NCBI GenBank assembly: GCA_023416745.1 | Contig: JAEZHF010000020.1 | Span: forward strand, 1,606 to 65,605 | Direction of reading: 5' to 3' | DNA from: Bacillota bacterium | GTDB lineage: Bacteria > Bacillota > Clostridia > Christensenellales > SZUA-584 | Length of the DNA stretch: 64,000 nt | Translations under genes and position numbers: made by a program | Shown here: one piece after another, positions 1 to 64,000 of the stretch | How positions within the stretch are numbered: the first letter of the stretch is position 1 | Layout of the letters: every line of letters starts with the position of its first letter | Notes under the pieces: generated by a model | Database searches by the model: none | What the model was told of the DNA's origin: nothing | What the model saw: the letters and a program-made list of their open reading frames with translations, nothing else

Positions 1-429
1 CTAGGCAGATTTTTCTGCAGAACAGCATTGAAATTTACTAACATGCATGCTGTTCCTGTTTACCACATAGTATTCTATATATTTCCTGCTGCACAATCTA
101 TCTTCTTCGTCTGTCCAGCGGTGTTTATTTTCATTTACCACATCTATCACTCCTTAAAAGATCTAATGCAGGAATTAGTATGTATATATATTAACTTTTA
201 TTATTATTATTTACAATAACCTCTTATGTTTAGTGCTTCCTCTCCTCTCCCCTCACCTCCCCATCCTACCACACCTCCTTTTCCAAATCCGTTCATCTTT
301 GTTGATTTTTTTCCACATCCGCCGTATACTAAAATCAACCATTTCCATACACATACTGGCACACACGCGGGTCTGCGGCGGCGGCCTTGCGCGTATATAT
401 TCAATAAAACTGTATAAGGGGCTTTGCAT

Positions 430-2673
430 ATGTTTTGTTCAAAATGCGGCGGCAAGCTGACGGCAGGCATGGGGTTTTGCACGCAGTGCGGGCATCCGGT
501 GTCCGCGCCGCCCGTTGGCACACCGTCTTTGGGGGCGTCCGTTTACGCGCCGCCCGCGTTCATACCAGTGCCGCGCCGACGGAGGGTGTGGCCCTTCGTG
601 CTGATCGGGTGCGTGCTGCTGCTGGGCGGGGCCGCGCTTGCGCTGGTGCTCACCGGCGTGCTGGCACATACGCCCGCGTCCACGCAGGCATCGGCGGAGG
701 CGGAAGCTGTGAACACGCTGCCGGCGGACGCGCTGCTGGCGGAGGCGCAGCGCTTCCTGTCCGAGGGCGACTACAAGAAGGCCGTGCGGGACTTTGAGGA
801 TTACATCGCGCTGGTGCCTGCAGACGCGACGGGCTACATCGGGCTGGCACAGGCGCAGTCGGCGCTGGGGGACGCGGAGGCGGCGCAGAAGACACTGGAG
901 TCCGGTCTTGCCGCGGCGTCGGACACCTCGCTGCTGCGGCAGTACGCGCTGCGGCTGTCGGGCGGGCCGTTGTCGGACGCGGCCAAGGCCTACGCGGACA
1001 TGGTGTACGCGCTCAACACCACGGCGCAGCAGGAAGGCGTGGACGTTTTCGCGGAGCACCATACGCCAAAGCCGCGGGACCTGACGCTGATCTGGGACAA
1101 ATCCATCTATCTGCGCGTGGGCAACTCGTTCAACTTCAAGAACGCGGGCAATCTGGCTTATACCGTGTCGCGCAAGCAGCTGATGAACGCCGTCACGGGC
1201 AATCCGATGGAATACGAGATCTACACGCACCCCGGCACAGGCCGTGTGGAGAAGATCGTCAGCATCGAGTACATCGATGACTATCTGCAGGTCACCGACT
1301 ACTACTACGCGGAGGACGGACGCCCCAACTTCGTGTTCGTGCGCTACGACACGGTGTACACGCCCGAGTCCGCGATGCTCGACATGCAGGGCGAGCGCTA
1401 CTTCTTCGACAACGACACGATGGTGCGCTGGCGTGTGATCGACACGTCGGGCCGCAAAGACTATCCGGTGGGCGTGAATGAGGACATACGGGGTGCGGCG
1501 GACAAGAAGTTCGTCACGCTGTACAGCAGCCTCTCCCCCGATATGCAGCAGCGCTACGACGACAACGAGCGCAAGTATCTCAACGCGGCGTACAACACGC
1601 TGGACGCGGTGACCAAATCACCCGGCGTCAGCAGCATCGTGGGCACGGCGGCGGACCAGAACGGCAACCCCGTCGCGGGCGCGGCGGTGCAGCTGTACGC
1701 GGAGGATTTAAAGGCGTGGGTATACGAGGGCGTGACGGATGCAAACGGCGCTTACGAGATACGCGTGCCGTCGGAGAACCGCACGTTCCATGTGCGCGTG
1801 GCGCAGGCGGGCTGCACGCCGGTGGACGTCTACGGCGTGGAGCTGAGCCCGCAGCTGATCAACGCGTATCTGGAGCCGGCCTGCCTCGTCAGCGAGAGCA
1901 GCAGCCAGCTGGACGTGCGCCTGCTGGTGATCGACGCGTTCAACGCCTTTTCGGGCGGCTACGGCGACGACTATGCCTCCGGCCTGCTGCGTCTGGATGC
2001 GGCGCAGGTGCGCATACGCCCCGGCATCAACAACCGCACGGGTTCGGTGCTGTTCGAGGGGTATTCCGACAGCAAGGGCTGGCTGAGCCTCACGCTGCCC
2101 CCCGGCTGTTACACCGCCGAGGTGCTCAAAGACGGCTACGCGACGGCCTACCTCACCGTGGTGGCGCGCGCATCGGGCGAGGTGGTGCAGCTGTCTACCA
2201 CGCCCGTGCTGGGCGGCGGCGAGGTGCGCATCGTGCTCACATGGGGTGCTTCCCCCGCCGATCTGGACTCGCACCTGTTCACGCCGTACGACGCCGACAG
2301 CCAGGACACCACCTACCACATCTGGTACGGCAACATGATGGACTGGAACGGCAACGACCTCGACGTGGACGACACCACCGGCTACGGCCCTGAGACGATG
2401 ACCATCAGTAACTTCGGCACCGGCCTGTACAAATACTACGTGGCGGATTACACCAATTGCGACATGGGCAACCCCGCCTCCTACGACATGTCGTACTCCG
2501 GCGCGACCGTCTCCGTCTATACGGACCGCGGCCTCGCCGCCTCGTTCCACGTGCCCGTGGGCGCGTCCGGCGTCATCTGGGAGGTGTTCGAGATCAGCAA
2601 TATGCAGGTGGTGCCCATCCAGCGGTATTACAGCAACATCAAGGATAAGCCCTGGTGGAACCAGGATAAATAG
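430..2673 (+). CDS. membrane-anchored multidomain protein: zinc ribbon, TM helix, TPR-like segment, carboxypeptidase-regulatory-like beta-sandwich, C-terminal YfaP-like (DUF2135-type) domain
   Basis: Track ORF 424..2673; the ATG at 430 lies 8 nt after AAGGGG. CSKCGGK..CTQCGH zinc ribbon. Hydrophobic VWPFVLIGCVLLLGGAALALVL. TPR-like LSEGDYKKAVRDFEDYIAL. 'GTAADQNGNPVAGAAVQLY..TDANGAYEIRV'. C-terminal 'VRIVLTWGASPADLDSHLFTP..DVDDTTGYGPETMTI' fits the YfaP/DUF2135 pattern as I recall it. Confidence 0.75.
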   Translation: MFCSKCGGKLTAGMGFCTQCGHPVSAPPVGTPSLGASVYAPPAFIPVPRRRRVWPFVLIGCVLLLGGAALALVLTGVLAHTPASTQASAEAEAVNTLPADALLAEAQRFLSEGDYKKAVRDFEDYIALVPADATGYIGLAQAQSALGDAEAAQKTLESGLAAASDTSLLRQYALRLSGGPLSDAAKAYADMVYALNTTAQQEGVDVFAEHHTPKPRDLTLIWDKSIYLRVGNSFNFKNAGNLAYTVSRKQLMNAVTGNPMEYEIYTHPGTGRVEKIVSIEYIDDYLQVTDYYYAEDGRPNFVFVRYDTVYTPESAMLDMQGERYFFDNDTMVRWRVIDTSGRKDYPVGVNEDIRGAADKKFVTLYSSLSPDMQQRYDDNERKYLNAAYNTLDAVTKSPGVSSIVGTAADQNGNPVAGAAVQLYAEDLKAWVYEGVTDANGAYEIRVPSENRTFHVRVAQAGCTPVDVYGVELSPQLINAYLEPACLVSESSSQLDVRLLVIDAFNAFSGGYGDDYASGLLRLDAAQVRIRPGINNRTGSVLFEGYSDSKGWLSLTLPPGCYTAEVLKDGYATAYLTVVARASGEVVQLSTTPVLGGGEVRIVLTWGASPADLDSHLFTPYDADSQDTTYHIWYGNMMDWNGNDLDVDDTTGYGPETMTISNFGTGLYKYYVADYTNCDMGNPASYDMSYSGATVSVYTDRGLAASFHVPVGASGVIWEVFEISNMQVVPIQRYYSNIKDKPWWNQDK

Positions 2674-2691
2674 CGCTTTGCGCTATCCGAT

Positions 2692-2712
2692 GGCAAACTC
2701 TGTTTGCCTTCG
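2692..2712 (+). terminator. weak hairpin downstream of the 749-aa gene
   Basis: GGCAAAC-tct-GTTTGCC 7-bp stem followed only by TTCGG. The T-tract is poor. Confidence 0.3.
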
Positions 2713-2858
2713 GGGGGGACGCCCAGCTTGTGCGCACAGTATACGGGCTTTGGTGTCCCCCGTCCAGGCCCCGCCCCATAAAGCCCTGCGTCTTAAATAT
2801 AAAAAGCTGCCAACACTTTGTCAGCAGCCCGACGCCGTTTCGCGGCTTTCGTATTTTT

Positions 2859-4247
2859 CTATTTGATACGGTAACTGTAATGCGGGCGCTTTTTACTGAA
2901 TCGTTTGCGCTTGCGCCGCGTCACCGTCAGCAGGCGAACCACAAGAAATACGATGAGACCCGCTGGTATGATCAGCCAGTACAGCACGCTGCCGTCCGAC
3001 TTCTTTATTTCTTCAATGTTGACCGGCTGCACGACGGTCACGGCAGTGCCGCCGCTGGCGTCCGGTTCCGCTCCGGCCTGAAGCACGTCGCGCGTGGCGA
3101 TCAGATTGCCCGTATGGATTTCATCGCCGGTGGATTTACTCCTGTACGTCACTGTGCCCAGCACATCGCCCTTGAGTATAGGGGCTTGCAGCGTGCTGGT
3201 ATATTCCGGAACAGCCTCGATCGAATCCGTACCGTTCAGTATGCCTTCCGCCAGTTCCTTGTCAATGGTTGCATAAGTTCCGGGGCTCTGCGGCCCTTCA
3301 AACACCAACAGCCCGTCGTTCTCGTCGGTGGACGCGAAATTCTCGATCTGAACTTTTACCGGTTCAGCCTTGTTCAGCAACTGCTGCAAATCTATCGTCA
3401 CATAATTGTTGAACCCGAAATCGAACAGATTCTTGGCAAGCGGCCAGCGGTTCTTGCCATTCGAGGAATCATCCTTGAATATCAGGCAGATCAGGTTCAT
3501 ATCGTCATTGGATGCAGACACCACCAGACATCCGCCCGCCTGTTCAGTAGAGCCTGTTTTGCCGCCTGTTGCATAAGGATAATAGGCATCCTTACCGCTG
3601 AGCATCATTGAGTTTGTATTGTTCTTGACCTTTTGCGATTGCTTGTTTGACTGCGGCATCGTATAGGATTCGCGGTCAATGATCTCCATGAACGCCGGGT
3701 TTTTCATCGCATACTGCATGAGCTTGGCCATATCGCTGGCCGTCGTGACGTGCTCTTCGTCATGCATACCGTGCGGGTTCACAAAGTGCGTGTTGTTCAT
3801 GCCCAGTGCCTGTGCCTTAGAATTCATCAGGTCGGCGAATTTGGCCACATCGCCGCTCACCGCTTCCGCGACCGCAATGGCCGCGTCGTTGCCGGAAACC
3901 ATCATCATGCCATGCAGCAGGTCTCCCAACTCGACAGCTTCATCTTCTTCAAGGTCAAGGGAAGACCCTCTGGCATCCGACGCTTCTTCGCTGACTGTCA
4001 CCTTGGTGTCCATGCTAAGGCCGCTCTCCAGCCCCAGTATGCACGTCATGATCTTGGTGGTGCTGGCCGGCTCAACACGCTCGTCCTTATTTTTTGCGTA
4101 CATCTCAAAGCCGGAATCTGCGTCAAGCAGCATTACGGCAAAAGGCTCAACCTCACCGTCATACTGCGGCGCAGCTGCCAACACACTGCCGGCAAAGCTA
4201 AGCATAACAAATGTAAATATAACTAAAACAGTTATGACCCTTCTCAA
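2859..4247 (-). CDS. D-alanyl-D-alanine carboxypeptidase (S11, PBP5/DacB-like) with C-terminal TM anchor
   Basis: Signal-like N-terminus; SxxK 'PASTTKIMT'; 'VSGNDAA' (SxN); 'GGKTGST' (KTG); C-terminal hydrophobic LYWLIIPAGLIVFLVV plus basic tail. TTG start at 4247. Confidence 0.9.
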   Translation of the reverse strand: MRRVITVLVIFTFVMLSFAGSVLAAAPQYDGEVEPFAVMLLDADSGFEMYAKNKDERVEPASTTKIMTCILGLESGLSMDTKVTVSEEASDARGSSLDLEEDEAVELGDLLHGMMMVSGNDAAIAVAEAVSGDVAKFADLMNSKAQALGMNNTHFVNPHGMHDEEHVTTASDMAKLMQYAMKNPAFMEIIDRESYTMPQSNKQSQKVKNNTNSMMLSGKDAYYPYATGGKTGSTEQAGGCLVVSASNDDMNLICLIFKDDSSNGKNRWPLAKNLFDFGFNNYVTIDLQQLLNKAEPVKVQIENFASTDENDGLLVFEGPQSPGTYATIDKELAEGILNGTDSIEAVPEYTSTLQAPILKGDVLGTVTYRSKSTGDEIHTGNLIATRDVLQAGAEPDASGGTAVTVVQPVNIEEIKKSDGSVLYWLIIPAGLIVFLVVRLLTVTRRKRKRFSKKRPHYSYRIK

Positions 4248-4334
4248 ACTGCAACATCCCCCACTATCAGCCTTTATTTCAGGCTGTCATCAACTACAGT
4301 ATATCATAACTGGGACAAAAACATAATCCCGGAA

Positions 4335-5732
4335 CTAGCGGCGTACTCTTTTTCTGCTCACGGCGCGCCGCCTGCGCGCATATCGTTTCTTGCGCTGGAT
4401 TGCCATCACGACGAGTATGGCCAGAATTACAGCCAGAGCGGCACCCACGGCGATCAGTATCCATCCGATAAGCCCGATACCGTCGTCTTTGTCCGTCGGT
4501 ACCGGCGTTTGGTTATCCGTCTGTTCAGTGCCGGCAGTCTGCGATGGCTGCGCCGGAACGCTGTCTGCCAACGCCACCGCCTGCGACGCAATCAGTTTAC
4601 CCTGACAAATCATCTCTCCCGAACCGGTGAGGTAATTGATCACGCCCACCGTTTCACCCTCCGTGACAGGCGCCGTCAGCGACTCACCGCTGTTGAGCAC
4701 GATCTGCGTGGTGAGTCCCGCATCCACCTGACTGGCAAGCTCCAGTTCAAACGTCTGATAAGCTTTACCGGTGTTCACGATGTTGAGGCTCAACGATTCG
4801 CTGCCCGGAGCAGCCCCCTGCACATTTACGCTGACAGGATCGGTACCGTCAATGATGGACTGAATATCTAACGTCTTGAAGTTGTCGAAGCCGAACTCGA
4901 ACATCGACTTGCTCAGCGGCCAGCGTTCACTCCCATTGTATTCGTCCTTAAATACCAAACAGATCAGGTTCACGCCGTCCTTGCTGGCCGAAGACACGAG
5001 GCAATCGCCCGCAGCCGGGGTAGAACCCGTCTTGATACCCGTCGCGTACTTATAATAGTATTTATTATTCTTATCAATATCGGTCGGAAGCAAGAGTTTA
5101 TTGGTATTGGTCACCACCCACGCCTCGCTGTGCTTATTGTCGGCGGGCATGGTGTAGGTGGTTTGTCCCACTATCTGCGCAAAATCAGGGTTCTGCATCG
5201 CGTATAGCGTGAGCAATGCCATATCGCGCGCAGTCGTGTGATGGTTGTCCACGTGCATGCCGTGTGAAACCACAAAATTGGTGTTTGTCATTCCCAGATC
5301 GCGCGCCTTGTCGTTCATCATATCGGCGAAGCCTTCTTCAGAGCCGCCTAACACTTCAGCCACAGCCACAGCCGCGTCATTACCCGACGCCAGCATCATT
5401 CCGTTTATCAGGTCTTTAAAGACGATTTCCTCACCAGAAGAGATATGCAGCAATGAACCGCGCTGTTTTGCCGCATTGGACGATACCGTGACGACACTTT
5501 CCATATCCCCTTTTTCCAGCGCGAGCAGCAGCGTCATGATCTTGGTTGTACTTGCCGGTTCAACGATCTCATCCGCATTCTTTTCGTATAACACGTCGCC
5601 CGAGTTGGCGTCCAGCAGCATGACCGCATACGGCTCCACTTTGCCGTCGTAAGCGGGCGCGGCCTGCGCGGTGCCCAGATACATCGTCATTACCATTAAA
5701 ACAATGAAAAACAAAGCTGTGACTTTTTTCAA
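4335..5732 (-). CDS. D-alanyl-D-alanine carboxypeptidase paralogue (S11) with C-terminal TM anchor
   Basis: 'PASTTKIMT', 'ASGNDAA', 'GIKTGST'. Same architecture as the neighbour. C-terminal GWILIAVGAALAVILAILVV plus Arg/Lys tail. TTG start; AAAGGAG lies 11 nt upstream. Confidence 0.9.
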   Translation of the reverse strand: MKKVTALFFIVLMVMTMYLGTAQAAPAYDGKVEPYAVMLLDANSGDVLYEKNADEIVEPASTTKIMTLLLALEKGDMESVVTVSSNAAKQRGSLLHISSGEEIVFKDLINGMMLASGNDAAVAVAEVLGGSEEGFADMMNDKARDLGMTNTNFVVSHGMHVDNHHTTARDMALLTLYAMQNPDFAQIVGQTTYTMPADNKHSEAWVVTNTNKLLLPTDIDKNNKYYYKYATGIKTGSTPAAGDCLVSSASKDGVNLICLVFKDEYNGSERWPLSKSMFEFGFDNFKTLDIQSIIDGTDPVSVNVQGAAPGSESLSLNIVNTGKAYQTFELELASQVDAGLTTQIVLNSGESLTAPVTEGETVGVINYLTGSGEMICQGKLIASQAVALADSVPAQPSQTAGTEQTDNQTPVPTDKDDGIGLIGWILIAVGAALAVILAILVVMAIQRKKRYARRRRAVSRKRVRR

Positions 5733-5937
5733 AATCCCGTTAGCTCCTTTTATATAATCACTATTTAGTATAACAGCTTAATAAGCGTTTGTGAATGCCA
5801 ATATATACAGCATCCGTGTATTGATTGTAAACATTCATGACCGGATTATAGAATATTCCCGGCTTCGGGATGTTCTCCGGCTCCTTTAGCAATAAAAACA
5901 ATGGCTAAATGCAAAAAACGATACGGCAGCGAAATGA

Positions 5938-5977
5938 TAAAAAGAAGGCGCTTTACCCTGAGTCCGGCAAAGCGCCT
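5938..5977 (-). terminator. intrinsic terminator after the Zn-ADH gene pair
   Basis: 9-bp stem AGGCGCTTT / AAAGCGCCT (5946-5954 / 5969-5977). On the minus strand it is followed by TCTTTTTATC. Confidence 0.7.
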
Positions 5978-6012
5978 GAAAATAATACGAAGTTATATGC
6001 TGTCCTTCTTGT

Positions 6013-7041
6013 TCAGGGTATGACAACCGCCTTTACGGCTTTTTCAGTGACCACACTTTCAAACGCCTTGTCGATATCGCTGAACGCAAACGCAGTAATA
6101 TATTTTTCCACGTTCAGTTTGCCGCTCACCACCATCTCCAGTACATGCCTGTTTTGAGCCACTGTGGAAGCATGTGCCCCGAAAACGCCCAATTCCTTGT
6201 AGTGAATCAGGTTGCTGTCAAGATGATAATTGTCGACGCCGGGCAGGCCGCCGAACAGGCTTATCCTTCCGTTCTTGTACAGCAGCTCCAGCCCTTGACG
6301 GTGCGTAATACCCGCCGGGGCCGCCGTAATCACCACATCCACACCTCCGCCCGTCATCCGGCGCACTGCATCCATATAGCCAGGGTCACCCGAATCGACC
6401 ACCTCAACGTTGGGCACGAACTGCTTAACGCTTTTACGTCTGCTTTCAGAAATCTCCGCGATGATCACTTGAGCGGCGCCCTGAATATAGGCTAGCTCGG
6501 CATGAATACAGCCAAGATAACCTGAGCCGTAGATGAGCACGTTGTCGCCTTTCTCAATCTTCAGATAAGTCTGCGCGTTCACCGCGCACGCCACCGGTTC
6601 CACCACGGACGCGGCAGTATCCGATATGCTGTCTGGTATCGGTATTAAATGCCCCCGCCGGATTGCCAGCTCAGGAATGCGGATATATTCCGCAAACGTC
6701 CCGTCAAACTGGAACCCAATGCTTTGCAGGGTGTCGCACATGTTCGTCCGTCCCTTTATGCAGCTCTTGCACTCCCCGCAGCCGATGGCCGGCGCCATGA
6801 TATAACGACCGCCCACCTTCAGTCCTGTTGCAGCGTTGGCCTCGACGATTTCGTAGCACGCCTCATGCCCCATCACGATGGGCGTTTTCAGCTTGGCATT
6901 GCCAAAGCGGTATGTCCGAAGATCTGTACCGCAGATGGATGCACACCGTATCTTCGCAACAGCCTCACCCGCGCCCGCCTTGGGCATCGGTACTTCATCT
7001 GTCGAAAATTTCGTCTCGCCGTGGTAAATAAATGCTTTCAT
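6013..7041 (-). CDS. zinc-dependent medium-chain alcohol/polyol dehydrogenase
   Basis: 'MKAFIYHGE' start (M36 of track ORF 6013..7146); 'CGTDLRTY', 'GHEACYEIVE', 'GCGECKSC' structural-Zn cysteines, 'YGSGYLGC' Rossmann motif. Confidence 0.85.
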   Translation of the reverse strand: MKAFIYHGETKFSTDEVPMPKAGAGEAVAKIRCASICGTDLRTYRFGNAKLKTPIVMGHEACYEIVEANAATGLKVGGRYIMAPAIGCGECKSCIKGRTNMCDTLQSIGFQFDGTFAEYIRIPELAIRRGHLIPIPDSISDTAASVVEPVACAVNAQTYLKIEKGDNVLIYGSGYLGCIHAELAYIQGAAQVIIAEISESRRKSVKQFVPNVEVVDSGDPGYMDAVRRMTGGGVDVVITAAPAGITHRQGLELLYKNGRISLFGGLPGVDNYHLDSNLIHYKELGVFGAHASTVAQNRHVLEMVVSGKLNVEKYITAFAFSDIDKAFESVVTEKAVKAVVIP

Positions 7042-7051
7042 TGCACACTCC

Positions 7052-8113
7052 TTATTCCAAACCCCAGGGGAAGAAGAGTATCTTGTTGAAGAAAATCTCC
7101 CTGCGGTGTATCTTCTCGAACGTCTCCGCGACGTCCTCCAGCACAAGGCGGTGTGTGATCACCTTGGTTGCATCGATGGTGCCGTCCGCAAGACTGTCCA
7201 CACCATGCGTCCATTCCCAGCCCGGGAACGGCTTGGAGAACGAGTTCCACGAACCTTTGAGCGTCTTTTCGCCTCTCATGATCATATCCACGCATTTTTC
7301 CGAAAGCTCGAGCGGCTTGTGAGATATGCCAAGGAATACCATCGTGCCGTGCTTGGCTGTCGCCATGATCGCATTGTGCTGTGCCGGCGGGAAACCGGAC
7401 GCATCGATGCAGATATCGGCGCCGCCATCCGTCGCTTTAACAATCTGCTCCACCACATCGGCCGCCGTTCCGTCGATGCACACATCCGCGCCGGACAGCG
7501 CCGCCGCTTTGAGCTTCTCTTCTCCGACATCTACTGCCACCACAACCGAGGCGCCTTTGGCTTTCATATACTGCAGCGCATACAGGCCGATGGTGCCCAC
7601 GCCCACAACGCATACTTTGTCTCCGGCCTTGAAGCCGCTGCGCTTAATGGAATGCAGTGCGTTGGCCAGCGGATCGGTAGTCGCCGCCGCTTCATACGTC
7701 ACATTGTCGGCGACTTTTAAGAGATTGATTTCCGGTACGGCGACATACTGCGCGAAAGCCCCGTCGCAGCGAGACCCAAAATAGTTGTAGTCTTTACAAA
7801 GCGAGAAGGAACCTTCCTGGCAATATTCGCACTTAAAGCAAGGCATCAGCGGCGGCACCGTCACACGGTCTCCCACCTTGTATTTCTTGACCTCGTTGCC
7901 CACTTCCACGATCTGTCCGGCGAACTCATGTCCCGGCGTGATGGGCGAGATATACGCACCGTACTCGTTGATGCGCGGGATGTCTGATCCGCAGATGCCC
8001 ACTGCCATCACCTTAATCAGCGCCTCGTTCTCTTTAATCTGGGGGATCGCAACTTCCTCCAGTTTCAAGTCCCTCGGCGCATACATTCTGACTGCTTTCA
8101 TTGTTCCGTTCAT
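7052..8113 (-). CDS. zinc-dependent medium-chain polyol(-phosphate) dehydrogenase (sorbitol / galactitol-1-P dehydrogenase-like)
   Basis: 'CGSDIPR', 'GHEFAGQIVEVG', 'CFKCEYCQEG', 'VVGVGTIGL'. GAAAGGAAG RBS 8 nt before the ATG. Confidence 0.85.
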   Translation of the reverse strand: MNGTMKAVRMYAPRDLKLEEVAIPQIKENEALIKVMAVGICGSDIPRINEYGAYISPITPGHEFAGQIVEVGNEVKKYKVGDRVTVPPLMPCFKCEYCQEGSFSLCKDYNYFGSRCDGAFAQYVAVPEINLLKVADNVTYEAAATTDPLANALHSIKRSGFKAGDKVCVVGVGTIGLYALQYMKAKGASVVVAVDVGEEKLKAAALSGADVCIDGTAADVVEQIVKATDGGADICIDASGFPPAQHNAIMATAKHGTMVFLGISHKPLELSEKCVDMIMRGEKTLKGSWNSFSKPFPGWEWTHGVDSLADGTIDATKVITHRLVLEDVAETFEKIHRREIFFNKILFFPWGLE

Positions 8114-8164
8114 TATCCTGACTTCCTTTCAAAAATATAATATAATGTTTTTAAAGCCTGCCTG

Positions 8165-8941
8165 TTATACGATATAGAGCTCAATGCCCAAATCCCGGAT
8201 CATGTCGGCGTAACGCGTTTCCACATCCGAATCGGTAATGATAATATCAAAATCCTCCAGCTGCGCATACCGGGCATACCAGGCCTTGCCCATCTTTGAC
8301 GAGTCCGCCAGCAGTATTTTTTGCTCGCTCACTGCCAGCGCCGCCTTCTTCATTTCAATTTCATACGATTCGGCAGTGGTGATGCCCACTTCTGATGTCA
8401 GCCCGCGCGTGGCCATAAACGCCTTGTTGATCTTCGTCTTCCTGATCAGAGACGCTCCTTCTTCACTTTCAAACATGCGTGTATTTCGGTGGAAAAATCC
8501 GCCGCAAGCCACCACGCTTAAATTGGGCATCTCGCAGACTCCCTGGATGATATTGAGCGCATAGCAATAGACGATGTTGCGTGATTCCTTTGGAATATAA
8601 TCGATGATCGACGAGGTGGTGGAGCCGGTATCAATCAGCAGTACGTCGTTGGGCATGATCAGAGACGCTGCTTTGCGGGCAATGCGCATTTTTTGCGGGG
8701 CCTTCTCCCCCAGTTCCTGCTCAATATCATAAGGTGCTGGTTTTGGAGCAGAGGAAGCCGGCCGCAGCGACACGCCGCCATAAAATATGCTGATTACGCC
8801 CTGATCTTTCAGTATCTGAAGATCACGCCGCACAGTCATTTCAGACGTGCCCAGGCTCTTCGCGAACTCGCGGATCGTGATCACGTTTTGTTTTTGCAGC
8901 ATTTCCTCGATGAGGTCAAGCCGCCTGTTCTTATCGTCCAT
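8165..8941 (-). CDS. DeoR family transcriptional regulator
   Basis: HTH 'ITIREFAKSLGTSEMTVRRDLQIL' plus a DeoR C-terminal sugar-phosphate sensor-like domain. Start chosen at MDDKNRR (GAGGA 6 nt upstream); the track ORF extends to 8965. Confidence 0.85.
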   Translation of the reverse strand: MDDKNRRLDLIEEMLQKQNVITIREFAKSLGTSEMTVRRDLQILKDQGVISIFYGGVSLRPASSAPKPAPYDIEQELGEKAPQKMRIARKAASLIMPNDVLLIDTGSTTSSIIDYIPKESRNIVYCYALNIIQGVCEMPNLSVVACGGFFHRNTRMFESEEGASLIRKTKINKAFMATRGLTSEVGITTAESYEIEMKKAALAVSEQKILLADSSKMGKAWYARYAQLEDFDIIITDSDVETRYADMIRDLGIELYIV

Positions 8942-8998
8942 GATAGTCCTCGTTCCTGATTTCATATTAACATCGGTGCTTGCATTACGTCAATAAAA

Positions 8999-9019
8999 AT
9001 GTTGTTACTTTAACAACAT
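8999..9019. promoter_or_regulatory. perfect 9-bp inverted repeat in the deoR/HAD divergent intergenic region (candidate operator)
   Basis: ATGTTGTTA-ctt-TAACAACAT read directly from the sequence. Confidence 0.35.
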
Positions 9020-9115
9020 GTCGTGAGCATCGCTGCTAAATTTGCTTTGCAAACGGTTCAGGCGACATGTATAATAGACGCAAATAAAAGTTTTTATTTT
9101 GATTCTGGAGGAAAA

Positions 9116-9937
9116 ATGGCATACAAACTCATTGCAATTGACGTTGATGACACGCTGCTGGACAACAGCCTGAACATCCCTGAAAGGGTCAGCCGGGCCA
9201 TACGGAAGGCAACCCAAAAAGGTGTCCGAGTTGTGTTGTGCACCGGACGGACCAAAAAGGGCGGCCAACGCTTTTATGATGAGCTGGGGCTCGATACGTT
9301 GTATATTACGGCAGGCGGCGCCGAAGTATACGACGCCGCAGGTCATGCGCTGTTTACGCGCGGTGTGGACCCGCCGCTGGTCAAACAGATACTCGAGTAT
9401 GCCACACAGCACGACATCCACGCTCAGGTATATATCGACGGTGAGCTTGTGTACAGCAAAAAAAGCTTCTATTCCAATCTGTACGAGCAGTCATACGGCC
9501 ATCCCGGCATTGTGGAGCCAGACCTGCTCAAAATGCCGCGGATCATCACCCCCAAGGTGTTGTTTGTGATCGATGAGGACAGGATTGCTGATGTGAAAGA
9601 GGATGTTGAGAAGCGTTTTCCGATGCTTACGATCAAGCAGTCCAAACCGGTTTATCTGGAATTCGCCCACCCGAGCGTCAACAAAGGGGAAGCGCTGGCT
9701 TTTACAGCCAGTCATTATGGCATAGAACGCCAGGACATCATCGCCATCGGGGATACGGATATCGATATTCCCATGATTGAGTATGCTGGCCTCGGCGTTG
9801 CCATGGCCAACGCAGCTCCACATGTTCTGGCCGTGGCGGACATCATCTGCCCTTCCAATGAAGAAGGCGGCGTTGCGGATGTTATCGAAAAATATATACT
9901 GGAGGAAGTCTATGAAAGTCAAGCTCAAACTCGATGA
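9116..9937 (+). CDS. Cof-type HAD-IIB phosphatase
   Basis: 'IAIDVDDTLL' motif I, 'LCTGR' motif II, 'GDTDIDIPMIEYAGLGVAMANA' motif IV. GGAGG precedes the ATG at 9116. Confidence 0.85.
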   Translation: MAYKLIAIDVDDTLLDNSLNIPERVSRAIRKATQKGVRVVLCTGRTKKGGQRFYDELGLDTLYITAGGAEVYDAAGHALFTRGVDPPLVKQILEYATQHDIHAQVYIDGELVYSKKSFYSNLYEQSYGHPGIVEPDLLKMPRIITPKVLFVIDEDRIADVKEDVEKRFPMLTIKQSKPVYLEFAHPSVNKGEALAFTASHYGIERQDIIAIGDTDIDIPMIEYAGLGVAMANAAPHVLAVADIICPSNEEGGVADVIEKYILEEVYESQAQTR

Positions 9938-10853
9938 TCTTGTCAAAGATCTGAACCTGAGCATCGTCTATAGGGGAGACGTGCAGCATCTGGAGATCAA
10001 TACGTCGGATCTCAACCGTCCGGGGCTGCAGATGGCAGGTTTTTTTGAGTATTTCGCCGTCAACCGCATCCAGCTCTTTGGCATGGTGGAGATGACTTAT
10101 CTGCAGAACCTGGATCCGGAGCTCAAGCGAGAGAGGTTGGACAAGTACTTCGCCAGTCAGGTGCCCTGCGTGCTGATTGGGCGCAATCTGACGCCGCCGC
10201 CCGAAATGATCGAAGCTGCGAATAAGCATAACACACCGATACTGATGTCCGGCCTCACCACCACCAAGCTCTCTCACAAGACCACCGTCTACCTCGATAG
10301 AGTGCTCGCGCCCAGCATCTCGCGCCATGCGGGGTTGATGGACGTTTACGGCGTCGGCATACTGTTGATGGGCGATTCGGGCGTAGGCAAAAGCGAAACC
10401 GCGCTGGAACTGGTGAAGAGGAATCACCGTCTGGTGGCTGACGACGTGGTTGAAATCGTAAAGCTGTCGGACAACCAGCTTGTGGGTCAGTCCCCCGAGG
10501 TCATCCGCCATATGATGGAGATCCGCGGCCTCGGCATCATCGACGTGCGCACGCTGTATGGCATTGGCGCGGTGCTGGTGGAGAAATCCATCGAGCTTGC
10601 CGTCAATCTGGAACTAGGCGACCCAATGAACATCGACCGGCTGGGTCTTTCCGACGAGTATATTACGCTGCTTGGCGTCAAGATTCCTATCATCACGATA
10701 CCGGTGCGGCCTGGGCGCAACCTTGCCATCATCATAGAGGTGGCTGCGATGAACTACCGTCTGAAATGCATGGGGCATATCACTGCGGAGCAGTTGGACA
10801 GCAAACTGCTGGAGATCATCGCACCCGGCAGCAGCTGTATGAGGGGAGAATAG
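9912..10853 (+). CDS. hprK: HPr kinase/phosphorylase
   Basis: Walker A 'GDSGVGKSETALEL'; 'MEIRGLGIIDV' signature. GGAGGAAGTCT-ATG. Overlaps the HAD gene by 26 nt. Confidence 0.92.
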   Translation: MKVKLKLDDLVKDLNLSIVYRGDVQHLEINTSDLNRPGLQMAGFFEYFAVNRIQLFGMVEMTYLQNLDPELKRERLDKYFASQVPCVLIGRNLTPPPEMIEAANKHNTPILMSGLTTTKLSHKTTVYLDRVLAPSISRHAGLMDVYGVGILLMGDSGVGKSETALELVKRNHRLVADDVVEIVKLSDNQLVGQSPEVIRHMMEIRGLGIIDVRTLYGIGAVLVEKSIELAVNLELGDPMNIDRLGLSDEYITLLGVKIPIITIPVRPGRNLAIIIEVAAMNYRLKCMGHITAEQLDSKLLEIIAPGSSCMRGE

Positions 10854-10856
10854 CAG

Positions 10857-11798
10857 ATGTATCTGGCTGGAATCGATTTGGGCGGTACCGCCATCAAAGC
10901 GGGATTGGTGGACGAAAACCTGTCGCTGGTATGTAAGACGAGCGTTCCCACCGGCGTCGGCCGCAGTTATCAGGAGATCATCGCCGACATGGCGCAGGCC
11001 GTCGTCAATGCCGCCAATGAAAAAGGCATCGGCCTGGACGAGATCAAAAGTGTGGGCATCGGCATTCCCGGCGTAGCGAACAACGGCGTCGTCATTGCGG
11101 TGCACAACCTGTACTGGCTTGACATTCCTCTGGAAGCGGAGATAAAAAAGCACTTGGACATCCCCGTTTATATTGACAACGACGCCACAGTAGCTGCGGT
11201 ATACGAATATCACCTTGGCGCACTGACCGGCTGCAAGGTGGGCGTTTTGTTGACGCTGGGTACCGGCGTGGGCGGCGGCATCATCATAAACGGTAAGCCT
11301 TTCAGCGGTGCGCATGGGCTCGGCAGCGAGCTCGGACATATGCCCATCGTACAGAACGGCCTTCAGTGCACCTGCGGCAACAGGGGCTGCCTCGAAGTTT
11401 ACGCGTCCGCTCCCGCTCTGATACGCATGGGACGACAGTGCGTGATCGATCGTCCCGAAAGCATGCTGCATCATATCACCGGCGGCGATTATACTAAAGT
11501 GACCACCAAGATGATCATCGACAGCGCGCGCAAGGGCGATTATGTCTCATTGTCCATTATCGACGAATATGTCGGCAAGTTGGCGATGGGCATCTGCGCG
11601 CTGGAAAATGCGCTGGATCCTGACGTCATCGCCATCGGCGGCGGGGTTTCGGGCGCGGGTGCATTTTTGCTGGAAAGGATCATCAAGGCCAGTGAAGGCC
11701 TGGGCATCTTTGAGAATCAGAAATATGCCGATATACGGCTGGCGGTTTCCGGAAACGACGCCGGAATCATCGGCGCAGCCATGCTGGGCAAGTCATGA
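10857..11798 (+). CDS. glcK: ROK family glucokinase
   Basis: 'GIDLGGTAIK' ATP motif, 'DNDATVAA', Zn motif 'CTCGNRGCLEVYAS'. Starts 3 nt after the hprK stop. Confidence 0.85.
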   Translation: MYLAGIDLGGTAIKAGLVDENLSLVCKTSVPTGVGRSYQEIIADMAQAVVNAANEKGIGLDEIKSVGIGIPGVANNGVVIAVHNLYWLDIPLEAEIKKHLDIPVYIDNDATVAAVYEYHLGALTGCKVGVLLTLGTGVGGGIIINGKPFSGAHGLGSELGHMPIVQNGLQCTCGNRGCLEVYASAPALIRMGRQCVIDRPESMLHHITGGDYTKVTTKMIIDSARKGDYVSLSIIDEYVGKLAMGICALENALDPDVIAIGGGVSGAGAFLLERIIKASEGLGIFENQKYADIRLAVSGNDAGIIGAAMLGKS

Positions 11799-11838
11799 TT
11801 GGTGCTTAATTCAAGTATAAATAAGCAAGAGGTGTGAA

Positions 11839-12945
11839 ATGAAGCCTTTTGCTTATTTTTTATGTTTGCTGGTGATACTGCTGCTGGCGGTTTCACCCTG
11901 GCTGATACTTTCGTATTATGAGAAGCTGCCGGAAGAGCCGTACTTTCAGGGCATTCTTCATATGTGGCATATAACCGGCTGGCGAACCGGCGGTTCGTCA
12001 TCCAAAGCGTTTCTGGAAAACCGTATCAGACAGTATGAATCGCAAAACCCCCATGTTTTTATAGAGCTGGAAAGCTACACGGCGGAAAAGGCCGCCCAAG
12101 CACTGGCGGACGGGCAAAAGCCCGATATCATTTCCTATCCCTTTGGCATAGAGCTGGTGCCGGACCTCGCTCCTCTGCCCCATTGCGACTTTGTGATGCT
12201 GCACGGCGAAGAATTTGCCTATCCTTACATGTTCGGCGGTTACTGCCTGCTCGTCAGCAACGACCTGCTCAGCGAAAATGGTATTGACATCTATCAAGGC
12301 TGGGGCATACGCCCCGACGCACTGCTGGAAGCCGCGGGGCTAGGCGCTGTGTTCGACGCCGAGGAGGGTTATTCGTCGCTGCCGGCTCTCGCGCTGCATA
12401 CCTATCCCCCCGCGCCAAAACCCAATGTGTCCACGTTTGGCGAGCCCGAAATGCCGGAAGCAGCACTGGGTCTCAACGCATCCTACACCGGTGGCCTTGA
12501 CTCCTTCTGCAAAGGAGAAACCGCAGTGCTGATTGCGTCGCACCGGCAGCTGTTCGAGGCGGCAGACCGCTATACTCAGGGCGAAAGCCCCGGCTTCACA
12601 GCCTACGCCATCGGCGGCTATACCGACATGGCGCAGTTGGTGAGCGTAACGCTGCAGGAGGATGAACTCCGGCAGTCGGCATGCGCGGATTTCGCGGCTT
12701 ATCTCGTCAGCCCCTCATCACAAAAAAAGCTGGAGGCGCTCGGCGTTTTCCCGGCGGTGGACGATATAGATGTTTATCAGGAAAACGATGCACTCCGCGC
12801 CATTTACGAACAGCTCTGCGCGTCAGGCATGTTTGTGCCGCCCGGGGAACGCCAGACACTGGATGCGCTCGCGATGGACGTATTCGGCGGCAGCGAGGTG
12901 GCTCTGCACAAGCTGCGGCGATTATTGGGAGCGGCGGGGCGCTGA
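11839..12945 (+). CDS. membrane-anchored extracellular solute-binding-like protein (orphan; no partner permease nearby)
   Basis: N-terminal TM FAYFLCLLVILLLAV. 'LHMWHITGW..FLENRIRQYESQNPHVFIELESY..AQALADGQKPDIISYPFG' resembles the N-lobe of SBP_bac_1-type proteins. AAGAGGTG RBS. Confidence 0.55.
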   Translation: MKPFAYFLCLLVILLLAVSPWLILSYYEKLPEEPYFQGILHMWHITGWRTGGSSSKAFLENRIRQYESQNPHVFIELESYTAEKAAQALADGQKPDIISYPFGIELVPDLAPLPHCDFVMLHGEEFAYPYMFGGYCLLVSNDLLSENGIDIYQGWGIRPDALLEAAGLGAVFDAEEGYSSLPALALHTYPPAPKPNVSTFGEPEMPEAALGLNASYTGGLDSFCKGETAVLIASHRQLFEAADRYTQGESPGFTAYAIGGYTDMAQLVSVTLQEDELRQSACADFAAYLVSPSSQKKLEALGVFPAVDDIDVYQENDALRAIYEQLCASGMFVPPGERQTLDALAMDVFGGSEVALHKLRRLLGAAGR

Positions 12946-12949
12946 CGGT

Positions 12950-13312
12950 CTATCCTTCCTCGATCTCGTACCCTGCCGCTTTCAACGCCTGCACGGCAGC
13001 TTCAAGGCTATCTTTTTTTACAAACAGGTAGTCTGTATCGTACGTGGACACCGCAAAGACGGATACGCCCGCTCTGGCCAATGTGCCCGTCAGTCCGGCC
13101 AATATGCCGATGAGCGAAAAATCCAGTACGCCGCACACACGCAGCCCGCGCCAGCCTTTCTCGGCCGCACAGCTGTCCGGCACGTGCTCCTCTTCGCACA
13201 CAAGCGATATTTCTCCGCAACTCACCGTCAGCGACGTGAATTCTCCGTCCGGCAGCTGCTTTGACTGCAGCCGGCAGACGGCATAGTCCTTTTTCAGCAA
13301 TTCCAGTTTCAT
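12950..13312 (-). CDS. ACT domain-containing protein (ACT_7-like)
   Basis: 120 aa. 'DFSLIGILAGLTGTLARAGVSVFAVSTYDTDYLFVK' is a typical ACT regulatory fold. Confidence 0.7.
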   Translation of the reverse strand: MKLELLKKDYAVCRLQSKQLPDGEFTSLTVSCGEISLVCEEEHVPDSCAAEKGWRGLRVCGVLDFSLIGILAGLTGTLARAGVSVFAVSTYDTDYLFVKKDSLEAAVQALKAAGYEIEEG

Positions 13313-13326
13313 ACTTGTCCCCCATT

Positions 13327-13352
13327 GGAAAAGCCGCCTGTCACGGCGGCTT
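13327..13352 (-). terminator. intrinsic terminator after the cell-wall hydrolase gene
   Basis: AAGCCGCC-gtgaca-GGCGGCTT, followed by TTTCC on the minus strand. Confidence 0.6.
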
Positions 13353-13378
13353 AAAGCTTTAAAACATCAGGTAATTAC

Positions 13379-14920
13379 TTAGCCCACAAACCTGTCATAG
13401 TATTTATCCACGCCAAATTCCTTGATCAATGCCTTCACCGTGGACGGCCCCGCAACCCCGTCTGACTCCAGTCCTTTCTTTTCCTGAAACTTCATCAGCT
13501 CGATCTTAGTGCCTTGACCAAAGTAACTGTCTGCTTTAACGTCATATCCTAGCTTGTTGAGCATATACTGAATGCGGTAAACCCTCTTTTCAGGCTTGCA
13601 TCCGTATTGGGCATATTTATATGTCCTCTCAAACAATGCGGGCGGTGCATCTCCACCGCGGTGGCGTCCGCTGTAGCTGTGCCTGTAGAAACAGTGCCCG
13701 CCGATCTTTTTATAGAACTTGTGGCTTCCCCAGTTCTCCCCCGCCGGTGCGCCGGAGCGGAAGTAATATATATCCTGCGGTATCACCCAAAGCTCATCAT
13801 CCAGCACCGCGCGGGCGGCCCGCTTGGAGGACGATGAAGGCTTTCTGTCTTCGCGTCCCGAATACGCGAACTGTCCGGGGCGCGTGATGACGTCAGTGAT
13901 CGTGCTGCCCGGGAATGTCCGGCACAGCACGCGGTTCATCACCACGTTGCCTACCGCCACCTTTCCATCGAAGCTTTCGCCGCGCGCCTCAATGTCAATG
14001 ATCTGTGCGAGCATATAATATTCGTTGTCCGTATACTCGTAATGGTTGTTGGAATAGCCCATTTCGTTGTAATAGGCATCCGCCTCTACAACGAAGAAAT
14101 CGAGCAGATCATTGACATCGACGGGTTTCGGCGTAGGGTCGGGCTCCGTCGTGGGAACCGGCGTCGTCGTCTCCTCCGGCGAGGTTGTGGGCACCTGCTC
14201 CGGCATTTCGGTCGGCGGAATGTCCACACCATTGACAGCGATCTCCGGCAGCGATGCCGTCGGGCTGACAGCCGGCGTCGGCGACAGGCTCAGCGAAGCC
14301 GTGGGGCTCTGAGACGCACCTGGGGTCCTCTGCGCGTCGATCAGCGCCGCCTTATTTACGCCTGTCACTTCGGCTTCCGCTGGTGCGGCCACGCCGCCCG
14401 GCACCAGGAACACGATCAGCAGCACCGCGATCACCGCCACGCCTGTACCTGCATACAGCAGAACGAGACGGTTTCGGCGACCCTTCTTCCCCAACCTCTT
14501 GTTGTTGGACGCAAAGGCAAGCGCTGCATCCGTCTTCATCGTTACACTTTTTGGTTTGTTAAATATGGAAAAGGCCAGCCCAAAGAAGCGGTTGAATAAT
14601 CCCTTACTTTTGTTTTTACTGCTGCGTGTTGAACGAAACGACGGAACAGGCTCGTCCGCAAATTGGTTATACGAATCCTCTTCTTCAAAACGTCTGGTCT
14701 TGGTCTTTTCCGAACGGACAGCCACCGGCGTTTCTTCGAGAAAATCATCAGAAACGCTCAGCTGATCCTGCGCACCGCATATTTTAGCTGCTGAAGGCGC
14801 TTTTGCATCCTCTTTTGTTTTTTTCGGAAATACAACACGCTGCGTTTTGACAGGCGAGTCTTTCTGGCCGGTTATATTTTTTAGGTTTTTCAGAGCACGA
14901 ATGCCTGAATTCTTTGCCAT
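13379..14920 (-). CDS. SleB-like cell wall hydrolase with N-terminal basic region, TM helix, Pro/Thr linker and C-terminal peptidoglycan-binding domain
   Basis: 'YYMLAQIIDIEARGESFDGKVAVGNVVMNRV..ITRPGQFAY' (Hydrolase_2-like). 'RIQYMLNKLGYDVKADSYFGQGTKIELMKFQEKKGLESDGVAGPST' (PG_binding_1-like). TM LVLLYAGTGVAVIAVLLIVFLV. Start at MAKNSG after AAGGAGAA; the track ORF reaches 14953. Confidence 0.8.
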   Translation of the reverse strand: MAKNSGIRALKNLKNITGQKDSPVKTQRVVFPKKTKEDAKAPSAAKICGAQDQLSVSDDFLEETPVAVRSEKTKTRRFEEEDSYNQFADEPVPSFRSTRSSKNKSKGLFNRFFGLAFSIFNKPKSVTMKTDAALAFASNNKRLGKKGRRNRLVLLYAGTGVAVIAVLLIVFLVPGGVAAPAEAEVTGVNKAALIDAQRTPGASQSPTASLSLSPTPAVSPTASLPEIAVNGVDIPPTEMPEQVPTTSPEETTTPVPTTEPDPTPKPVDVNDLLDFFVVEADAYYNEMGYSNNHYEYTDNEYYMLAQIIDIEARGESFDGKVAVGNVVMNRVLCRTFPGSTITDVITRPGQFAYSGREDRKPSSSSKRAARAVLDDELWVIPQDIYYFRSGAPAGENWGSHKFYKKIGGHCFYRHSYSGRHRGGDAPPALFERTYKYAQYGCKPEKRVYRIQYMLNKLGYDVKADSYFGQGTKIELMKFQEKKGLESDGVAGPSTVKALIKEFGVDKYYDRFVG

Positions 14921-15034
14921 GCAGCTTTTCTCCTTACAAAAACGTACACCCACATCATTATCCGTATCATACCGTAATCATTGCGATATGTCAATGAATC
15001 CGTAATACAATTGTAACATTTTGCGGTGTTTATT

Positions 15035-15535
15035 TTATCCAGCCAGCTGATTATCCAGCTGAATTTGAATGCTCTTTGCGTCAGCCGTCTTGCCGGGAGG
15101 CGCACCATGTATGCGCAGCAAATATGTCACCGAAGCGCCTTTCGTCTCCAGTGCTTGTTTATGGGTATTAAGGCTTTGGGGCGCCTTAGTCTCCGGCTGC
15201 GGGTCTGCCTGAACAGTAAAGAGTATGATCTGTTTACCCGCCGCATCCAGTCCATGGATAAATGCGTTGACCGCCGGAACGGTTTTGCCAGCCCACACCG
15301 GCGACCCGATGCATATCCTATCATATTCTCTCAATTCCTGTGCAAAGCTGGTTTTAAGGCGGCTGCGCAGTCCGAAAGACGCGCCGAATCCCGCTGCCAT
15401 AAATGAGGCCGCGGACTTGCCTCTCTTCTTTCCTTCCTCCAGCTCGAACACATCCGCCCCGAGCCTGTGCGCCAGCAGATCCGCCGCCAGACGCGTATTT
15501 CCGTCCCGGGAAAAGAAAACAACCGCCGTCTTCAT
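15035..15535 (-). CDS. flavodoxin family protein
   Basis: 'MKTAVVFFSRDGNTR' FMN-binding loop; 'ICIGSPVWAG'. AAGGAGAGG RBS. Confidence 0.8.
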   Translation of the reverse strand: MKTAVVFFSRDGNTRLAADLLAHRLGADVFELEEGKKRGKSAASFMAAGFGASFGLRSRLKTSFAQELREYDRICIGSPVWAGKTVPAVNAFIHGLDAAGKQIILFTVQADPQPETKAPQSLNTHKQALETKGASVTYLLRIHGAPPGKTADAKSIQIQLDNQLAG

Positions 15536-15546
15536 AATACCTCTCC

Positions 15547-16134
15547 TTAATAATCCGATATCGCCAGCGCCGTCTCTTTGAGCCCCAGCGTTTTAGCCGC
15601 CATTTCCCGTATGCCCCGATACAGATTCGGGCTGTCTGTCACCGGTCTCTGCAGCAGCGAGTCGATGCCGTAAAACACAATGGCTGAACAGACATCCGGA
15701 TTCTTGATATGGAAATAACCTCTCTCAATGCCCTCCAGCACCACATCCTCCAGCAAAGGCAGCAACGTGCGCGACCGCTCCTCCCGCAGCACCGTTTCAT
15801 ACCAATCCGCCCGCGCGTCTCCGAAGTATGAGTCGGTCTCGGGCGCAGTCTCCGCCTGCTCCATCAAAGAAGCAATAAAATATTCAGCACGTGATATTGC
15901 ATCCTGCAAAGAGTCCATCTGTTGCACGAGCTGCTCCCGGTATTCATCCATCTGCATGCCCAGAATGTACCGGACGATGGCCTGTTTGCTTTCAAAATGG
16001 TAAAAGAATGTGCCCTTTGCGATGCCGGCCAGTGCGCAGATCTCCTCCACTGGCGTCTGGTCATACCCCTTTTCGGAAAATAGTGTGCGTGCGCTGCTTA
16101 AAATCAGCATCCTTGTCGCTCTTTCGCCTGACAT
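15547..16134 (-). CDS. TetR/AcrR family transcriptional regulator
   Basis: HTH 'ARTLFSEKGYDQTPVEEICALAGIAKGTFFYHFESKQ'. Start at MSGER after GGAGGG; the track ORF reaches 16188. Confidence 0.85.
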   Translation of the reverse strand: MSGERATRMLILSSARTLFSEKGYDQTPVEEICALAGIAKGTFFYHFESKQAIVRYILGMQMDEYREQLVQQMDSLQDAISRAEYFIASLMEQAETAPETDSYFGDARADWYETVLREERSRTLLPLLEDVVLEGIERGYFHIKNPDVCSAIVFYGIDSLLQRPVTDSPNLYRGIREMAAKTLGLKETALAISDY

Positions 16135-16215
16135 AATATCCCTCCTGGTCCGTTGATTGCGGAACATGTTGCAATCATTATCGACCAAGGTCAGGTTTTT
16201 TATACTGTCGGGTCT

Positions 16216-16797
16216 CTATGCCAGCTGCCTGAGAACCGCAAAGCCGTTGCCGAGACTCAGTTTGGCAAACCCTGCGGGCTGTATATCGTAACAGAAGATA
16301 TGCTCGATGTCACCATGAAGAAGATATGATAACGCGGATAAGATAAAGCCCTTATGGGAAACGACCAGCACCCGGCTGTCCTGCGCTTCACTGATTATAG
16401 CATTAATCGTTTCCGAGGCATTTGTCAAGTAGCTGTGCACATTATCTCCGCCGGGAAACGTGTAACCCATATAATCGTCCATGTAAGCCTGCCACGCCTG
16501 GGGCATGCAGCATTGTATGTCGTCTGCGCCAAGGCCTTCAAACGCACCGAAATCCAGCTCGCGCAGCGATGGCAATACAACGATGTGTGTATCGGGCGCG
16601 ATGATGTCCGCCGTTTGCCGGGTGCGCAGCGCGTCACTGCAATATACGCGGCACGGGCTGAATGCCGACAACGCCAGCGCTGTCATCCTGACGTCCTCAA
16701 GCCCCTCCTGTGTCAGCGGCAGATCCAGCCGCCCGCAGTATACGCCGTCGATATTCGCCTGCGTTTTACCGTGCCGTACCAGCGTCAGTTCAGTCAC
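16216..16797 (-). CDS. histidine phosphatase family protein (CobC / phosphoglycerate mutase-like)
   Basis: 'LTLVRHGKTQAN' RHG motif; 'VVSHKGFI' second His. GTG start after TAGGAG. Confidence 0.8.
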   Translation of the reverse strand: MTELTLVRHGKTQANIDGVYCGRLDLPLTQEGLEDVRMTALALSAFSPCRVYCSDALRTRQTADIIAPDTHIVVLPSLRELDFGAFEGLGADDIQCCMPQAWQAYMDDYMGYTFPGGDNVHSYLTNASETINAIISEAQDSRVLVVSHKGFILSALSYLLHGDIEHIFCYDIQPAGFAKLSLGNGFAVLRQLA

Positions 16798-16819
16798 TCT
16801 CTGCTCCTACACATAAAGC

Positions 16820-16853
16820 AAAAAAGCGCCGCAAGGTGGCAGCGCTGTTTTTT
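16820..16853 (-). terminator. intrinsic terminator of the atp operon
   Basis: AGCGCTGCCACCTTGCGGCGCT hairpin flanked by an A-run and a T-run, 3 nt after the atpC stop. Confidence 0.75.
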
Positions 16854-16855
16854 GA

Positions 16856-17272
16856 TCAATCGAGGTTCTGTTTCTTGCGCCCCACGCGCAAGCGCACCAT
16901 CGCGCGGGCCAGCGCGATCTGGTTTTGCATGTACTCCTGATGGCTCTGCCGCTGACGGAGACGCTCCTCTGCGCGCTCTCTCGCTTCCTGGGCGCGTATC
17001 ATATCAATCTCCTCCGGCCATTCCACTGCCTGCGAGAATATGATCGTCTCATCCGGGCGCACCTCCACGAAACCCTCAGACGTGGTGCAGTCCTTCCAAT
17101 CGCCGTTAATATTAATGCGCATCGCCCCGATGGACAGCGCGCACACCATTGGTTCGTGCATCTTCTGTATGCTTAAGAAACCGTCGGGTGTCGGGAGTAT
17201 GACGCTCTCCACGTCGCCGCAATAGAATGTCCGTTCAGGCGTTATAATTTCCAGTGTATATTTCGCCGGCAT
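16856..17272 (-). CDS. atpC: F1 ATP synthase epsilon subunit
   Basis: 138 aa. N-terminal beta-sandwich 'LEIITPERTFY..VESVILPT..G' plus a C-terminal helical hairpin. Last gene of the atp operon. Confidence 0.9.
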   Translation of the reverse strand: MPAKYTLEIITPERTFYCGDVESVILPTPDGFLSIQKMHEPMVCALSIGAMRININGDWKDCTTSEGFVEVRPDETIIFSQAVEWPEEIDMIRAQEARERAEERLRQRQSHQEYMQNQIALARAMVRLRVGRKKQNLD

Positions 17273-17288
17273 ACCGCTTTTTCCCCCG

Positions 17289-19573
<2,285 letters not shown>

Positions 19574-19574
19574 G

Positions 19575-21404
19575 TTATTGCTCGACCTCATTTTCCAGCT
19601 TGATCGCGTTCTGCTGGCAGTAAATCGGGAGGAACTCCTCCGCAGCCTTGCGCAGCTCGGTAACAGCGTCTTCCGGCAGATCGCCCGTCTTCTCGATTGT
19701 CAGCCGTACTTCGGGGTAGTTTGTGTCCACATAGTCCAGATAACGCCGGTTGAACTCCTTAACATGATTAAACGGCAGTTTCACCAGATACTTGTTGATT
19801 GCAACGTAAAGCACGATGACCTGGCTCGCCATGGACAGAGGCGAAAATTGCTGCTGTTTCAAAGACTCGGTCAGCCGTGCGCCCTGATCCAGTGTCTCAC
19901 GCGTCGTCTTATCGAGGTCGGAAGCGAACTGCGCGAATACCGCCAGCTCGCGGTACTGTGCAAGGTCCAGACGCAGGCGGCCCGCTACCTTTCTCATGGC
20001 CTTGATCTGCGCACTGCCGCCCACACGGGACACCGATAGACCCACGTTGACAGCTGGCCTGATGCCTGCGTTGAACAGCTCGGATTCCAGGAATATCTGC
20101 CCGTCCGTTATGGAAATGACGTTGGTCGGTATGTATGCCGAAATATCGCCCGCCATCGTTTCGATGATGGGCAGCGCCGTCATGGAACCGCCGCCGTGTG
20201 CTTCGTTCAGACGCGCGGCGCGCTCCAACAGCCGTGAATGCAGATAGAATACATCGCCCGGATACGCCTCGCGGCCCGGCGGGCGACGGAGCAGCAGCGA
20301 CATGGTGCGGTAAGCCACCGCATGCTTGGACAGATCGTCATACACGATCAGCGCGTCCTTTCCGGCATACATGAACTCCTCAGCGATGGCGCAACCTGAG
20401 TACGGCGCGATATACTGCATCGACGGAGCATCGCTGCCGGTGGACGCCACCACGATGGTATAGTCCAGCGCGCCCTCTTCCTCCAGCGTCTTGATGATGC
20501 CCGCGATGGTGGACGCCTTCTGGCCGATGGCTACGTATATGCAGTAAACATTCTTGCCCTTCTGGTTGAGTATCGTGTCCACGGCGATCGCCGTCTTGCC
20601 TGTCTGGCGGTCACCTATGATCAGCTCTCTTTGCCCCTTGCCGATGGGCACCATGCTGTCGATGGACATAATGCCCGTCTCCAGCGGGCTCTTCACGCCC
20701 TGCCGGTCAAATATTTGCGGTGCCTCCGCTTCGATAGCCCTGAACTTATCGGCATATACCTTGCCTTTGCCGTCCATCGGAACACCCAAAGGGCTCACGA
20801 CACGGCCCAGCAGCGCTTCGCCGACGGGCACCTGCACCACGGTACCGGTGTTGCGCACATTGGAGCCTTCAGACACGTCCCAGACGTTGTTGAGCAGCAC
20901 CGCACCAATGCTCTCCATTGAGAGATTCATCACAATGCCGAACGAGTTATTTTCAAACTCCAGCAGCTCTCCGTATTTGCTGCCTTCCAGGCCTCTCACC
21001 AGCACGATGCCGTCGCCCGAGGATATGACGGTGCCGATCTCGGTCACGTCCATCTCGCCGGTATATTCCTTGATGCGCTCCTTCGTGGCCTGCCCGAACT
21101 CTTCCGGGTTAAAATCCAGCGAAAAATCGCCTTCCTCCAGCGCATCCTGCCGGTACGGAGATTCCGCATCCACAATAAAGCTTTTTATTTTGCCCAGGTG
21201 TGCGCGGACGCTTCTGTCGTATACCTTGTTGCCGATCACAACAACAAAGCCGCCCAGCAGTTCCGGCACCACTTCGGTAGCAAAGCTGATCTCTTCACCC
21301 ACGAGGGATTCAAATCGCTTTTTAATCGATTTTATCGTCAGGTCGTCCAGTGCAACCGCCGATTTCAGTTTTCCTTCGATAGCCAAATCATCCCACCCTC
21401 TCAA
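19575..21404 (-). CDS. atpA: F1 ATP synthase alpha subunit carrying an N-terminal delta(OSCP) C-terminal-domain-like extension
   Basis: Alpha core: '[18 protein letters not shown]', Walker A '[18 protein letters not shown]', '[28 protein letters not shown]'. The N-terminal ~80 aa '[60 protein letters not shown]' resemble the C-terminal third of delta subunits. Start is TTG at 21404, or TTG at 21386 after GGGTGG. Confidence 0.9.
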
Positions 21405-21873
21405 AGAACTCGTCGATGATCTTGCGGTTATCGTCCAGAGAAATCTCTCGCGCCAGTACCTTTTCCGCTATCTGTATGCTCATCTCAGCGATCTCTGTCT
21501 TCATATCCTGCCTGACCTGTACCTTTTCCGCCTCGATCTCGCGTTTTGCCCGTACGACAAGCCCGCGCGCATGCTCCTTCGCGTCATCAACGATCTCGCG
21601 CGCATGGTCGCGTGCCATTTCGTTGCTCTTGGTGATGATCGCCGCCGCTTCGTTATGGGCATTTGCCATCATCTGCTCATATTCTTCTTTTTGCTGTATC
21701 AGCTGCTTATCACGGTCATCCAGTTCGTCCACTTTATTTGAGAACTTGTATTCACGGTTCTTCATGAATTTGAGTATCGGTTTATAGACCAGTAAACGCA
21801 ATATTACAAATAGGATCAGAACATTCAGCACATGGAGGCCGATATTCAACGGATCTATTTCGAGCATGACCAC
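21388..21873 (-). CDS. atpF: F0 ATP synthase b subunit
   Basis: N-terminal TM '[18 protein letters not shown]', then a long charged helix. GTG at 21873, or ATG at 21867 after GAGGTG. Confidence 0.88.
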
Positions 21874-21901
21874 ACCTCACTTATGTCATAATACCTCGTC
21901 T

Positions 21902-22132
21902 TTATTCAATTCCCGGGATTTTTCCCATCATCAAAATGGCAATAACGAAGCCGTAAATGGCTGTCGTCTCAGCAAACGCCAGACCGATCAGAAGCATTGC
22001 GTTGATCTTGCCGCTGGCTTCGGGCTGCCGCGCCACTGCATCCGCCGCTTTGCCGGTGGCGATGCCCATGCCGATGCCCGCACCCAGGCCCGTCAGAACC
22101 GCCAGCCCCACACCAATTGCAATAATACCCAT
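21902..22132 (-). CDS. atpE: F0 ATP synthase c subunit
   Basis: Hairpin with an 'ARQPE' loop and carboxylate 'LAFAETTAIYGFV'. The ATG at 22132 lies 7 nt after GGAGGT; the track ORF start at 22147 sits inside the RBS. Confidence 0.93.
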   Translation of the reverse strand: MGIIAIGVGLAVLTGLGAGIGMGIATGKAADAVARQPEASGKINAMLLIGLAFAETTAIYGFVIAILMMGKIPGIE

Positions 22133-22170
22133 TTTTCTTACCTCCAATAATATAGATTAATAATTGAATG

Positions 22171-22905
22171 CTATCGCTTAGCCCCGTACATAACCGTCTC
22201 TTCCATGAAGGACAGCGTCAGCACAAGGAATATATACGTTTGTATGCCCACATGGAACAGGTTGAAATATATCGCAAGGAATGCCGGTATTACAAACTTG
22301 AGATATACTACACTATAGAGCAAATCCATCACGACCATGCCGGCAAACATGTTGCCGAACAGACGGAAGGACAGCGACACAGGTATGACAGCATGCGTCA
22401 CCATGTTGATGGGCAGCATAAACGCCTTGGGTTTCACAAACCATTTCAGCCGCCCGAAGAATCCGGTAAAGTAAAAACCGAACGCGTTGATGAGCACAAA
22501 CGACATCATCGCCAGTGCGATGGTGAAGTTGATGTCCGTCGCCGGAGGCCGGAAGCCAAACAGCTCGACGAGACTGGTGCTCACAATCATCAGCGCTACG
22601 GTAAATATGTACGCAGCAAATGCAGCGCCGCGCTTTCCTAGCTGGGTGTTGGAGAATTTCTCGCAAAATTCGACAAACATCTCCAGTATATTCTGTATGC
22701 CTTTGGGAACAGTTTTAAAGCGGGGAATAATAAACAGGCGGATGACAACAGCAAAAGCAATCAGTATCAGCATGACCATCCAGGTTATCAACATCGTTTC
22801 ACTGATCTCTAGACCAAACAGTGATACTTTGGGAGGCATTATCGAAATCTCTTCCATCTCCAGACCTGGAGTTTGTCCCAAACCTGTCATCATGCTCTCA
22901 ACCAT
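22171..22905 (-). CDS. atpB: F0 ATP synthase a subunit
   Basis: 'VSLSFRLFGNMFAGMVV' contains the conserved stator Arg. Start at MVESMM after AAAGGA; the track ORF reaches 22938. Confidence 0.9.
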   Translation of the reverse strand: MVESMMTGLGQTPGLEMEEISIMPPKVSLFGLEISETMLITWMVMLILIAFAVVIRLFIIPRFKTVPKGIQNILEMFVEFCEKFSNTQLGKRGAAFAAYIFTVALMIVSTSLVELFGFRPPATDINFTIALAMMSFVLINAFGFYFTGFFGRLKWFVKPKAFMLPINMVTHAVIPVSLSFRLFGNMFAGMVVMDLLYSVVYLKFVIPAFLAIYFNLFHVGIQTYIFLVLTLSFMEETVMYGAKR

Positions 22906-23212
22906 GGCTGATGTCCTTTCCGTCCGAATGGCTGTCATTTTCCTTGCCGTCTTTGCGGCGGCGCCACTGCAGAACCACCGCCAATGCGGCTATCATGCCG
23001 ATCAGCATGCCTGCACCTGTCCAGAGCAGATGCGTCAGGGAAACGGTCGCGATCAGATACAGAGCCAGCACGATCAAGGCAATTTTGCCGATCAAAAGCA
23101 GCGCGCCAAGCAGCTTGGCTGTCGTATCGCGGCCAAGTATCATTTTTCCAAGTTTATAGAGTGCAAACACCTGTAATGCACCAATTGCCAATCCGATAAA
23201 CAAGCCCCACAT
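22898..23212 (-). CDS. atpI: AtpI/AtpZ-like small membrane protein
   Basis: 104 aa with three hydrophobic segments, directly upstream of and overlapping atpB. No clear SD. Confidence 0.5.
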   Translation of the reverse strand: MWGLFIGLAIGALQVFALYKLGKMILGRDTTAKLLGALLLIGKIALIVLALYLIATVSLTHLLWTGAGMLIGMIAALAVVLQWRRRKDGKENDSHSDGKDISHG

Positions 23213-23220
23213 AACAATAC

Positions 23221-23249
23221 ATTCTAATCAATATGCTTCGAAAATGCAA
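23221..23249 (-). promoter_or_regulatory. candidate sigma-A promoter for the atp operon, embedded in the 3' end of the GNAT gene
   Basis: Minus strand: TTGCAT-17 nt-TAGAAT. The -10 ends 8 nt before the atpI ATG. Confidence 0.35.
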
Positions 23250-24244
23250 GTTGTTTGGGAGGTAAATATTTGATTAAGTTCCCGAGAACCTTCCGTATAA
23301 TCGCTGAAATGCCCGGCCCCCTGATGCACGAACCGCGCCAGCTCACTGACCGGCATCGGCTTTGCACCAGCTGCAACGTTGTTCCAAGGCGCAAGGTCAT
23401 CCCTAATGCTGACATGGTTCAATAAGACGTCAGCATTAAACGCCTTCAGCAGAGCCCGCGCATCCACCACACGGGCCATGCCGTGTTTTGCGCCGCGCCT
23501 GTCTGCCGGCAGGTAATAGCTGACCTTCTTAAACCCTTGCCGGAACAGCCATGCCAGCAGTCCTCCCACGTACGCTTCGTCAGTGTATACCGTCTCGATC
23601 ACGTCCACGACGCCTTCCTTCACGTAATACAGCATATAAGCCTGCGCAGCGTCGTCTTCTATCAGCACTGCGACTTTTCCGCCGTCGACTGCCAGCTCGC
23701 CCAGACGCCAGTTCCACTCCCGCTGTGTACGTAACACGTACCCATCGAAACCACGCATCATCTTGTTGTACAGCGTTGCTAATATGGATGCGTCTGAAGT
23801 CTCAATCACATCAGCGTGTCGGCTGAGCGACGCCGCCGTGACGCTCTGTTTGCGTACATGCGAATAGGCAGCCCAGCCCAGCCGCTCATAGAATTCGTGT
23901 TTGAACGGATACAGATGTGTCAGCAGTATGCCCCGCTGCTTCATCAGTGCCAGCGATTCGCGCAGCAGGTGACGCATCAGCCCCTCACCGCGGTGGCTTT
24001 TGTCCGTCGCTGCCCCGGCGATGAACGCGGACGACAGCGGACGGCGCTGCACGCTGACCGTGAAGGGCAGCATGTGCAGCACGGAGACCAGCCCGTTATC
24101 GAACATACCGAGGGATTGTCCCGGCAGCACCTTGTTCTCAAAATACCAGTCGATAAACGCGTCGGTGTCGTCAAAGGCCTGCTTCCACAGCGCCTTGGCC
24201 AAGGGGATGTCTCCCTTTTCCAGCAGCCTGATATCCATCGTCAA
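23228..24244 (-). CDS. GNAT family N-acetyltransferase (Eis-like multi-domain architecture)
   Basis: 'AFIAGAATDKSHRGEGLMRHLLRESLALMKQRGILLTHLYPFKHEFYERLGW' acetyl-CoA-binding region. 338 aa. The ATG overlaps the upstream stop (ATGA). Confidence 0.7.
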   Translation of the reverse strand: MTMDIRLLEKGDIPLAKALWKQAFDDTDAFIDWYFENKVLPGQSLGMFDNGLVSVLHMLPFTVSVQRRPLSSAFIAGAATDKSHRGEGLMRHLLRESLALMKQRGILLTHLYPFKHEFYERLGWAAYSHVRKQSVTAASLSRHADVIETSDASILATLYNKMMRGFDGYVLRTQREWNWRLGELAVDGGKVAVLIEDDAAQAYMLYYVKEGVVDVIETVYTDEAYVGGLLAWLFRQGFKKVSYYLPADRRGAKHGMARVVDARALLKAFNADVLLNHVSIRDDLAPWNNVAAGAKPMPVSELARFVHQGAGHFSDYTEGSRELNQIFTSQTTCIFEAY

Positions 24245-25134
24245 TTCCTCACGCAGGTATATTTCTCAACCAGAAAAGCCGGATAGTACGACATCTTCGC
24301 TTTTCTTAAGCCCTCGATGTCCATATCTTCCTCGCGGTTGATATATTTCAGATCACACCACTCATGCCGCACGAACTCACGGTTGATCAACGGGTACGTA
24401 CCCTGCAGATCCGGGTTGGCCTTCTCGACGTGGATAATCGCCATGTCCTCACCAAACCGCTCTCCTACAGAAAAAGCCTCCAGGTTACCGTCCACATAAA
24501 GCAGCCCGCACCGAAGTCCCAGCACATCCAGATTTTTAAGTGCCGCTTCGGTGGCCCACATCTCGTGCTGAATACTCTCCGTCATGCCGCCCTTGCCTTC
24601 CACCCACGACCTGTACAGCGACATGCAGGCATCGTAGTCCGGTGCTGTGTAAGCGCGGTACTCGAAGCTGTGACTGGCAAGCAGCTTGTTGATGTGATTG
24701 CGTTTGGCATGATACTTCTTGCCTTCCAGCGTACACAGGTCCTGTGTGTTGTATACGTATTCGAAGTTCGCCCTGTCCGGTGTCATTGAATAACGGCCTG
24801 GACAGTCCGCCTCGATTTTCTCTTTCAATGGCACGGTCACGCCCTTGATCTTGAATGTTTCGCTGCGGCTCTCCATAAACGCTTCACACCGGCGCATCGG
24901 CTCCGCAATGCTCGTGTCACAGTCGTCCAGCAGCGGCGGCAGCATAAACGAAACGCTCCCGTTGTTCAGATACAGGTACATGGCCATATCGTCGGTAGCC
25001 ATATGTATATTCATCGCCCGGCTCCAGATAAATATATTCGCAAATGACGCTTCCAGATTGTGATACCCGTGGCACAGCGTATATTTTTCAAAGTTCAGTT
25101 TATCATCCAGTTCAATTCTTTTAAAATCCAGCAT
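24241..25134 (-). CDS. DUF2156-like protein (related to the C-terminal aminoacyl-transferase domain of MprF/LysX)
   Basis: 'MLDFKRIELDDKLNFEKY..EASFANIFIWS' and 'GKKYHAKRNHINK' resemble DUF2156 members as I recall them. GAGGAGAAGG RBS; the track ORF reaches 25173. Confidence 0.55.
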   Translation of the reverse strand: MLDFKRIELDDKLNFEKYTLCHGYHNLEASFANIFIWSRAMNIHMATDDMAMYLYLNNGSVSFMLPPLLDDCDTSIAEPMRRCEAFMESRSETFKIKGVTVPLKEKIEADCPGRYSMTPDRANFEYVYNTQDLCTLEGKKYHAKRNHINKLLASHSFEYRAYTAPDYDACMSLYRSWVEGKGGMTESIQHEMWATEAALKNLDVLGLRCGLLYVDGNLEAFSVGERFGEDMAIIHVEKANPDLQGTYPLINREFVRHEWCDLKYINREEDMDIEGLRKAKMSYYPAFLVEKYTCVRN

Positions 25135-25161
25135 GCCTTCTCCTCGTTGTTTAATTAATCT

Positions 25162-25170
25162 ATTATATAC
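25162..25170 (-). promoter_or_regulatory. extended -10 element (TGGTATAAT) upstream of the DUF2156-like gene
   Basis: Minus strand aaTGgTATAAT, about 28 nt before the ATG at 25134. No good -35. Confidence 0.4.
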
Positions 25171-25480
25171 CATTCCAATGATAATTCAAATTCCAATCCA
25201 ATTCATAATGATTGTTTACAGGCGAATGGCGCGAATGAGCATCCGCCTTTCATGAACGAACTTCATCTGACGGTGTTTTTTTGCGCTATAATAAAAGGCG
25301 CATCAGGCCAGCTCGCCGTGATGCGCATGAACACCAATATGTCCCTTGCTCGAATTGTTTGCGGAGTGTCCCACAAATATGTTTGTGTTATTCCAAGCCT
25401 GCGGCGCAAAAGCGAATGCCAAGGGCGGTGCATGTCAGAAGGGAGAGCGTGCTCCGTTCTAGCATAGCAGACCGCGCCGA

Positions 25481-26188
25481 CTATTCCTCTACGATCTCAC
25501 CGTTGGGTGAAATGACCGTGACGTGCCAAGGTATCATCTTGCCGCTGTTCACCAGCGCCTGCTTGACGGCGTACTCAATGCCGCCGCAGCACGGCACGCT
25601 CATGCGCAGCACCTCAACGCTGCGGATATCATTGTAAGACAGTATCTCCGTCAGCTTCTCCGAATAGTCCCCCATGTCCAGCTTGGGACAGCCAATCAGC
25701 GTAATCTTGCCCTTCATGAATTTCTCGTGCACGCCCGCACAGGCGTAAGCCGTACAGTCCGCCGCGATCAGCAGCTTGGCACCGTCGAAGTAAGGCGCAT
25801 TCGGCGGCACCAGCTTGATCTGGCAGGGCCACTGCCGCAACTCGGAAACCGCTTGGGGAACCGCCGCTGATGGGGCTGCCTGAACGGGACGATCCATCGT
25901 CATTGAGCGCGCGGATGGGCAGCCGCCGCCGTGGTGGGGCTGGTTCTGCTGCCTGTCGAGGTGCTTTTTGACCGCTTCTTCGTCGAAGCCCGCTGCCTCG
26001 CGCTCCTCAATCGTGATCGCGCCCGTGGGGCATTCGGGCAGACAGGCGCCCAGCCCGTCGCAGTATGAGTCGGAGATCAACCGCGCCTTGCCATCCACCA
26101 TCTGCAACGCGCCTTCGTGGCAGGCGTTCACGCACAGTCCACAGCCGTTGCACTTCTCTTCATCTATATTTATGATATTTCTTTTCAT
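25481..26188 (-). CDS. 4Fe-4S dicluster domain protein with Cys-rich C-terminal domain
   Basis: 'CNGCGLCVNACHEGA' and 'CDGLGACLPECPTGA' ferredoxin motifs. C-terminal 'IAADCTAYAC..LIGCPKLD..MSVPCCGG'. Start at MKRNII after GGGGAGGG. Confidence 0.8.
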   Translation of the reverse strand: MKRNIINIDEEKCNGCGLCVNACHEGALQMVDGKARLISDSYCDGLGACLPECPTGAITIEEREAAGFDEEAVKKHLDRQQNQPHHGGGCPSARSMTMDRPVQAAPSAAVPQAVSELRQWPCQIKLVPPNAPYFDGAKLLIAADCTAYACAGVHEKFMKGKITLIGCPKLDMGDYSEKLTEILSYNDIRSVEVLRMSVPCCGGIEYAVKQALVNSGKMIPWHVTVISPNGEIVEE

Positions 26189-26248
26189 TTTTCTTTGCCC
26201 TCCCCTTGTTTTCATGACCCAATTATAATATACTGGCATCGTTTAGTG

Positions 26249-26264
26249 TGTTGCTTTTGCAACA
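26249..26264. promoter_or_regulatory. palindrome TGTTGC-N4-GCAACA between the divergent ferredoxin-like and crp/fnr genes (candidate Crp/Fnr-family site)
   Basis: Read directly. It is a 6-4-6 palindrome, the same geometry as TTGAT-N4-ATCAA-type boxes. Confidence 0.4.
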
Positions 26265-26282
26265 ATAACATGCGGAGCGGCT

Positions 26283-26978
26283 ATGAATTGTCAGCATATC
26301 TATGAAAAGAATATCGCGCTGTTCAACGGCATCAAATGCCCGGAGTTGGAGTCGATGCTGGGCTGCCTCGGCGCAAAGATCGCCGTTTACAAGAAGGGTG
26401 ATTTCATGCTGACGGCGGGCGCGCCCCTGCGGCATGTGGGTATCATTCTGTCCGGTCAGGCTGTGGTCAGCCGGGACGACATTCTGGGCAACCGAACCGT
26501 GCTCACCGCGCTGTCGCCGCCGCAGCTGTTCGCGGAGTCGCTGGCGTGCGCAGGTATCACCGTCAGCCCCGTCAATGTAGAGGCCGTCACGGATGCGGAG
26601 GTGCTGCTGGTCGTCTTCGACAAGATCATCCGCACATGCACCTCCTGCTGCTCACACCACAACGTGCTGGTGGAAAACATGTTGTATATCGTCGCACGAA
26701 AGAACCTCGATATGAGTGAGAAACTGGACCATATCGCCCGCAAGACCACGCGTCAGAAGCTGGCCTCCTACCTGTTAAGCCAAGCCAACAAGAACAAGAG
26801 CAGTCGCTTCGAGATCGGGCTGGACCGGCAGGCGCTGGCGGACTACCTGTGCGTCAACCGCAGCGCGCTCTCCCGTGAGCTGTCCGGTATTAGTGATCTT
26901 GGCATACTCACCTACCACCGAAATCAATTTGACATCCGTGACATGAAACAGCTGGAGGAACTGCTGGAAAGCGAATAA
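26283..26978 (+). CDS. Crp/Fnr family transcriptional regulator
   Basis: cNMP-binding-like N-terminal domain; C-terminal HTH 'RQALADYLCVNRSALSRELSGI'. Confidence 0.88.
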   Translation: MNCQHIYEKNIALFNGIKCPELESMLGCLGAKIAVYKKGDFMLTAGAPLRHVGIILSGQAVVSRDDILGNRTVLTALSPPQLFAESLACAGITVSPVNVEAVTDAEVLLVVFDKIIRTCTSCCSHHNVLVENMLYIVARKNLDMSEKLDHIARKTTRQKLASYLLSQANKNKSSRFEIGLDRQALADYLCVNRSALSRELSGISDLGILTYHRNQFDIRDMKQLEELLESE

Positions 26979-27043
26979 CGGGCTTTTTAGCCCCATCTGT
27001 GCTGTCAAATAATCTATCTGACCAACGAAAGGAAACCAGGGTA

Positions 27044-28237
27044 ATGACAACAGGCAGCGGCGTGACATACGCGCAAGGCTTCACCGCGGCGGGCGTAACC
27101 TGTGGCATCAAGAAGAACGGCAACCGTGATCTTGCGATCATCAAATGTGACCGCCCCGCGGCGGCGGCGGGCGTGTTCACCCGAAATATTGTCAAGGGAC
27201 ACTCGCTGCAGCTGGCGCAGAGGAACGTACGTAACGGCAAAGCCCAGCTCGTCATCGTCAACGCAGGCTGTGCAAATGCCTGCCTCGGGCAGCGCGGCAT
27301 GGACGACGCGCTCACTATGGCACGGCTTGCGGCCAAGCGCTTTGGCTGCCGACCCGGCGACGTGCTCACCGGCTCCACCGGCGTGATCGGCTTTCCGTTG
27401 CCCATGGACCGCATTGAAGCGGGGGTTGCCGCCGCTGAGATGTCCGTCGAAGGCGGCGCGGACGCGGCGCGCGCCATCATGACGACTGACACCATTCCCA
27501 AGGAAGCTCAAAGCTATGTGGTCATCAGTGGGCGCGAGGTGCGCGTGGGTGGCATGGCCAAGGGCTCCGGTATGATACACCCCAACATGGCCACGATGAT
27601 CTCCGTCGTCACGACGGATGCCAACATATCCGCACCCGCGCTGCGTCAGGCGCTTAAGGAAGCGGTGAACGTGTCCTACAACCGCATCTCCATCGACGGC
27701 GACACCAGCGTATGCGACAAGGTGCTGCTGCTCGCGTCCGGCATGGCGGGCAACGATGTCATTGAAGCGGGCACGACCGAATACGCGCTATTCCTCGGCG
27801 CGCTCAAGGAGGTCTGCATCAAGCTGTCCAAGCTGCTGGCGGCGGACGGCGAGGGCGCGACCAAACTGCTCACGATAGACGTGCGCAACGTGCGCACTTC
27901 CAAGGACGCGCATCTCATCACCAGCGCCATCGCCAAGTCCCCGCTGTGCAAAACGGCTGCATTCGGCAACGACGCCAACTGGGGGCGTCTGCTGACTGCA
28001 GCCGGTTATTCGGGCGCGAAGTTTGACCCGGAGAAAGTGAACATCTGGATCGGGGATATACAGGTATGCCGGGACGGCGGCGGCCTTGCCTTCGACGAAG
28101 CAGCGGCGCTGCACATACTGAAACAACCGGAAGTCACCTACACGCTGGATTTCTCGGACGGTTCCGCCAACGACACGATGTGGACATGCGATTTCTCGCT
28201 CGACTACGTGAACATCAACGCCAGTTACCGCACCTGA
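27044..28237 (+). CDS. argJ: bifunctional ornithine acetyltransferase / N-acetylglutamate synthase
   Basis: 'GFTAAGVTCGIKK', autoprocessing site 'AIMTTDTIPKE', 'ANWGRLLTAAGYSG', C-terminal 'INASYRT'. Confidence 0.93.
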   Translation: MTTGSGVTYAQGFTAAGVTCGIKKNGNRDLAIIKCDRPAAAAGVFTRNIVKGHSLQLAQRNVRNGKAQLVIVNAGCANACLGQRGMDDALTMARLAAKRFGCRPGDVLTGSTGVIGFPLPMDRIEAGVAAAEMSVEGGADAARAIMTTDTIPKEAQSYVVISGREVRVGGMAKGSGMIHPNMATMISVVTTDANISAPALRQALKEAVNVSYNRISIDGDTSVCDKVLLLASGMAGNDVIEAGTTEYALFLGALKEVCIKLSKLLAADGEGATKLLTIDVRNVRTSKDAHLITSAIAKSPLCKTAAFGNDANWGRLLTAAGYSGAKFDPEKVNIWIGDIQVCRDGGGLAFDEAAALHILKQPEVTYTLDFSDGSANDTMWTCDFSLDYVNINASYRT

Positions 28238-28356
28238 CGTTGCTAACGTAAAGCGCCTTATCCGGTACGGGGCACAGATAAGACCATGGAGGCTCTGCCT
28301 CCATACCTCCTCCGGGGCACGCGAGGGACTCGTCCCTTGAGAATCCCACTGGGATA

Positions 28357-28620
28357 ATGCTTTGCATTTTCCGGTTTTTGAAATGGCTTTTTAGGGAAGG
28401 GTATGCATTGAACAGAACTGTCCGGTTTGTACTTAACAACATAGTAGCTGTGCTTTTTATCCTGTCGCCAGTGGGGATGATAATTCTGCTCGGCAGCAAT
28501 AGTGACTGGTTTGAAGCGCAGGCAGGCCTTGTTCAGGCTGCGCTCATCGTTGCACTGATTTTATACCTTGTTGCCGTACTGCTGATTGTTTTCAAGAGCG
28601 AGGGATTAAAAAAGGTCTGA
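28357..28620 (+). CDS. small two-TM membrane protein, function unknown
   Basis: Two hydrophobic helices (IVAVLFILSPVGMIILL; AALIVALILYLVAVLLIVF). An alternative TTG start follows AGGGAAGGG, about 48 nt downstream. Confidence 0.4.
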   Translation: MLCIFRFLKWLFREGYALNRTVRFVLNNIVAVLFILSPVGMIILLGSNSDWFEAQAGLVQAALIVALILYLVAVLLIVFKSEGLKKV

Positions 28621-28631
28621 TTTGAAACCTC

Positions 28632-29003
28632 TTATCTATGCTGATCGATAAGAATTGGATTGCCATCAGGGTCTTCAATGGTCAAATATGCCGGGCCATT
28701 CGTTGCAGGATCGACCTGTTCGATTATTTCAATTCCTTTTGAGCGAAGATCTTCCAGAATCTCCCGAACATCCTTAAACGGATTGACTTCCTCCGCCATA
28801 TCATTCCATCCGGGATTAAAAGTCAGAATATTCTTCGGGAACATATCTTGAAATAACCCGATGGTGCAGTCATCGCTGCGCATAATCAACCAATTGTCTG
28901 CGATTTGCCCGCCTGCTTCACGAAACCCTAGTTTCTCATAAAATATCTTTGATGCCGTAATGTCCTTTACGGCAAGGCTTACCGAAAACGCTCCGATACT
29001 CAT
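28632..29003 (-). CDS. VOC / glyoxalase family protein
   Basis: 123 aa. 'FSVSLAVKDITASKIFYEKLGF' and 'LTIEDPDGNPILIDQ' are typical of paired beta-alpha-beta-beta-beta modules. Confidence 0.75.
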   Translation of the reverse strand: MSIGAFSVSLAVKDITASKIFYEKLGFREAGGQIADNWLIMRSDDCTIGLFQDMFPKNILTFNPGWNDMAEEVNPFKDVREILEDLRSKGIEIIEQVDPATNGPAYLTIEDPDGNPILIDQHR

Positions 29004-29024
29004 ATTGACCTCCTGAGGAATCCG

Positions 29025-29726
29025 TCAATATCCCATGTCGCCCGTCCAGACGTCCGGGTCGGCCTTTTCTTTCCGTTTGGGCTTGAACACCTCTTTGTCG
29101 TCCGAAAGAACCTGCTTCTTCGCCGTTACGCCAAACTGCACCAGCAGGCTCACCAGCGTCAGCCCCAGCGCCACACCCGTTATCAGCAGCGCATTGCCCG
29201 ACAGAAAGCTCTCCAGCGGCACGAATATGTTGCCGCCCTGAAACGCCGATATGTCCGTTCCCTGCAGATAGATGTACAGCCCGAGGTAGGCCGCTGCACA
29301 GCCGCCGAGCACCGAGGTGGATATCACCACGCCCACTTTTTTATACACCGACGTCAGCAGACCGGCCATCACGCTGAGCGTCAGCACCACGGGGTAAAGC
29401 AGCTCAAAGCTGTGCAGACCCGCCGCGTAAACAGCGAATATGAGCAGAAGTACACTGCCCAGCAGGCCGGCAAAGAAGCCAGCCAGCTGCTTGACTAAGA
29501 ACAATACGAGATAAACGGCAATAGCTGTGCCGCCAAAGAACAGCCAGGTGCCAATGCCGTCCAGCGTCAGCAGATCGTACAGGTAGATGTAGATGAGACC
29601 CTCCAGCACGGCCAGCCCGCTTAAAGGCAGCAGAAACCGGGCCAGCTTGTAGCCGAAAAAGCCTGTCAGCAGAGCCAGCAGCAGTCCCACGCTGCCGCCG
29701 ATGAGCAATGGAATTGAAGGATTCAT
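29025..29726 (-). CDS. polytopic membrane protein (DUF4203/TM7S3-like)
   Basis: About 7 hydrophobic helices. 'GFFGYKLARFLLPLSGL' motif. Acidic/basic C-terminal tail. Confidence 0.6.
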   Translation of the reverse strand: MNPSIPLLIGGSVGLLLALLTGFFGYKLARFLLPLSGLAVLEGLIYIYLYDLLTLDGIGTWLFFGGTAIAVYLVLFLVKQLAGFFAGLLGSVLLLIFAVYAAGLHSFELLYPVVLTLSVMAGLLTSVYKKVGVVISTSVLGGCAAAYLGLYIYLQGTDISAFQGGNIFVPLESFLSGNALLITGVALGLTLVSLLVQFGVTAKKQVLSDDKEVFKPKRKEKADPDVWTGDMGY

Positions 29727-29748
29727 GCGTGATCCCCTTTCCGTATTA

Positions 29749-30360
29749 TCAGGATTTCTTTTTGCCCGTCACCATTAGCTGAATGATAAGTCCGGCCAGA
29801 AAGAACCCGGCCAGAGCAATCAGGTATACCGTTGACGTATAGGCCGTGTAGGTCGTCTGCGCGTCATACAGCACGAAGGACTGCATCTTCACACCGTTAA
29901 CGATCTGATCAACGACCTGCGCCAGCGCCGAAGCGCCGATATAAGCAGTGAACACCGAAACGAATATGCGCCGCTGGTTCAGCGTCAGCGCGCCCAGCGC
30001 ACTGCTGATGAGCAGCACCGGGATATACACATACCATTCCAGCAGATAAAGCCCCAGCACCTGCACAAGCAGGAGGCACAGCATGATGCCGCCGCCGAAG
30101 CCGATAAAGAAGATGCCCACATAGAGGAGCAGTATAAACACCACCGCGCCCAGCGCACCCACGCCCAGACTGGCCAGCAGCACTGCGGTATCCCCCAGGG
30201 ACGTCACCAGCGGCAGCACGGTGTTGCCGATAAGAAACCCGACGACGAAACCGTATACGCCAAGTATCACCTTGAGCCATCTGTTGCCAAAGAAGCAGAA
30301 CACCGCGCCGATAGCCAGATTGACGATCAGCAGTATGATTGACAGCGCTTGCATGTCCAT
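29749..30360 (-). CDS. polytopic membrane protein (DUF4203/TM7S3-like), paralogue of the neighbour
   Basis: 'CFFGNRWLKVILGVYGF' motif, about 6 helices, same orientation, 22 nt upstream of its paralogue. Confidence 0.6.
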   Translation of the reverse strand: MDMQALSIILLIVNLAIGAVFCFFGNRWLKVILGVYGFVVGFLIGNTVLPLVTSLGDTAVLLASLGVGALGAVVFILLLYVGIFFIGFGGGIMLCLLLVQVLGLYLLEWYVYIPVLLISSALGALTLNQRRIFVSVFTAYIGASALAQVVDQIVNGVKMQSFVLYDAQTTYTAYTSTVYLIALAGFFLAGLIIQLMVTGKKKS

Positions 30361-30422
30361 ATCGTTACCTCTCTGTTGCTTTTTTTCATTCTACCACATA
30401 CTATATAAAATACCATACAATT

Positions 30423-30914
30423 TTAAGCTTCCGGTATCAGCAGCAGCAGCCCCGGGTATAATTCTTCCCGTTGCTCAAGCCAGTTTACACGACGGATAAC
30501 ACGTGCCGTTGTCCCAAAGCGACGCGCAAGATCTTCCAGTCTTTCGCCATCACGCACACAATATATCTGCCCCGCCAGCCGGGGAATGACCAGCGACTCC
30601 CCCGGCCTTAAGTCGCCCGGATCCTCCATGGCGTTGGCCTTGAGCAATATGCGCATTGTAAGGCCTGCACTCCGCGCGATGCCATAAAGCGTATCGTCCG
30701 GCTGCACGATGTAGACCGCATGCGCCGCCTGCTGTTCCGCGCAGCGGTTGCAGAAGCACCGGTGCGGAATCTTCAGCTCGCGCATATGGGACAGCTGCTG
30801 GGCATCCGCCAGTGCGTTTGCGCGCATGATCATGCAGACAGGCACGCGGTACTGCGCGCTCAAAGCTTCGAGGCGGTCTGTCCGCCGCAACCTGTGTATT
30901 GTCATATGCTCCAT
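30423..30914 (-). CDS. LysM repeat protein (three LysM-like modules, no signal peptide seen)
   Basis: 'YIVQPDDTLYGIARSAGLTMRILLKANAM..PGESLVIP' and 'YCVRDGERLEDLARRFGTTARVIRRVNWL', plus a degenerate first copy. Confidence 0.7.
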   Translation of the reverse strand: MEHMTIHRLRRTDRLEALSAQYRVPVCMIMRANALADAQQLSHMRELKIPHRCFCNRCAEQQAAHAVYIVQPDDTLYGIARSAGLTMRILLKANAMEDPGDLRPGESLVIPRLAGQIYCVRDGERLEDLARRFGTTARVIRRVNWLEQREELYPGLLLLIPEA

Positions 30915-30953
30915 ATAACCACTCCCGGTAGAGTGTATGCGACCAGAAGGGTT

Positions 30954-32108
30954 CTATATGAGAGCGCGGATAAATTCCCTGCATGAATCCAGTGTGAAGG
31001 CCACCGGATTCTTCTTCATCGACGAACCCATTGATGCCGCAGCCAGCTCGTCAAGATTGTCCTCAGACACGCCCAGCACCCGCAGCGATTCGGGAAGCCC
31101 GACGTACCGGCCAAGTGCTTCCACCGCCTCGGCCACCGCCGCCGCGCCTTCACTGTCGTCCGCAAAGTGCCGACCGCAGACAGCCGGAGCCAGCTGCGCG
31201 TATTTGGCAACGCCGTGCTCACAGTTGTAGCGCATCACATGCGGCAGCAGCATGCCGCAGGCCACACCGTGCTGTACGCCCAGTACCGCGCCCAGACCCG
31301 CGCCAATGCCGTGCGCCGCGCCCAGCCCCGCGTTAGCGAGGCACATGCCGCTCACCATCGACGCCAGCGACATCGTCTCACGCGCATCCATATCGCCGGC
31401 GTTGTCGTACGCCCTCTTCAGCGCGTCCATCGCAAGCGGTGTGTGGTACAGCGCCATCGCGTCGCAGAACGGGTTGGCCGCCAGCGTCGTGAAGCTCTCA
31501 ATCAGCTGGCAGATCGCGTCCATGCCGGACGCCGCCGTCACGCTCTGCGGTACAGACACCGTCAGCTCCGGGTCCACCACCGCGACGCGCGCCATCATCC
31601 TGTCGTCGCGCATGCTCACCTTGAAGCGTTCCTTCACTGACATAATAACCGCGTTCTTCGTCACCTCTGTGCCGGTGCCTGCCGTGGTCGGCGCCGCGAT
31701 AAACGGCAGCGGGTCCGCCGTTATTTGGGAACCGTCACCCACGCCCTCCAGATACGAGCGCACTCTGCCGCCGCTGGTGATTACAGCTGCGGCCGCCTTG
31801 GCAGTATCCAGTGCACTGCCGCCGCCGATACCCAGCACCGCGTCTACGCCCGCGCTGCGCCCCATCGCCGCCGCTGCGTCTACGATGTCGGGCGTCGGCT
31901 CTCCCGCCGCGCCGTCGTACAGCGTACAAGCGATGCCCTGCGCCGACATGCCGTCAAGCAGCGCATCCAGCACGCCACTGCGCTTCAGCGAACCGCCGCC
32001 AGTCACGATCAGAAAGTGTTTGCCGTAAGCCGCGCACAATCCGGGCAGCTTCTTTACCGCTCCCCGCTCAAACACAATACGGGGAGCTGTCACAAACTCA
32101 AAACCCAT
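30954..32108 (-). CDS. iron-containing (group III) alcohol dehydrogenase
   Basis: 'GIGGGSALDTAKAAA' and the metal-binding region 'AHGIGAGLGAVLGVQHGVACGMLLPHVMRYN'. Confidence 0.88.
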   Translation of the reverse strand: MGFEFVTAPRIVFERGAVKKLPGLCAAYGKHFLIVTGGGSLKRSGVLDALLDGMSAQGIACTLYDGAAGEPTPDIVDAAAAMGRSAGVDAVLGIGGGSALDTAKAAAAVITSGGRVRSYLEGVGDGSQITADPLPFIAAPTTAGTGTEVTKNAVIMSVKERFKVSMRDDRMMARVAVVDPELTVSVPQSVTAASGMDAICQLIESFTTLAANPFCDAMALYHTPLAMDALKRAYDNAGDMDARETMSLASMVSGMCLANAGLGAAHGIGAGLGAVLGVQHGVACGMLLPHVMRYNCEHGVAKYAQLAPAVCGRHFADDSEGAAAVAEAVEALGRYVGLPESLRVLGVSEDNLDELAAASMGSSMKKNPVAFTLDSCREFIRALI

Positions 32109-32117
32109 CTTTCCTCC

Positions 32118-33275
32118 TCATTCGCCGCGCTGCAGCGCCACCAGCTCCGATGCCGTCACGACAAAGCCCGTATTGCGGCAGTCCTGCTCGGTGAAGCGTC
32201 CCTCAGAGCCCGAGCTGCCATGTCCCAGCAGCACGAAAGGTGCGGGGTCACCGCCGTGACCGCCGCTGTCCGAGAACGTGTAGTGGTCGGACACGATAAA
32301 CGCGCTGTACGGCTCCTTCACACTTTCAAAGAACGGCCTGATGAAATGCTCGTCGATCAGCTCGATGGCCTGCATCTTGCCCACCGGCTGCAGCTCGTGG
32401 GACAGGTCGTCCAGCTTCTGTATGTGGATATACGCGTAGTCGTAATCATTCACTGCCTTGAGTGCTGCCTGTGTTTTCTCCTTCAGGAAGTCCGTAAAGT
32501 CCTTGTCCTCCGGCAGCGTCACAATGTTCAGCCCCGCCAGCGCCGCGATACCGCGCATCAGTGACGTCTCGGCCAGCACCACACGCTTGCCCTCGGGCAG
32601 CGCGCCGAAGTCGGGCGCGGAAGAAGCGCCCCAAAACCAGATGGCGTTCGCCTTGGTGGGGTTGTCCGCTTTGAGCACCGCATACGCCTTCTTCATCAGC
32701 GCGAAATACTGCTGCATGATCTCGTTGCCCTGCGTGTGCTGCGCTACAGTGTCGCCGATCATATCGTGAGCGGGCATGAACTTCAGCTGCTCCGCGAGTT
32801 CACCCGCACCCTCCACCACCAATATGTTGCGGAAGGTATCCGCGTGGTACAGCTTAAACGGCGGGTGGAACACCTCTCTGTTCAGCCGTTCGGTAAGCGG
32901 CGCGGCCTCCTCCGTTTCCACATCATTCGCGTTGTAGCTCTCCAGTGTGCTGGATTCGTACTCGTCCCCCTCCAGCGTCACGAAGTTGCAGCGGATATAG
33001 AGGTTGCCCGGCGTCACCGGAAACCCCGCGCCCGCGGCCTCGATCACTGCGCGGCCCTTATATGTCTTCTCCGGGTCAAAGCCCAGCAGGCTCAAATTCG
33101 CGACGGCGCTGCCGATCTCCAGCCCCGGCTTGATCGTGCGCACCGTACCGGGTCTGCCGGAAGCAAAGAGCTTATCCAGCCCCGGCGTCTTCGCCGCTTC
33201 CATTGGTGTTTTGCCGCCCAGCTTCTGCTGCGGCCTGTCGGCGATGCCGTCCAGTACAATCGTGAACTGTTTCAT
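32118..33275 (-). CDS. cofactor-independent phosphoglycerate mutase-like metalloenzyme (ApgM / proposed-homoserine-kinase clade)
   Basis: 'IVLDGIADRP..LGGKTPMEAAKTPGLDKL..GSAVANLSLLGFDP' and C-terminal 'FIVSDHYTFSDSGGHGGDPAPFVL'. Confidence 0.75.
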   Translation of the reverse strand: MKQFTIVLDGIADRPQQKLGGKTPMEAAKTPGLDKLFASGRPGTVRTIKPGLEIGSAVANLSLLGFDPEKTYKGRAVIEAAGAGFPVTPGNLYIRCNFVTLEGDEYESSTLESYNANDVETEEAAPLTERLNREVFHPPFKLYHADTFRNILVVEGAGELAEQLKFMPAHDMIGDTVAQHTQGNEIMQQYFALMKKAYAVLKADNPTKANAIWFWGASSAPDFGALPEGKRVVLAETSLMRGIAALAGLNIVTLPEDKDFTDFLKEKTQAALKAVNDYDYAYIHIQKLDDLSHELQPVGKMQAIELIDEHFIRPFFESVKEPYSAFIVSDHYTFSDSGGHGGDPAPFVLLGHGSSGSEGRFTEQDCRNTGFVVTASELVALQRGE

Positions 33276-34363
33276 GTTATTCTCCTTGCTGATAGCTGTT
33301 CATATATGTCGTCCGCTGATGGCGGGCACCCTTTTACAAATTTGTCGAAGCCCTTCGTGCAGTCGCCGCAGCCTACAGCGCCGCCGATGCCGCGATAGCC
33401 CTGTCCCACGCAAACGCGTGATTCCATGGGCATTCCCGCCTCGGCCATGCGTATCAGGGCGCTCAGCAGATTGCCGTAGCACGCGCTGCATGCCTTGTCA
33501 GCGTCCGCCAGCGCCTTGGCCGCCTCCACCGACGCTGACCGCGTGACCTGCACCGTTTTTTGATCGCTGTTGAGGTAAACGATCTCCGTGTTAGAAACGT
33601 CCGCGCTGCCCACGCCAATGCGTTCTGCGATGGTGATATACTCGATATCCGACGGCTTGTAGCCCAGCAGCCCCGCGGCATACGCGTCCACCAGTACGCT
33701 GTCCGCACCGGCCAGCATCGTGTTCAGCCGCGCGGGGCGTCCGCCTTCCTCGAAGTTCGGGTCGGTACAGGTGCCGTCCGCAATCGTCAGCGAAGGGCGT
33801 ATCATCTTGTTCAGATAAGCGATGGGCTTGTGCAGCCCCGCCGCGTGAAACCGCCGCTTCTCGCGGTCGGGTATAAGTCCTTTTAAGTTCTTCAGCGCGC
33901 AGGTGATGTTTGTCTGCGAATGCCCCTTGATGAGGGGCAGGTTGATGATATAATCCATCGCCAGCGCGCGGGCGGAAATGTCTATCTTCATACCATCGTA
34001 TTCGCGCGTTTCGCACTTATCCTTCTTGACATCGATCAGCTCCACGCCATACTGCCGCGCCAGCTCCGCATATCCGCATGCCTTGAACGCCCGTGCGGTA
34101 TCCACCGCCAGCCACGCACTCTCGATTACGGAAATGTTCCGGAATCCGCGCTCCCGGAAGTATTCGATCACCGCGGCGCATATCGCGGGGTTTGTGGTCG
34201 CGCCGCTCTGCCAGCCCTTTGCGACGACCAGATTCGGCTTGATACCGATGCCCGCATCCGGGTTTAGCCCGTGTTCAGGCTTTATTTGCTCCAGTATCTG
34301 CTGTGTCATCGCGGCGGGGTCTTTGCCATATGAAACATACAATCTGTCTGCTGCCTCTTTCAT
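33272..34363 (-). CDS. DUF362-like protein with Cys-rich C-terminus
   Basis: 'IGIKPNLVVAK..ATTNPAICAAVIEYF', 'INLPLIKGHSQTNITCALKNLKGLIP', C-terminal 'CSACYGN...GCGDCTKG..GCPP'. The stop overlaps the next ATG (ATGA). Confidence 0.6.
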   Translation of the reverse strand: MKEAADRLYVSYGKDPAAMTQQILEQIKPEHGLNPDAGIGIKPNLVVAKGWQSGATTNPAICAAVIEYFRERGFRNISVIESAWLAVDTARAFKACGYAELARQYGVELIDVKKDKCETREYDGMKIDISARALAMDYIINLPLIKGHSQTNITCALKNLKGLIPDREKRRFHAAGLHKPIAYLNKMIRPSLTIADGTCTDPNFEEGGRPARLNTMLAGADSVLVDAYAAGLLGYKPSDIEYITIAERIGVGSADVSNTEIVYLNSDQKTVQVTRSASVEAAKALADADKACSACYGNLLSALIRMAEAGMPMESRVCVGQGYRGIGGAVGCGDCTKGFDKFVKGCPPSADDIYEQLSARRIT

Positions 34364-34446
34364 TTTTTTATTATATCATAGCCTGGCGACAAAACCATCA
34401 CCGAATTATACTGAACCGCGATCTGCATATGCATCAGTATAACATG

Positions 34447-34475
34447 TAAAAGACGCGGGAACCCCCGCGCCTTTT
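34447..34475 (-). terminator. intrinsic terminator about 100 nt after the Gfo/Idh/MocA gene
   Basis: Minus strand GGCGCGGGGGTTCCCGCGTC followed by TTTT. It is flanked by an A-run, so it could be bidirectional. Confidence 0.55.
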
Positions 34476-34573
34476 ACCTTCATTGCTGTACCTTGTATAC
34501 ATACCGTTATAACAATAGTATCTTAACCGATAAAAACCGCCTTTTGGATGCTTGCGTGCTGACGATCAATTTT

Positions 34574-35704
34574 TTACAACTTCACCCACTGTCCGCAGTT
34601 ATCCGACTCATACGCTTTTTCCATGACGTACTCGATGTAAGCGCCTTCGCTGAACGAGGGTGTGCTCCTTTTACCTTCGTATACATGCGACAGGAAATTG
34701 TACATGCAGTGAACATGGCCGCGCATAAAGTCTATCGAGAACTTGGGGCCGGGAAAGAAACCGCCAGGGCTTTCGTAACGGTTGACGCATTCTATCGCCT
34801 TAAAGCCGGACTCTCCGCCGTAAGGCATGTCGGGTTGAGTTCCGTCATAGAACAACAGCTCATTGGGCTTCATCGAGTTATAATAAACCGCGCCTTTGGT
34901 GCCGTGAATCTCGAACCGCAACTCGTCATTGGTACCCATTGCGATTTTGGAGGCTTCAACGATGCCCGTTGCCCCGCTCTTCATCTTAACCATGGAAACG
35001 GACAGGTCCTCTGCATCCACATCGATCATGTTCCCGTCCTTGTCGGGCCGCTGCGGATAGACGATGGTGTTTTTTGTCAGCACACTGTCATATTCGCCCA
35101 GCAGCCAGTACATCAGATCAAACACATGGCTGCCGAGGTCAAACAACACGCCGCCGCCGCCAAACGCCTTCTGCTGTTTCCAGCCGATCACCTTGTTCGG
35201 ATTCACCCCAGTGGGATGCAGATAGGCCGAACGGAACGAGAGAATACGCCCCAGACGCCCGTCCTCTATCAGCTGCTTTGCGCGCAGCGTGCCGGTATAG
35301 AACCGGTACTGGAGCGCCATCTGCGTGATGCTGCCGCTCTCTTCCGCCGTCCGTACCACCTCCATCGCCTCAGCGTACGAAGCGGCCAGCGGCTTGTCGC
35401 AGTATACGTGCTTGCCGGCCTTCAAGGCTTTTAAGACGCCTTCCTTGTGGTAGATGTTAGGTGTGCAGATGTCGATAATGTCGATATCCGGATCTGCGAA
35501 AAGCTCATCAGGGTTCAGTACAGCTTTCTCAAAGCCCAGTTCCTCCTTCGCGCGCCCGGCCACACCGGGTACAGGATCCGCTACGCCTGCCAGCGTGATC
35601 TTAAATGGCAGATCCCGATAATACAGCGGTATCGTTTTATAGCCGTATGTATGCGCCCGGCCCATAAATCCGAACCCTACGATGCCCACTCTGATCTCCT
35701 TCAT
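34574..35704 (-). CDS. Gfo/Idh/MocA family oxidoreductase
   Basis: 'IRVGIVGFGFMGRAHTYGY' Rossmann N-terminus; 'CDKPLA' motif. Confidence 0.88.
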   Translation of the reverse strand: MKEIRVGIVGFGFMGRAHTYGYKTIPLYYRDLPFKITLAGVADPVPGVAGRAKEELGFEKAVLNPDELFADPDIDIIDICTPNIYHKEGVLKALKAGKHVYCDKPLAASYAEAMEVVRTAEESGSITQMALQYRFYTGTLRAKQLIEDGRLGRILSFRSAYLHPTGVNPNKVIGWKQQKAFGGGGVLFDLGSHVFDLMYWLLGEYDSVLTKNTIVYPQRPDKDGNMIDVDAEDLSVSMVKMKSGATGIVEASKIAMGTNDELRFEIHGTKGAVYYNSMKPNELLFYDGTQPDMPYGGESGFKAIECVNRYESPGGFFPGPKFSIDFMRGHVHCMYNFLSHVYEGKRSTPSFSEGAYIEYVMEKAYESDNCGQWVKL

Positions 35705-35780
35705 CTTATCCTCCGTTAAAAATTATCATCGGGTTTATCCCGGAATGTGTCGACGTTACGGTTGCGCAATATTACTATTG

Positions 35781-35808
35781 TTCACCTTTGTTCACCTTTG
35801 CGCCTTTG
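35781..35808. repeat. tandem direct repeat TTCACCTTTG x2 plus degenerate CGCCTTTG in the promoter region of the Gfo/Idh/MocA gene
   Basis: Read directly. 10-bp period, 77-104 nt upstream of the ATG at 35704. Confidence 0.6.
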
Positions 35809-35979
35809 TTGTAACAATTTTTCATATCAAGATTATAACGCATCGGTAAACCTGTCAACCAAACCTGCAAATAATGAACATTTGCAAAGGAACATCACTT
35901 AAAACATCAGCTCAATAAAATCCGCTTGTCCCAAAAATCAAACCCAATACGCCACGGTGCACTTTAACCTGTCCTTGTC

Positions 35980-36309
35980 TTAGCGGTTCCTTCGCTTTCG
36001 GCTGGGCCTGATCGTCACTTCCCGGAGTATGGCGCTGCCGACATATACCTTGGCGACAAAGCGTTTGTCCGCTTCCAGCGGCCCGAAAACAAACTCTCCG
36101 TCCGCGTCCGTAAACGTATCCGCCACCGGCAGCAGGCGGTCCTCCTCACAGACAAACAAGCGCACCACCGCATCCGGCACCCGGTCGCCTCCCGCATCGT
36201 ATACCGTTCCGTGGAGTATGCTTCTTTGTTCCCTGGGTGCCGATACCACGGCTTCAATCCTGTCGTTGTTCTCGGTTGAAAATGCGAATTTCAGCGGATA
36301 AAGCGGCAT
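35980..36309 (-). CDS. small cytoplasmic protein with carboxypeptidase-regulatory-like beta-sandwich and basic tail
   Basis: 'GTVYDAGGDRVPDAVVRLF..TDADGEFVFGPLE..YVAKVY'-type pattern. No signal peptide. C-terminal RPSRKRRNR. Confidence 0.5.
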   Translation of the reverse strand: MPLYPLKFAFSTENNDRIEAVVSAPREQRSILHGTVYDAGGDRVPDAVVRLFVCEEDRLLPVADTFTDADGEFVFGPLEADKRFVAKVYVGSAILREVTIRPSRKRRNR

Positions 36310-36410
36310 GAGCGCACCTCCGAGACGTTTTGTACAATATTATTCGCTTACACGCGTATTCATGTATGCTATAATGGGGTAGCCCCTAAAAACAAAAGCG
36401 AGGTAAGCGC

Positions 36411-37577
36411 ATGATATTTGGAGTCAGGGACGTTCGTCAGGAGCTGGGCGGCTACAGCGGCGATAACTGCGAGGCCTGCACGGAGGGCTATATCTACAGA
36501 CTGGTACGCATCACTCGTTTCCTTGTGGTCTTTTTTATCAATCTCATTCCGCTCGGCAGCCGCTACGAGGCCGTCTGCGACAGTTGTGAAGCCGCCTTGG
36601 AGGTCGATAAGACCGAGGGCAGGCGCATCGCCAAGGCGGAGTTTGGCAAACGCATTACCGCTCTGAACACTGTGACTGTACTGAGGCTTTGCGTGTGCAT
36701 ACTGCTGCTTGCCGCTGCCGTTGCTTTGCCGCTCACGTTGATAAAGCCAGCGCCGCCCGGACCCCAGTTGCTCAAAGACATGGTTACCGAAGACGGCATT
36801 TTCACAATTCAGGACAGCGACGGGCAAGTTTTAGGCATCATCGATCAAACGGACGGGCAAAAGACGCTGACGTTCTACGAAAAGACGAGCCGCCTGACCG
36901 GAGAGCCGGGTGCTGACGGCAGCTTTATCCGGCGGGAATACTATATGGAATCACAAAGCGGCACATTTGAAGTCAACAGCGTAATGCTGGAGCGCGTCGC
37001 CGATAACCCCGGTATGCTGGAAGACCGGTACGGAATGGCTGTGCGTATATACCATTATGACGCCGCAACGCAAACGCTGAGTTTTGCCAGAGGCATCGCC
37101 GATCTCACTTCCATCGTATACCAAAAGAATCGCGTCGAGTATCCGTTTGTCTATTATGCAGCGGACGGCACGGCGCAGGATGTTTTCACCGTGCTCCTTA
37201 TAGAGCCTGATTCGCAAATTGAGGCCACGTTCGTGCCTTCGGACGACGGCACAGATCAACTGGCTATCATCATCGTCAGGCAGTTTGAGCACGGCCGGGT
37301 CAGCACGGAATCCATGTACCAGCTTGCCGTTTCAGCGGCAGCGCAGCAGGGCATCAGCCGCACCAGCACAGCGGGCGATATCAAAACGTTTATAGAAAGC
37401 GCCGGGCTGACGCCATCCAATGTGTTGGCCTACAATTATTTCGGTAATACCAAAGTGTATACATCTGTTGAACTGTCAATACCAGATGCTGCCGGTTCGA
37501 TGCAAACCATCACCCAGCCGTTTGAGGTGGTGAAAAAGGATGGCTTTTATATACAGAGAATTCAGGATGCGGAATAA
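36411..37577 (+). CDS. zinc-ribbon membrane protein, function unknown
   Basis: 'CEAC..(hydrophobic FLVVFFINLIPLG)..CDSCEA' zinc_ribbon_15-like N-terminus; TM VLRLCVCILLLAAAVALPL; about 260-aa extracytoplasmic domain. Confidence 0.6.
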   Translation: MIFGVRDVRQELGGYSGDNCEACTEGYIYRLVRITRFLVVFFINLIPLGSRYEAVCDSCEAALEVDKTEGRRIAKAEFGKRITALNTVTVLRLCVCILLLAAAVALPLTLIKPAPPGPQLLKDMVTEDGIFTIQDSDGQVLGIIDQTDGQKTLTFYEKTSRLTGEPGADGSFIRREYYMESQSGTFEVNSVMLERVADNPGMLEDRYGMAVRIYHYDAATQTLSFARGIADLTSIVYQKNRVEYPFVYYAADGTAQDVFTVLLIEPDSQIEATFVPSDDGTDQLAIIIVRQFEHGRVSTESMYQLAVSAAAQQGISRTSTAGDIKTFIESAGLTPSNVLAYNYFGNTKVYTSVELSIPDAAGSMQTITQPFEVVKKDGFYIQRIQDAE

Positions 37578-38295
37578 TTCAAATCATAAGAAGGGGGACG
37601 GCTTGGACAGATCAGACCGGAGAAAAGTAAAACGGACACTGCTCGTGCTGGGCGCTCTGGTCATCCTGGCCGTAGCGGTGATTGCGATACTCAATGCTGT
37701 GGTTGTGAGCGCCGCAGCAGCGTACATCCACGGAATCGACGAAGCCAGCGATATTGACCCAGCGGATTGTGTGCTGGTGCCGGGCGCTCTCGTATATAGC
37801 AGTGACCGGCTGTCCGCCGTCCTGCAGGACCGGGTGGATTACGCCATACGGCTGTATGAGGACGGCAAAGCGAACCGGCTGCTGTTCTCCGGAGACCACG
37901 GGCAGACGGACTACGATGAGGTCAACGCGATGAAGGATTATGCTGTGGCGCAGGGCGTCTCCGAGGGCGACATCTTCCTGGACCATGCGGGCTTCTCCAC
38001 CTACGAAAGCCTGTACCGCGCGCGCGATGTGTTCGAGGTGAAAAGCGTCATCATCGTCTCGCAGCAATTCCACCTGTCCCGCGCCGTCTACGTCGCCCGG
38101 GAACTGGGGCTGGATGCCAGCGGCGTCAATTCCAATCCTCGCCGCTATGGCAACGAAACAAAAGACGCGCTCCGGGAAAGCCTGGCACGCGTCAAGGACT
38201 TCTTCTATGTAAATCTGTTTCATCCTCAGCCCAAGTATCTGGGAGAGGCTATCCCTATCACGGGGAGCGCCTCCGCTACGCACGACAAGAGCTAA
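37540..38295 (+). CDS. SanA/YdcF (DUF218) family protein
   Basis: N-terminal TM; 'CVLVPGALVY', 'RLLFSGDHGQTDYDEVNAMKDY', 'IFLDHAGFSTYES'. Alternative start at 37567 (MRNNS). Confidence 0.8.
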   Translation: MAFIYREFRMRNNSNHKKGDGLDRSDRRKVKRTLLVLGALVILAVAVIAILNAVVVSAAAAYIHGIDEASDIDPADCVLVPGALVYSSDRLSAVLQDRVDYAIRLYEDGKANRLLFSGDHGQTDYDEVNAMKDYAVAQGVSEGDIFLDHAGFSTYESLYRARDVFEVKSVIIVSQQFHLSRAVYVARELGLDASGVNSNPRRYGNETKDALRESLARVKDFFYVNLFHPQPKYLGEAIPITGSASATHDKS

Positions 38296-38299
38296 TCTT

Positions 38300-38827
38300 T
38301 TAATCCTTCATTAGATAGCGGCGTATGTTATTGAAATAGTAGGCCGTCACCTTGGTGAATAAATAATCGAAGAGCACAAATGCGGCTTCCGCAACGAGCA
38401 GCAGTGCCCAAATAGGCAGAGCGTCCATCATCTCCTTGAGCGTCGCCTGCGCCAGCAAGTATATCAGCACTAATGCCACATTATAATACAGAAGCTTGAT
38501 GATGTACCTGACTATCTTATCTTTCACGCGCGTCTCAATATAGTATTTGCCAATGCCGTAATGGCCAAAGAAAATTACATATGGCAGCACATAGACGATA
38601 TGCGGCAACATGAACAGCATGCCCAGCGCCGATACTGTGATGTACATCAGAAAGGCGAGGCCGATCTCCTCCTCCAGTACCAGCCCCATGACGAATATGG
38701 AGCTTAAGAAAAACATCGCAAGACGCGTCGTCGGCAGTACGGCCGCCAGATACAAAAACAGCAACGACATGGCGGCAAACATGGCCGTCAGGCTGACGCG
38801 GTGGGCGGTGCGCTTGAATCTCGGCAT
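38300..38827 (-). CDS. polytopic membrane protein, function unknown
   Basis: 175 aa, about 5 hydrophobic helices, 24 nt downstream of the J-domain gene. Confidence 0.55.
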   Translation of the reverse strand: MPRFKRTAHRVSLTAMFAAMSLLFLYLAAVLPTTRLAMFFLSSIFVMGLVLEEEIGLAFLMYITVSALGMLFMLPHIVYVLPYVIFFGHYGIGKYYIETRVKDKIVRYIIKLLYYNVALVLIYLLAQATLKEMMDALPIWALLLVAEAAFVLFDYLFTKVTAYYFNNIRRYLMKD

Positions 38828-38851
38828 AGGTCTTCCTTCCTTTCTTCCAGC

Positions 38852-39481
38852 TTAGCAGCAGGGGATGCAGTCTCCGCCGGCGCATTCGCAGCAGCAATCC
38901 GCACACAGCAGTCCGCTACAGATTCCGCACACGTTGGGCCCGCCGCCCTGCTGGTTGCCGTAATACGTCTGGCCGTAGCCGGAAGCGCTCCTGTTCAGCG
39001 TCTGGTAGGCGTTGGCGTATTCGGCGTTGGTCGGGTCCATGCTGTTGGCGGTGGCAAAGTGCTGGCGTGCGCCATCGTACCAGCCCTTTCTCAACAGCAC
39101 CGTACCTTTGAGGTAGTGCCACTCCGCGTTGCGGTTGGCGATGGCGTCCAGCATCGCATCGGCACGCGTTAAATCTCCCACCTGAACCGCACGGCGCACG
39201 TCCGCAAACTGCGCCGATCCGGTATACGTCGAACCGGATGACGAACCGCCGCCATAGGACTGATCACCGGAATAGCTTTGGCGGTAGCCGCCATTCTGTC
39301 GATTCTTCTGTATGACATCGTATGCCTCGTTGATCTCCTTAAGCCGCTCGCCCGCCAAATCCTCCAGATCGTGCCCTTTGTACCGGTCGGGATGATACTT
39401 CTTTGCCAGATTCCGGTACGCAGTTTTAATTTCGGCGTCCGTAGCGGACGGATTGACCCCCAACACCTTATACGGATCCAT
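38852..39481 (-). CDS. J-domain protein with Gly/Ser/Tyr-rich linker, TPR-like segment and 10-Cys C-terminal tail
   Basis: 'DPYKVLGVNPSATDAEIKTAYRNLAKKYHPDR' with HPD. 'AEWHYLKGTVLLRKGWYDGARQHFATANSMDPTNAEY'. Tail 'CGICSGLLCADCCCECAGGDCIPCC'. Confidence 0.85.
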   Translation of the reverse strand: MDPYKVLGVNPSATDAEIKTAYRNLAKKYHPDRYKGHDLEDLAGERLKEINEAYDVIQKNRQNGGYRQSYSGDQSYGGGSSSGSTYTGSAQFADVRRAVQVGDLTRADAMLDAIANRNAEWHYLKGTVLLRKGWYDGARQHFATANSMDPTNAEYANAYQTLNRSASGYGQTYYGNQQGGGPNVCGICSGLLCADCCCECAGGDCIPCC

Positions 39482-40334
39482 TCTTTTCCCCTTTCAAGAC
39501 ATCCTCCGTTTTTTTCGCCAGCCCCAGATAAATGATGTTGTCCAGCAGTGGCTTATCTCTTTTGATATCAAGCAGCTCATACGCCTTGCACGCCTCGGCC
39601 AGCGAGATATGCAGGTTGAACTTCGCTTCCTCTTCTATCGCCTTTCGAACGTCAGCGGGCTGCCCCGGCGACCGCAGCAGATACACGTTATAGCTACCGG
39701 TTTTATGGTCCTTCTCAATATCGTTCACCGCATCCGCGATGTATATCCATCGCCCCAGATGATAGCCGAAGTGCGCCATCGCCTGTTTCGCGCCTTTGTT
39801 GATGAACTCATACGGCGCGGATGCAAACACTGCGGCGAGCAGCCGCCCGAACTCGGCGGCAACGGCATCCACCTCACAGCACTTCACCTTCTCCAGCTCT
39901 CGCAGCGCATTCAGCCGCGCTTCAAACTCTGCTGCCAGCTCCGGTGCGTCTTTTGCCGCCCGCCGCTTCACGCCGCTGTATAACAACGACAACGCGCCGC
40001 TAGATAAGCTGTGCTCGTCCGCTGCGTTGTCCGCCAGTTTGGCGCACCCCAGCAGCACGTTCACCGTGGCCGCATATTCAGCCTCGCGTGTGTGTACCAC
40101 CGTTTTTTTCTTCACAGGGCTCGCCGCACATCGCTCCTGCGCCACTGTCAGCTCTCCACCGCTCATCGACGACAACAGCATCGACAGCACAGCGCAGTCG
40201 TAGTTTAGCATAAAACGCGCCGTGTGTGTATATTTATCCCGAATCGCCTTGCACAAGCCGCAATAATATCCCTTGTAAGCTTCCAGCTCCTTCACCTTCA
40301 GCTCCGGCTTCAAAGGCTGAACATATCCGAACAT
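39468..40334 (-). CDS. DUF5685-like protein
   Basis: 'MFGYVQPLKPELKVKELEAYKGYYCGLCKAIRDKY' N-terminus as I recall for DUF5685. Start after GGGAGACGG; the track ORF reaches 40427. The 3' end overlaps the J-domain gene by 14 nt. Confidence 0.55.
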   Translation of the reverse strand: MFGYVQPLKPELKVKELEAYKGYYCGLCKAIRDKYTHTARFMLNYDCAVLSMLLSSMSGGELTVAQERCAASPVKKKTVVHTREAEYAATVNVLLGCAKLADNAADEHSLSSGALSLLYSGVKRRAAKDAPELAAEFEARLNALRELEKVKCCEVDAVAAEFGRLLAAVFASAPYEFINKGAKQAMAHFGYHLGRWIYIADAVNDIEKDHKTGSYNVYLLRSPGQPADVRKAIEEEAKFNLHISLAEACKAYELLDIKRDKPLLDNIIYLGLAKKTEDVLKGEKNGSV

Positions 40335-40516
40335 TCCGTCTCCCGACCGCCCCAAAACCCCGCGCCAGCCGCGTTTTTGGGCCGTTATTAATATTACCAT
40401 GGGGATTATAAATTCACAATCAGACATAGACTATTTTTCATTCTATGTTCATAATTAACCAAAAAAGGCTCACCGATGGCGAGCCCAGGTTGCTTCTTGT
40501 GATTGTCTGTCAGCGG

Positions 40517-41251
40517 CTATTCCAGCACGCGCTTAAGGAAAACTCTTGTGCGTTCCTGTGTGGGGTTACCGAATATAACCTCTGGCGGTCCCTGCTCTGC
40601 GATCACGCCCTCGTCCATGAACACCACACGGTCGGCTACGTCCCTCGCGAACGCCATCTCATGCGTCACCACCAGCATGGTCAGGCCGCTGTGCGCAAGG
40701 CCCTTCATGACCTTCAAGACCTCGCCCACCATCTCGGGATCGAGCGCGGACGTCGGCTCGTCAAACAGCAGCGCCTCGGGCTCCATCGACAGCGCACGCG
40801 CAATGGCCACACGCTGTTTTTGTCCGCCGGATATCTGGCTGGGTTTGGCATTGATAAACTGCGCCATGCCCACCTGCTCCAGATACTTCATGGCGATCTG
40901 CTTCGCCGTCTGCACATCTCTCTTAAGCACCTTTACCTGCCCGACCACGCAGTTGTTCAGTACCGTCAGGTTGTTAAACAGGTTGAACTGCTGAAACACC
41001 ATGCCCATCTTCGCGCGATATTCCGCGGTGGACATGTGATCCCCAAGTATGTTCAGCCCATGATAAAGCACCTCACCGCTAGTGGGTGTCTCCAACAGGT
41101 TAATGCAGCGCAGCAGCGTGGACTTGCCGGAACCGGATGCGCCGATGATGCACACCACCTCGCCCTTGCCCACGGAGAAATCAATATCCTTGAGCACCTC
41201 GACGGAGCCAAAGCTTTTCTTCAGATGTTTAATCTCGATTATCGTATCCAA
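40517..41251 (-). CDS. amino acid ABC transporter ATP-binding protein
   Basis: '[15 protein letters not shown]', '[15 protein letters not shown]', '[11 protein letters not shown]'. Confidence 0.93.
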
Positions 41252-42024
41252 CGCTTCTTCTCCCCGTCGTCTGTGATTTTGATCTCGGCCTCCGGCACCG
41301 TCTGGGAGCCGTGTATCGTAAAGGTTCTGGAGCCGTCCATACGCCGCTCGATCACACGCAGTATGCGCGTCACCGAGAACGTCATGATGAGGTAAAACAC
41401 ACAGGTAATGAAGTACGTTTCAAACGGCTTGTAAGTGTTTGCATTGACCATGGATGTTTTGAAATACAGCTCCGTCACCGAGATCACCATGAGCACCGAC
41501 GTATCCTTGATATTGATGACAAACTCATTGCCCGTGGCCGGCATGATGTTGCGTATCGCCTGCGGCAGCACAACACTCATCATCGTCTGTCTGTGTGTCA
41601 TGCCGATGGAATGCGCCGCTTCAAACTGTCCCTTGTCCACAGACAGTATACCGCCGCGCACGATCTCCGCCATGTACGCGCCCGTGTTGATGGACACAAT
41701 CACGATACCTGCAATGGTTGTATCCGGTCTGATGCCCGTCGCCGCCGCAAAGCCATAGAACATAACCATCGCCTGCACGATCATCGGTGTGCCGCGGAAT
41801 ATCTCTATGTAGACCGTGAGAATGATATTGACAACCCTGAGCAGTAAACGTTTAACAGGAGAGCTCTTTGCGTCCAAAGGAATCGTCCGCACGACGCCAA
41901 TACCCAGCCCGATGACGAAACCGATAAGCGTACCGGTAATCGCAATCAGCAGCGTGGTACCAGCGCCCTGCAGGAACATTAATCCGTACTTTTCAATTAT
42001 CTTGGCAACTGTGTCAAAGAACAC
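41239..42024 (-). CDS. amino acid ABC transporter permease (HEQRo family)
   Basis: '[42 protein letters not shown]' EAA loop region. Confidence 0.9.
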
Positions 42025-42063
42025 AATAGAGCCCTCCAGTCAATGATTCACTATCGTTCGTAA

Positions 42064-42987
42064 TTACGCAGCAGGCTGGTTCGCAGTCGCCGCTTCCATC
42101 ATCGCTTTTCTTTCGTCTTCGGAAATGCCGGCCAGTGCCGCGTTAATGGCAGCCACGAGATCCCCGTTGCCCTTCTTGATGCCCACAGCGATGGAGGTGT
42201 CGCCTTCGGAAAGGTCGAAGCCCTGGCCATCAGCAAACTCGATGAACACATAGGTATCGGGATCAGCGGCCATGGCGGACTCGCCTTCCGGCTTCTCACT
42301 CACATAACCATCGATGATGCCGGACGAAAGCGCCACGCGCATCGCGGTGAAATCCTTCATCGCTTCTTGAAGGGAAACGCCTTCAATCTGGCTGATCTTG
42401 TCGTAGTGGTAGGTGCCCAACTGAGCGGTGATCTTCGCGCCAGAGAAGTCGGCCAGGCCGGTCGCAGCTTCAAAGGCTCCGCCCTTCTTAACCACCATGC
42501 CCAGCACGATGTCTTCACGGTAGTAGCTATCGGTGAAGTCGATGGATTCCTTGCGCTCGTCAGTGGGGGACATGCCCGCGATGATCGCGTGGATCACGCC
42601 GGACTCAAGAGCAGGGATAAGACCGTCCCAGGATGTGGGAACAACGATCAGCTCACGGCCTAGGCCTTCCGCAATTTTCTTCGCGATCTCAACGTCGTAG
42701 CCGCCCGCATACTGTCCGCCTTCCAGCGCCACACCGCCGTTGCTGTCGTCCGTCTGCGTCCAGTTGTACGGAGGATATGCGCACTCCATGCCCACGATGA
42801 ATGGTTCCGCAGCTGCTTCCTCATCGGTGGCGGCAGGCGTCTCTTCGTCGGCAGGGGCTGCCGGTTCCTCAGCAGCCTCGGTGGCCGCAGGCTCAGACGT
42901 CTGGGGCGCATTGTTGCTGCCGCAGCCCGTGAAAACAAAGCCCACGATCAGCACAACAATCAGCAGGAAAATACTCAGCTTTTTCAT
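42064..42987 (-). CDS. amino acid ABC transporter substrate-binding lipoprotein
   Basis: Lipobox 'VFTGC'; Ala/Glu/Pro linker; 'DVEIAKKIAEGLGRELIVVPTSWDGLIPALESGVIHAIIAGMS'. Confidence 0.88.
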   Translation of the reverse strand: MKKLSIFLLIVVLIVGFVFTGCGSNNAPQTSEPAATEAAEEPAAPADEETPAATDEEAAAEPFIVGMECAYPPYNWTQTDDSNGGVALEGGQYAGGYDVEIAKKIAEGLGRELIVVPTSWDGLIPALESGVIHAIIAGMSPTDERKESIDFTDSYYREDIVLGMVVKKGGAFEAATGLADFSGAKITAQLGTYHYDKISQIEGVSLQEAMKDFTAMRVALSSGIIDGYVSEKPEGESAMAADPDTYVFIEFADGQGFDLSEGDTSIAVGIKKGNGDLVAAINAALAGISEDERKAMMEAATANQPAA

Positions 42988-43191
42988 TTGATTTCCTCTC
43001 CTTTAGATACAAATAATTTATTTTGCTAAACTGATAGCATACTATTAATGAGATTGTATACTTTAAAATATCAAAAAATCAGGTGTTTAGCAAGAAGATA
43101 AATAGCATCACAGCACATTTATACGATTGGTAAATATCTCATGACGTGTCGTATTAAAGTCTGGACTCCGTCGTCCGGCATAAAATTCTGT

Positions 43192-43989
43192 TCAGTTTTC
43201 CGACAATTCGTCCGCTAATCCGGGACATACCACTGTGATATCGATTCTTTGCCCATATTCCCGCAGCCCACCGAACGGCTCGCCGAACCTGTCCTGAAGT
43301 GCAGCGCCGGCTTCCTGGACTATCAGCAGCCCTGCCGCGCAGTCAATAAAGGCTTCATTGCGCAGAACGGCCGCGTCCACACGACCGCAGGCCACACGGC
43401 ACATCTCCAGTGCGCAGGGAGCCCCTGAGCGAACGTGCCCCGCTTCGCAAATCAGCGACTGTATCGGTTTACCGCCTGTTCGCAGCGCGGCCTGACCGAG
43501 GAACACATCTGCACCGCATAGTTTTCTGCTGGGTGCGGGAGATATCCGCTTTCCGTTCAGATAAGCACCAAGGCCGTTCACTGCATGGAACAGCTCTACA
43601 TGCATGGGGTCGTAGACCACGGAGGCCCAAATCCGCATTTCGTCCAAGAAAGCGATGCCCAAGCATGCCTCAAAAAGGTCGCTTCCAATAACTGAGCTGC
43701 CGCCCGTACCGCATGCCGCGAAGCACGGCCCGCGGTATCCAGCGGTATCCCCCGTAAAATCAGCGAGCTCATAGCCGTCCCTGGCACGCTGCGCCAGCAT
43801 GGGTTTAGTCAGGCCATCTGTCCACAGCAGCACATCCCCGCCCCCGTCGCTGAACCAGCCAGTCATCAGCTTATCCAACAGCTCCAGATGCGTTTCCTGA
43901 ACTTCTCCCCGGCTGATGAGCCTATCCCCTGCCGCGAAAGCAGCGTTCTTCATGATATAACACACGGAAGCGGATTTTTGCGTTGACAT
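43192..43989 (-). CDS. inositol monophosphatase-fold protein with degenerate N-terminal metal motifs
   Basis: C-terminal 'SGAPCALEMCRVACGRVDAAVL..FIDCAAGLLIVQEAGA' is IMPase-like. The 'DPIDGT' position reads 'LLWTDGLT'. Start uncertain; the track ORF reaches 44073. Confidence 0.55.
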   Translation of the reverse strand: MSTQKSASVCYIMKNAAFAAGDRLISRGEVQETHLELLDKLMTGWFSDGGGDVLLWTDGLTKPMLAQRARDGYELADFTGDTAGYRGPCFAACGTGGSSVIGSDLFEACLGIAFLDEMRIWASVVYDPMHVELFHAVNGLGAYLNGKRISPAPSRKLCGADVFLGQAALRTGGKPIQSLICEAGHVRSGAPCALEMCRVACGRVDAAVLRNEAFIDCAAGLLIVQEAGAALQDRFGEPFGGLREYGQRIDITVVCPGLADELSEN

Positions 43990-44113
43990 TCTCTTGCTTT
44001 TTTCCTTTATTATATAGTCAGCTGTATATTCAGCGAAAATCGCCAGACATATTATAGCATAATTTGAATTCACTGTCCGTGAAAAAATATTATTATACAG
44101 GCTGGTATACTCA

Positions 44114-44142
44114 TTGACAAGCGCAGACTCATGTGCTAGATT
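44114..44142 (+). promoter_or_regulatory. candidate sigma-A promoter for rpmG-secE-nusG
   Basis: TTGACA-17 nt-TAGATT. Confidence 0.5.
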
Positions 44143-44215
44143 ACTACTAGTGCTCTAAAAAACAGGCTTTAAAGGCCTTTTTTAATTGTGCAGATACAAG
44201 ATTTGGAGGAAGGTC

Positions 44216-44365
44216 ATGCGTAACAAGATCACCCTGGCATGCACGGAGTGCAAGCAGAGAAATTACGACTCGATGAAAAACAAGAAAAATGATCCCGACA
44301 GGCTGGAAATGAGCAAATACTGCCGTTTCTGCAAAAAGCACACCACCCATAAGGAGACCAAGTAA
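44216..44365 (+). CDS. rpmG: 50S ribosomal protein L33 (absent from the ORF track; 49 aa)
   Basis: My own translation: [61 protein letters not shown]. Canonical position upstream of secE. Confidence 0.92.
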
Positions 44366-44410
44366 TCGCGTCTTTTGGGCACCTATAATGATTTTAGGAT
44401 GTGAGGGGCT

Positions 44411-44680
44411 ATGGCAAAAACGAAATTAATCGGTAACGACCGCAAAGAAAAGCTGGAACAGCAAAAAAAAGCGGCTAAAAAGGCGAACAAGAAAAAAAGG
44501 AAGAGCCCAGCCAGGTTTTTCAAGGATATTATTTCCGAGCTGAAGAAAGTCACGTGGCCGACAGCCAAGGATCTGTTCAAGTATTCCAGCGCGGTGCTGG
44601 GTTTCATACTGATCGTGGCTATCATTGTCGGACTGTTTGACTTTGGTATAACCAGCCTTTTCGACCTGGTTCTAAAATAA
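44411..44680 (+). CDS. secE: preprotein translocase subunit SecE
   Basis: Lys-rich N-terminus, 'ELKKVTWPT', single C-terminal TM. Lies between rpmG and nusG. Confidence 0.9.
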   Translation: MAKTKLIGNDRKEKLEQQKKAAKKANKKKRKSPARFFKDIISELKKVTWPTAKDLFKYSSAVLGFILIVAIIVGLFDFGITSLFDLVLK

Positions 44681-44701
44681 TAAGGAGACGCGCCAGCCTG
44701 T

Positions 44702-45343
44702 ATGGCAGCGCAACTTATGGTCACTATGTCTGAAGAAGAAAAAGCCGGCCTCGCGATAGACGATCCGGAGACAACTGAACAGCCAAAAAAGCCAGAGACG
44801 CAAGGTGTGTTTATCAAGCAGGAGAAGACGGATAAACCTTACTGGTATGTTATCCACACCTATTCCGGATACGAGAACAAGGTGAAGATGAATCTGGAAA
44901 AGGCTATCCAGAACCGGAGCTTTGAGGATGTCATTTTAGAAGTCAAGGTGCCGATGGAAGAGAGCATCGAGGTTAAGAACGGCAAGAAAAAGCATGTGAT
45001 GAAAAAGCGCTATCCGGGTTATGTCATGGTCAAGATGATACTTGACGACGAAACCTGGTACGTGGTGCGCAACACGCGCGGCGTCACCGGCTTTGTCGGT
45101 CCCGGTTCCAAGCCCATCCCCTTAACAGACAAGGAAGTACGCGCCATGGGCGTGGAAAACGTACCCATCAAGCTCGATGTGGAGGTGGGCGAAAACGTGA
45201 TGGTCACATCTGGCCCGCTCGAGAGCTTTGTCGGCGTCATCAAGGAAGTGCATCCGGAGAAGCAAAAAGTCAAGGTCGTCGTCTCGATGTTTGGGCGCGA
45301 CACACTGGTCGATCTCGATTTCGTCCAGATCAAACGTATATAA
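44702..45343 (+). CDS. nusG: transcription termination/antitermination factor NusG (with ~35-aa acidic N-terminal extension)
   Basis: 'WYVIHTYSGYENKV', 'PGYVMVKM', KOW 'GENVMVTSGPLESFVGVIKEV'. Confidence 0.93.
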   Translation: MAAQLMVTMSEEEKAGLAIDDPETTEQPKKPETQGVFIKQEKTDKPYWYVIHTYSGYENKVKMNLEKAIQNRSFEDVILEVKVPMEESIEVKNGKKKHVMKKRYPGYVMVKMILDDETWYVVRNTRGVTGFVGPGSKPIPLTDKEVRAMGVENVPIKLDVEVGENVMVTSGPLESFVGVIKEVHPEKQKVKVVVSMFGRDTLVDLDFVQIKRI

Positions 45344-45367
45344 AAGAAGCCAAAAAGCTTCTTTTCG
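45342..45367 (+). terminator. hairpin overlapping the nusG stop (weak terminator/attenuator)
   Basis: AAAAGAAGC-caaaaa-GCTTCTTTT. The T-tract is short. Confidence 0.35.
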
Positions 45368-45461
45368 CAAGTGGGAGGAACTGGCCTTTGCAAGCATCAC
45401 CTCTTCAAACGCCGCAAATCCGCTTGTACCACAAATATCAGCATCTTAAGGAGGTGTAACC

Positions 45462-45887
45462 ATGGCAAAGAAAATTACCGGTTACGTGAAGCTGCAGATC
45501 AATGCAGGCAAGGCGACGCCGGCCCCGCCGGTTGGTCCGGCTCTGGGTCAGCACGGCGTCAACATCATGGGCTTCTGCAAGGAGTTCAACGAAAAGACCG
45601 CCAAACAGGTGGGTTACGTGATCCCCGTCGTGATCACGGTGTATGCGGACAGATCGTTCACATTCATCATGAAGACGCCGCCGGCTCCCGTTCTCATCAA
45701 GAAAGCGATCAGTATCGAAAGTGGCAGCGGTGAACCGAACAAGAAAAAGGTCGGCAAGATCACCAAAGCTCAGCTTAAGGAGATAGCGGAAACAAAAATG
45801 CCTGACCTGAACGCCGCCAGCGTGGAAGCCGCGATGAGCATGATCGCCGGCACCGCCAGAAGCATGGGCGTAGAAGTCGTCGACTGA
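45462..45887 (+). CDS. rplK: 50S ribosomal protein L11
   Basis: '[34 protein letters not shown]'. Confidence 0.97.
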
Positions 45888-45940
45888 CGCGAATTAAGTG
45901 GGAGGCTTAAGAAAGCCGCACAACCACAAGGAGGAAGAGT

Positions 45941-46636
45941 ATGAAAAGAGGAAAGAAATACCGCGAAAGCGTAAAATCCTACGATAAGACTGTGCTTTAT
46001 GACCCGGCGGAGGCGCTGCAGCTCTCCATCGACACCGCGAAAGCCAACTTCGACGAAACCATCGAGGCATCCATCCGCCTGGGTGTTGACCCGCGCCATG
46101 CCGACCAGCAGGTCAGAGGCGCTCTGGTTCTCCCCCACGGCACCGGCAAAACGCAGCGTGTTTTGGTGTTTGCCAAGGGCGATAGCGCAAAGGAAGCCGA
46201 GGAAGCTGGCGCCGAATACGTGGGCGGCGACGAGTTCGTCGACAAGATCAAGAATGAAAACTGGTTTGAGTTTGATGTTTGCGTGGCCACACCTGACATG
46301 ATGGGTGTCGTCGGTAAGATCGGCCGCGTGCTGGGTCCCAAGGGCTTGATGCCCAACCCAAAATCCGGCACCGTTACCAAGGACGTCGCCAAGGCCATTG
46401 CCGAAATCAAAGCCGGTAAGGTGGAATACCGCGTGGACAAGACGGCCATCGTACACGTCATCATCGGCAAAAAGAGCTTCGGCAAAGAGAAGCTGGGCGA
46501 CAACCTTTCGGCACTTATGGAAGCGCTGATCAAGGCCAAGCCGTCCGCCGCGAAGGGCACTTACCTGAAGAGCGTTGTCGTTTCTTCCACGATGGGTCCC
46601 GGCGTCAAGATTAACCCCGTCAGATTTATCAGCTAA
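45941..46636 (+). CDS. rplA: 50S ribosomal protein L1
   Basis: '[24 protein letters not shown]', '[15 protein letters not shown]'. Confidence 0.97.
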
Positions 46637-46640
46637 ACGG

Positions 46641-46668
46641 TTGACAAAACTGCTTACCAACTGATAAT
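46641..46668 (+). promoter_or_regulatory. sigma-A promoter for rplJL
   Basis: TTGACA-16 nt-GATAAT, immediately after the rplA stop. Confidence 0.6.
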
Positions 46669-46840
46669 ATAGTCCGGTAACTGAATAATCATTGCCCTGC
46701 CTAAGACAACAGGCGCGCCATCGGCGCTTAAAATCCGCCTGTCGAGGAGAGCCCAACAAAGATATGAACCCTTTTTTGTGCGCTTTCCCGTGCAGAAAAG
46801 GGTTTTTGGTTTTCGGTAAGAGTTTTAACCGAAAAGGGAG
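46669..46840 (+). ncRNA. structured rplJ (L10) leader with attenuator terminator
   Basis: Nested helix ACAGGCG[GCGCC-atc-GGCGC]ttaaaatcCGCCTGT (46709-46742). Then a 9-bp hairpin AACCCTTTT...AAAAGGGTT (46767-46804) followed by TTTGGTTTT. Position and layout match the Firmicutes L10-leader autoregulatory element. Confidence 0.55.
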
Positions 46841-47380
46841 GTGAAAAATTTGGGAGAAAAAGCTATAGAGGTCAAAAAGCAAGTCGTCCTTGAAATCAAG
46901 GAGAAGATTGAGAAAGCTCAGGGAATCATCTTCTACGATTACAGAGGCCTTAACGTTGACGAAGTGACGCAGCTGAGAAATCAGTTCCGCGCCGCCGGCG
47001 TTGAATACCATGTCATCAAGAACTCGATGCTCAAACGCGCTGCCGATATGCTGGAGATCAAGGGTCTGGATCAGTATCTGAACGGCCCCACTGCTGTCGC
47101 GTTCGGCTTCAGCGATCCAGTCGCCCCTGCCAAGGTGCTCACGGAGTTCGTCAAGAAGCTGAAGAACAAAACGGAGATCAAGTCCGGCCTTTTGAACGGC
47201 AAGGTGATTACCGTCGCGGGCATCCAGAGTCTGGCGGATCTGCCGTCCAGAGAGCAGCTGCTGGCACAACTGGCCGGCACACTGAACGCCCCGATTACCG
47301 GGTTTGCAAGGTCGCTGTCCGGCATCATCTGCAAGCTGGGTTACGCGCTCAACGCAGTCAAAGAACAGAAAGAGGCTTAA
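46841..47380 (+). CDS. rplJ: 50S ribosomal protein L10
   Basis: GTG start after AAGGGAGG. 'FYDYRGLNVDEVTQLRNQFRAAGVEYHVIKNS'. Confidence 0.95.
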   Translation: MKNLGEKAIEVKKQVVLEIKEKIEKAQGIIFYDYRGLNVDEVTQLRNQFRAAGVEYHVIKNSMLKRAADMLEIKGLDQYLNGPTAVAFGFSDPVAPAKVLTEFVKKLKNKTEIKSGLLNGKVITVAGIQSLADLPSREQLLAQLAGTLNAPITGFARSLSGIICKLGYALNAVKEQKEA

Positions 47381-47431
47381 ACAGCCAAACCAAACCAACT
47401 ATAATAAACGAAAATTTGGAGGATAATAATC

Positions 47432-47806
47432 ATGAGCCATCAGGAAATTTTAGAAGCCATTGAGAAAATGAGTGTCCTTGAGCTGTCTGAGCTCATCAAA
47501 GCGATCGAAGACAAATTCGGCGTCTCCGCTGCCGCTCCCGTAGCCATGGCCGCTGCCGGCCCCGCTGCTGCTGCCGCTCCCGTTGAAGAAGAAAAGACCG
47601 AATTCGACGTAACACTGAAGGATGTCGGTCCCGAAAAGATTAAGGTTATCAAGGTCGTCCGCGAGCTGACTGGCCTTGGCCTCAAGGAAGCCAAAGACGT
47701 GGTTGACGGCGCTCCCAGCACCGTTAAAGAAGGCGTGCCGAAGGATGAAGCTGAAGGCATTGTGGCGAAGCTCAAAGAAGTCGGCGCAACAGCTGAAATC
47801 AAATAA
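47432..47806 (+). CDS. rplL: 50S ribosomal protein L7/L12
   Basis: '[26 protein letters not shown]', Ala-rich hinge, '[25 protein letters not shown]'. Confidence 0.97.
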
Positions 47807-47824
47807 GTTTTTCGCAGCAGTCTT

Positions 47825-47866
47825 AAAGACCTTCTTGGGTTATTCCTCGGAAGGTCTTTTTATTTG
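47825..47866 (+). terminator. intrinsic terminator after rplL
   Basis: AAAGACCTTC...GAAGGTCTTT 10-bp stem followed by TTATTT. Confidence 0.75.
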
Positions 47867-47939
47867 ACATATCACACCGGATGTTATGTTGCTCACGATA
47901 TCTCCTTTGTGTTACTATTGTAAAAAAAGAGGATGTCAT

Positions 47940-48509
47940 ATGATAAACCTGAGTATAAAAAGGCTGGAACCCAAGCTCCTCTCACATTTTTTTGACCTTT
48001 TTGAGCACCGTGCATTCAGCGATAATCCGGACTGGTCAGGCTGTTACTGCGTGTTTAACCACTTTTGCGGAAGCGATGGCGAGTGGATAAGCCGTACTGC
48101 GGCTGATAATCGCGCTATGGCATCCGATATGATCAGCAAAGGCACCATGCGCGGTTATCTGGCTTATGACGGCAACCTGCCGATCGGTTGGTGCAATGCC
48201 GGTGCTAAGGATTCATACGGGCGACTCAAACGCATGGTTCCCAACGATGATGGCAGCATAAAAATATGTGCCATAACCTGCTTTGTAATTGCGCCGGAAT
48301 ACCGCCGCAAGGGAGTCGCACGCGCATTACTGGACTATGCAGCCATTGATCTGAAAGCTCAAGGTTATACTATCTTCGAGGCCTACCCTTCCCACTCGGA
48401 TGGTTCCTGTGCAGCACATTATCACGGATATCCGGCCATGTTTGATGCGGCCGGTTTCACAGAATACATGATGCTGGATGACTTTGTCTGTATGCGAAAG
48501 CTGCTTTAA
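47940..48509 (+). CDS. GNAT family N-acetyltransferase
   Basis: 'ITCFVIAPEYRRKGVARALLDYAAIDLKAQGY' acetyl-CoA-binding motif. Start at MINLS after AGAGGA. Confidence 0.75.
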   Translation: MINLSIKRLEPKLLSHFFDLFEHRAFSDNPDWSGCYCVFNHFCGSDGEWISRTAADNRAMASDMISKGTMRGYLAYDGNLPIGWCNAGAKDSYGRLKRMVPNDDGSIKICAITCFVIAPEYRRKGVARALLDYAAIDLKAQGYTIFEAYPSHSDGSCAAHYHGYPAMFDAAGFTEYMMLDDFVCMRKLL

Positions 48510-48522
48510 AGGGAGGTTCAAA

Positions 48523-49005
48523 ATGTCCCCACAGAAAAAAACCGCCTGTCACGCTAAAACACCGTTGGGCGTCGTTACTGCGCTGTATGAAGACGGCGTG
48601 ATCCGCCGCGTGCTTTTTCCCGACGAAGCGGCGGGCGCAGGTTATCTGACCGACGATACTCTCCCCTTCGCGTTGCAGATGGCCGAATACTTTGCCGGTA
48701 AACGGCGCTCGTTCGACCTGCCGTTGTTTCTGCCCGGCACACCGTTTCGTCAGGCTGTGTACCAGTCCACGATACGCATCCCCTACGGCGCGACAGCCAC
48801 CTACGGTGAGCTGGCGCTGGCCGCGGGGTTCCCGCTCGCAATGCGGGCCGTGGGCACCTCAATGAAGCTGAACCCGCTGCCGATACTTGTTCCCTGTCAT
48901 CGGGTTATCCACAAGGCGTCAGGCCGCGCAGCTTACGGCGGCGGACTGCACGTCAAGAACTTCCTCCTCGAACTGGAAGCGCGCAACGCGGGAATAAAGC
49001 TGTAG
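48523..49005 (+). CDS. ogt: methylated-DNA--protein-cysteine methyltransferase
   Basis: Active site 'LVPCHRVI'; 'IPYGATATYGELA'. AAGGGAGG RBS. Confidence 0.9.
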   Translation: MSPQKKTACHAKTPLGVVTALYEDGVIRRVLFPDEAAGAGYLTDDTLPFALQMAEYFAGKRRSFDLPLFLPGTPFRQAVYQSTIRIPYGATATYGELALAAGFPLAMRAVGTSMKLNPLPILVPCHRVIHKASGRAAYGGGLHVKNFLLELEARNAGIKL

Positions 49006-49047
49006 TATTCGTCCGTCAATAAAACTTCACACCCGCTAACTTTCCTG

Positions 49048-49076
49048 TTGCTTTATCGCTGTCCCGATGATAGAAT
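49048..49076 (+). promoter_or_regulatory. candidate sigma-A promoter for zupT
   Basis: TTGCTT-17 nt-TAGAAT, about 30 nt before the ATG. Confidence 0.45.
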
Positions 49077-49107
49077 GTGCGTGTATTTTTAGGGGGCAGA
49101 GCTAAAT

Positions 49108-49953
49108 ATGTTGAGTTTCGACTTGCGCACCGTGCTTATGGCATTCGGGCTGACGCTTTTCGCAGGGCTTTCCACCGGCATCGGCAGCCTTATCGCGCTG
49201 CTGGCCAAACGGACAAATACCCGCTTTTTGTCCGTCGTGCTCGGTTTCTCCGCGGGTGTGATGATCTACGTGTCCATGATCGATATATTCGCTGAATCCA
49301 ATCGGCTGCTTACCGAAACATTGGGTGACCCGAACGGAACATGGGTCACTGTCGCGGGCTTTTTCGGCGGCATACTGCTGATTGCACTTATCGACAAGTT
49401 TGTTCCCGCAGCGGACAACCCGCATGAGATGCGCAAGGTGGAGTGCATGACCGGCAGTGCCGTCGAACTTTGCGAGGTTCAGAACTGCCCGCAGCATCAG
49501 GGCAAGCTGATGCGCCTTGGCATCTTCACCGCATTGGCGATCGGCATACACAACTTTCCCGAAGGTATCGCCACCTTTGTCTCCGGCTTAAAGGACCCCT
49601 CTCTCGGTATCACCATCGCCATCGCTGTCGCCATCCACAACATTCCGGAAGGCATCGCTGTCTCAGTGCCGATATATTATGCCACCGGCAGTCACCGCAA
49701 GGCATTCCGCTGGTCACTGCTGTCCGGCCTGTCCGAGCCTTTGGGCGCGCTTGTTGCTTTTCTGATACTGATGCCTTTCATGTCAGATGTGGTGTTTGGC
49801 ATAATTTTTGCCTGTGTCGCCGGCATCATGGTGTTCATCTCACTCGATGAAATTCTTCCCACGGCGCGCGCGTATGGAGAACCGCACCTGTCTATTTACG
49901 GTATGGTGGGCGGAATGGCGGTGATGGCGGTCAGCCTGCTGCTGTTTATGTGA
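49108..49953 (+). CDS. zupT: ZIP family zinc transporter ZupT
   Basis: 'IGIHNFPEGIATF' and 'AIHNIPEGIAVS' motifs; 8 TM-like segments. Confidence 0.9.
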   Translation: MLSFDLRTVLMAFGLTLFAGLSTGIGSLIALLAKRTNTRFLSVVLGFSAGVMIYVSMIDIFAESNRLLTETLGDPNGTWVTVAGFFGGILLIALIDKFVPAADNPHEMRKVECMTGSAVELCEVQNCPQHQGKLMRLGIFTALAIGIHNFPEGIATFVSGLKDPSLGITIAIAVAIHNIPEGIAVSVPIYYATGSHRKAFRWSLLSGLSEPLGALVAFLILMPFMSDVVFGIIFACVAGIMVFISLDEILPTARAYGEPHLSIYGMVGGMAVMAVSLLLFM

Positions 49954-50202
49954 AAGCCCATTATCGACTCACATACATGATCATTAACTGCCGGCATTCA
50001 TTTGCCGGTTTATTTGTTTGCAAAATATCCACAAATTATTTTCGGCTATCAGTTTACTTCTCACTGTCATGAGTCTCTATATTTTGATAGTACAATTTTT
50101 GCTGTAAATAATTCTTGGTTTGTGCCGATATATAAATTGTATGCCAAGTTTATGCACGTGCTTGGTGTAACAGAATGGATTCTGAGAAAGAGGCAAGATG
50201 CT

Positions 50203-51279
50203 ATGCCGTGCAGCGTACTGGACAACCTGCTGGAGATATCCAAGCAGCACCATGCAACAGATATGCATATTTGTGTCGGCTCCCACCCGCTGATGCGTGT
50301 GAACGCCAAGCTGGAAGTGATCCCCGGCACGTCTGTATTTTCTGCGGAGGAAGTGGCCGGCATCGTCGGCTCCTGCCTTGACCCTGTGAAGATGGACCGG
50401 CTGACACGCAACAAGGTCGTCGACTTTTCCTATTCACGCAGCGGTTTTGGCCGTTTTCGGTGCAATATCTACAAACAGCGCGGCACATACGCCATCGCAG
50501 TGCGCATGCTGCCGCTCACCATACCGAATTTTTCAGAATTGGGGCTTCCGGACACCGTTCTGCAATTCACAAAAAAGACGACCGGACTTGTATTGCTGAC
50601 CGGCGCGACGGGCTGCGGCAAATCAACCACGCTCGCCAGTATGCTGGACATTATCAACCTGGATTACAACTACCATATACTCACCATTGAGGACCCTGTG
50701 GAATATCTGCACAGTCACGGGCAGAGCCTGGTAACACAACGAGAGATCGGCGAAGACGCCTCCTCGTTTGCATCGGCATTGCGGTCCGCGCTGCGGCAGG
50801 ACCCGGATGTCATCATGGTGGGCGAAATGCGCGACCAGGAGACCATTGCGATCGCGCTGTCGGCGGCGGAGACTGGCCATTTGGTGTTCTCCACGCTGCA
50901 CACCATCGGCTCCGTAAAGACGATAGACCGCATACTGGACTCGTTCCCCACCGACCAGCAGAACCAGATACGCAGCCAATTGGCCACCGTGCTGCAGGGC
51001 ACCATATCTCAGGTGCTGCTGCCCCGCAAGAACGGTGAAGGGCTGGTGGCCGCCTGCGAGGTGATGGTGGTGACACCCGCGGTGCGCAACCTGATCCGCG
51101 AGGGCAAGCATTACCAGATCGGCAACATCATACAGACCGGCAAGGATCAGGGCATGTGTTCGCTGGAGCGCAGCCTCGCCGAGCTGGCCGCGCAAAGCGT
51201 TGTAGACGAAAAAACCGCCAGAATCAAGGCGCAGGATGTGAAGCTGTATGAGCAGTATCTTTCGCTTGCCAAACGATAA
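50203..51279 (+). CDS. pilT: PilT-clade type IV pilus ATPase
   Basis: 'ATDMHICVGSHPLMRV', 'FRCNIYKQRGTYAIAVRMLP', Walker A 'GATGCGKSTT', Asp box 'ILTIEDPVEY', Walker B 'DPDVIMVGEMRD', His box 'TGHLVFSTLHT', PilT signature 'AVRNLIREGK'. The ATG at 50203 lies 9 nt after GAGAAAGAGG; the track ORF starts at 50002 in AT-rich leader. Confidence 0.9.
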   Translation: MPCSVLDNLLEISKQHHATDMHICVGSHPLMRVNAKLEVIPGTSVFSAEEVAGIVGSCLDPVKMDRLTRNKVVDFSYSRSGFGRFRCNIYKQRGTYAIAVRMLPLTIPNFSELGLPDTVLQFTKKTTGLVLLTGATGCGKSTTLASMLDIINLDYNYHILTIEDPVEYLHSHGQSLVTQREIGEDASSFASALRSALRQDPDVIMVGEMRDQETIAIALSAAETGHLVFSTLHTIGSVKTIDRILDSFPTDQQNQIRSQLATVLQGTISQVLLPRKNGEGLVAACEVMVVTPAVRNLIREGKHYQIGNIIQTGKDQGMCSLERSLAELAAQSVVDEKTARIKAQDVKLYEQYLSLAKR

Positions 51280-51291
51280 AGGAGTTCATTC

Positions 51292-52341
51292 ATGAGACAA
51301 GCCCATGAGCTTTCCAGCGCGGACCTGTCGTCACTGTCGAGGCAGTTCGCGCTTGTTGTCGATTCGGATCTGTCGCTGCAGGAAGGCATTGATCTGATCC
51401 GGCAGCAGACCAAATCACGGGCGGCACAGCAGATGCTGCGGCGCGTACAAAAACGAGTCATCGAGGGCTTGGCGCTGTCTGAAGCGTTCGCCGAGGAGCA
51501 GGACTTGCTGCCGGTTTTCTACATACAGATGATAAAGATGGGTGAGCAGAGCGGTAATCTCGTTCGTGTGCTCACGCGCGTGGCCGATTCGTATGATAAG
51601 GACGCGAAGATATCCGCCAAAGTGATGTCCGCTGTCACATACCCCATCATACTCACTGTGCTGATGCTGTGTGTCATCGTGCTGCTGCTGACCGAAGTGC
51701 TGCCCATGTTCGACGATGTACTCTCCTCCCTCGGCGGCGAAATGCCGGGCATCACGCGCACGCTGATGAACATCGGCGATTTCATCAGCAGCTACTTCTA
51801 CATACTGCTGGCGGTGATTGCCGCCTTGATACTGGCTGTCGTGATCATGCGGCAAAGCCAGAAGGGACGTGAACTGCTGGATGCGTTCAAGCTCAAGCTG
51901 CCAATACACCGCGGCATTACGCGCAACATCTGCGGCGTACGCTTTGCCCGTAACCTGGCCATGCTGCTTCGCAGTGGCATTGCCATCGCCACCAGCGTTC
52001 GCATGACCGCCGCCATCGTCATGAACGCGCGCATCGAAGCGCTGATATTGAAGGCGGCCGAGCGCATCGAAAAGGGTGAGACGCTGCGTGAGGCGCTGCT
52101 GTCTCTGGGTCTGTTTCCCGGCCTGCTGCTGCGCATACTGGCGGTGGCGGAGAACACAGGCCATACGGACGACATGCTGGACCGGGCGGCGGATGTGCTG
52201 GAGGAGGAACTGGATGAACGCCTGACTAAGCTGACAACGGTGCTGGAACCGGCACTGATCATCGTGCTGTCCGTCATCATCGGCGTCGTGCTGGTATCCG
52301 TCATATTGCCTGTCACCCGTATTATGAACACGGTGGGATGA
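51292..52341 (+). CDS. GspF/PilC-type platform protein (short, 349 aa)
   Basis: Two T2SSF-like repeats ('IQMIKMGEQSGNLVRVLTRVADSY' and 'LLRILAVAENTGHTDDMLDRAADVLE'), each followed by TM helices. Confidence 0.88.
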   Translation: MRQAHELSSADLSSLSRQFALVVDSDLSLQEGIDLIRQQTKSRAAQQMLRRVQKRVIEGLALSEAFAEEQDLLPVFYIQMIKMGEQSGNLVRVLTRVADSYDKDAKISAKVMSAVTYPIILTVLMLCVIVLLLTEVLPMFDDVLSSLGGEMPGITRTLMNIGDFISSYFYILLAVIAALILAVVIMRQSQKGRELLDAFKLKLPIHRGITRNICGVRFARNLAMLLRSGIAIATSVRMTAAIVMNARIEALILKAAERIEKGETLREALLSLGLFPGLLLRILAVAENTGHTDDMLDRAADVLEEELDERLTKLTTVLEPALIIVLSVIIGVVLVSVILPVTRIMNTVG

Positions 52342-52344
52342 GCC

Positions 52345-52668
52345 ATGAACAAGATGAGCCTGTCCTTCGTTTCCATGCTGGTCTGCCTTGCGATTATGGC
52401 CGCATTGGTGCTGTTCGTCGTTATCAACGTGAGGGAATACGGCAGCGGCTATAACGAAAGAAGACTCGATGAAATACGCGATACAGTAATCAGCAGCGTA
52501 TCCCAGTGTTACGCGCTGGAGGGCGCCTACCCGTCTGACCTTGCGTATCTGGAGGAAAACTACGGACTGATCATGGACAAAAGGCGCTATATCTATCACT
52601 ATGAGATGTTCGCATCCAACATCTTTCCGGATGTGAAGGTTCTCTATCTGAGAGAGACGGGTGATTGA
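52345..52668 (+). CDS. pilin-like protein with degenerate prepilin motif (ComGC-position ORF)
   Basis: 'MNKMS-LSFVSMLVCLAIMAALVLF' aligns to ComGC 'MNEKG-FTLVEMLIVLFIIS' but has Ser at -1 and Ser at +5. 'PSDLAYLEENYGLI' resembles the pilin alpha-beta loop motif. Starts 3 nt after the platform-gene stop. Confidence 0.6.
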   Translation: MNKMSLSFVSMLVCLAIMAALVLFVVINVREYGSGYNERRLDEIRDTVISSVSQCYALEGAYPSDLAYLEENYGLIMDKRRYIYHYEMFASNIFPDVKVLYLRETGD

Positions 52669-53143
52669 CATGCATTCGAGAAGCAAGGCTTTTGCCATTG
52701 AGTCAATCTCCGTGATGCTGGTGCTGATACTGTTCGCCTTCGTCGTTTTTATGCTGATCAGCTCCGGCTCAAAAGCATACGGCAGCATCCTCAGCGGCAA
52801 GGAGACGACCGAGAGTACGCGCGTCGCCTATTCGTATATCAACATGAAGGTGAAGCAGCACGATAAAACTGGCGGCATTGATGTCGAACAAACGACATAC
52901 GGCAGCTCTTTAAAGATTGATATCGAGGAAGGCTACTGTACCTATATATTCTACGCGGAGGGCGGCCTGTACGAGTGCCTGACGCTTGAGGGCATTGAGC
53001 CGTCGGTAGACGCCGGCAACCTCATCACCAAAATCAGTAGCCTCAATATAGAGCGAAACGGTTCTCTGCTCCGTATCCGGTGTACATCCGGGAGCGGCGA
53101 TGACACGCGGTCAGTAGAAGGGGTGGTGAGCCTCAGGACATGA
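52661..53143 (+). CDS. pseudopilin-like protein with atypical N-terminal motif (DUF4860-like?)
   Basis: 'SKAFAIESISVMLVLILFAFVVFML' has the Glu one position off the canonical G/FTLIE. GTG at 52661, or ATG at 52670 which lies 7 nt after GGGTG. Confidence 0.6.
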   Translation: MIDMHSRSKAFAIESISVMLVLILFAFVVFMLISSGSKAYGSILSGKETTESTRVAYSYINMKVKQHDKTGGIDVEQTTYGSSLKIDIEEGYCTYIFYAEGGLYECLTLEGIEPSVDAGNLITKISSLNIERNGSLLRIRCTSGSGDDTRSVEGVVSLRT

Positions 53144-53556
53144 AGATGCACAATCAAAGGGGATTCACGCTGATTGAGGTGATCATATCCATCGCCGCGC
53201 TCGGCATCATATGCGCTGTGCTGCTGAAGCTGTTTGTGCTGGCGGGCGATACCAACCGGCGTGCCGGAGACGTGCAGGAAGCGCAGGTGGCGGTCGCATC
53301 CGCTGCGGAAACATTGGTAAGCAGTGACAGCATGGAAGACGGGCTAATTCTGCTGGGCCTTCCGGTTTCGGAAGGCAGCCTGGACGGCCGGTATACGCTT
53401 GTCAACGGGTCCTTTAATGTCGTGCTGGACATCAGTGAAGCGCCAGGTGACTATCCCGGTGAGCTTTTTGACCTGAACGTTACAGCCGTGAGCGGCGACC
53501 GTGAGCTGGCAGCCATCAAGACGGCAAAATATTACGGAGGCGGTGCGTATGATTAA
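53140..53556 (+). CDS. prepilin-type N-terminal cleavage/methylation domain protein (canonical pilin/pseudopilin)
   Basis: 'MKMHNQRG/FTLIEVIISIAALGIICAVLL'. ATGA overlap with the upstream stop. Confidence 0.85.
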   Translation: MKMHNQRGFTLIEVIISIAALGIICAVLLKLFVLAGDTNRRAGDVQEAQVAVASAAETLVSSDSMEDGLILLGLPVSEGSLDGRYTLVNGSFNVVLDISEAPGDYPGELFDLNVTAVSGDRELAAIKTAKYYGGGAYD

Positions 53557-53974
53557 AAAGCTGATGGCCTCCAATAAGGGTGCGTCATCCGTACTCGTCA
53601 TATTGTTGCTGCTGGTGCTCGTCGTGTTTGGCGTTGCGGCGCTCACCACTGCCTTGTCCGGGCTGCGGCTGGGCCAGAAGGTATCCGACTGGAGCAACGC
53701 CTACTATAGCGCAGAAGGCATCGCAGCGCACTGCTGGGCCGAGGTCGATGCGGCAGTCAGTCAGGCCGGTCAGCAAGATGCTGACGGCTTTGAGCAGGCG
53801 CTGACAGACAAGCTCGCGGAGCTGGACTTCGATACGCAGCTGACCCGCGGCGATAGAGGCTTCAGCATCTCCTATGAGACCTGGGAAGGCGATATCGGTC
53901 TGCACGTGACGCTGGCGCTGGCCATGGACGGCTCGGCACTGCGCCCCGTGGAGTGGTATCAGATTAATCAGTGA
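53549..53974 (+). CDS. PilX_N/ComGG-like minor pseudopilin
   Basis: 'NKGASSVLVILLLLVLVVFGVAALTTA' after a short basic leader. The ATG follows GGAGG and overlaps the upstream gene by 8 nt. Confidence 0.55.
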   Translation: MIKKLMASNKGASSVLVILLLLVLVVFGVAALTTALSGLRLGQKVSDWSNAYYSAEGIAAHCWAEVDAAVSQAGQQDADGFEQALTDKLAELDFDTQLTRGDRGFSISYETWEGDIGLHVTLALAMDGSALRPVEWYQINQ

Positions 53975-54035
53975 CCTGCTCTGGCGGGCAGATATAATAC
54001 TTGACGGAACGAAATACAACCGATGGAACGGTAAT

Positions 54036-54980
54036 ATGAAAACAAAAGCAGCACTTGTCATGCTGACGGTTTGCGTATTGCTTGCATTAGCGGGCTGTAC
54101 CGCCCCCGACAGTGAAATCAAGAATATGCACGAGAACACCGGCGTCGCGCTGGCTGCCGCCGAAACGACGAATGAGGACATCGACGCGCTGTTTGCCGCC
54201 CGTATTCACGGGCCCGCGCTGCCGCCGGACATGGTTCCCTCTGAAGAGATTTGTACGGACTATGTCAGCTCCGGCCTGCTGCGTATCTGCCATACTTCGG
54301 AATCGGACGCACGGCTCAAGCTGCAGGTCTTAAAAGACGGCAACTCCATTGCGTATAATCTGAAAGGCGACGGCAGCATTGAAGACTTTTCATTGCAGTA
54401 TGGCAGCGGCGAGTACACAGCCCGTATCATGCAGAACGTAAAAGAAGATGAGTATTTTGTGGTCACATCCAAAACGTTTGATGTGGCACTGATAAACGAG
54501 GAGGACGTATATCTCAACTCCATACAAAACGTGGACTGGGATTTCGGCAAGAAGCCCATGCAGGACGTGCGCTACATCGTTTCCAATCCGCTGACGGGCT
54601 TTGAAGATGCCAATCTCTTAACGGGCTGCTCGGATGAGCTGTATCAGTACGTTACGGAAAACATCCAGTACGACAGTGCGAAGGTGTTCACGCTGATGTA
54701 CGACTATCTCCCCGATATCGAGGAGACCTATATCGAGGGCAGCGGCATCTGCTACGACTATGCGTCCCTCTTTGCCGCCATGCTGCGCAGCATCGGTATA
54801 CCAGCCAAGCTGGTCAAGGGTTATTCAGCGCAGGATCCGGATGTGTACCACGCCTGGAACGAGGTTTATATCGGCGGGCAGTGGATCGTAGTAGACACCA
54901 CATTGGATGCATCGCTGCCGCAGGGTTCCGTCCCCATGGCAAAAAACGCGCAGGACTATGCCAAGGTATACGAATACTAA
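54036..54980 (+). CDS. lipoprotein with C-terminal transglutaminase-like cysteine protease core
   Basis: Lipobox 'LLALAGC'. 'GSGICYDYASLFAAMLRSIGIPAKLVKGY' (Cys), 'YHAWNEVYIGGQWIVVDTT' (His, Asp). Confidence 0.8.
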   Translation: MKTKAALVMLTVCVLLALAGCTAPDSEIKNMHENTGVALAAAETTNEDIDALFAARIHGPALPPDMVPSEEICTDYVSSGLLRICHTSESDARLKLQVLKDGNSIAYNLKGDGSIEDFSLQYGSGEYTARIMQNVKEDEYFVVTSKTFDVALINEEDVYLNSIQNVDWDFGKKPMQDVRYIVSNPLTGFEDANLLTGCSDELYQYVTENIQYDSAKVFTLMYDYLPDIEETYIEGSGICYDYASLFAAMLRSIGIPAKLVKGYSAQDPDVYHAWNEVYIGGQWIVVDTTLDASLPQGSVPMAKNAQDYAKVYEY

Positions 54981-55027
54981 CCCCCGCCTGATAACAGATA
55001 TTATAATACGTAATCCCGATCCGGCTG

Positions 55028-55060
55028 CTAAATGCAGACCGGATTTTTTTATTCAACTAA
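55028..55060 (+). terminator. intrinsic terminator of the pilus-like operon
   Basis: GATCCGGCTGC-taaat-GCAGaCCGGAT followed by T7. Confidence 0.8.
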
Positions 55061-55308
55061 AAGCCTTCTCCATGGTGCGAAGCATCTTGTTTCACATAAT
55101 ATCCTGAAATCAATGTTGAGCATGCAAAGTCTCGCTCTCTTAACCTGTTTTAAAGTAATTTCTTAAGCAATCGCGTCTGATTTTGTCGGATGCGCATTCC
55201 TTAAGCTTGTCTCTCATACGCTTTAATACGCGCCAGTGAATAAAACACACCGGCAAAGACATACTTAACTCTGTTTCTAAAAAACGATGCGTATTAAGGA
55301 GTTAACTT

Positions 55309-56190
55309 TTGGACAGGTTGTACCACCGCCCGGGCAACCGCGAGGGCGGGGAATTCGTCCGCGCGCAGGACAGACGGGTGCTGCATGCAAAGATCATCGT
55401 CGTCGCAGCAGCCATACTGCTCGGTATCTCCGTCATACTGATCGGCTCTTTCATCGTGCTGCCTGACATCATATCAGACAGCACCAAACCGCTTGAACAG
55501 GATTTCGCCGCAGAGCTTTACGATACAACGCTGAAAAGTCCCCCGGTAGCAGCCGCCCCCGCAGAAACGGCGCAGCCCGTTTTCGAGCAGCCGGAGCCGG
55601 AGGTTTCAAGCGCACCGGCAATCCGCTTCCCGCGCGACAGCTTTACTGCCGTACTCGACATCAACGAAGACATCGTGGGCCGTGTCAGCATCGATGCGCT
55701 GGACATCAACTATCTGGTCACGCAGGGCATCGACAACGATTACTATCTGCATATGGGCTACGACCGCAAGAAGAATTCCAGTGGCGCGATATTTCTGGAT
55801 TACCGCTGCAACATTGGCCTTGATCCGCTTAACGGGCATTTTATACTTTACGGCCACAACATGAAGAACGGCTCCATGTTCCATAACCTGATGCAGTACA
55901 AGGATGAAAAGTTCTTCTACAACAACCGCATCATCCGGTTCGACACGCTGTACGAGGACTATGAGTGGGATATATTCTCGGCCTATATCACGGATACGAG
56001 TTTTTACTTCATTGACACCACGTTTAAAGACGATGCTGACTGGCTGGATTTTCTGCAAACAATACAGGACAAGAGCATATACCCCACCAACTCACAGTTG
56101 TCCGCTGACGACGTGATTCTGACGCTTTGTACCTGCACCTATGAGTTCGACGACGCACGCTTTGTCATTCACGCCCGGCTTAAGAAGTAA
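55309..56190 (+). CDS. srtB: class B sortase
   Basis: N-terminal TM; 'ILYGHNMKNGSMFHNL' (His); 'ILTLCTCTY' (TLxTC Cys); 'RFVIHARL' (Arg). TTG start 7 nt after AAGGAG. Confidence 0.88.
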   Translation: MDRLYHRPGNREGGEFVRAQDRRVLHAKIIVVAAAILLGISVILIGSFIVLPDIISDSTKPLEQDFAAELYDTTLKSPPVAAAPAETAQPVFEQPEPEVSSAPAIRFPRDSFTAVLDINEDIVGRVSIDALDINYLVTQGIDNDYYLHMGYDRKKNSSGAIFLDYRCNIGLDPLNGHFILYGHNMKNGSMFHNLMQYKDEKFFYNNRIIRFDTLYEDYEWDIFSAYITDTSFYFIDTTFKDDADWLDFLQTIQDKSIYPTNSQLSADDVILTLCTCTYEFDDARFVIHARLKK

Positions 56191-56288
56191 TGAAAAAGAA
56201 AGAAATGCAGTTACAGGAAATAAAAAAAGGGTTATAATGACAGTGCACAAGCTAAGAGATATATCTCATCGTCTGGGAGGATCATTGT

Positions 56289-56897
56289 ATGATTATGCTT
56301 GACCGCACTATGTCGATTGATAAAGACGCTTTGCCCGAAGTGGCAAGGAACCTGAAAATTGAAGACATCCCACAGTTGGTGGGATTACTCAGTTTAAAAG
56401 ACGACAACATCAGGTATCAGGCTTATCTTCTCCTTAGTCACCGTTCCATGCTCACAGATGATGTATATCCGTATTGGAATACCTTCCGTGACAAATTGCG
56501 AAGCGATAATTCTTATCAGAGAAGCATCGGGCTTATGTTGATAGCGGAAAACGCGAAATGGGATACAGAAAACCAAATGGAATACGCCATTGATGAATAC
56601 CTTATGCTGCTAAACGATGATAAACCTATCACAGTACGGCAATGTATTCAGTCTTTAAGCAAAATAGTTCCATTTAAGACTGGCATACTCGACAGAATCG
56701 CTGACAGCCTTGTCTCATTCAATCTTATGTCTGTTAAGGAAACAATGCGTAAATCAATATTGCTCGACATATTAAATGTATTGGTTCTTATCCGTAAGAA
56801 TCTCCGGACAGATGATATCGATGGTTTTATAATGAACGCTCTGTCCGGTGAAGTGCTGGACAAGAAATCAAAAACGCAAATCGAAGCGCTTTTGTAA
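56289..56897 (+). CDS. HEAT/ARM-like helical repeat protein, function unknown, in a low-GC patch
   Basis: 'IPQLVGLLSLKDDNIRYQAYLLLSHRS' HEAT-like repeat. GGGAGG RBS. Hand-counted 60-nt lines give about 37-47% G+C. Confidence 0.5.
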   Translation: MIMLDRTMSIDKDALPEVARNLKIEDIPQLVGLLSLKDDNIRYQAYLLLSHRSMLTDDVYPYWNTFRDKLRSDNSYQRSIGLMLIAENAKWDTENQMEYAIDEYLMLLNDDKPITVRQCIQSLSKIVPFKTGILDRIADSLVSFNLMSVKETMRKSILLDILNVLVLIRKNLRTDDIDGFIMNALSGEVLDKKSKTQIEALL

Positions 56898-56936
56898 GGA
56901 AGGTTTGTTCATAATACAAAACATTTATTGAAGGAG

Positions 56937-56975
56937 AAAGGCGCCAACCCTTGGGATCGACGCCTTTTTTTCTTT
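56937..56975 (+). terminator. intrinsic terminator after the HEAT-like gene
   Basis: AAAGGCG...CGCCTTT stem followed by TTTTTCTTT. Confidence 0.6.
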
Positions 56976-57061
56976 CGCTTTTCCGTTTCTATTTAAGTCT
57001 GATTTAATATGTCTCCATATTATAACGCGCCTATACCGCTCCACTTGTGTTTGCCGCTGAA

Positions 57062-58561
57062 TTACAATTCACGGAAACGCTGCTTCAAGTCCTGATACAG
57101 CCCCGAGTAGGTCTTGATGATCCTGTTGTACTTCTCCACGTTCTCAGGAATCGGCTGTGTGATCGTCTCCACTTTAAGCATCTTGGCTGCTTCTTCGATG
57201 CTGCCCCACAGCCCCGCGCCCACGCCGGCCACTACCGCTGCGCCGTACGCGCCGCCTTCGGCCGCGCCTGTCAGCGTCTTCACCGGCAGACCCATGATGT
57301 CCGCCTGGATTTGCCGCCACAAGCGGCTCTTGGACGCGCCGCCCGACGACACGACTTCAGTGGGCTTCATGCCGGGTTTGGCGGACAGTATCAGCTCGTA
57401 TATCTCGCGCAGGCCAAATACCACGCCCTCCATCACCGCACGCGCCAGATCGCCGCGTGTGGTCGTGACGGACATGCCGTAGAATACACCTCTGGCGTAC
57501 GGGTCGGCATGGGGCGCGCGCTCGCCCGTGAGGTACGGCAGGAATATTACACCGTTAGCGCCCGGCTGACTGGCCTCCGCGCCCGCGTTGATAAGCTTGA
57601 AAGGATCGTCAGCACCATCGTAGAACGTGTTCTTGAACCACTCCATGGAGCCGCCCGACGACAACTGACAGCCAAACGCCTGCCACTTGTTCTTGTCGTT
57701 GTTGCAGAAAAACTGCACCAGGCCGTTCTCGTTGTATCCGAAGCCGTCCAGCGCCATCGAAACGACGCCCGACGTGCCGATGATAAAGCCGATGGTGCCC
57801 TCCTTGACGATGCCCATGCCCGTCGTCTGGATGACCGCATCGCCGCCGCCCGCGTATACGGCAAGGCCTTCGGGCAGGCCTGTCAGCGCCGCCGCTTCTT
57901 TGGTGACATGCCCGGCCAAACCGTCGGACTCCATCACGCTCGGGAACATCGTTTTGTCAAAACCCAGCAAGTCAATGAGCTCAAAGCTGAAGGCGCGCTT
58001 CTCCACGTTAAACAAACCCGTACCGGAACCATCCGATACCTCGGTGCACTTCTCCCCCGTGATCAGGAAGCGGATGTAGTCCTTGGGCATCAGGAAGTGT
58101 TTCATGCGCGCAAAGTTGTCCGGCTCGTTCTTTTTCATCCACAGTATTTTGCCGCCCGTGTAGCCGGTGAGCATCGTGTTGTTGGTGTACGACAGCAGTC
58201 CGTCTAGGCCGCCCGCCGCCGCGATGATCTCCTCACACTCCTTTTCGGTGCGCTGGTCGTTCCAGAGTATCGCGGGCCGTATCACGTTGTCGTCCCCGTC
58301 CAGAGCCACCAGGCCGTGCATCTGGCCGGAAAACGACAATCCGGCGATGTCTGCCGCCGCCACGCCGCTTTGCTCCACAGCCGCCTTCATGGCGCCGCAG
58401 GTGCCTTCCCACCAATCTGCCGGGTTCTGCTCCGACCAGCCCTCATGAGGGTTGCTGAGCGAATAGGTTCTCGTCTGGGACGCGGCGACATGGCCGTCCT
58501 CACCCACCAGAATGCATTTGACGCCGGACGTGCCCACGTCGATACCAGCTACATATCTCAT
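57062..58561 (-). CDS. xylB: xylulokinase (FGGY family)
   Basis: 'GIDVGTSGVKCILV', 'GWSEQNPADWW', 'SFSGQMHGLVALD..IRPAILWNDQR', 'GGGDAV', 'GGASKSRLWRQI'. Confidence 0.88.
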   Translation of the reverse strand: MRYVAGIDVGTSGVKCILVGEDGHVAASQTRTYSLSNPHEGWSEQNPADWWEGTCGAMKAAVEQSGVAAADIAGLSFSGQMHGLVALDGDDNVIRPAILWNDQRTEKECEEIIAAAGGLDGLLSYTNNTMLTGYTGGKILWMKKNEPDNFARMKHFLMPKDYIRFLITGEKCTEVSDGSGTGLFNVEKRAFSFELIDLLGFDKTMFPSVMESDGLAGHVTKEAAALTGLPEGLAVYAGGGDAVIQTTGMGIVKEGTIGFIIGTSGVVSMALDGFGYNENGLVQFFCNNDKNKWQAFGCQLSSGGSMEWFKNTFYDGADDPFKLINAGAEASQPGANGVIFLPYLTGERAPHADPYARGVFYGMSVTTTRGDLARAVMEGVVFGLREIYELILSAKPGMKPTEVVSSGGASKSRLWRQIQADIMGLPVKTLTGAAEGGAYGAAVVAGVGAGLWGSIEEAAKMLKVETITQPIPENVEKYNRIIKTYSGLYQDLKQRFREL

Positions 58562-58844
58562 ATTAAAAGCTCCTTGTTTTTTGGAATTGAAATCAGAATG
58601 GCATCCTATTGTTTAATTATAGAGAATCAACCGCAGGTGCGCAAGTGCGCGATCATTCAATATATTGACTTGAATTACTATATAGATGACACATTTTTGT
58701 CCCGCCGCGGGCAACTGCAGTATTTCTGCACCCGCTACAACTGAATTGTGAACATTTTTAGATTCACTTGCAATTGATATGTATGTGACTGTATAATATT
58801 GGCTATCATAGATATGACTCTATAATCTGACTTTGAGGTAACTG

Positions 58845-60491
58845 ATGTCCAAGATATACGCAACCGTATCCATGTTGTTGATCATATTACTGCTGGCGGG
58901 CTGTTCCGCGGCGCCCGTCGATTCTCAGGCCACAGTACCGCCCGGCAATGAGCCCGTCGTATCCGCCGAACCGGCGTCTTCCGATAACTCCGATGGCACA
59001 CCGGCGGATGATCCCGCTATGACACCTGTCCCGACCACCCGCCCGGACGACGAACCCACGCCCACGCTGGAGCCGGAGCCCACGGCAACGCCCATTCCGC
59101 AGGCCTCCGTTGTACCCGCCGGTATCGTCAAGAACAGCGGCGTCATGATCGGTGACGACGTGGCTTTCCGTACTGCGCCCACCACCGATTCCGATATCAT
59201 CACTCGGCTCAAATACGGCACCTACGTTCATGTGCTCAAGACCAACGTGGACGCGCAGTGGCATCAGGTGAAATACGACGGCAAAACGGGCTATGTCAAC
59301 CGCATCTTCGTCAGTCTGGACGCGTCAATCGATGGTTATCAGCCCAGCTACGTGGCCACCATCGTCAACTGCGACGAGGACGTAAACGTCCGAAGCGGAC
59401 CCAACGCCGACTCGGAGCTGCTGGGCACCGCCAAAAAGGGTTCAGAGCTCACCATCGTTCCGCAGGACACGCTCACCGAGGGCTGGTATCAGGTGGACTA
59501 CAAGGGGCAGACGGCGTACGTATATGCCAAGTACCTCGACATCGCGGCCAAGGTGGGCGATACGCAGCTCTCCAGCCTCAAGGTTTCGGGCGGCACGCTG
59601 TACCCGTCGTTCACCCCGGATGATTACGGCTATGTGGTTAAGGCCTCGTCCAAAAGCGTTACCATCACCGCTAAAGCCAACGACGGCGTGAAGGTGGACG
59701 TGGGCGATACCGGCAAGAGCAAAGCAACGTTTGACATCCCCTCCGCGGGTATGAAGACGGTGCGCATATCGGTGGGCGGCAAGATACGCTACAGCGTCTA
59801 CATTTCGCGCAACGTACTGACCGTGGGCACGTGGAACATCAAGCGCGGCAACGGCCAGCTGCTCCGTCAGGGCCGGTTGGTATATGACCAGCAGCCCGAC
59901 ATCATGGGCATACAGGAGGCCTTCCAGAACCTTGACGCCAGCGATATCGTGGACAACCTCGCGAGCTTGAAGACGCGCGGCATGTCCTACAACGTGCTCT
60001 CCCCCACCATCAATACGAGCGGCGGCGAGTTCGGCAACGGCCTTATCTCCCGCTATAAGCTGCGCGACATCGAGACGTTCAAGTTGGACAGCGGCAGCTA
60101 CGAGAAGCGCCTGCTGCAAAAGGCGGTGGTCACGATAGGCGACAACAAGGTGTCCATCTACAACACGCACTTCACCTACAACACGGCGTCCATTCGCGCC
60201 AAACAGTTCAAGCAGGTGAAAAAGATCATGGACGACGACCCTAACAAGTACAAGATACTGACGGGCGATTTCAACGCGGCGTACAAGGAGTTCTCCGCGG
60301 TTTTTGGGAAGGGGTACACCATCGTCAACTCGCCGGACACCAAATACTACGATTACGAGCGCAACGAGATCAACTACAACGAGATCGACAACATCATCGT
60401 GACCAGCAACATCAAAGTGATCAACTCGCGCATCGTCGTCACTAAGTTCTCGGACCACTGCCCCGTGTTCGCATACCTCACGCTGGAATAA
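58845..60491 (+). CDS. surface lipoprotein: Pro/Thr linker, two SH3b-like domains, cadherin-like beta-sandwich, C-terminal endonuclease/exonuclease/phosphatase (EEP) domain
   Basis: Lipobox 'LLLAGC'. 'WHQVKYDGKTGYVNRIFV' and 'GWYQVDYKGQTAYVYAKYL' SH3b. 'LSSLKVSGGTLYPSFTPDDYGYVV'. EEP 'VGTWNIKRG', 'IMGIQEA', 'LTGDFNA', 'SDHCPVFAYL'. Confidence 0.8.
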   Translation: MSKIYATVSMLLIILLLAGCSAAPVDSQATVPPGNEPVVSAEPASSDNSDGTPADDPAMTPVPTTRPDDEPTPTLEPEPTATPIPQASVVPAGIVKNSGVMIGDDVAFRTAPTTDSDIITRLKYGTYVHVLKTNVDAQWHQVKYDGKTGYVNRIFVSLDASIDGYQPSYVATIVNCDEDVNVRSGPNADSELLGTAKKGSELTIVPQDTLTEGWYQVDYKGQTAYVYAKYLDIAAKVGDTQLSSLKVSGGTLYPSFTPDDYGYVVKASSKSVTITAKANDGVKVDVGDTGKSKATFDIPSAGMKTVRISVGGKIRYSVYISRNVLTVGTWNIKRGNGQLLRQGRLVYDQQPDIMGIQEAFQNLDASDIVDNLASLKTRGMSYNVLSPTINTSGGEFGNGLISRYKLRDIETFKLDSGSYEKRLLQKAVVTIGDNKVSIYNTHFTYNTASIRAKQFKQVKKIMDDDPNKYKILTGDFNAAYKEFSAVFGKGYTIVNSPDTKYYDYERNEINYNEIDNIIVTSNIKVINSRIVVTKFSDHCPVFAYLTLE

Positions 60492-60507
60492 CTTATTTCA
60501 GGAATAT

Positions 60508-60532
60508 AAAAGCCCTCATCGCGAGGGCTTTT
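60508..60532. terminator. bidirectional intrinsic terminator
   Basis: AAAAGCCCTC-atcgc-GAGGGCTTTT, between the convergent EEP gene and the small ORF. Confidence 0.75.
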
Positions 60533-60559
60533 GTATGTAACCGCTAAGTCATTTCCAGT

Positions 60560-60667
60560 CTATTCTTCCTTTTCGGCGATTGTCTCGGTGCATCCTTCTG
60601 AAAATTCAGCGGAGCACACGCTTTCATCAACGACGATTTCGTCGTTAGCTGTTTTCTTTTCGTCCAT
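60560..60667 (-). CDS. candidate 35-aa acidic small protein (not in ORF track)
   Basis: My own translation: MDEKKTANDEIVVDESVCSAEFSEGCTETIAEKEE. GGAAGGAG lies 8 nt upstream of the ATG, and the terminator follows directly. Confidence 0.4.
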   Translation of the reverse strand: MDEKKTANDEIVVDESVCSAEFSEGCTETIAEKEE

Positions 60668-60882
60668 GTCACTCGCTCCTTCCGTAGTCTTGTTGTAGAT
60701 TGATTATATCACATTCCGGCTAAAAGATAAATAGAAACTGCTTTGGTCTGCTGTTTCTGCTGTCGTCAGTTCCTAGTCCGGCAACCATACCGCAAACCAT
60801 GCCAAATAGTATTGACTGGCGTCCGCGAATATGTGCGTGCTGTGGTCGCGAGCCAATCATTTTCTAGCAGATACAAGCAACG

Positions 60883-60907
60883 AAAAAAGCCCTCTCTCAA
60901 GGGCTTT
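60883..60907 (-). terminator. intrinsic terminator after the tRNA pair
   Basis: Minus strand AAAGCCCTTGAGAGAGGGCTTTTTT. Confidence 0.75.
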
Positions 60908-60911
60908 CAGG

Positions 60912-60988
60912 TGGTAGCGGCGACAAGATTCGAACTTGTGACACCCCGGGTATGAACCGAGTGCTCTGGCCAACTGAGCTACGCCGCC
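60912..60988 (-). tRNA. elongator tRNA-Met (CAT), CCA encoded
   Basis: GGCGGCGTAGCTCAGTTGGCCAGAGCACTCGGTTCATACCCGGGGTGTCACAAGTTCGAATCTTGTCGCCGCTACCA. I folded the cloverleaf by hand. Close to B. subtilis elongator tRNA-Met. Confidence 0.9.
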
Positions 60989-61035
60989 ACATGCATAACC
61001 CGATTGAAAAGTTATCCAATCGGGTTATGACTAAT

Positions 61036-61112
<77 letters not shown>

Positions 61113-61130
61113 TCAACGAGTGCAAATGAT

Positions 61131-61159
61131 ATTCTATATCATATTAACTGTCGCGTCAA
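61131..61159 (-). promoter_or_regulatory. near-consensus sigma-A promoter for the tRNA pair
   Basis: Minus strand TTGACG-17 nt-TAGAAT, about 18 nt before the tRNA-fMet 5' end. Confidence 0.65.
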
Positions 61160-61194
61160 CTGTTTTGTGAAAAAACTATGAACTAATGTTTGGA

Positions 61195-61809
61195 TCATTG
61201 TGGATAGAAATATACGCAAGCGGCGTGGTACGGCCGCTTCTGATGCCATACCTTTTCGAACGCCAGCTCATGCTCCTCGCCATTTGTCGCAATAAAAACC
61301 GTTTTTTTCTCGTCGTCGTAGCCGGTAACAGCCATCCAGTGCCATGTAAAATCGTCCAGCTCTTTAGCTGGGTTGCGCAGTATCAGCAACGCCGGCAGAT
61401 AGCCTTCATCCACCGCTTTTTTGATATACGCGAACGCCACACCGACACTATAACCGGAAGAAACTCTCACGGCGGTGATGCCGACGCCCATCGTTTTTGC
61501 GAACTCCACCGTGCTGGTCGCAAAAAACCTGGCATCCGTCAGTCCCTGCAAACCCGGCTTCACGTATTCGCGGACCGCGCCCATGAAGGCTGTGAAATCG
61601 TCCCTTTTTGCAGGAGACTCATACGGATAAACCGCCCGGCATTTCTCCGAAAAAACCAAGGCCATATACATGAGTATGAGGGCGGCTGTTGTGGGCCCAC
61701 AGCCGGATATGCTGTGGCTGAGCTTCCTGAACCATTTTTGGTCTCCGGCGATAACGCCCTCTTTGCCGTCGTCTATCGTTATAATTTTCTTATCAATCGT
61801 GTTTATCAT
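61195..61809 (-). CDS. papain-fold cysteine peptidase-like protein (C39-like / BtrH-like), cytoplasmic
   Basis: 'SGCGPTTAALILMY' (Cys) and 'WHWMAVTGYDD' (His) spacing is typical of C39-like domains. No signal peptide or ABC partner. Confidence 0.55.
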   Translation of the reverse strand: MINTIDKKIITIDDGKEGVIAGDQKWFRKLSHSISGCGPTTAALILMYMALVFSEKCRAVYPYESPAKRDDFTAFMGAVREYVKPGLQGLTDARFFATSTVEFAKTMGVGITAVRVSSGYSVGVAFAYIKKAVDEGYLPALLILRNPAKELDDFTWHWMAVTGYDDEKKTVFIATNGEEHELAFEKVWHQKRPYHAACVYFYPQ

Positions 61810-61938
61810 AATCGTTCCTTTTCGCTGCCGGTGTATTATATCACATCACGCAGCCGCTGTAAAAAGAAGTTGTTATGGACGAAGCAACGGCCTTATGCTA
61901 GTATAAAGCAACATATTTTTTTATATGAGAGGGAACCG

Positions 61939-62460
61939 ATGGAATTCCGTAAAAGCTATACTCTGTCACTTGAGGACTACCTGCATTACAACCATTTCTC
62001 TCACCGCAAGCAGCTCATCATGATGCCGGCGCTGTTTCTGGTGCTGATGCTGGCAGTTTGCATATTTATCGTATTTGCCGACCGTACGCCAAACTTCGTC
62101 ACATTGATCATCATCGTATTGCTGATCGTGCTGTTTGCCGGTCTTATCGCTCTCTCCAACATACTGGCGCTCAATCATCAAGCCAGGCGGCAGTACCGCT
62201 CCAGCCACACTCTTAAATCCGAGTTTGAGCTGGTGATAGACAAAGACGGCGTCCGAGAATCCAGTTCCTCCGGTGCGTCCAACGCCAAATGGGATCAGGT
62301 CAAATTTGCGGTGGAGTCGAAGAAAGCGGTCTTCATCCACATGTCGATGCTGCAAGCTTTTGTGATACCCAAACGGCTGCTGAACCCAAAGGAAGACGCG
62401 CTGATACGCAGGCTGCTCGCCACCCATCTTAGCGGAAAAAAGCTCCGAGTCAGGCACTGA
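61939..62460 (+). CDS. YcxB-like two-TM protein
   Basis: 'LSLEDYLHYNHF', two TM helices, 'VIDKDGV..SNAKWDQV..ESKKAVFIHMS..AFVIPKR'. The ATG at 61939 is in frame with track ORF 61186..62460, whose upstream part is antisense to the peptidase gene. Confidence 0.65.
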   Translation: MEFRKSYTLSLEDYLHYNHFSHRKQLIMMPALFLVLMLAVCIFIVFADRTPNFVTLIIIVLLIVLFAGLIALSNILALNHQARRQYRSSHTLKSEFELVIDKDGVRESSSSGASNAKWDQVKFAVESKKAVFIHMSMLQAFVIPKRLLNPKEDALIRRLLATHLSGKKLRVRH

Positions 62461-63379
62461 TGCGCTTTTCCTCCCTGTTGACGATAAGGGTGCCGGCTGT
62501 CACGAGCGCTGCCGCAGCCAGCATCTCCAGACCGATATGCTCGCCCGGTACCAGCAGCACGGACAGCAGCGCGCCAAACAAGGGTACCGCAAACTTGTAC
62601 TGCTCCAGCACCGTGGCCTTGTGAACCTTTAGCAGCACGAACCACAGCGTGAAAGCCACCGCCGACAGCGCCGCCATGTACACCAGCAGCAGCGCCGCCT
62701 CTTTATTGAATATCAGCCCCTGCGGGCTGCCTGCATACCCCACCGCGATGAGCATAAGGCCTCCCACAAACAGCTGCCCGCCCGACACCCGCACGATGTC
62801 AGTGCTGCCGCCGTATTTGCGCACCATCACGGTAGCCACTGCGCCCAGCACGCAGTGCAGCATGATCAGCCCTTCGCCCTGCATCGAAAAAGAAAATGAT
62901 TCTTCTCCCAGCAGCGTGATGTTGGCCGCGAGCACACCCGCAAAGCCGCATAACAGCCCGACGCCTTTCTTCCAGCTGAGCCTGTCAGTTTTAAACATGA
63001 AATGAGCGAAAACCGCCACCAGAAAGACGCTCAGCGTGATGATGATGGAGCCCTTCACGCCGTTCGTGTGCGCCATGCCGATATAATACAGCACATACGA
63101 GCCGAACGTCTGCAGCAGCGCCACAGCCAGCAGCAGCGGCCATTCACGGCGCGGCGGCACCAGCTTCGACTTCAGCTTCAGCTTCGCAAACGCCAGTACG
63201 AACACCCCGGCGAGCGTAAACCGCAGCCCAGCCAGCAATACTCTCTGAAAGCTGCTCAGATCGCCCAATTCCGCATACGAAAGCTTGATGGTGGGAAACG
63301 CGCTGCCCCACAGCAAGCAGCAGAGCATCGCCGTCGCAATCATTACGCCTTTTTTCTCAAACATGCTTTTCTTTTCCAT
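62450..63379 (-). CDS. DMT superfamily (EamA-type) transporter
   Basis: 10 TM-like segments in two EamA-like halves. Confidence 0.85.
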   Translation of the reverse strand: MEKKSMFEKKGVMIATAMLCCLLWGSAFPTIKLSYAELGDLSSFQRVLLAGLRFTLAGVFVLAFAKLKLKSKLVPPRREWPLLLAVALLQTFGSYVLYYIGMAHTNGVKGSIIITLSVFLVAVFAHFMFKTDRLSWKKGVGLLCGFAGVLAANITLLGEESFSFSMQGEGLIMLHCVLGAVATVMVRKYGGSTDIVRVSGGQLFVGGLMLIAVGYAGSPQGLIFNKEAALLLVYMAALSAVAFTLWFVLLKVHKATVLEQYKFAVPLFGALLSVLLVPGEHIGLEMLAAAALVTAGTLIVNREEKRISA

Positions 63380-63502
63380 TGTGGTGCCCCCCTTTGATTG
63401 CCGCCCTATATTAACACAACCTTCGGGTATATGCCATCAATGATCTGCACATTGTTCTTATTTGTGGTATAATGCACCAAAGAAACGTAGAGGAACACAG
63501 AA

Positions 63503-64000
63503 ATGAAAAAGGTAACCACAAAGCAGCCCAACTCGTCCGAATGCTTCGTCTGCGGGCTGGACAATGACAAAGGCCTCAAGGCTTCATTTTTCGAAACGGA
63601 TACCAACGAAGTGGCCGCGCTGTTCACGCCGCACCGGCTGCACCAGAGCTACCCCGGCCGCGTCCACGGCGGCATCGCCGCGTGCATACTGGACGAGACA
63701 ATGGGGCGCGCGGTGCAGATTGGCAGCCCAGACGTCTGGGGCGTGACTGTGGAGCTGTCGCTGGCATACAAAAAGCCGCTGCCTTACGGCCAGCAGCTTA
63801 GGTGCCTGGGGCGTATCACGAAGGACACCCGCCTGCTGTTCGAAGCGCAAGGCGAGATCTATACGCCCGAAGGCGAGGTCGCCGTCACCGCGAAGGCGCG
63901 CTACGTCAAGATGTCCGTCGGCCAGATTTCAGCCGATTTCGATCCGGATTCAATCGCCTGGCAGGTGCATCTGCACATCGACGACCCGACAGAAATATAA
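63503..64000 (+). CDS. PaaI-family hotdog-fold thioesterase
   Basis: 'CFVCG', 'GRVHGGIAACILDETMGRA'. The TAA stop falls at the window edge (63998-64000). Confidence 0.8.
   Translation: MKKVTTKQPNSSECFVCGLDNDKGLKASFFETDTNEVAALFTPHRLHQSYPGRVHGGIAACILDETMGRAVQIGSPDVWGVTVELSLAYKKPLPYGQQLRCLGRITKDTRLLFEAQGEIYTPEGEVAVTAKARYVKMSVGQISADFDPDSIAWQVHLHIDDPTEI

Follow-up and report, generated by a model that had tools for sequence, protein, structure and literature searches.

In an uncultured Christensenellales-type lineage of the Clostridia, the alpha subunit of the F-type ATP synthase is very probably made as one 603-aa chain, in which the b-binding domain of subunit delta is followed by an acidic linker and then by a complete alpha that keeps its N-terminal helix, and the gene that encodes this chain is very probably genuine and conserved in the lineage. 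The gene lies within the window, the whole stretch of 64,000 nucleotides that was analysed, in a minus-strand operon that reads 104-aa membrane ORF, atpB, atpE, atpF, fused ORF, atpG, atpD, atpC (Table 1). To judge from sequence, the fused ORF is the sole alpha and the sole delta homologue of the genome's single F-type operon. An initial annotation of this DNA had described a delta C-terminal module joined in frame to the N-terminus of alpha, the loss of the delta N-terminal helical bundle, an acidic linker ahead of a normal alpha N-terminus, and the absence of both a free-standing atpH and any room for one in the operon. All of these claims hold, on the evidence set out below.

Table 1. Coordinates of the operon genes and of the parts of the fused gene, as positions in the window
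Feature	Position	Strand	Description
Fused delta C-terminal domain + F1 alpha gene	19575..21386	-	603 aa + stop, TTG 21386 start; alternative TTG 21404 gives 609 aa
Delta/OSCP C-terminal (b-binding) domain	21180..21380	-	residues 3-69 of the 603-aa protein; PF00213
Acidic linker	21114..21167	-	about residues 74-91 (roughly 17-18 aa); alignment
Canonical alpha N-terminal helix region	21051..21113	-	residues 92-112; alignment to solved alpha chains
Alpha core (beta-barrel, nucleotide-binding, C-terminal domain)	19578..21050	-	starts at residue 113; PF02874, PF00006, PF00306
Shine-Dalgarno-like GAGGGTGGGA inside the end of atpF	21391..21400	-	ahead of the fused-gene start; conserved in the window and 9 congeners
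atpF, subunit b	21388..21873	-	161 aa; Pfam PF00430, E 3e-22; the operon's only b gene
atpE, subunit c	21902..22147	-	81 aa; Pfam PF00137
atpB, subunit a	22171..22938	-	255 aa; Pfam PF00119; the genome's only F-type a gene
Three-helix membrane ORF in the AtpI position	22898..23212	-	104 aa; no supporting profile
atpG, gamma	18710..19591	-	Pfam PF00231, E 2e-89
atpD, beta	17289..18692	-	Pfam PF00006 and PF02874
atpC, epsilon with C-terminal helical domain	16856..17272	-	Pfam PF02823 and PF00401

The N-terminal segment of the fused ORF matches positions 103-170 of the 172 positions in the OSCP profile (PF00213), on residues 9-75 in the numbering of the 609-aa frame, and the match is significant (E 2e-13; 51 bits against a cut-off of 22.3). 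The same module aligns to residues 113-175 of Bacillus PS3 delta (6n2y_I) and to residues 10-75 of the engineered fusion chain 9jc1_I, and profile and alignment together point to a delta/OSCP C-terminal alpha/beta domain. Profile positions 1-102, which correspond to the delta N-terminal bundle, were matched neither in the ORF nor in the rest of the genome at E values up to 10, and just 2 residues precede the delta C-domain in the 603-aa protein. The alpha domains follow in frame from residue 121 of the 609-aa numbering (PF02874; PF00006, E 2e-81; PF00306, E 4e-45). All of the hallmarks of an F1 alpha are present, namely the N-terminal beta-barrel, a nucleotide-binding domain with the Walker A motif GDRQTGKT and the helical C-terminal domain, and the protein matches solved alpha chains with E values up to 5e-201. 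Over residues 9-587, the 603-aa protein aligns with the engineered delta(deltaN)-alpha chain 9jc1_I of PDB 9JC1.

Residue 3 of the solved alpha chains aligns to residue 92 of the fused protein, and this places the alpha N-terminal helix region, which docks on delta and b in solved enzymes, directly after the linker. The linker, roughly 17 residues in length, is conserved among congeners and varies outside the genus. An AlphaFold2 model of the 603-aa protein, built with a 43-sequence alignment, is of low confidence (mean pLDDT 59.9, pTM 0.45) and was used for secondary structure only; it predicts strands at residues 3-9, 33-39, 49-51 and 54-56 and helices at 15-29 and 58-73 in the delta module, then coil at 74-93 and a helix at 94-109.

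The long ORF at 19575-21404 on the minus strand contains 609 codons for amino acids when counted from the TTG at 21404. The stop codon of the b gene occupies 21388-21390 and the in-frame TTG codons of the fused ORF stand at 21404 and 21386, so there is no space for an atpH between atpF and the fused ORF. The initial annotation had left the choice between the two start codons open, and our comparison favours 21386 and disfavours 21404. In eight congeneric relatives, GTG is the first codon of the fused frame and comes immediately behind the b stop, with GAGGGTGGGA upstream, and public gene calls for 63 homologues start at the position equivalent to 21386, giving proteins of 603-604 aa. Because the starts in relatives and in public gene calls fall at the equivalent codon, after the b stop and behind GAGGGTGGGA, the fused gene most likely starts at TTG 21386 and encodes 603 residues.

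The order of the operon had been given as atpI-B-E-F, then a 609-aa ORF, then G-D-C; six atp genes in this series are confirmed by Pfam, but the atpI label lacks support. The 104-aa ORF upstream of atpB has no match to any Pfam family at E 0.001, ATP-synt_I included, and at E 0.1 gives weak, unrelated matches; we therefore do not retain an atpI identity for this ORF (22898-23212). Between it and the start of atpB there is a 41-nt overlap. At the other end of the fused gene, the gamma gene as annotated, from ATG 19591, shares 17 nt with the end of the alpha frame, and the true gamma start may be Met7 or Met10.

The assembly (3.07 Mb in 99 contigs, 92% complete) was searched in six frames with PF00213 at E values up to 10, and the fused ORF was its only match. 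The same holds for G014, a congeneric genome that is closed and 99% complete: no OSCP match but the fused one exceeds the cut-off. The genome of the window thus appears to have no separate delta gene, a conclusion that rests partly on congeners because the genome itself is 92% complete. A single F-type a gene, atpB, is present. The other ATP-synt_ab matches are the operon's beta, the A and B subunits of a V/A-type ATPase, FliI, and a sixth, weaker match on contig C13. The strongest ATP-synt_ab match in the genome (contig C95), considered as a second F-type enzyme, was rejected as FliI, which adjoins FliJ-like genes. Contig C61 carries, at 13000-22000 (positions 1003-9966 of locus L100), a complete operon for a V/A-type ATPase (I, K, E, C, F, A, B, D), and the genome carries two rotary ATPases, one F-type and one V/A-type.

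With a draft assembly in 99 contigs and a complete V/A-type operon in the same genome, the fusion might be explained as an assembly or sequencing artefact, or as part of an operon that is decaying after being made redundant by the V/A-type enzyme. Comparison with related genomes, which the initial annotation had advised, makes this hardly credible. The fused frame is present in all 22 of the 22 sampled same-genus species genomes, and also in other genera and families; in the genus and the other genera of its family the OSCP match is limited to profile positions of about 102-170 and the open frames are 597-638 aa long. Residues 1-125, used as a protein query, matched 64 clusters, which come from Christensenellales, Christensenellaceae and Eubacteriales MAGs and are labelled only 'F0F1 ATP synthase subunit alpha'. 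All combine PF00213, PF02874, PF00006 and PF00306 in 597-660 aa, with the single exception of a 372-aa fragment without PF00306. A search with the N-terminal 112 aa matched three loci, all of them MAGs (Bacillota, Christensenellaceae and Clostridia), with no cultivated carrier among them. In other words, the same open frame recurs in dozens of independently assembled species, closed genomes included, and this conservation excludes a frameshift artefact.

Selection on the gene leads to the same conclusion. Among nine genus and family members, dN/dS (Nei-Gojobori) comes to about 0.07 in the delta module and to about 0.05 in the alpha core, values that are rough because dS is saturated; on these sequence comparisons, purifying selection on the delta module is as strong as on the alpha core. 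Purifying selection comparable to that on the alpha core excludes a decaying gene as well as a frameshift artefact, and all eight genes of the operon are intact.

The fusion is one of three delta states in the order. From an order sample of 301 genomes, 168 of which have an OSCP match, we took 80 operons and added 12 other loci and the window, and the resulting 93 operons were classified with HMMs built from the fused family. Fused genes, that of the window included, account for 44 of the 93; another 30 have a free-standing short delta that consists of the C-domain only, with frames of 72-100 aa in most cases and a separate alpha gene behind it; and the remaining 19 have a full-length delta. 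A maximum-likelihood tree was computed from the alpha core without the delta part (IQ-TREE quick search, LG+G4, unrooted); it places the window in a clade with SH-aLRT 95 whose 20 members are fused alphas and come from four GTDB families. Eleven changes between the fused and free states are needed on this tree, and at least eight of them are forced by well-supported branches; gains and losses are indistinguishable since the tree is unrooted.

Fused lineages differ in how far the delta domain lies from the alpha beta-barrel: between the end of the one and the start of the other there are 1 to 71 aa, with a median of 37 that equals the window's value. In many fused lineages this distance is 21-26 aa, which is the length of the alpha N-terminal region alone, as in the engineered construct. 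We hypothesize that the decisive evolutionary step would have been the loss of the delta N-domain, which is common to the free short deltas across the order, and that fusion to alpha would be a secondary state that has repeatedly been switched with the free one. Joining the remaining delta domain to alpha would require the loss of just one stop codon. One operon with a full-length delta of 173 aa (L008; G025:C2, ORF 1441-1962) groups without support beside the fused clade, and by this placement there may have been more than one loss of the delta N-domain.

On the alpha tree, 18 of the 19 full-delta operons stand together in a clade of their own. Its GTDB-family distribution departs from taxonomy, and several genomes carry a full-delta and a short-delta operon together. 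The eighteen operons of the clade (L082-L099) are often found in genomes with a short-delta operon. This frequent co-occurrence, together with the departure from taxonomy, suggests that the clade is a laterally spread second F-type ATPase.

Other operons in the sample show further arrangements of the same domain. A free 182-aa 'delta' (L015; G029:C1, ORF 1201-1749) has two OSCP C-domain matches in one frame, with repeated 'KGYLV/KGYFV/RGELV...' units visible, and appears to consist of two or three tandem copies of the delta C-domain, not of an N-domain and a C-domain. A 733-aa frame (L032; G260:C47:15417-18541, ORF 448-2646) has about 153 residues before its delta C-domain and alpha, and may be a b-delta-alpha triple fusion; the contig also bears, about 11 kb away, another F-type operon (L092), which is canonical and has a full-length delta. 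Genomes G053, G167 and G246 have frames of 751-796 aa as well.

Even if the fused gene is genuine, a plain alpha could also be made from it. An internal start in the linker would give an alpha without the delta module beside the fused chain, and the head would then contain one fused and two plain alphas and bear a single stalk. The linker of the window does contain GGAGGAAGG, and an in-frame GTG (V72) and ATG (M112) exist. However, this GGAGG stretch results from encoding Glu-Glu-Gly, it disappears where congeners have Glu-Ala-Gly instead, and there is no ATG, GTG or TTG at a suitable distance behind it. V72 lacks a Shine-Dalgarno sequence, while M112 is unconserved, being Ile, Leu or Phe in relatives, and a start there would delete the alpha N-helix. 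In the window and 9 congeners we scanned every in-frame ATG, GTG and TTG together with any Shine-Dalgarno match ahead of it, and the only conserved start was the one behind the b stop; near the canonical alpha start, no in-frame start with a Shine-Dalgarno sequence was conserved in these ten sequences. The initial annotation had regarded translation of alpha from about residue 90-118, combined with a separate full-length atpH elsewhere, as an outcome that would overturn its reading, and no conserved start was found in that interval in the same set. In the several fused lineages whose delta domain lies 21-26 aa from the beta-barrel, there is no spare linker for an internal start. We consider the production of a second, plain alpha improbable.

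The two parts could also be separated after translation, with one fused chain being assembled and then cleaved in the acidic linker to leave a free short delta and a normal alpha. The use of free short delta genes (72-100 aa) by related families, the ease with which the fused and free states interchange and a linker that is predicted to be unstructured are all consistent with such cleavage. Against it, no protease site or self-cleaving motif was recognised in the linker, several lineages are almost without a linker, and an engineered fusion is functional uncleaved (PMC12229609). We think cleavage very improbable, and a single uncleaved chain in which the delta domain stays joined to alpha remains our preferred reading.

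The initial annotation knew of no described delta-alpha fusion, a statement that is out of date in view of Ueno et al. 2025 and Mulkidjanian et al. 2026. Ueno et al. (Nat Commun 2025, PMC12229609) engineered a Bacillus PS3 delta(deltaN)-alpha FoF1 (PDB 9JC1), in which b2 is bound canonically at each fusion site and up to three stalks form, each with its own a subunit, at an H+/ATP of 5.8. The same authors named natural delta-alpha fusions without the delta N-domain (the Acidaminococcus fermentans operon and UniProt G4Q3K6 and A0A1I2C5T3) and termed a multi-stalk structure 'highly likely' for A. fermentans (PMC12229609). A phylogenomic survey described delta-alpha and b-delta fusions with a shortened delta segment, and tied short deltas to large predicted c-rings (Mulkidjanian et al. 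2026, bioRxiv 10.64898/2026.10.01.756066). In Chloroflexus aurantiacus, the F1Fo enzyme has two stalks and two a subunits, held through a dimer of shortened delta N-domains (PMC12002316).

The window has the delta(deltaN)-alpha architecture, with a delta C-domain in frame on alpha, no delta N-domain and no separate delta gene. Its fused protein aligns over its whole length to 9jc1_I, in which the delta N-domain was likewise deleted and delta residues 105-178 were placed on the alpha N-terminus. However, the PS3 chain was designed whereas that of the window is natural, the window has about 15-20 extra linker residues, and the PS3 enzyme used epsilon-deltaC whereas the epsilon of the window is intact. 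With the natural fusions (A. fermentans, G4Q3K6, A0A1I2C5T3 and those of Mulkidjanian et al.) it shares a short delta on the alpha N-terminus and the lack of a full delta, a likeness drawn from their architecture as described; it differs from them in belonging to uncultured Christensenellales-type Clostridia. By its sequence, the fusion in the window belongs to a kind that is already in print.

The F-type enzyme of Chloroflexus aurantiacus, likewise natural, combines more than one stalk with an altered delta N-domain, and its delta C-domains dock b normally. Its delta, however, is a separate subunit that has a shortened N-domain and forms dimers through this domain, while in the window the N-domain is missing altogether and the C-domain is joined to alpha. 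In the mycobacterial b-delta fusion, b is joined to a full-length delta, replacing the contact between b and the delta C-domain, and the enzyme has one stalk. There too a covalent link replaces one non-covalent stator contact, but the window links the delta C-domain to alpha and so replaces the contact between the delta N-domain and alpha.

We base a mechanism on solved canonical structures and on the engineered PS3 fusion 9JC1. The N-terminal bundle of a canonical delta caps the three-fold axis and limits the enzyme to one stalk. More precisely, two alpha N-termini are bound by the delta N-domain, which is located on the pseudo-three-fold axis, while the b2 stalk is bound by the delta C-domain and the third alpha N-terminus (Ueno et al., PMC12229609). 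In the fused enzyme, by analogy, each of the three alphas would bring its own docking site for a b2 stalk, and the covalent link would stand in for the lost contact between the delta N-domain and alpha. A working enzyme would need at least one b2-a stator arm docked on a unit of delta C-domain and alpha N-helix. The axis would be unoccupied and nothing in the head would block two or three arms; whether two or three form in vivo would depend on the supply of a and b, the size of the c-ring and packing. That the normal working state has two or three b2-a stator arms on one c-ring is possible on this analogy, and we put it forward tentatively as the less expected outcome. Several arms may likewise be found in the enzymes of sister lineages with free short deltas.

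The host is a gut-type anaerobic member of the Clostridia that has the fused design as its sole F-type enzyme. The solved c subunits nearest to that of the window are Na+-binding ones, from Acetobacterium woodii, Fusobacterium nucleatum and Ilyobacter tartaricus (4BEM, 3ZK1 and 1YCE). The window's c subunit retains their Glu-Thr-Thr...Tyr ligands and has Met in place of their Gln or Glu, and because of this Met its ion specificity, as read from sequence, is ambiguous. Two RnfD/NqrB-family genes (G000:C6:19386-20294 and G000:C68:27057-27947) suggest two ion-pumping complexes of the Rnf or Nqr type. We conjecture that a high ion/ATP ratio would make an enzyme well suited to synthesize ATP on a small gradient made by Rnf.

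How low the membrane potential can fall before ATP synthesis becomes impossible depends on the ion-to-ATP ratio, and to our knowledge the size of the c-ring alone was thought to set this ratio until 2025. Extra stalks with extra a subunits can multiply it, as seen in the engineered fusion of the delta C-domain to alpha (PMC12229609) and in the Chloroflexus enzyme (PMC12002316). The present analysis contributes a clade of Christensenellales type in which four families are fixed for the fusion, and shows that short deltas, whether fused or free, occur side by side and often change from one state to the other; it also corrects the start codon and finds no conserved internal start. For annotation, it means that fused proteins are labelled merely 'subunit alpha' and that the genomes that carry them seem to be without atpH.

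Fused, free and canonical operons, sometimes within one genome, provide a broad natural test set, which could be used to ask whether multi-stalk ATP synthases exist in nature and what use they are. If several arms are indeed present, the enzyme would be a natural counterpart of the engineered multi-stalk one and its ions per ATP would be doubled or tripled, such that a fermenter bearing Rnf could make ATP from a very small ion gradient.

Follow-up and report, generated by a model that had tools for sequence, protein, structure and literature searches.

A compact PilT-led operon with a transglutaminase-fold lipoprotein, a candidate type IV filament machine of uncultured Clostridia

Organization of the operon

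Seven tightly packed genes lie on the plus strand between positions 50203 and 54980 of the window, that is, of the whole 64-kb stretch of DNA analysed, which belongs to an uncultured Christensenellales-like bacterium. They encode, in order, a PilT-family hexameric ATPase (50203..51279, 358 aa), a PilC/GspF-type inner-membrane platform (51292..52341, 349 aa), the ComGC-like, pilin-like bitopic protein P3 (52345..52668, 107 aa), the DUF4860 pilin P4 (52661..53143, 160 aa from a GTG codon), the canonical prepilin P5 (53140..53556, 138 aa, RG/FTLIE), the PilX_N/ComGG/GspK-like minor pilin P6 (53549..53974, 141 aa, KG/ASSVL) and a transglutaminase-fold lipoprotein (TGase; 54036..54980, 314 aa). The intergenic spacings are +12, +3, -8, -4, -8 and +61 nt; the P3/P4 spacing becomes +1 instead of -8 if P4 starts at ATG 52670, which is probably its true start and is equivalent to the start in most P4 orthologues. 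A purine-rich ribosome-binding stretch precedes each of the seven genes. The open reading frames, sizes and gaps were verified as given in a preliminary description of this DNA, and the exact products of six of the seven genes were present in public gene calls; P4 was the exception and was looked up separately. The genes are not chance reading frames, because orthologues in the same order were recovered from more than 40 independent loci. Profile searches assigned the domains T2SSE, T2SSF (twice), DUF4860, N_methyl and Transglut_core, each confirming the family suspected earlier.

The upstream Zip-transporter gene ends at position 49953 and is followed by an intrinsic terminator (49990..50019, plus strand; stem-loop GCCGGCATTCATTTGCCGGT and a T-rich tail), which marks the upstream boundary of the operon. 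The leader of the operon (49954-50202) is 249 nt long with a GC content of 35.7%, compared to 54.5% for the window, in agreement with the AT-rich leader of about 250 nt described before. It contains an exact match to the sigma-D/sigma-28 (FliA)-type promoter consensus (PMC5200910, PMC2532724) at 50105..50131 on the plus strand, TAAA-N15-GCCGATAT, with all 12 consensus letters and the N15 spacer, 72 nt upstream of the PilT ATG. The element recurs at equal distance with no more than one mismatch in five close relatives (L003-L007), none of 200 shuffles matched as well, and it covers the columns that stay invariant when the leaders are aligned. Its distribution is limited to the closest relatives. 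Transcription of the operon from this predicted promoter is part of the overall explanation that we consider moderately probable.

The operon is closed by an intrinsic terminator (55018..55052, plus strand) with an 11-bp stem, one bulge and a U7 tract. The hairpin (55018-55045) with U7 has a folding energy of -17.5 kcal/mol (z = -4.5), and none of 200 shuffles folded equally well. The strong terminator of the preliminary description therefore exists, although it lies about 10 nt further left than the 55028-55060 given there. No terminator was found between P6 and the TGase gene. Their 61-nt gap holds a possible internal sigma-70-like promoter (53971..53998, plus strand; GTGACC-16-TATAAT, 10/12), which alone is not significant, since the scan returned 12 promoter-like sites against 5.9 expected.

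ATPase and platform protein

The ATPase reached 429 bits against the PilT family model TIGR01420 (cut-off 319), whereas the PilB, GspE and ComGA models gave 135, 137 and 127 bits, respectively. Against the PDB, Aquifex PilT scored 321 bits and PilB about 96 bits. The Walker A, Asp/Walker B and His boxes are present together with the PilT motif AVRNLIRE (residues 293-300). By its sequence, the ATPase is thus placed in the PilT clade, not with PilB or ComGA, and the PilT signatures noticed previously were borne out. The platform protein matched T2SSF twice (4e-49). Its residues 4-347 align with positions 57-400 of the GspF model, so that it is without the approximately 55 N-terminal residues found in classical platforms. 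It remained under the cut-off of the GspF, PilC and ComGB models, and the best NCBIfam match was GspF-like (267 bits).

Pilin-like proteins

All four small proteins start with a short basic leader followed by a hydrophobic helix. P3 has neither Gly(-1) nor Glu5, and an upstream extension of its reading frame is impossible because the PilC stop codon precedes it in frame by 3 nt. The ectodomain motif QCYALEGxYPxDLxYLxxNYG is invariant in the orthologue alignment. Matches of P3 to ComGC are weak (5/20 orthologues, best 4e-4), and its profile aligns with S. sanguinis PilE1 over the N-terminal helix (E = 0.015). The N-terminus of P4, RSK/AFAIES, carries Lys at -1 and Glu at +5; residues R7, K9 and E14 are invariant within the clade, and the protein scores 63 bits against PF16152 (DUF4860), a family for which no paper mentioning either designation was found in the literature. 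The canonical site G/STLVE is present in the P4 orthologues of four other loci (L044-L047), and Gly at -1 precedes Glu or Asp at +5 in 59 of 149 representatives of the family. The AlphaFold2 model of P4 (pLDDT 86) consists of a helix (4-70) and eight beta-strands, without a significant structural match among solved pilins. On the basis of the canonical sites and the long N-terminal helix with a beta-domain in the model, DUF4860 is a true pilin family in which the peptidase-site glycine is often lost and is replaced by Lys in the clade of the window.

P5 matched N_methyl (6e-9) and TIGR02532, and its site G/F[TS]L[IVL][ED] is retained in every lineage seen. In the genome of the window it is the only one of the four with a canonical motif, as had been noted. 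The conservation of this site implies a prepilin peptidase encoded elsewhere; an extension ATPase could then be encoded elsewhere too, and the local absence of PilB is no proof for the genome. In P6, residues G11, A12, S13 and S14 are invariant, and in all lineages seen Gly(-1) is kept while position +5 is non-acidic. The missing Glu5 is a feature of GspK, PilX and ComGG as well. Matches to PilX_N were weak (6/19 orthologues), and a sequence match in the PDB was not found for P6. Taken together, these four proteins look more like a set of minor pilins than like a major pilin.

Conservation of the cassette

The core PilT, PilC, P3, P4, P5 and P6 is found with its gene order unchanged in 38 of the 39 informative loci, which come from several lineages of Clostridia and have unrelated flanks; the count refers to PilT directly upstream in loci containing upstream DNA. 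The order PilC-P3-P4-P5-P6 is constant in every locus recovered, and the conserved loci include lineages whose PilT is only 61-66% identical. In one locus (L050), PilC and P3-P6 stand without an ATPase gene next to them, so parts of the cassette can be dispersed. Neither phmmer searches with PilT and PilC nor a scan for the peptidase-A24 motif revealed a second ATPase, a second platform or a peptidase in the window and in 30 loci, 23 of which come from related genomes and were taken with 10 kb on either side. Likewise, Pfam scans of 40 further long reading frames detected no PilB, PilD or PilMNO in the 64-kb window, as the preliminary description had claimed. That description also regarded the hybrid composition as the best candidate in the window for an uncharacterised envelope machine. 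The compact PilT-led system stands, but it is not a one-off: it is a widespread cassette, with the TGase recurring in several lineages.

Transglutaminase-fold lipoprotein and adjacent sortase

The last gene product matched Transglut_core (2e-22) and contains a lipobox Cys21 and catalytic Cys239, His272 and Asp287. Both the lipobox Cys and the Cys-His-Asp triad are invariant in 22 orthologues, in line with the lipoprotein assignment made at first reading. The AlphaFold2 model (pLDDT 88) shows a beta-sandwich (81-150) plus the core, and its Foldseek matches were 3isr (1.6e-8), TG2/TG3/FXIII, TglA (9crn) and LapG (4u65_E). Fold and gene neighbourhood suggest a surface enzyme tied to the pilus genes. 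Beyond the terminator lies a gene for a class B sortase (55309..56190, plus strand, 293 aa) with a TTG start and an AAGGAG ribosome-binding site (TIGR03064, 180 bits, cut-off 153.75). It adjoins the TGase gene in 10 of 24 distinct clade loci; the sortase is a separate transcription unit and a neighbour only loosely associated. In L026-L029 and L052, too, TGase homologues have sortases beside them, although of other classes.

Proposed function and alternative explanations

We hypothesize that the sigma-D-driven, terminator-closed operon encodes a compact, so far undescribed type IV filament machine that is widespread in uncultured Clostridia, an interpretation of the sequence that we hold to be probable, though by no means assured. 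In this machine, P5 would be cleaved and methylated by a prepilin peptidase from another locus. The ATPase hexamer would dock beneath the platform, and ATP would power the traffic of pilins between membrane and filament. This short filament or pseudopilus would consist mostly of P5, with P4 and P6 as its priming or capping subunits, and P3 would remain anchored in the membrane. The PilT-type ATPase is probably the cognate motor, since it is paired with the platform in 38/39 loci and a PilB-type ATPase is never nearby. It could be bifunctional, acting in extension and retraction, or act in retraction only and borrow an extension ATPase encoded elsewhere. In the Caulobacter Tad system one ATPase, CpaF, can drive movement in both directions (Denise et al., 2019, discussion; PMC6668835), and extension of the V. 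cholerae MSHA pilus can depend on PilT (Hughes et al., 2022; PMC9815625). In the least certain step, the TGase would most likely be an extracytoplasmic cysteine peptidase or transamidase, with either the filament subunits or the thick wall that these must cross as its target.

According to the standard view, PilB assembles and PilT retracts the pilus (PMC6668835). The cassette could accordingly be one locus of a dispersed type IVa pilus, contributing the ATPase for retraction, the platform and a set of four minor pilins, with PilB, prepilin peptidase, major pilin and PilMNO elsewhere and PilT serving purely in retraction. This explanation is possible, and we give it tentative weight. It fits the non-local peptidase required by P5, the separated ATPase of L050, the similarity of the four small proteins, one without Glu5, to minor-pilin or pseudopilin sets, and the PilT-PilC pair of L026, whose locus is complete with PilMNO and PilB. 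On the other hand, the cassette travels as a unit in nearly all loci across several lineages and unrelated contexts, no PilB, PilD or PilMNO was found within 10 kb of it in the 23 related genomes, the platform is without the N-terminal segment of classical PilC/GspF, and P3, with the position of the major pilin (ComGC) and a weak similarity to it, belongs to the cassette.

An unlikely explanation is that the TGase, and the sortase with it, are adjacent cell-surface genes functionally unrelated to the pilus genes. The gap with its promoter-like site precedes the TGase gene, the six-gene core occurs without it in L031-L033, L049, L050 and L053, a homologue in L029 sits beside SpaA-like and sortase genes with no pilus genes, and the sortase is adjacent in fewer than half of the clade loci. 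However, the TGase gene directly follows P6 in 29/29 loci of the clade of the window, despite downstream genes that vary between ABC transporter, LCP proteins, hydrogenase and sortase, and no terminator separates the two. The same adjacency occurs with different flanks in at least three further lineages (L045/L046, L051, L052), and in L026-L028 homologues lie beside a pilus locus of another kind, the classical type IVa (45% identity in L026/L027). From this distribution, the TGase is seen as a recurrent accessory of the pilus cassette and not a chance neighbour. A described link of this type to pilus genes was not found in the literature, nor was any paper combining "transglutaminase-like", "type IV pil" and "pilT", consistent with the earlier statement that no such locus was known.

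A Clostridial ComG competence pseudopilus taking up DNA is likewise unlikely: the order of ATPase, platform, small ComGC-like protein and pilins with a last pilin lacking Glu5, the comGA-comGG-like sizes, the peptidase encoded elsewhere as in Com systems and the weak ComGC, ComGE and ComGF matches speak for it, whereas the ComG models stay far under their cut-offs (ComGA 127/300, ComGB 128/240, ComGC 17/75, ComGE 21/49 and ComGF 20/80 bits), the ATPase is PilT-type, the pilin-like genes number four and not five, Pfam scans saw no ComEA, ComEC or ComF in the window, the sigma-D promoter suggests the motility and autolysin regulon instead of competence, and the nearby SH3-EEP nuclease is syntenic in close relatives only. 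The likeness to comGA-comGG pointed out previously thus holds for order and size, but not for family. Because all models of both families remained under cut-off, the operon is, at the level of profiles, outside ComG and T2SS.

Comparison with known systems

The proposed machine would be a compact filament system recurring across many Clostridia. Classical type IVa pilus loci of Firmicutes are known in C. difficile, C. perfringens and S. sanguinis. With such a locus, L026, the operon shares a PilT-family ATPase directly before PilC, G/FTLxE prepilins, a monoderm host and the flanking transglutaminase homologue and sortase. The PilT-PilC pairing is not unusual in itself, because L026 also has PilC immediately after PilT, and its PilB is found beyond this pair in the downstream direction; the PilC proteins of L026 and of the window are only 26% identical. 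The operon differs from classical loci in being without PilB, PilD, PilMNO and the platform N-terminal segment, and three of its four pilin-like proteins are non-canonical at the N-terminus. CpaF of the Caulobacter Tad system is a TadA-type ATPase, unlike the PilT type of the window, and the MSHA pilus retains its own extension ATPase, MshE. The ComG operon of Bacilli has a compact layout, gene order, sizes and external peptidase in common with the operon, but here the first small protein is without a peptidase site and a transglutaminase lipoprotein is added. The T2SS pseudopilus (GspG-K) shares a small pseudopilin set, including a GspK-like member without Glu5, and a GspF-like platform; however, the GspE, GspF and GspG models were under cut-off, the ATPase is PilT-type, and the system has neither a secretin nor GspC/L/M, in a monoderm host. 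The TGase shares a transglutaminase/papain-like core, the Cys-His-Asp triad and an extracytoplasmic location with bacterial transglutaminase-like cysteine peptidases (Cytophaga 3isr, LapG and S. pyogenes TglA), and with 3isr also the arrangement of beta-sandwich plus core. It differs from these three in that identity is at most 16-22% over the structural alignments and in that the TGase is anchored as a lipoprotein.

Operon organization

The seven ORFs of the preliminary description, all on the plus strand, were confirmed with their sizes and junctions. They encode the PilT ATPase (50203-51279), the PilC platform (51292-52341), the four pilin-like proteins P3 (52345-52668), P4 (52661-53143), P5 (53140-53556) and P6 (53549-53974), and a transglutaminase-fold lipoprotein (54036-54980). 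The junctions are +12, +3, -8, -4, -8 and +61 nt, and a purine-rich ribosome-binding stretch was found before each gene. The true start of P4 is most likely the ATG at 52670, as in its orthologues, by which the P3-P4 overlap of -8 becomes +1. The operon is preceded by a leader of 249 nt with 35.7% GC, as compared to 54.5% in the window, and the Zip-transporter gene upstream has its own terminator at 49990-50009. At the operon end there is a hairpin (55018-55045) followed by U7, with a folding energy of -17.5 kcal/mol and z = -4.5. The strong terminator proposed earlier is real, but it lies about 10 nt to the left of its first placement. In public assemblies, six of the seven products (not P4) were called with identical sequences and no names, and the P4 sequence of the window is also present on public contigs. 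Two minus-strand antisense ORFs, one of 461 aa over PilC-P3-P4 (51415-52800) and the other of 542 aa over ribosomal-protein genes (45770-47398), are high-GC artefacts and not genes.

Distribution and conservation

The search with the DUF4860 protein (P4) provided 23 genome loci, labelled Christensenellaceae, Christensenellales, Clostridia or Bacillota, and 17 metagenome loci. PilT homologues with 61-66% identity led to six further loci in unrelated genomic contexts. Profile searches of all loci showed the order PilC-P3-P4-P5-P6 in every one of them, and PilT was directly upstream of PilC in 38 of the 39 loci with upstream DNA; the gene-neighbourhood conservation suggested earlier as a check was thus borne out. 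In the exception, locus L050, PilC-P3-P4-P5-P6 (6269-9008) lies between folate-biosynthesis genes, which stand before the platform with no ATPase, and a PcrA/UvrD helicase gene. P5 of this locus has Asp at +5 (G|FSLID, where the bar marks the prepilin-peptidase cleavage site). Within the clade (the lineage to which the window's locus belongs), 29 loci reach beyond P6, and in every one of them P6 is followed by the transglutaminase gene; the clade genes downstream of it vary (sortase, ABC transporter, LCP proteins, hydrogenase). Outside the clade it occupies this position in three further lineages (L045/L046, L051 and L052), but not in L031-L033, L049, L050 and L053. Given the conserved order and the variable transglutaminase gene, the cassette consists of six core genes and a seventh that is frequently present. 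In L031, L033, L049 and L053, which have no transglutaminase gene, two sulfatase genes and a radical-SAM/SPASM maturase gene come after the cassette, and P6 is much longer (239-242 aa).

In agreement with the preliminary description, Pfam searches of 40 further long ORFs of the window revealed no PilB, PilD or PilMNO; ATP synthase, carboxypeptidases, sugar kinases and regulators were found instead. Likewise, phmmer with the PilT and PilC of the window and an A24 motif scan detected no paralogue in the window and 30 loci, including ±10 kb in 23 genomes. No prepilin peptidase (peptidase A24) was found in the 64-kb window or within ±10 kb in the 23 related genomes, and PilB, PilM/N/O and PilD are absent from all flanks examined. 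In type IV filament systems the peptidase gene may lie away from the locus.

Motor ATPase and platform

The PilT-clade signatures first attributed to the ATPase are well founded. The protein belongs to the T2SSE family (PF00437, 1.8e-44) and scores 429 bits with TIGR01420 against a cut-off of 319, residues 6-345 being aligned on model positions 2-340 of 343. The PilB, GspE and ComGA models reach 127-137 bits and cover the ATPase core only. In comparison with solved structures, PilT gives 280-321 bits and PilB about 96. The Walker A, Asp/Walker B and His boxes are present, and AVRNLIRE at residues 293-300 corresponds to the PilT/PilU motif AIRNLIRE. Pfam recognized the T2SSE core alone in the 358 aa, with no N-terminal MshEN/T2SSE_N domain. 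The seven Cys residues are dispersed over the sequence and form neither CxxC pairs nor a tetracysteine zinc site. Judged by its sequence, the ATPase is a full-length member of the PilT/PilU family. The platform has two T2SSF stretches (PF00482, 4e-49) and falls below the cut-offs of the GspF, PilC and ComGB models. Because its alignment begins at model position 57 of GspF and 67 of PilC, it lacks the N-terminal segment of classical platforms.

In type IV filaments, PilB-type ATPases assemble the filament and PilT-type ATPases retract it. We argue that the PilT-type ATPase would be the cognate partner of the platform, since it travels almost invariably with the shortened form and a PilB-type gene is never nearby in many contexts. 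We hypothesize, with slightly more confidence than doubt, that the cassette encodes a dedicated compact machine in which the PilT-type ATPase would be the cognate motor and possibly bifunctional. A dual-role or extension-promoting motor is made conceivable by precedents (PMC6668835; PMC9815625). On the other hand, the cassette could be a single part of a classical pilus whose genes are dispersed. At least the peptidase must be encoded elsewhere, as the canonical site of P5 implies, L050 indicates that the ATPase can be unlinked from the platform and pilins, and in L026, a classical type IVa pilus locus of another lineage, a PilT-PilC pair lies inside a full locus with PilB. Dispersal, however, fits poorly with an ATPase that accompanies the shortened platform almost without exception and with the constant lack of a PilB-type neighbour across contexts, and we regard it as possible but rather doubtful. 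In a rather unlikely reading, these Clostridia would be devoid of any PilB-type ATPase and the cassette would represent a separate class of type IV filament; PilT and the shortened platform would assemble and retract a short filament of mostly unprocessed, degenerate pilins, with the lipoprotein covalently trimming or cross-linking the filament or the wall for crossing the monoderm envelope. The platform and pilins travel only with a PilT-type motor in many lineages, so the cassette is a natural test of PilT-type assembly and could reveal how one platform serves motors for extension and for retraction. Its hosts are uncultured Christensenellales-like Clostridia.

Pilin-like proteins and DUF4860

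P5 has the canonical prepilin signal RG|FTLIE (Gly at -1, Phe at +1, Glu at +5) and matches N_methyl and TIGR02532, and its peptidase site is kept in all lineages examined. P3, P4 and P6 of this genome do not combine Gly(-1) with Glu(+5); P5 is the single canonical G/FTLIE prepilin among the four small ORFs, as previously noted. P3 has neither Gly(-1) nor Glu5, and its N-terminus is not extendable. Its orthologues show weak ComGC matches in 5 of 20 cases, and the P3 profile can be aligned to the N-terminal helix of PilE1 from S. sanguinis. The N-terminus of P6 is an invariant KG|ASS[IV]L, with Gly at -1 and no Glu5, and weak PilX_N matches were obtained for 6 of 19 orthologues.

P4 matches DUF4860 (PF16152) with 63.2 bits against the Pfam gathering score of 25. 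In the clade of the window it starts with RSK|AFAIES, so that Lys occupies -1 and Glu +5, and the orthologues in L044-L047 carry MRNLRSG|STLVELIMV, a canonical class III signal. When 1.84 billion representative proteins were searched with a DUF4860 profile, 2,179 clusters matched at E ≤ 1e-3, and 615 did so at 1e-10. Gly at -1 before Glu/Asp at +5 was present in 59 of the best 149; the others had Lys, Asn, Arg, Ile, etc. DUF4860 is a pilin family, and this pattern shows a repeated decay of its prepilin-peptidase site. A link between the glycine loss of P4 and the presence of the transglutaminase was rejected, since L045/L046 have both a canonical P4 and the transglutaminase. The AlphaFold2 model of P4 (pLDDT 86) contains a 67-residue N-terminal helix (4-70) and eight beta-strands. 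Foldseek gave no significant match in the PDB, solved pilins included; the best pseudopilin match was XcpV/XcpW (5bw0_C; TM 0.46, E = 0.8), and the fold evidence is therefore supportive only. PDB profile searches with P4 and P6 returned nothing. The decayed peptidase sites raise the question of how unprocessed pilins join the filament. A pilin function class is now assigned to DUF4860, which comprises over 2,000 sequence clusters, and no mention of DUF4860 or PF16152 was found in the literature searched.

Transglutaminase lipoprotein and sortases

The terminal lipoprotein matches Transglut_core (2e-22, 79.9 bits against 23). Across 22 orthologues there is no change in the lipobox Cys21 or in the triad Cys239-His272-Asp287, which upholds the transglutaminase-like Cys-His-Asp core first ascribed to it. 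The predicted model (pLDDT 88) consists of a beta-sandwich and a transglutaminase core, and the best fold matches are the Cytophaga putative cysteine protease 3isr, the animal transglutaminases TG2/TG3, S. pyogenes TglA and LapG. The protein thus retains its whole catalytic triad and is anchored as a lipoprotein, and its gene is repeatedly linked to pilus genes and often accompanied by sortases. We infer that pilins or the wall may be its substrates, on which it would work as a peptidase or transamidase.

The window sortase is of class B (TIGR03064, 180 bits against 153.75), and of the 24 distinct clade loci only 10 have it as an adjacent gene. In L026-L029 and L052 the transglutaminase has sortases of other classes beside it. 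Among the ORFs of the window, none showed a credible C-terminal sorting signal of a sortase substrate, and in sortase-less loci the genes downstream of the transglutaminase are unrelated, with no extra system genes. Transglutaminase homologues with 45% identity also lie beside a classical pilus locus in L026/L027 and one JGI contig, and another is beside SpaA-like and sortase genes in L029. The order in L026 (9001-18813) and L027 is sortase, transglutaminase, pilin, T2SSC-like, Secretin_N-like, PilT, PilC, sigma factor, PilMNO and PilB. A transglutaminase-fold lipoprotein, with or without a sortase, next to monoderm pilus genes bears on how pili cross or attach to a thick wall.

Regulation

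Positions 50105-50131 of the leader agree exactly with TAAA-N15-GCCGATAT, the sigma-D consensus of Bacillus as given in PMC5200910 and PMC2532724, and the ATG follows 72 nt downstream. The five closest relatives have the element at the same distance with 0-1 mismatch, a match that 0 of 200 shuffles equalled. Three more clade members have CCGATAT-containing remnants with two mismatches (4-11 of 200 shuffles as good), and the element is absent from more distant lineages. It holds the invariant columns of the leader alignment. A sigma-70-like site at 50084-50112 was set aside because the relatives conserve the sigma-D element instead. Since the sigma-D regulon of Bacillus and C. difficile comprises flagellar, chemotaxis and autolysin genes, the operon would belong to a motility and cell-surface regulon rather than to a competence regulon.

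A second exact TAAA-N15-GCCGATAT match is at 7413-7439 on the minus strand; a zinc alcohol-dehydrogenase gene (6013-7146, minus strand) begins about 270 nt downstream of it. Two exact matches in 64 kb far exceed chance and point to a SigD/FliA-type sigma factor in the organism. In L026/L027, two TAAA-N14-16-CCGATA matches lie inside the locus. C. difficile pilA1 is controlled by a c-di-GMP riboswitch. A riboswitch in the present leader was rejected, as Rfam at a permissive E-value gave nothing credible and the predicted 5'UTR fold had z = 0.01 against shuffles. Two further elements of the predicted 5'UTR are a TATGCCA box, which is conserved, and a palindrome, GCACGTGC, with CCAAG/CTTGG on its sides (50153-50165, plus strand). 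This could be an operator or a small hairpin; the fold energy is no better than that of shuffles.

Other features of the window

An ATP synthase alpha ORF of 609 aa (19575-21404, minus strand) has a delta/OSCP C-terminal part (residues 9-75) in-frame before the alpha domains, and could be a delta-alpha fusion or include a truncated atpH. Between the sortase and FGGY sugar-kinase genes there is a 202-aa ORF (56289-56897, plus strand) with no family match, in a low-GC region (0.41). Of the fetched loci, none but this genome and the identical Logan contig L001 contains it, and it may be a recent insertion. A 548-aa protein (58845-60491, plus strand) that combines two wall-binding SH3_3 domains with one endonuclease/exonuclease/phosphatase domain is possibly a surface nuclease. 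Its role as a competence nuclease was rejected and the gene is not tied to the cassette, because the two are neighbours only in close syntenic relatives. Tandem D-Ala-D-Ala carboxypeptidase (Peptidase_S11) paralogues of 462 and 465 aa lie at 2859-5732 (minus strand). The Rfam L10 leader (46682-46817, plus strand) upstream of rplJ-rplL and two tRNA genes (60915-60988 and 61039-61112, minus strand) are ordinary features.

Comparison with known systems

PilT-only loci are not described in two surveys, of Gram-positive and of superfamily-wide systems. No paper in the literature searched brings together 'transglutaminase-like', 'type IV pil' and 'pilT', and literature searches on TglA, on transglutaminase with type IV pili and on Christensenellaceae with pili gave nothing relevant. 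The preliminary description had likened the operon to comGA-comGG. The likeness holds for order (ATPase, platform, major pilin, minor pilins) and size alone, whereas all ComG equivalog models remain below their cut-offs (ComGA 127 vs 300, ComGB 128 vs 240, ComGC 16.6 vs 75, ComGE 21 vs 49, ComGF 20 vs 80). The T2SS models are also below theirs (GspE 137 vs 630, GspF 267 vs 424, GspG 17 vs 89), and Pfam searches of the further long ORFs found no secretin in the window. The cassette differs from the classical type IVa pilus in being without PilB, PilM/N/O and PilD in the window or the flanks examined. As far as its predicted proteins indicate, with ATPase, platform and prepilin all present, the cassette is a type IV filament machine that stands outside the ComG, T2SS and classical type IVa families as curated models define them.
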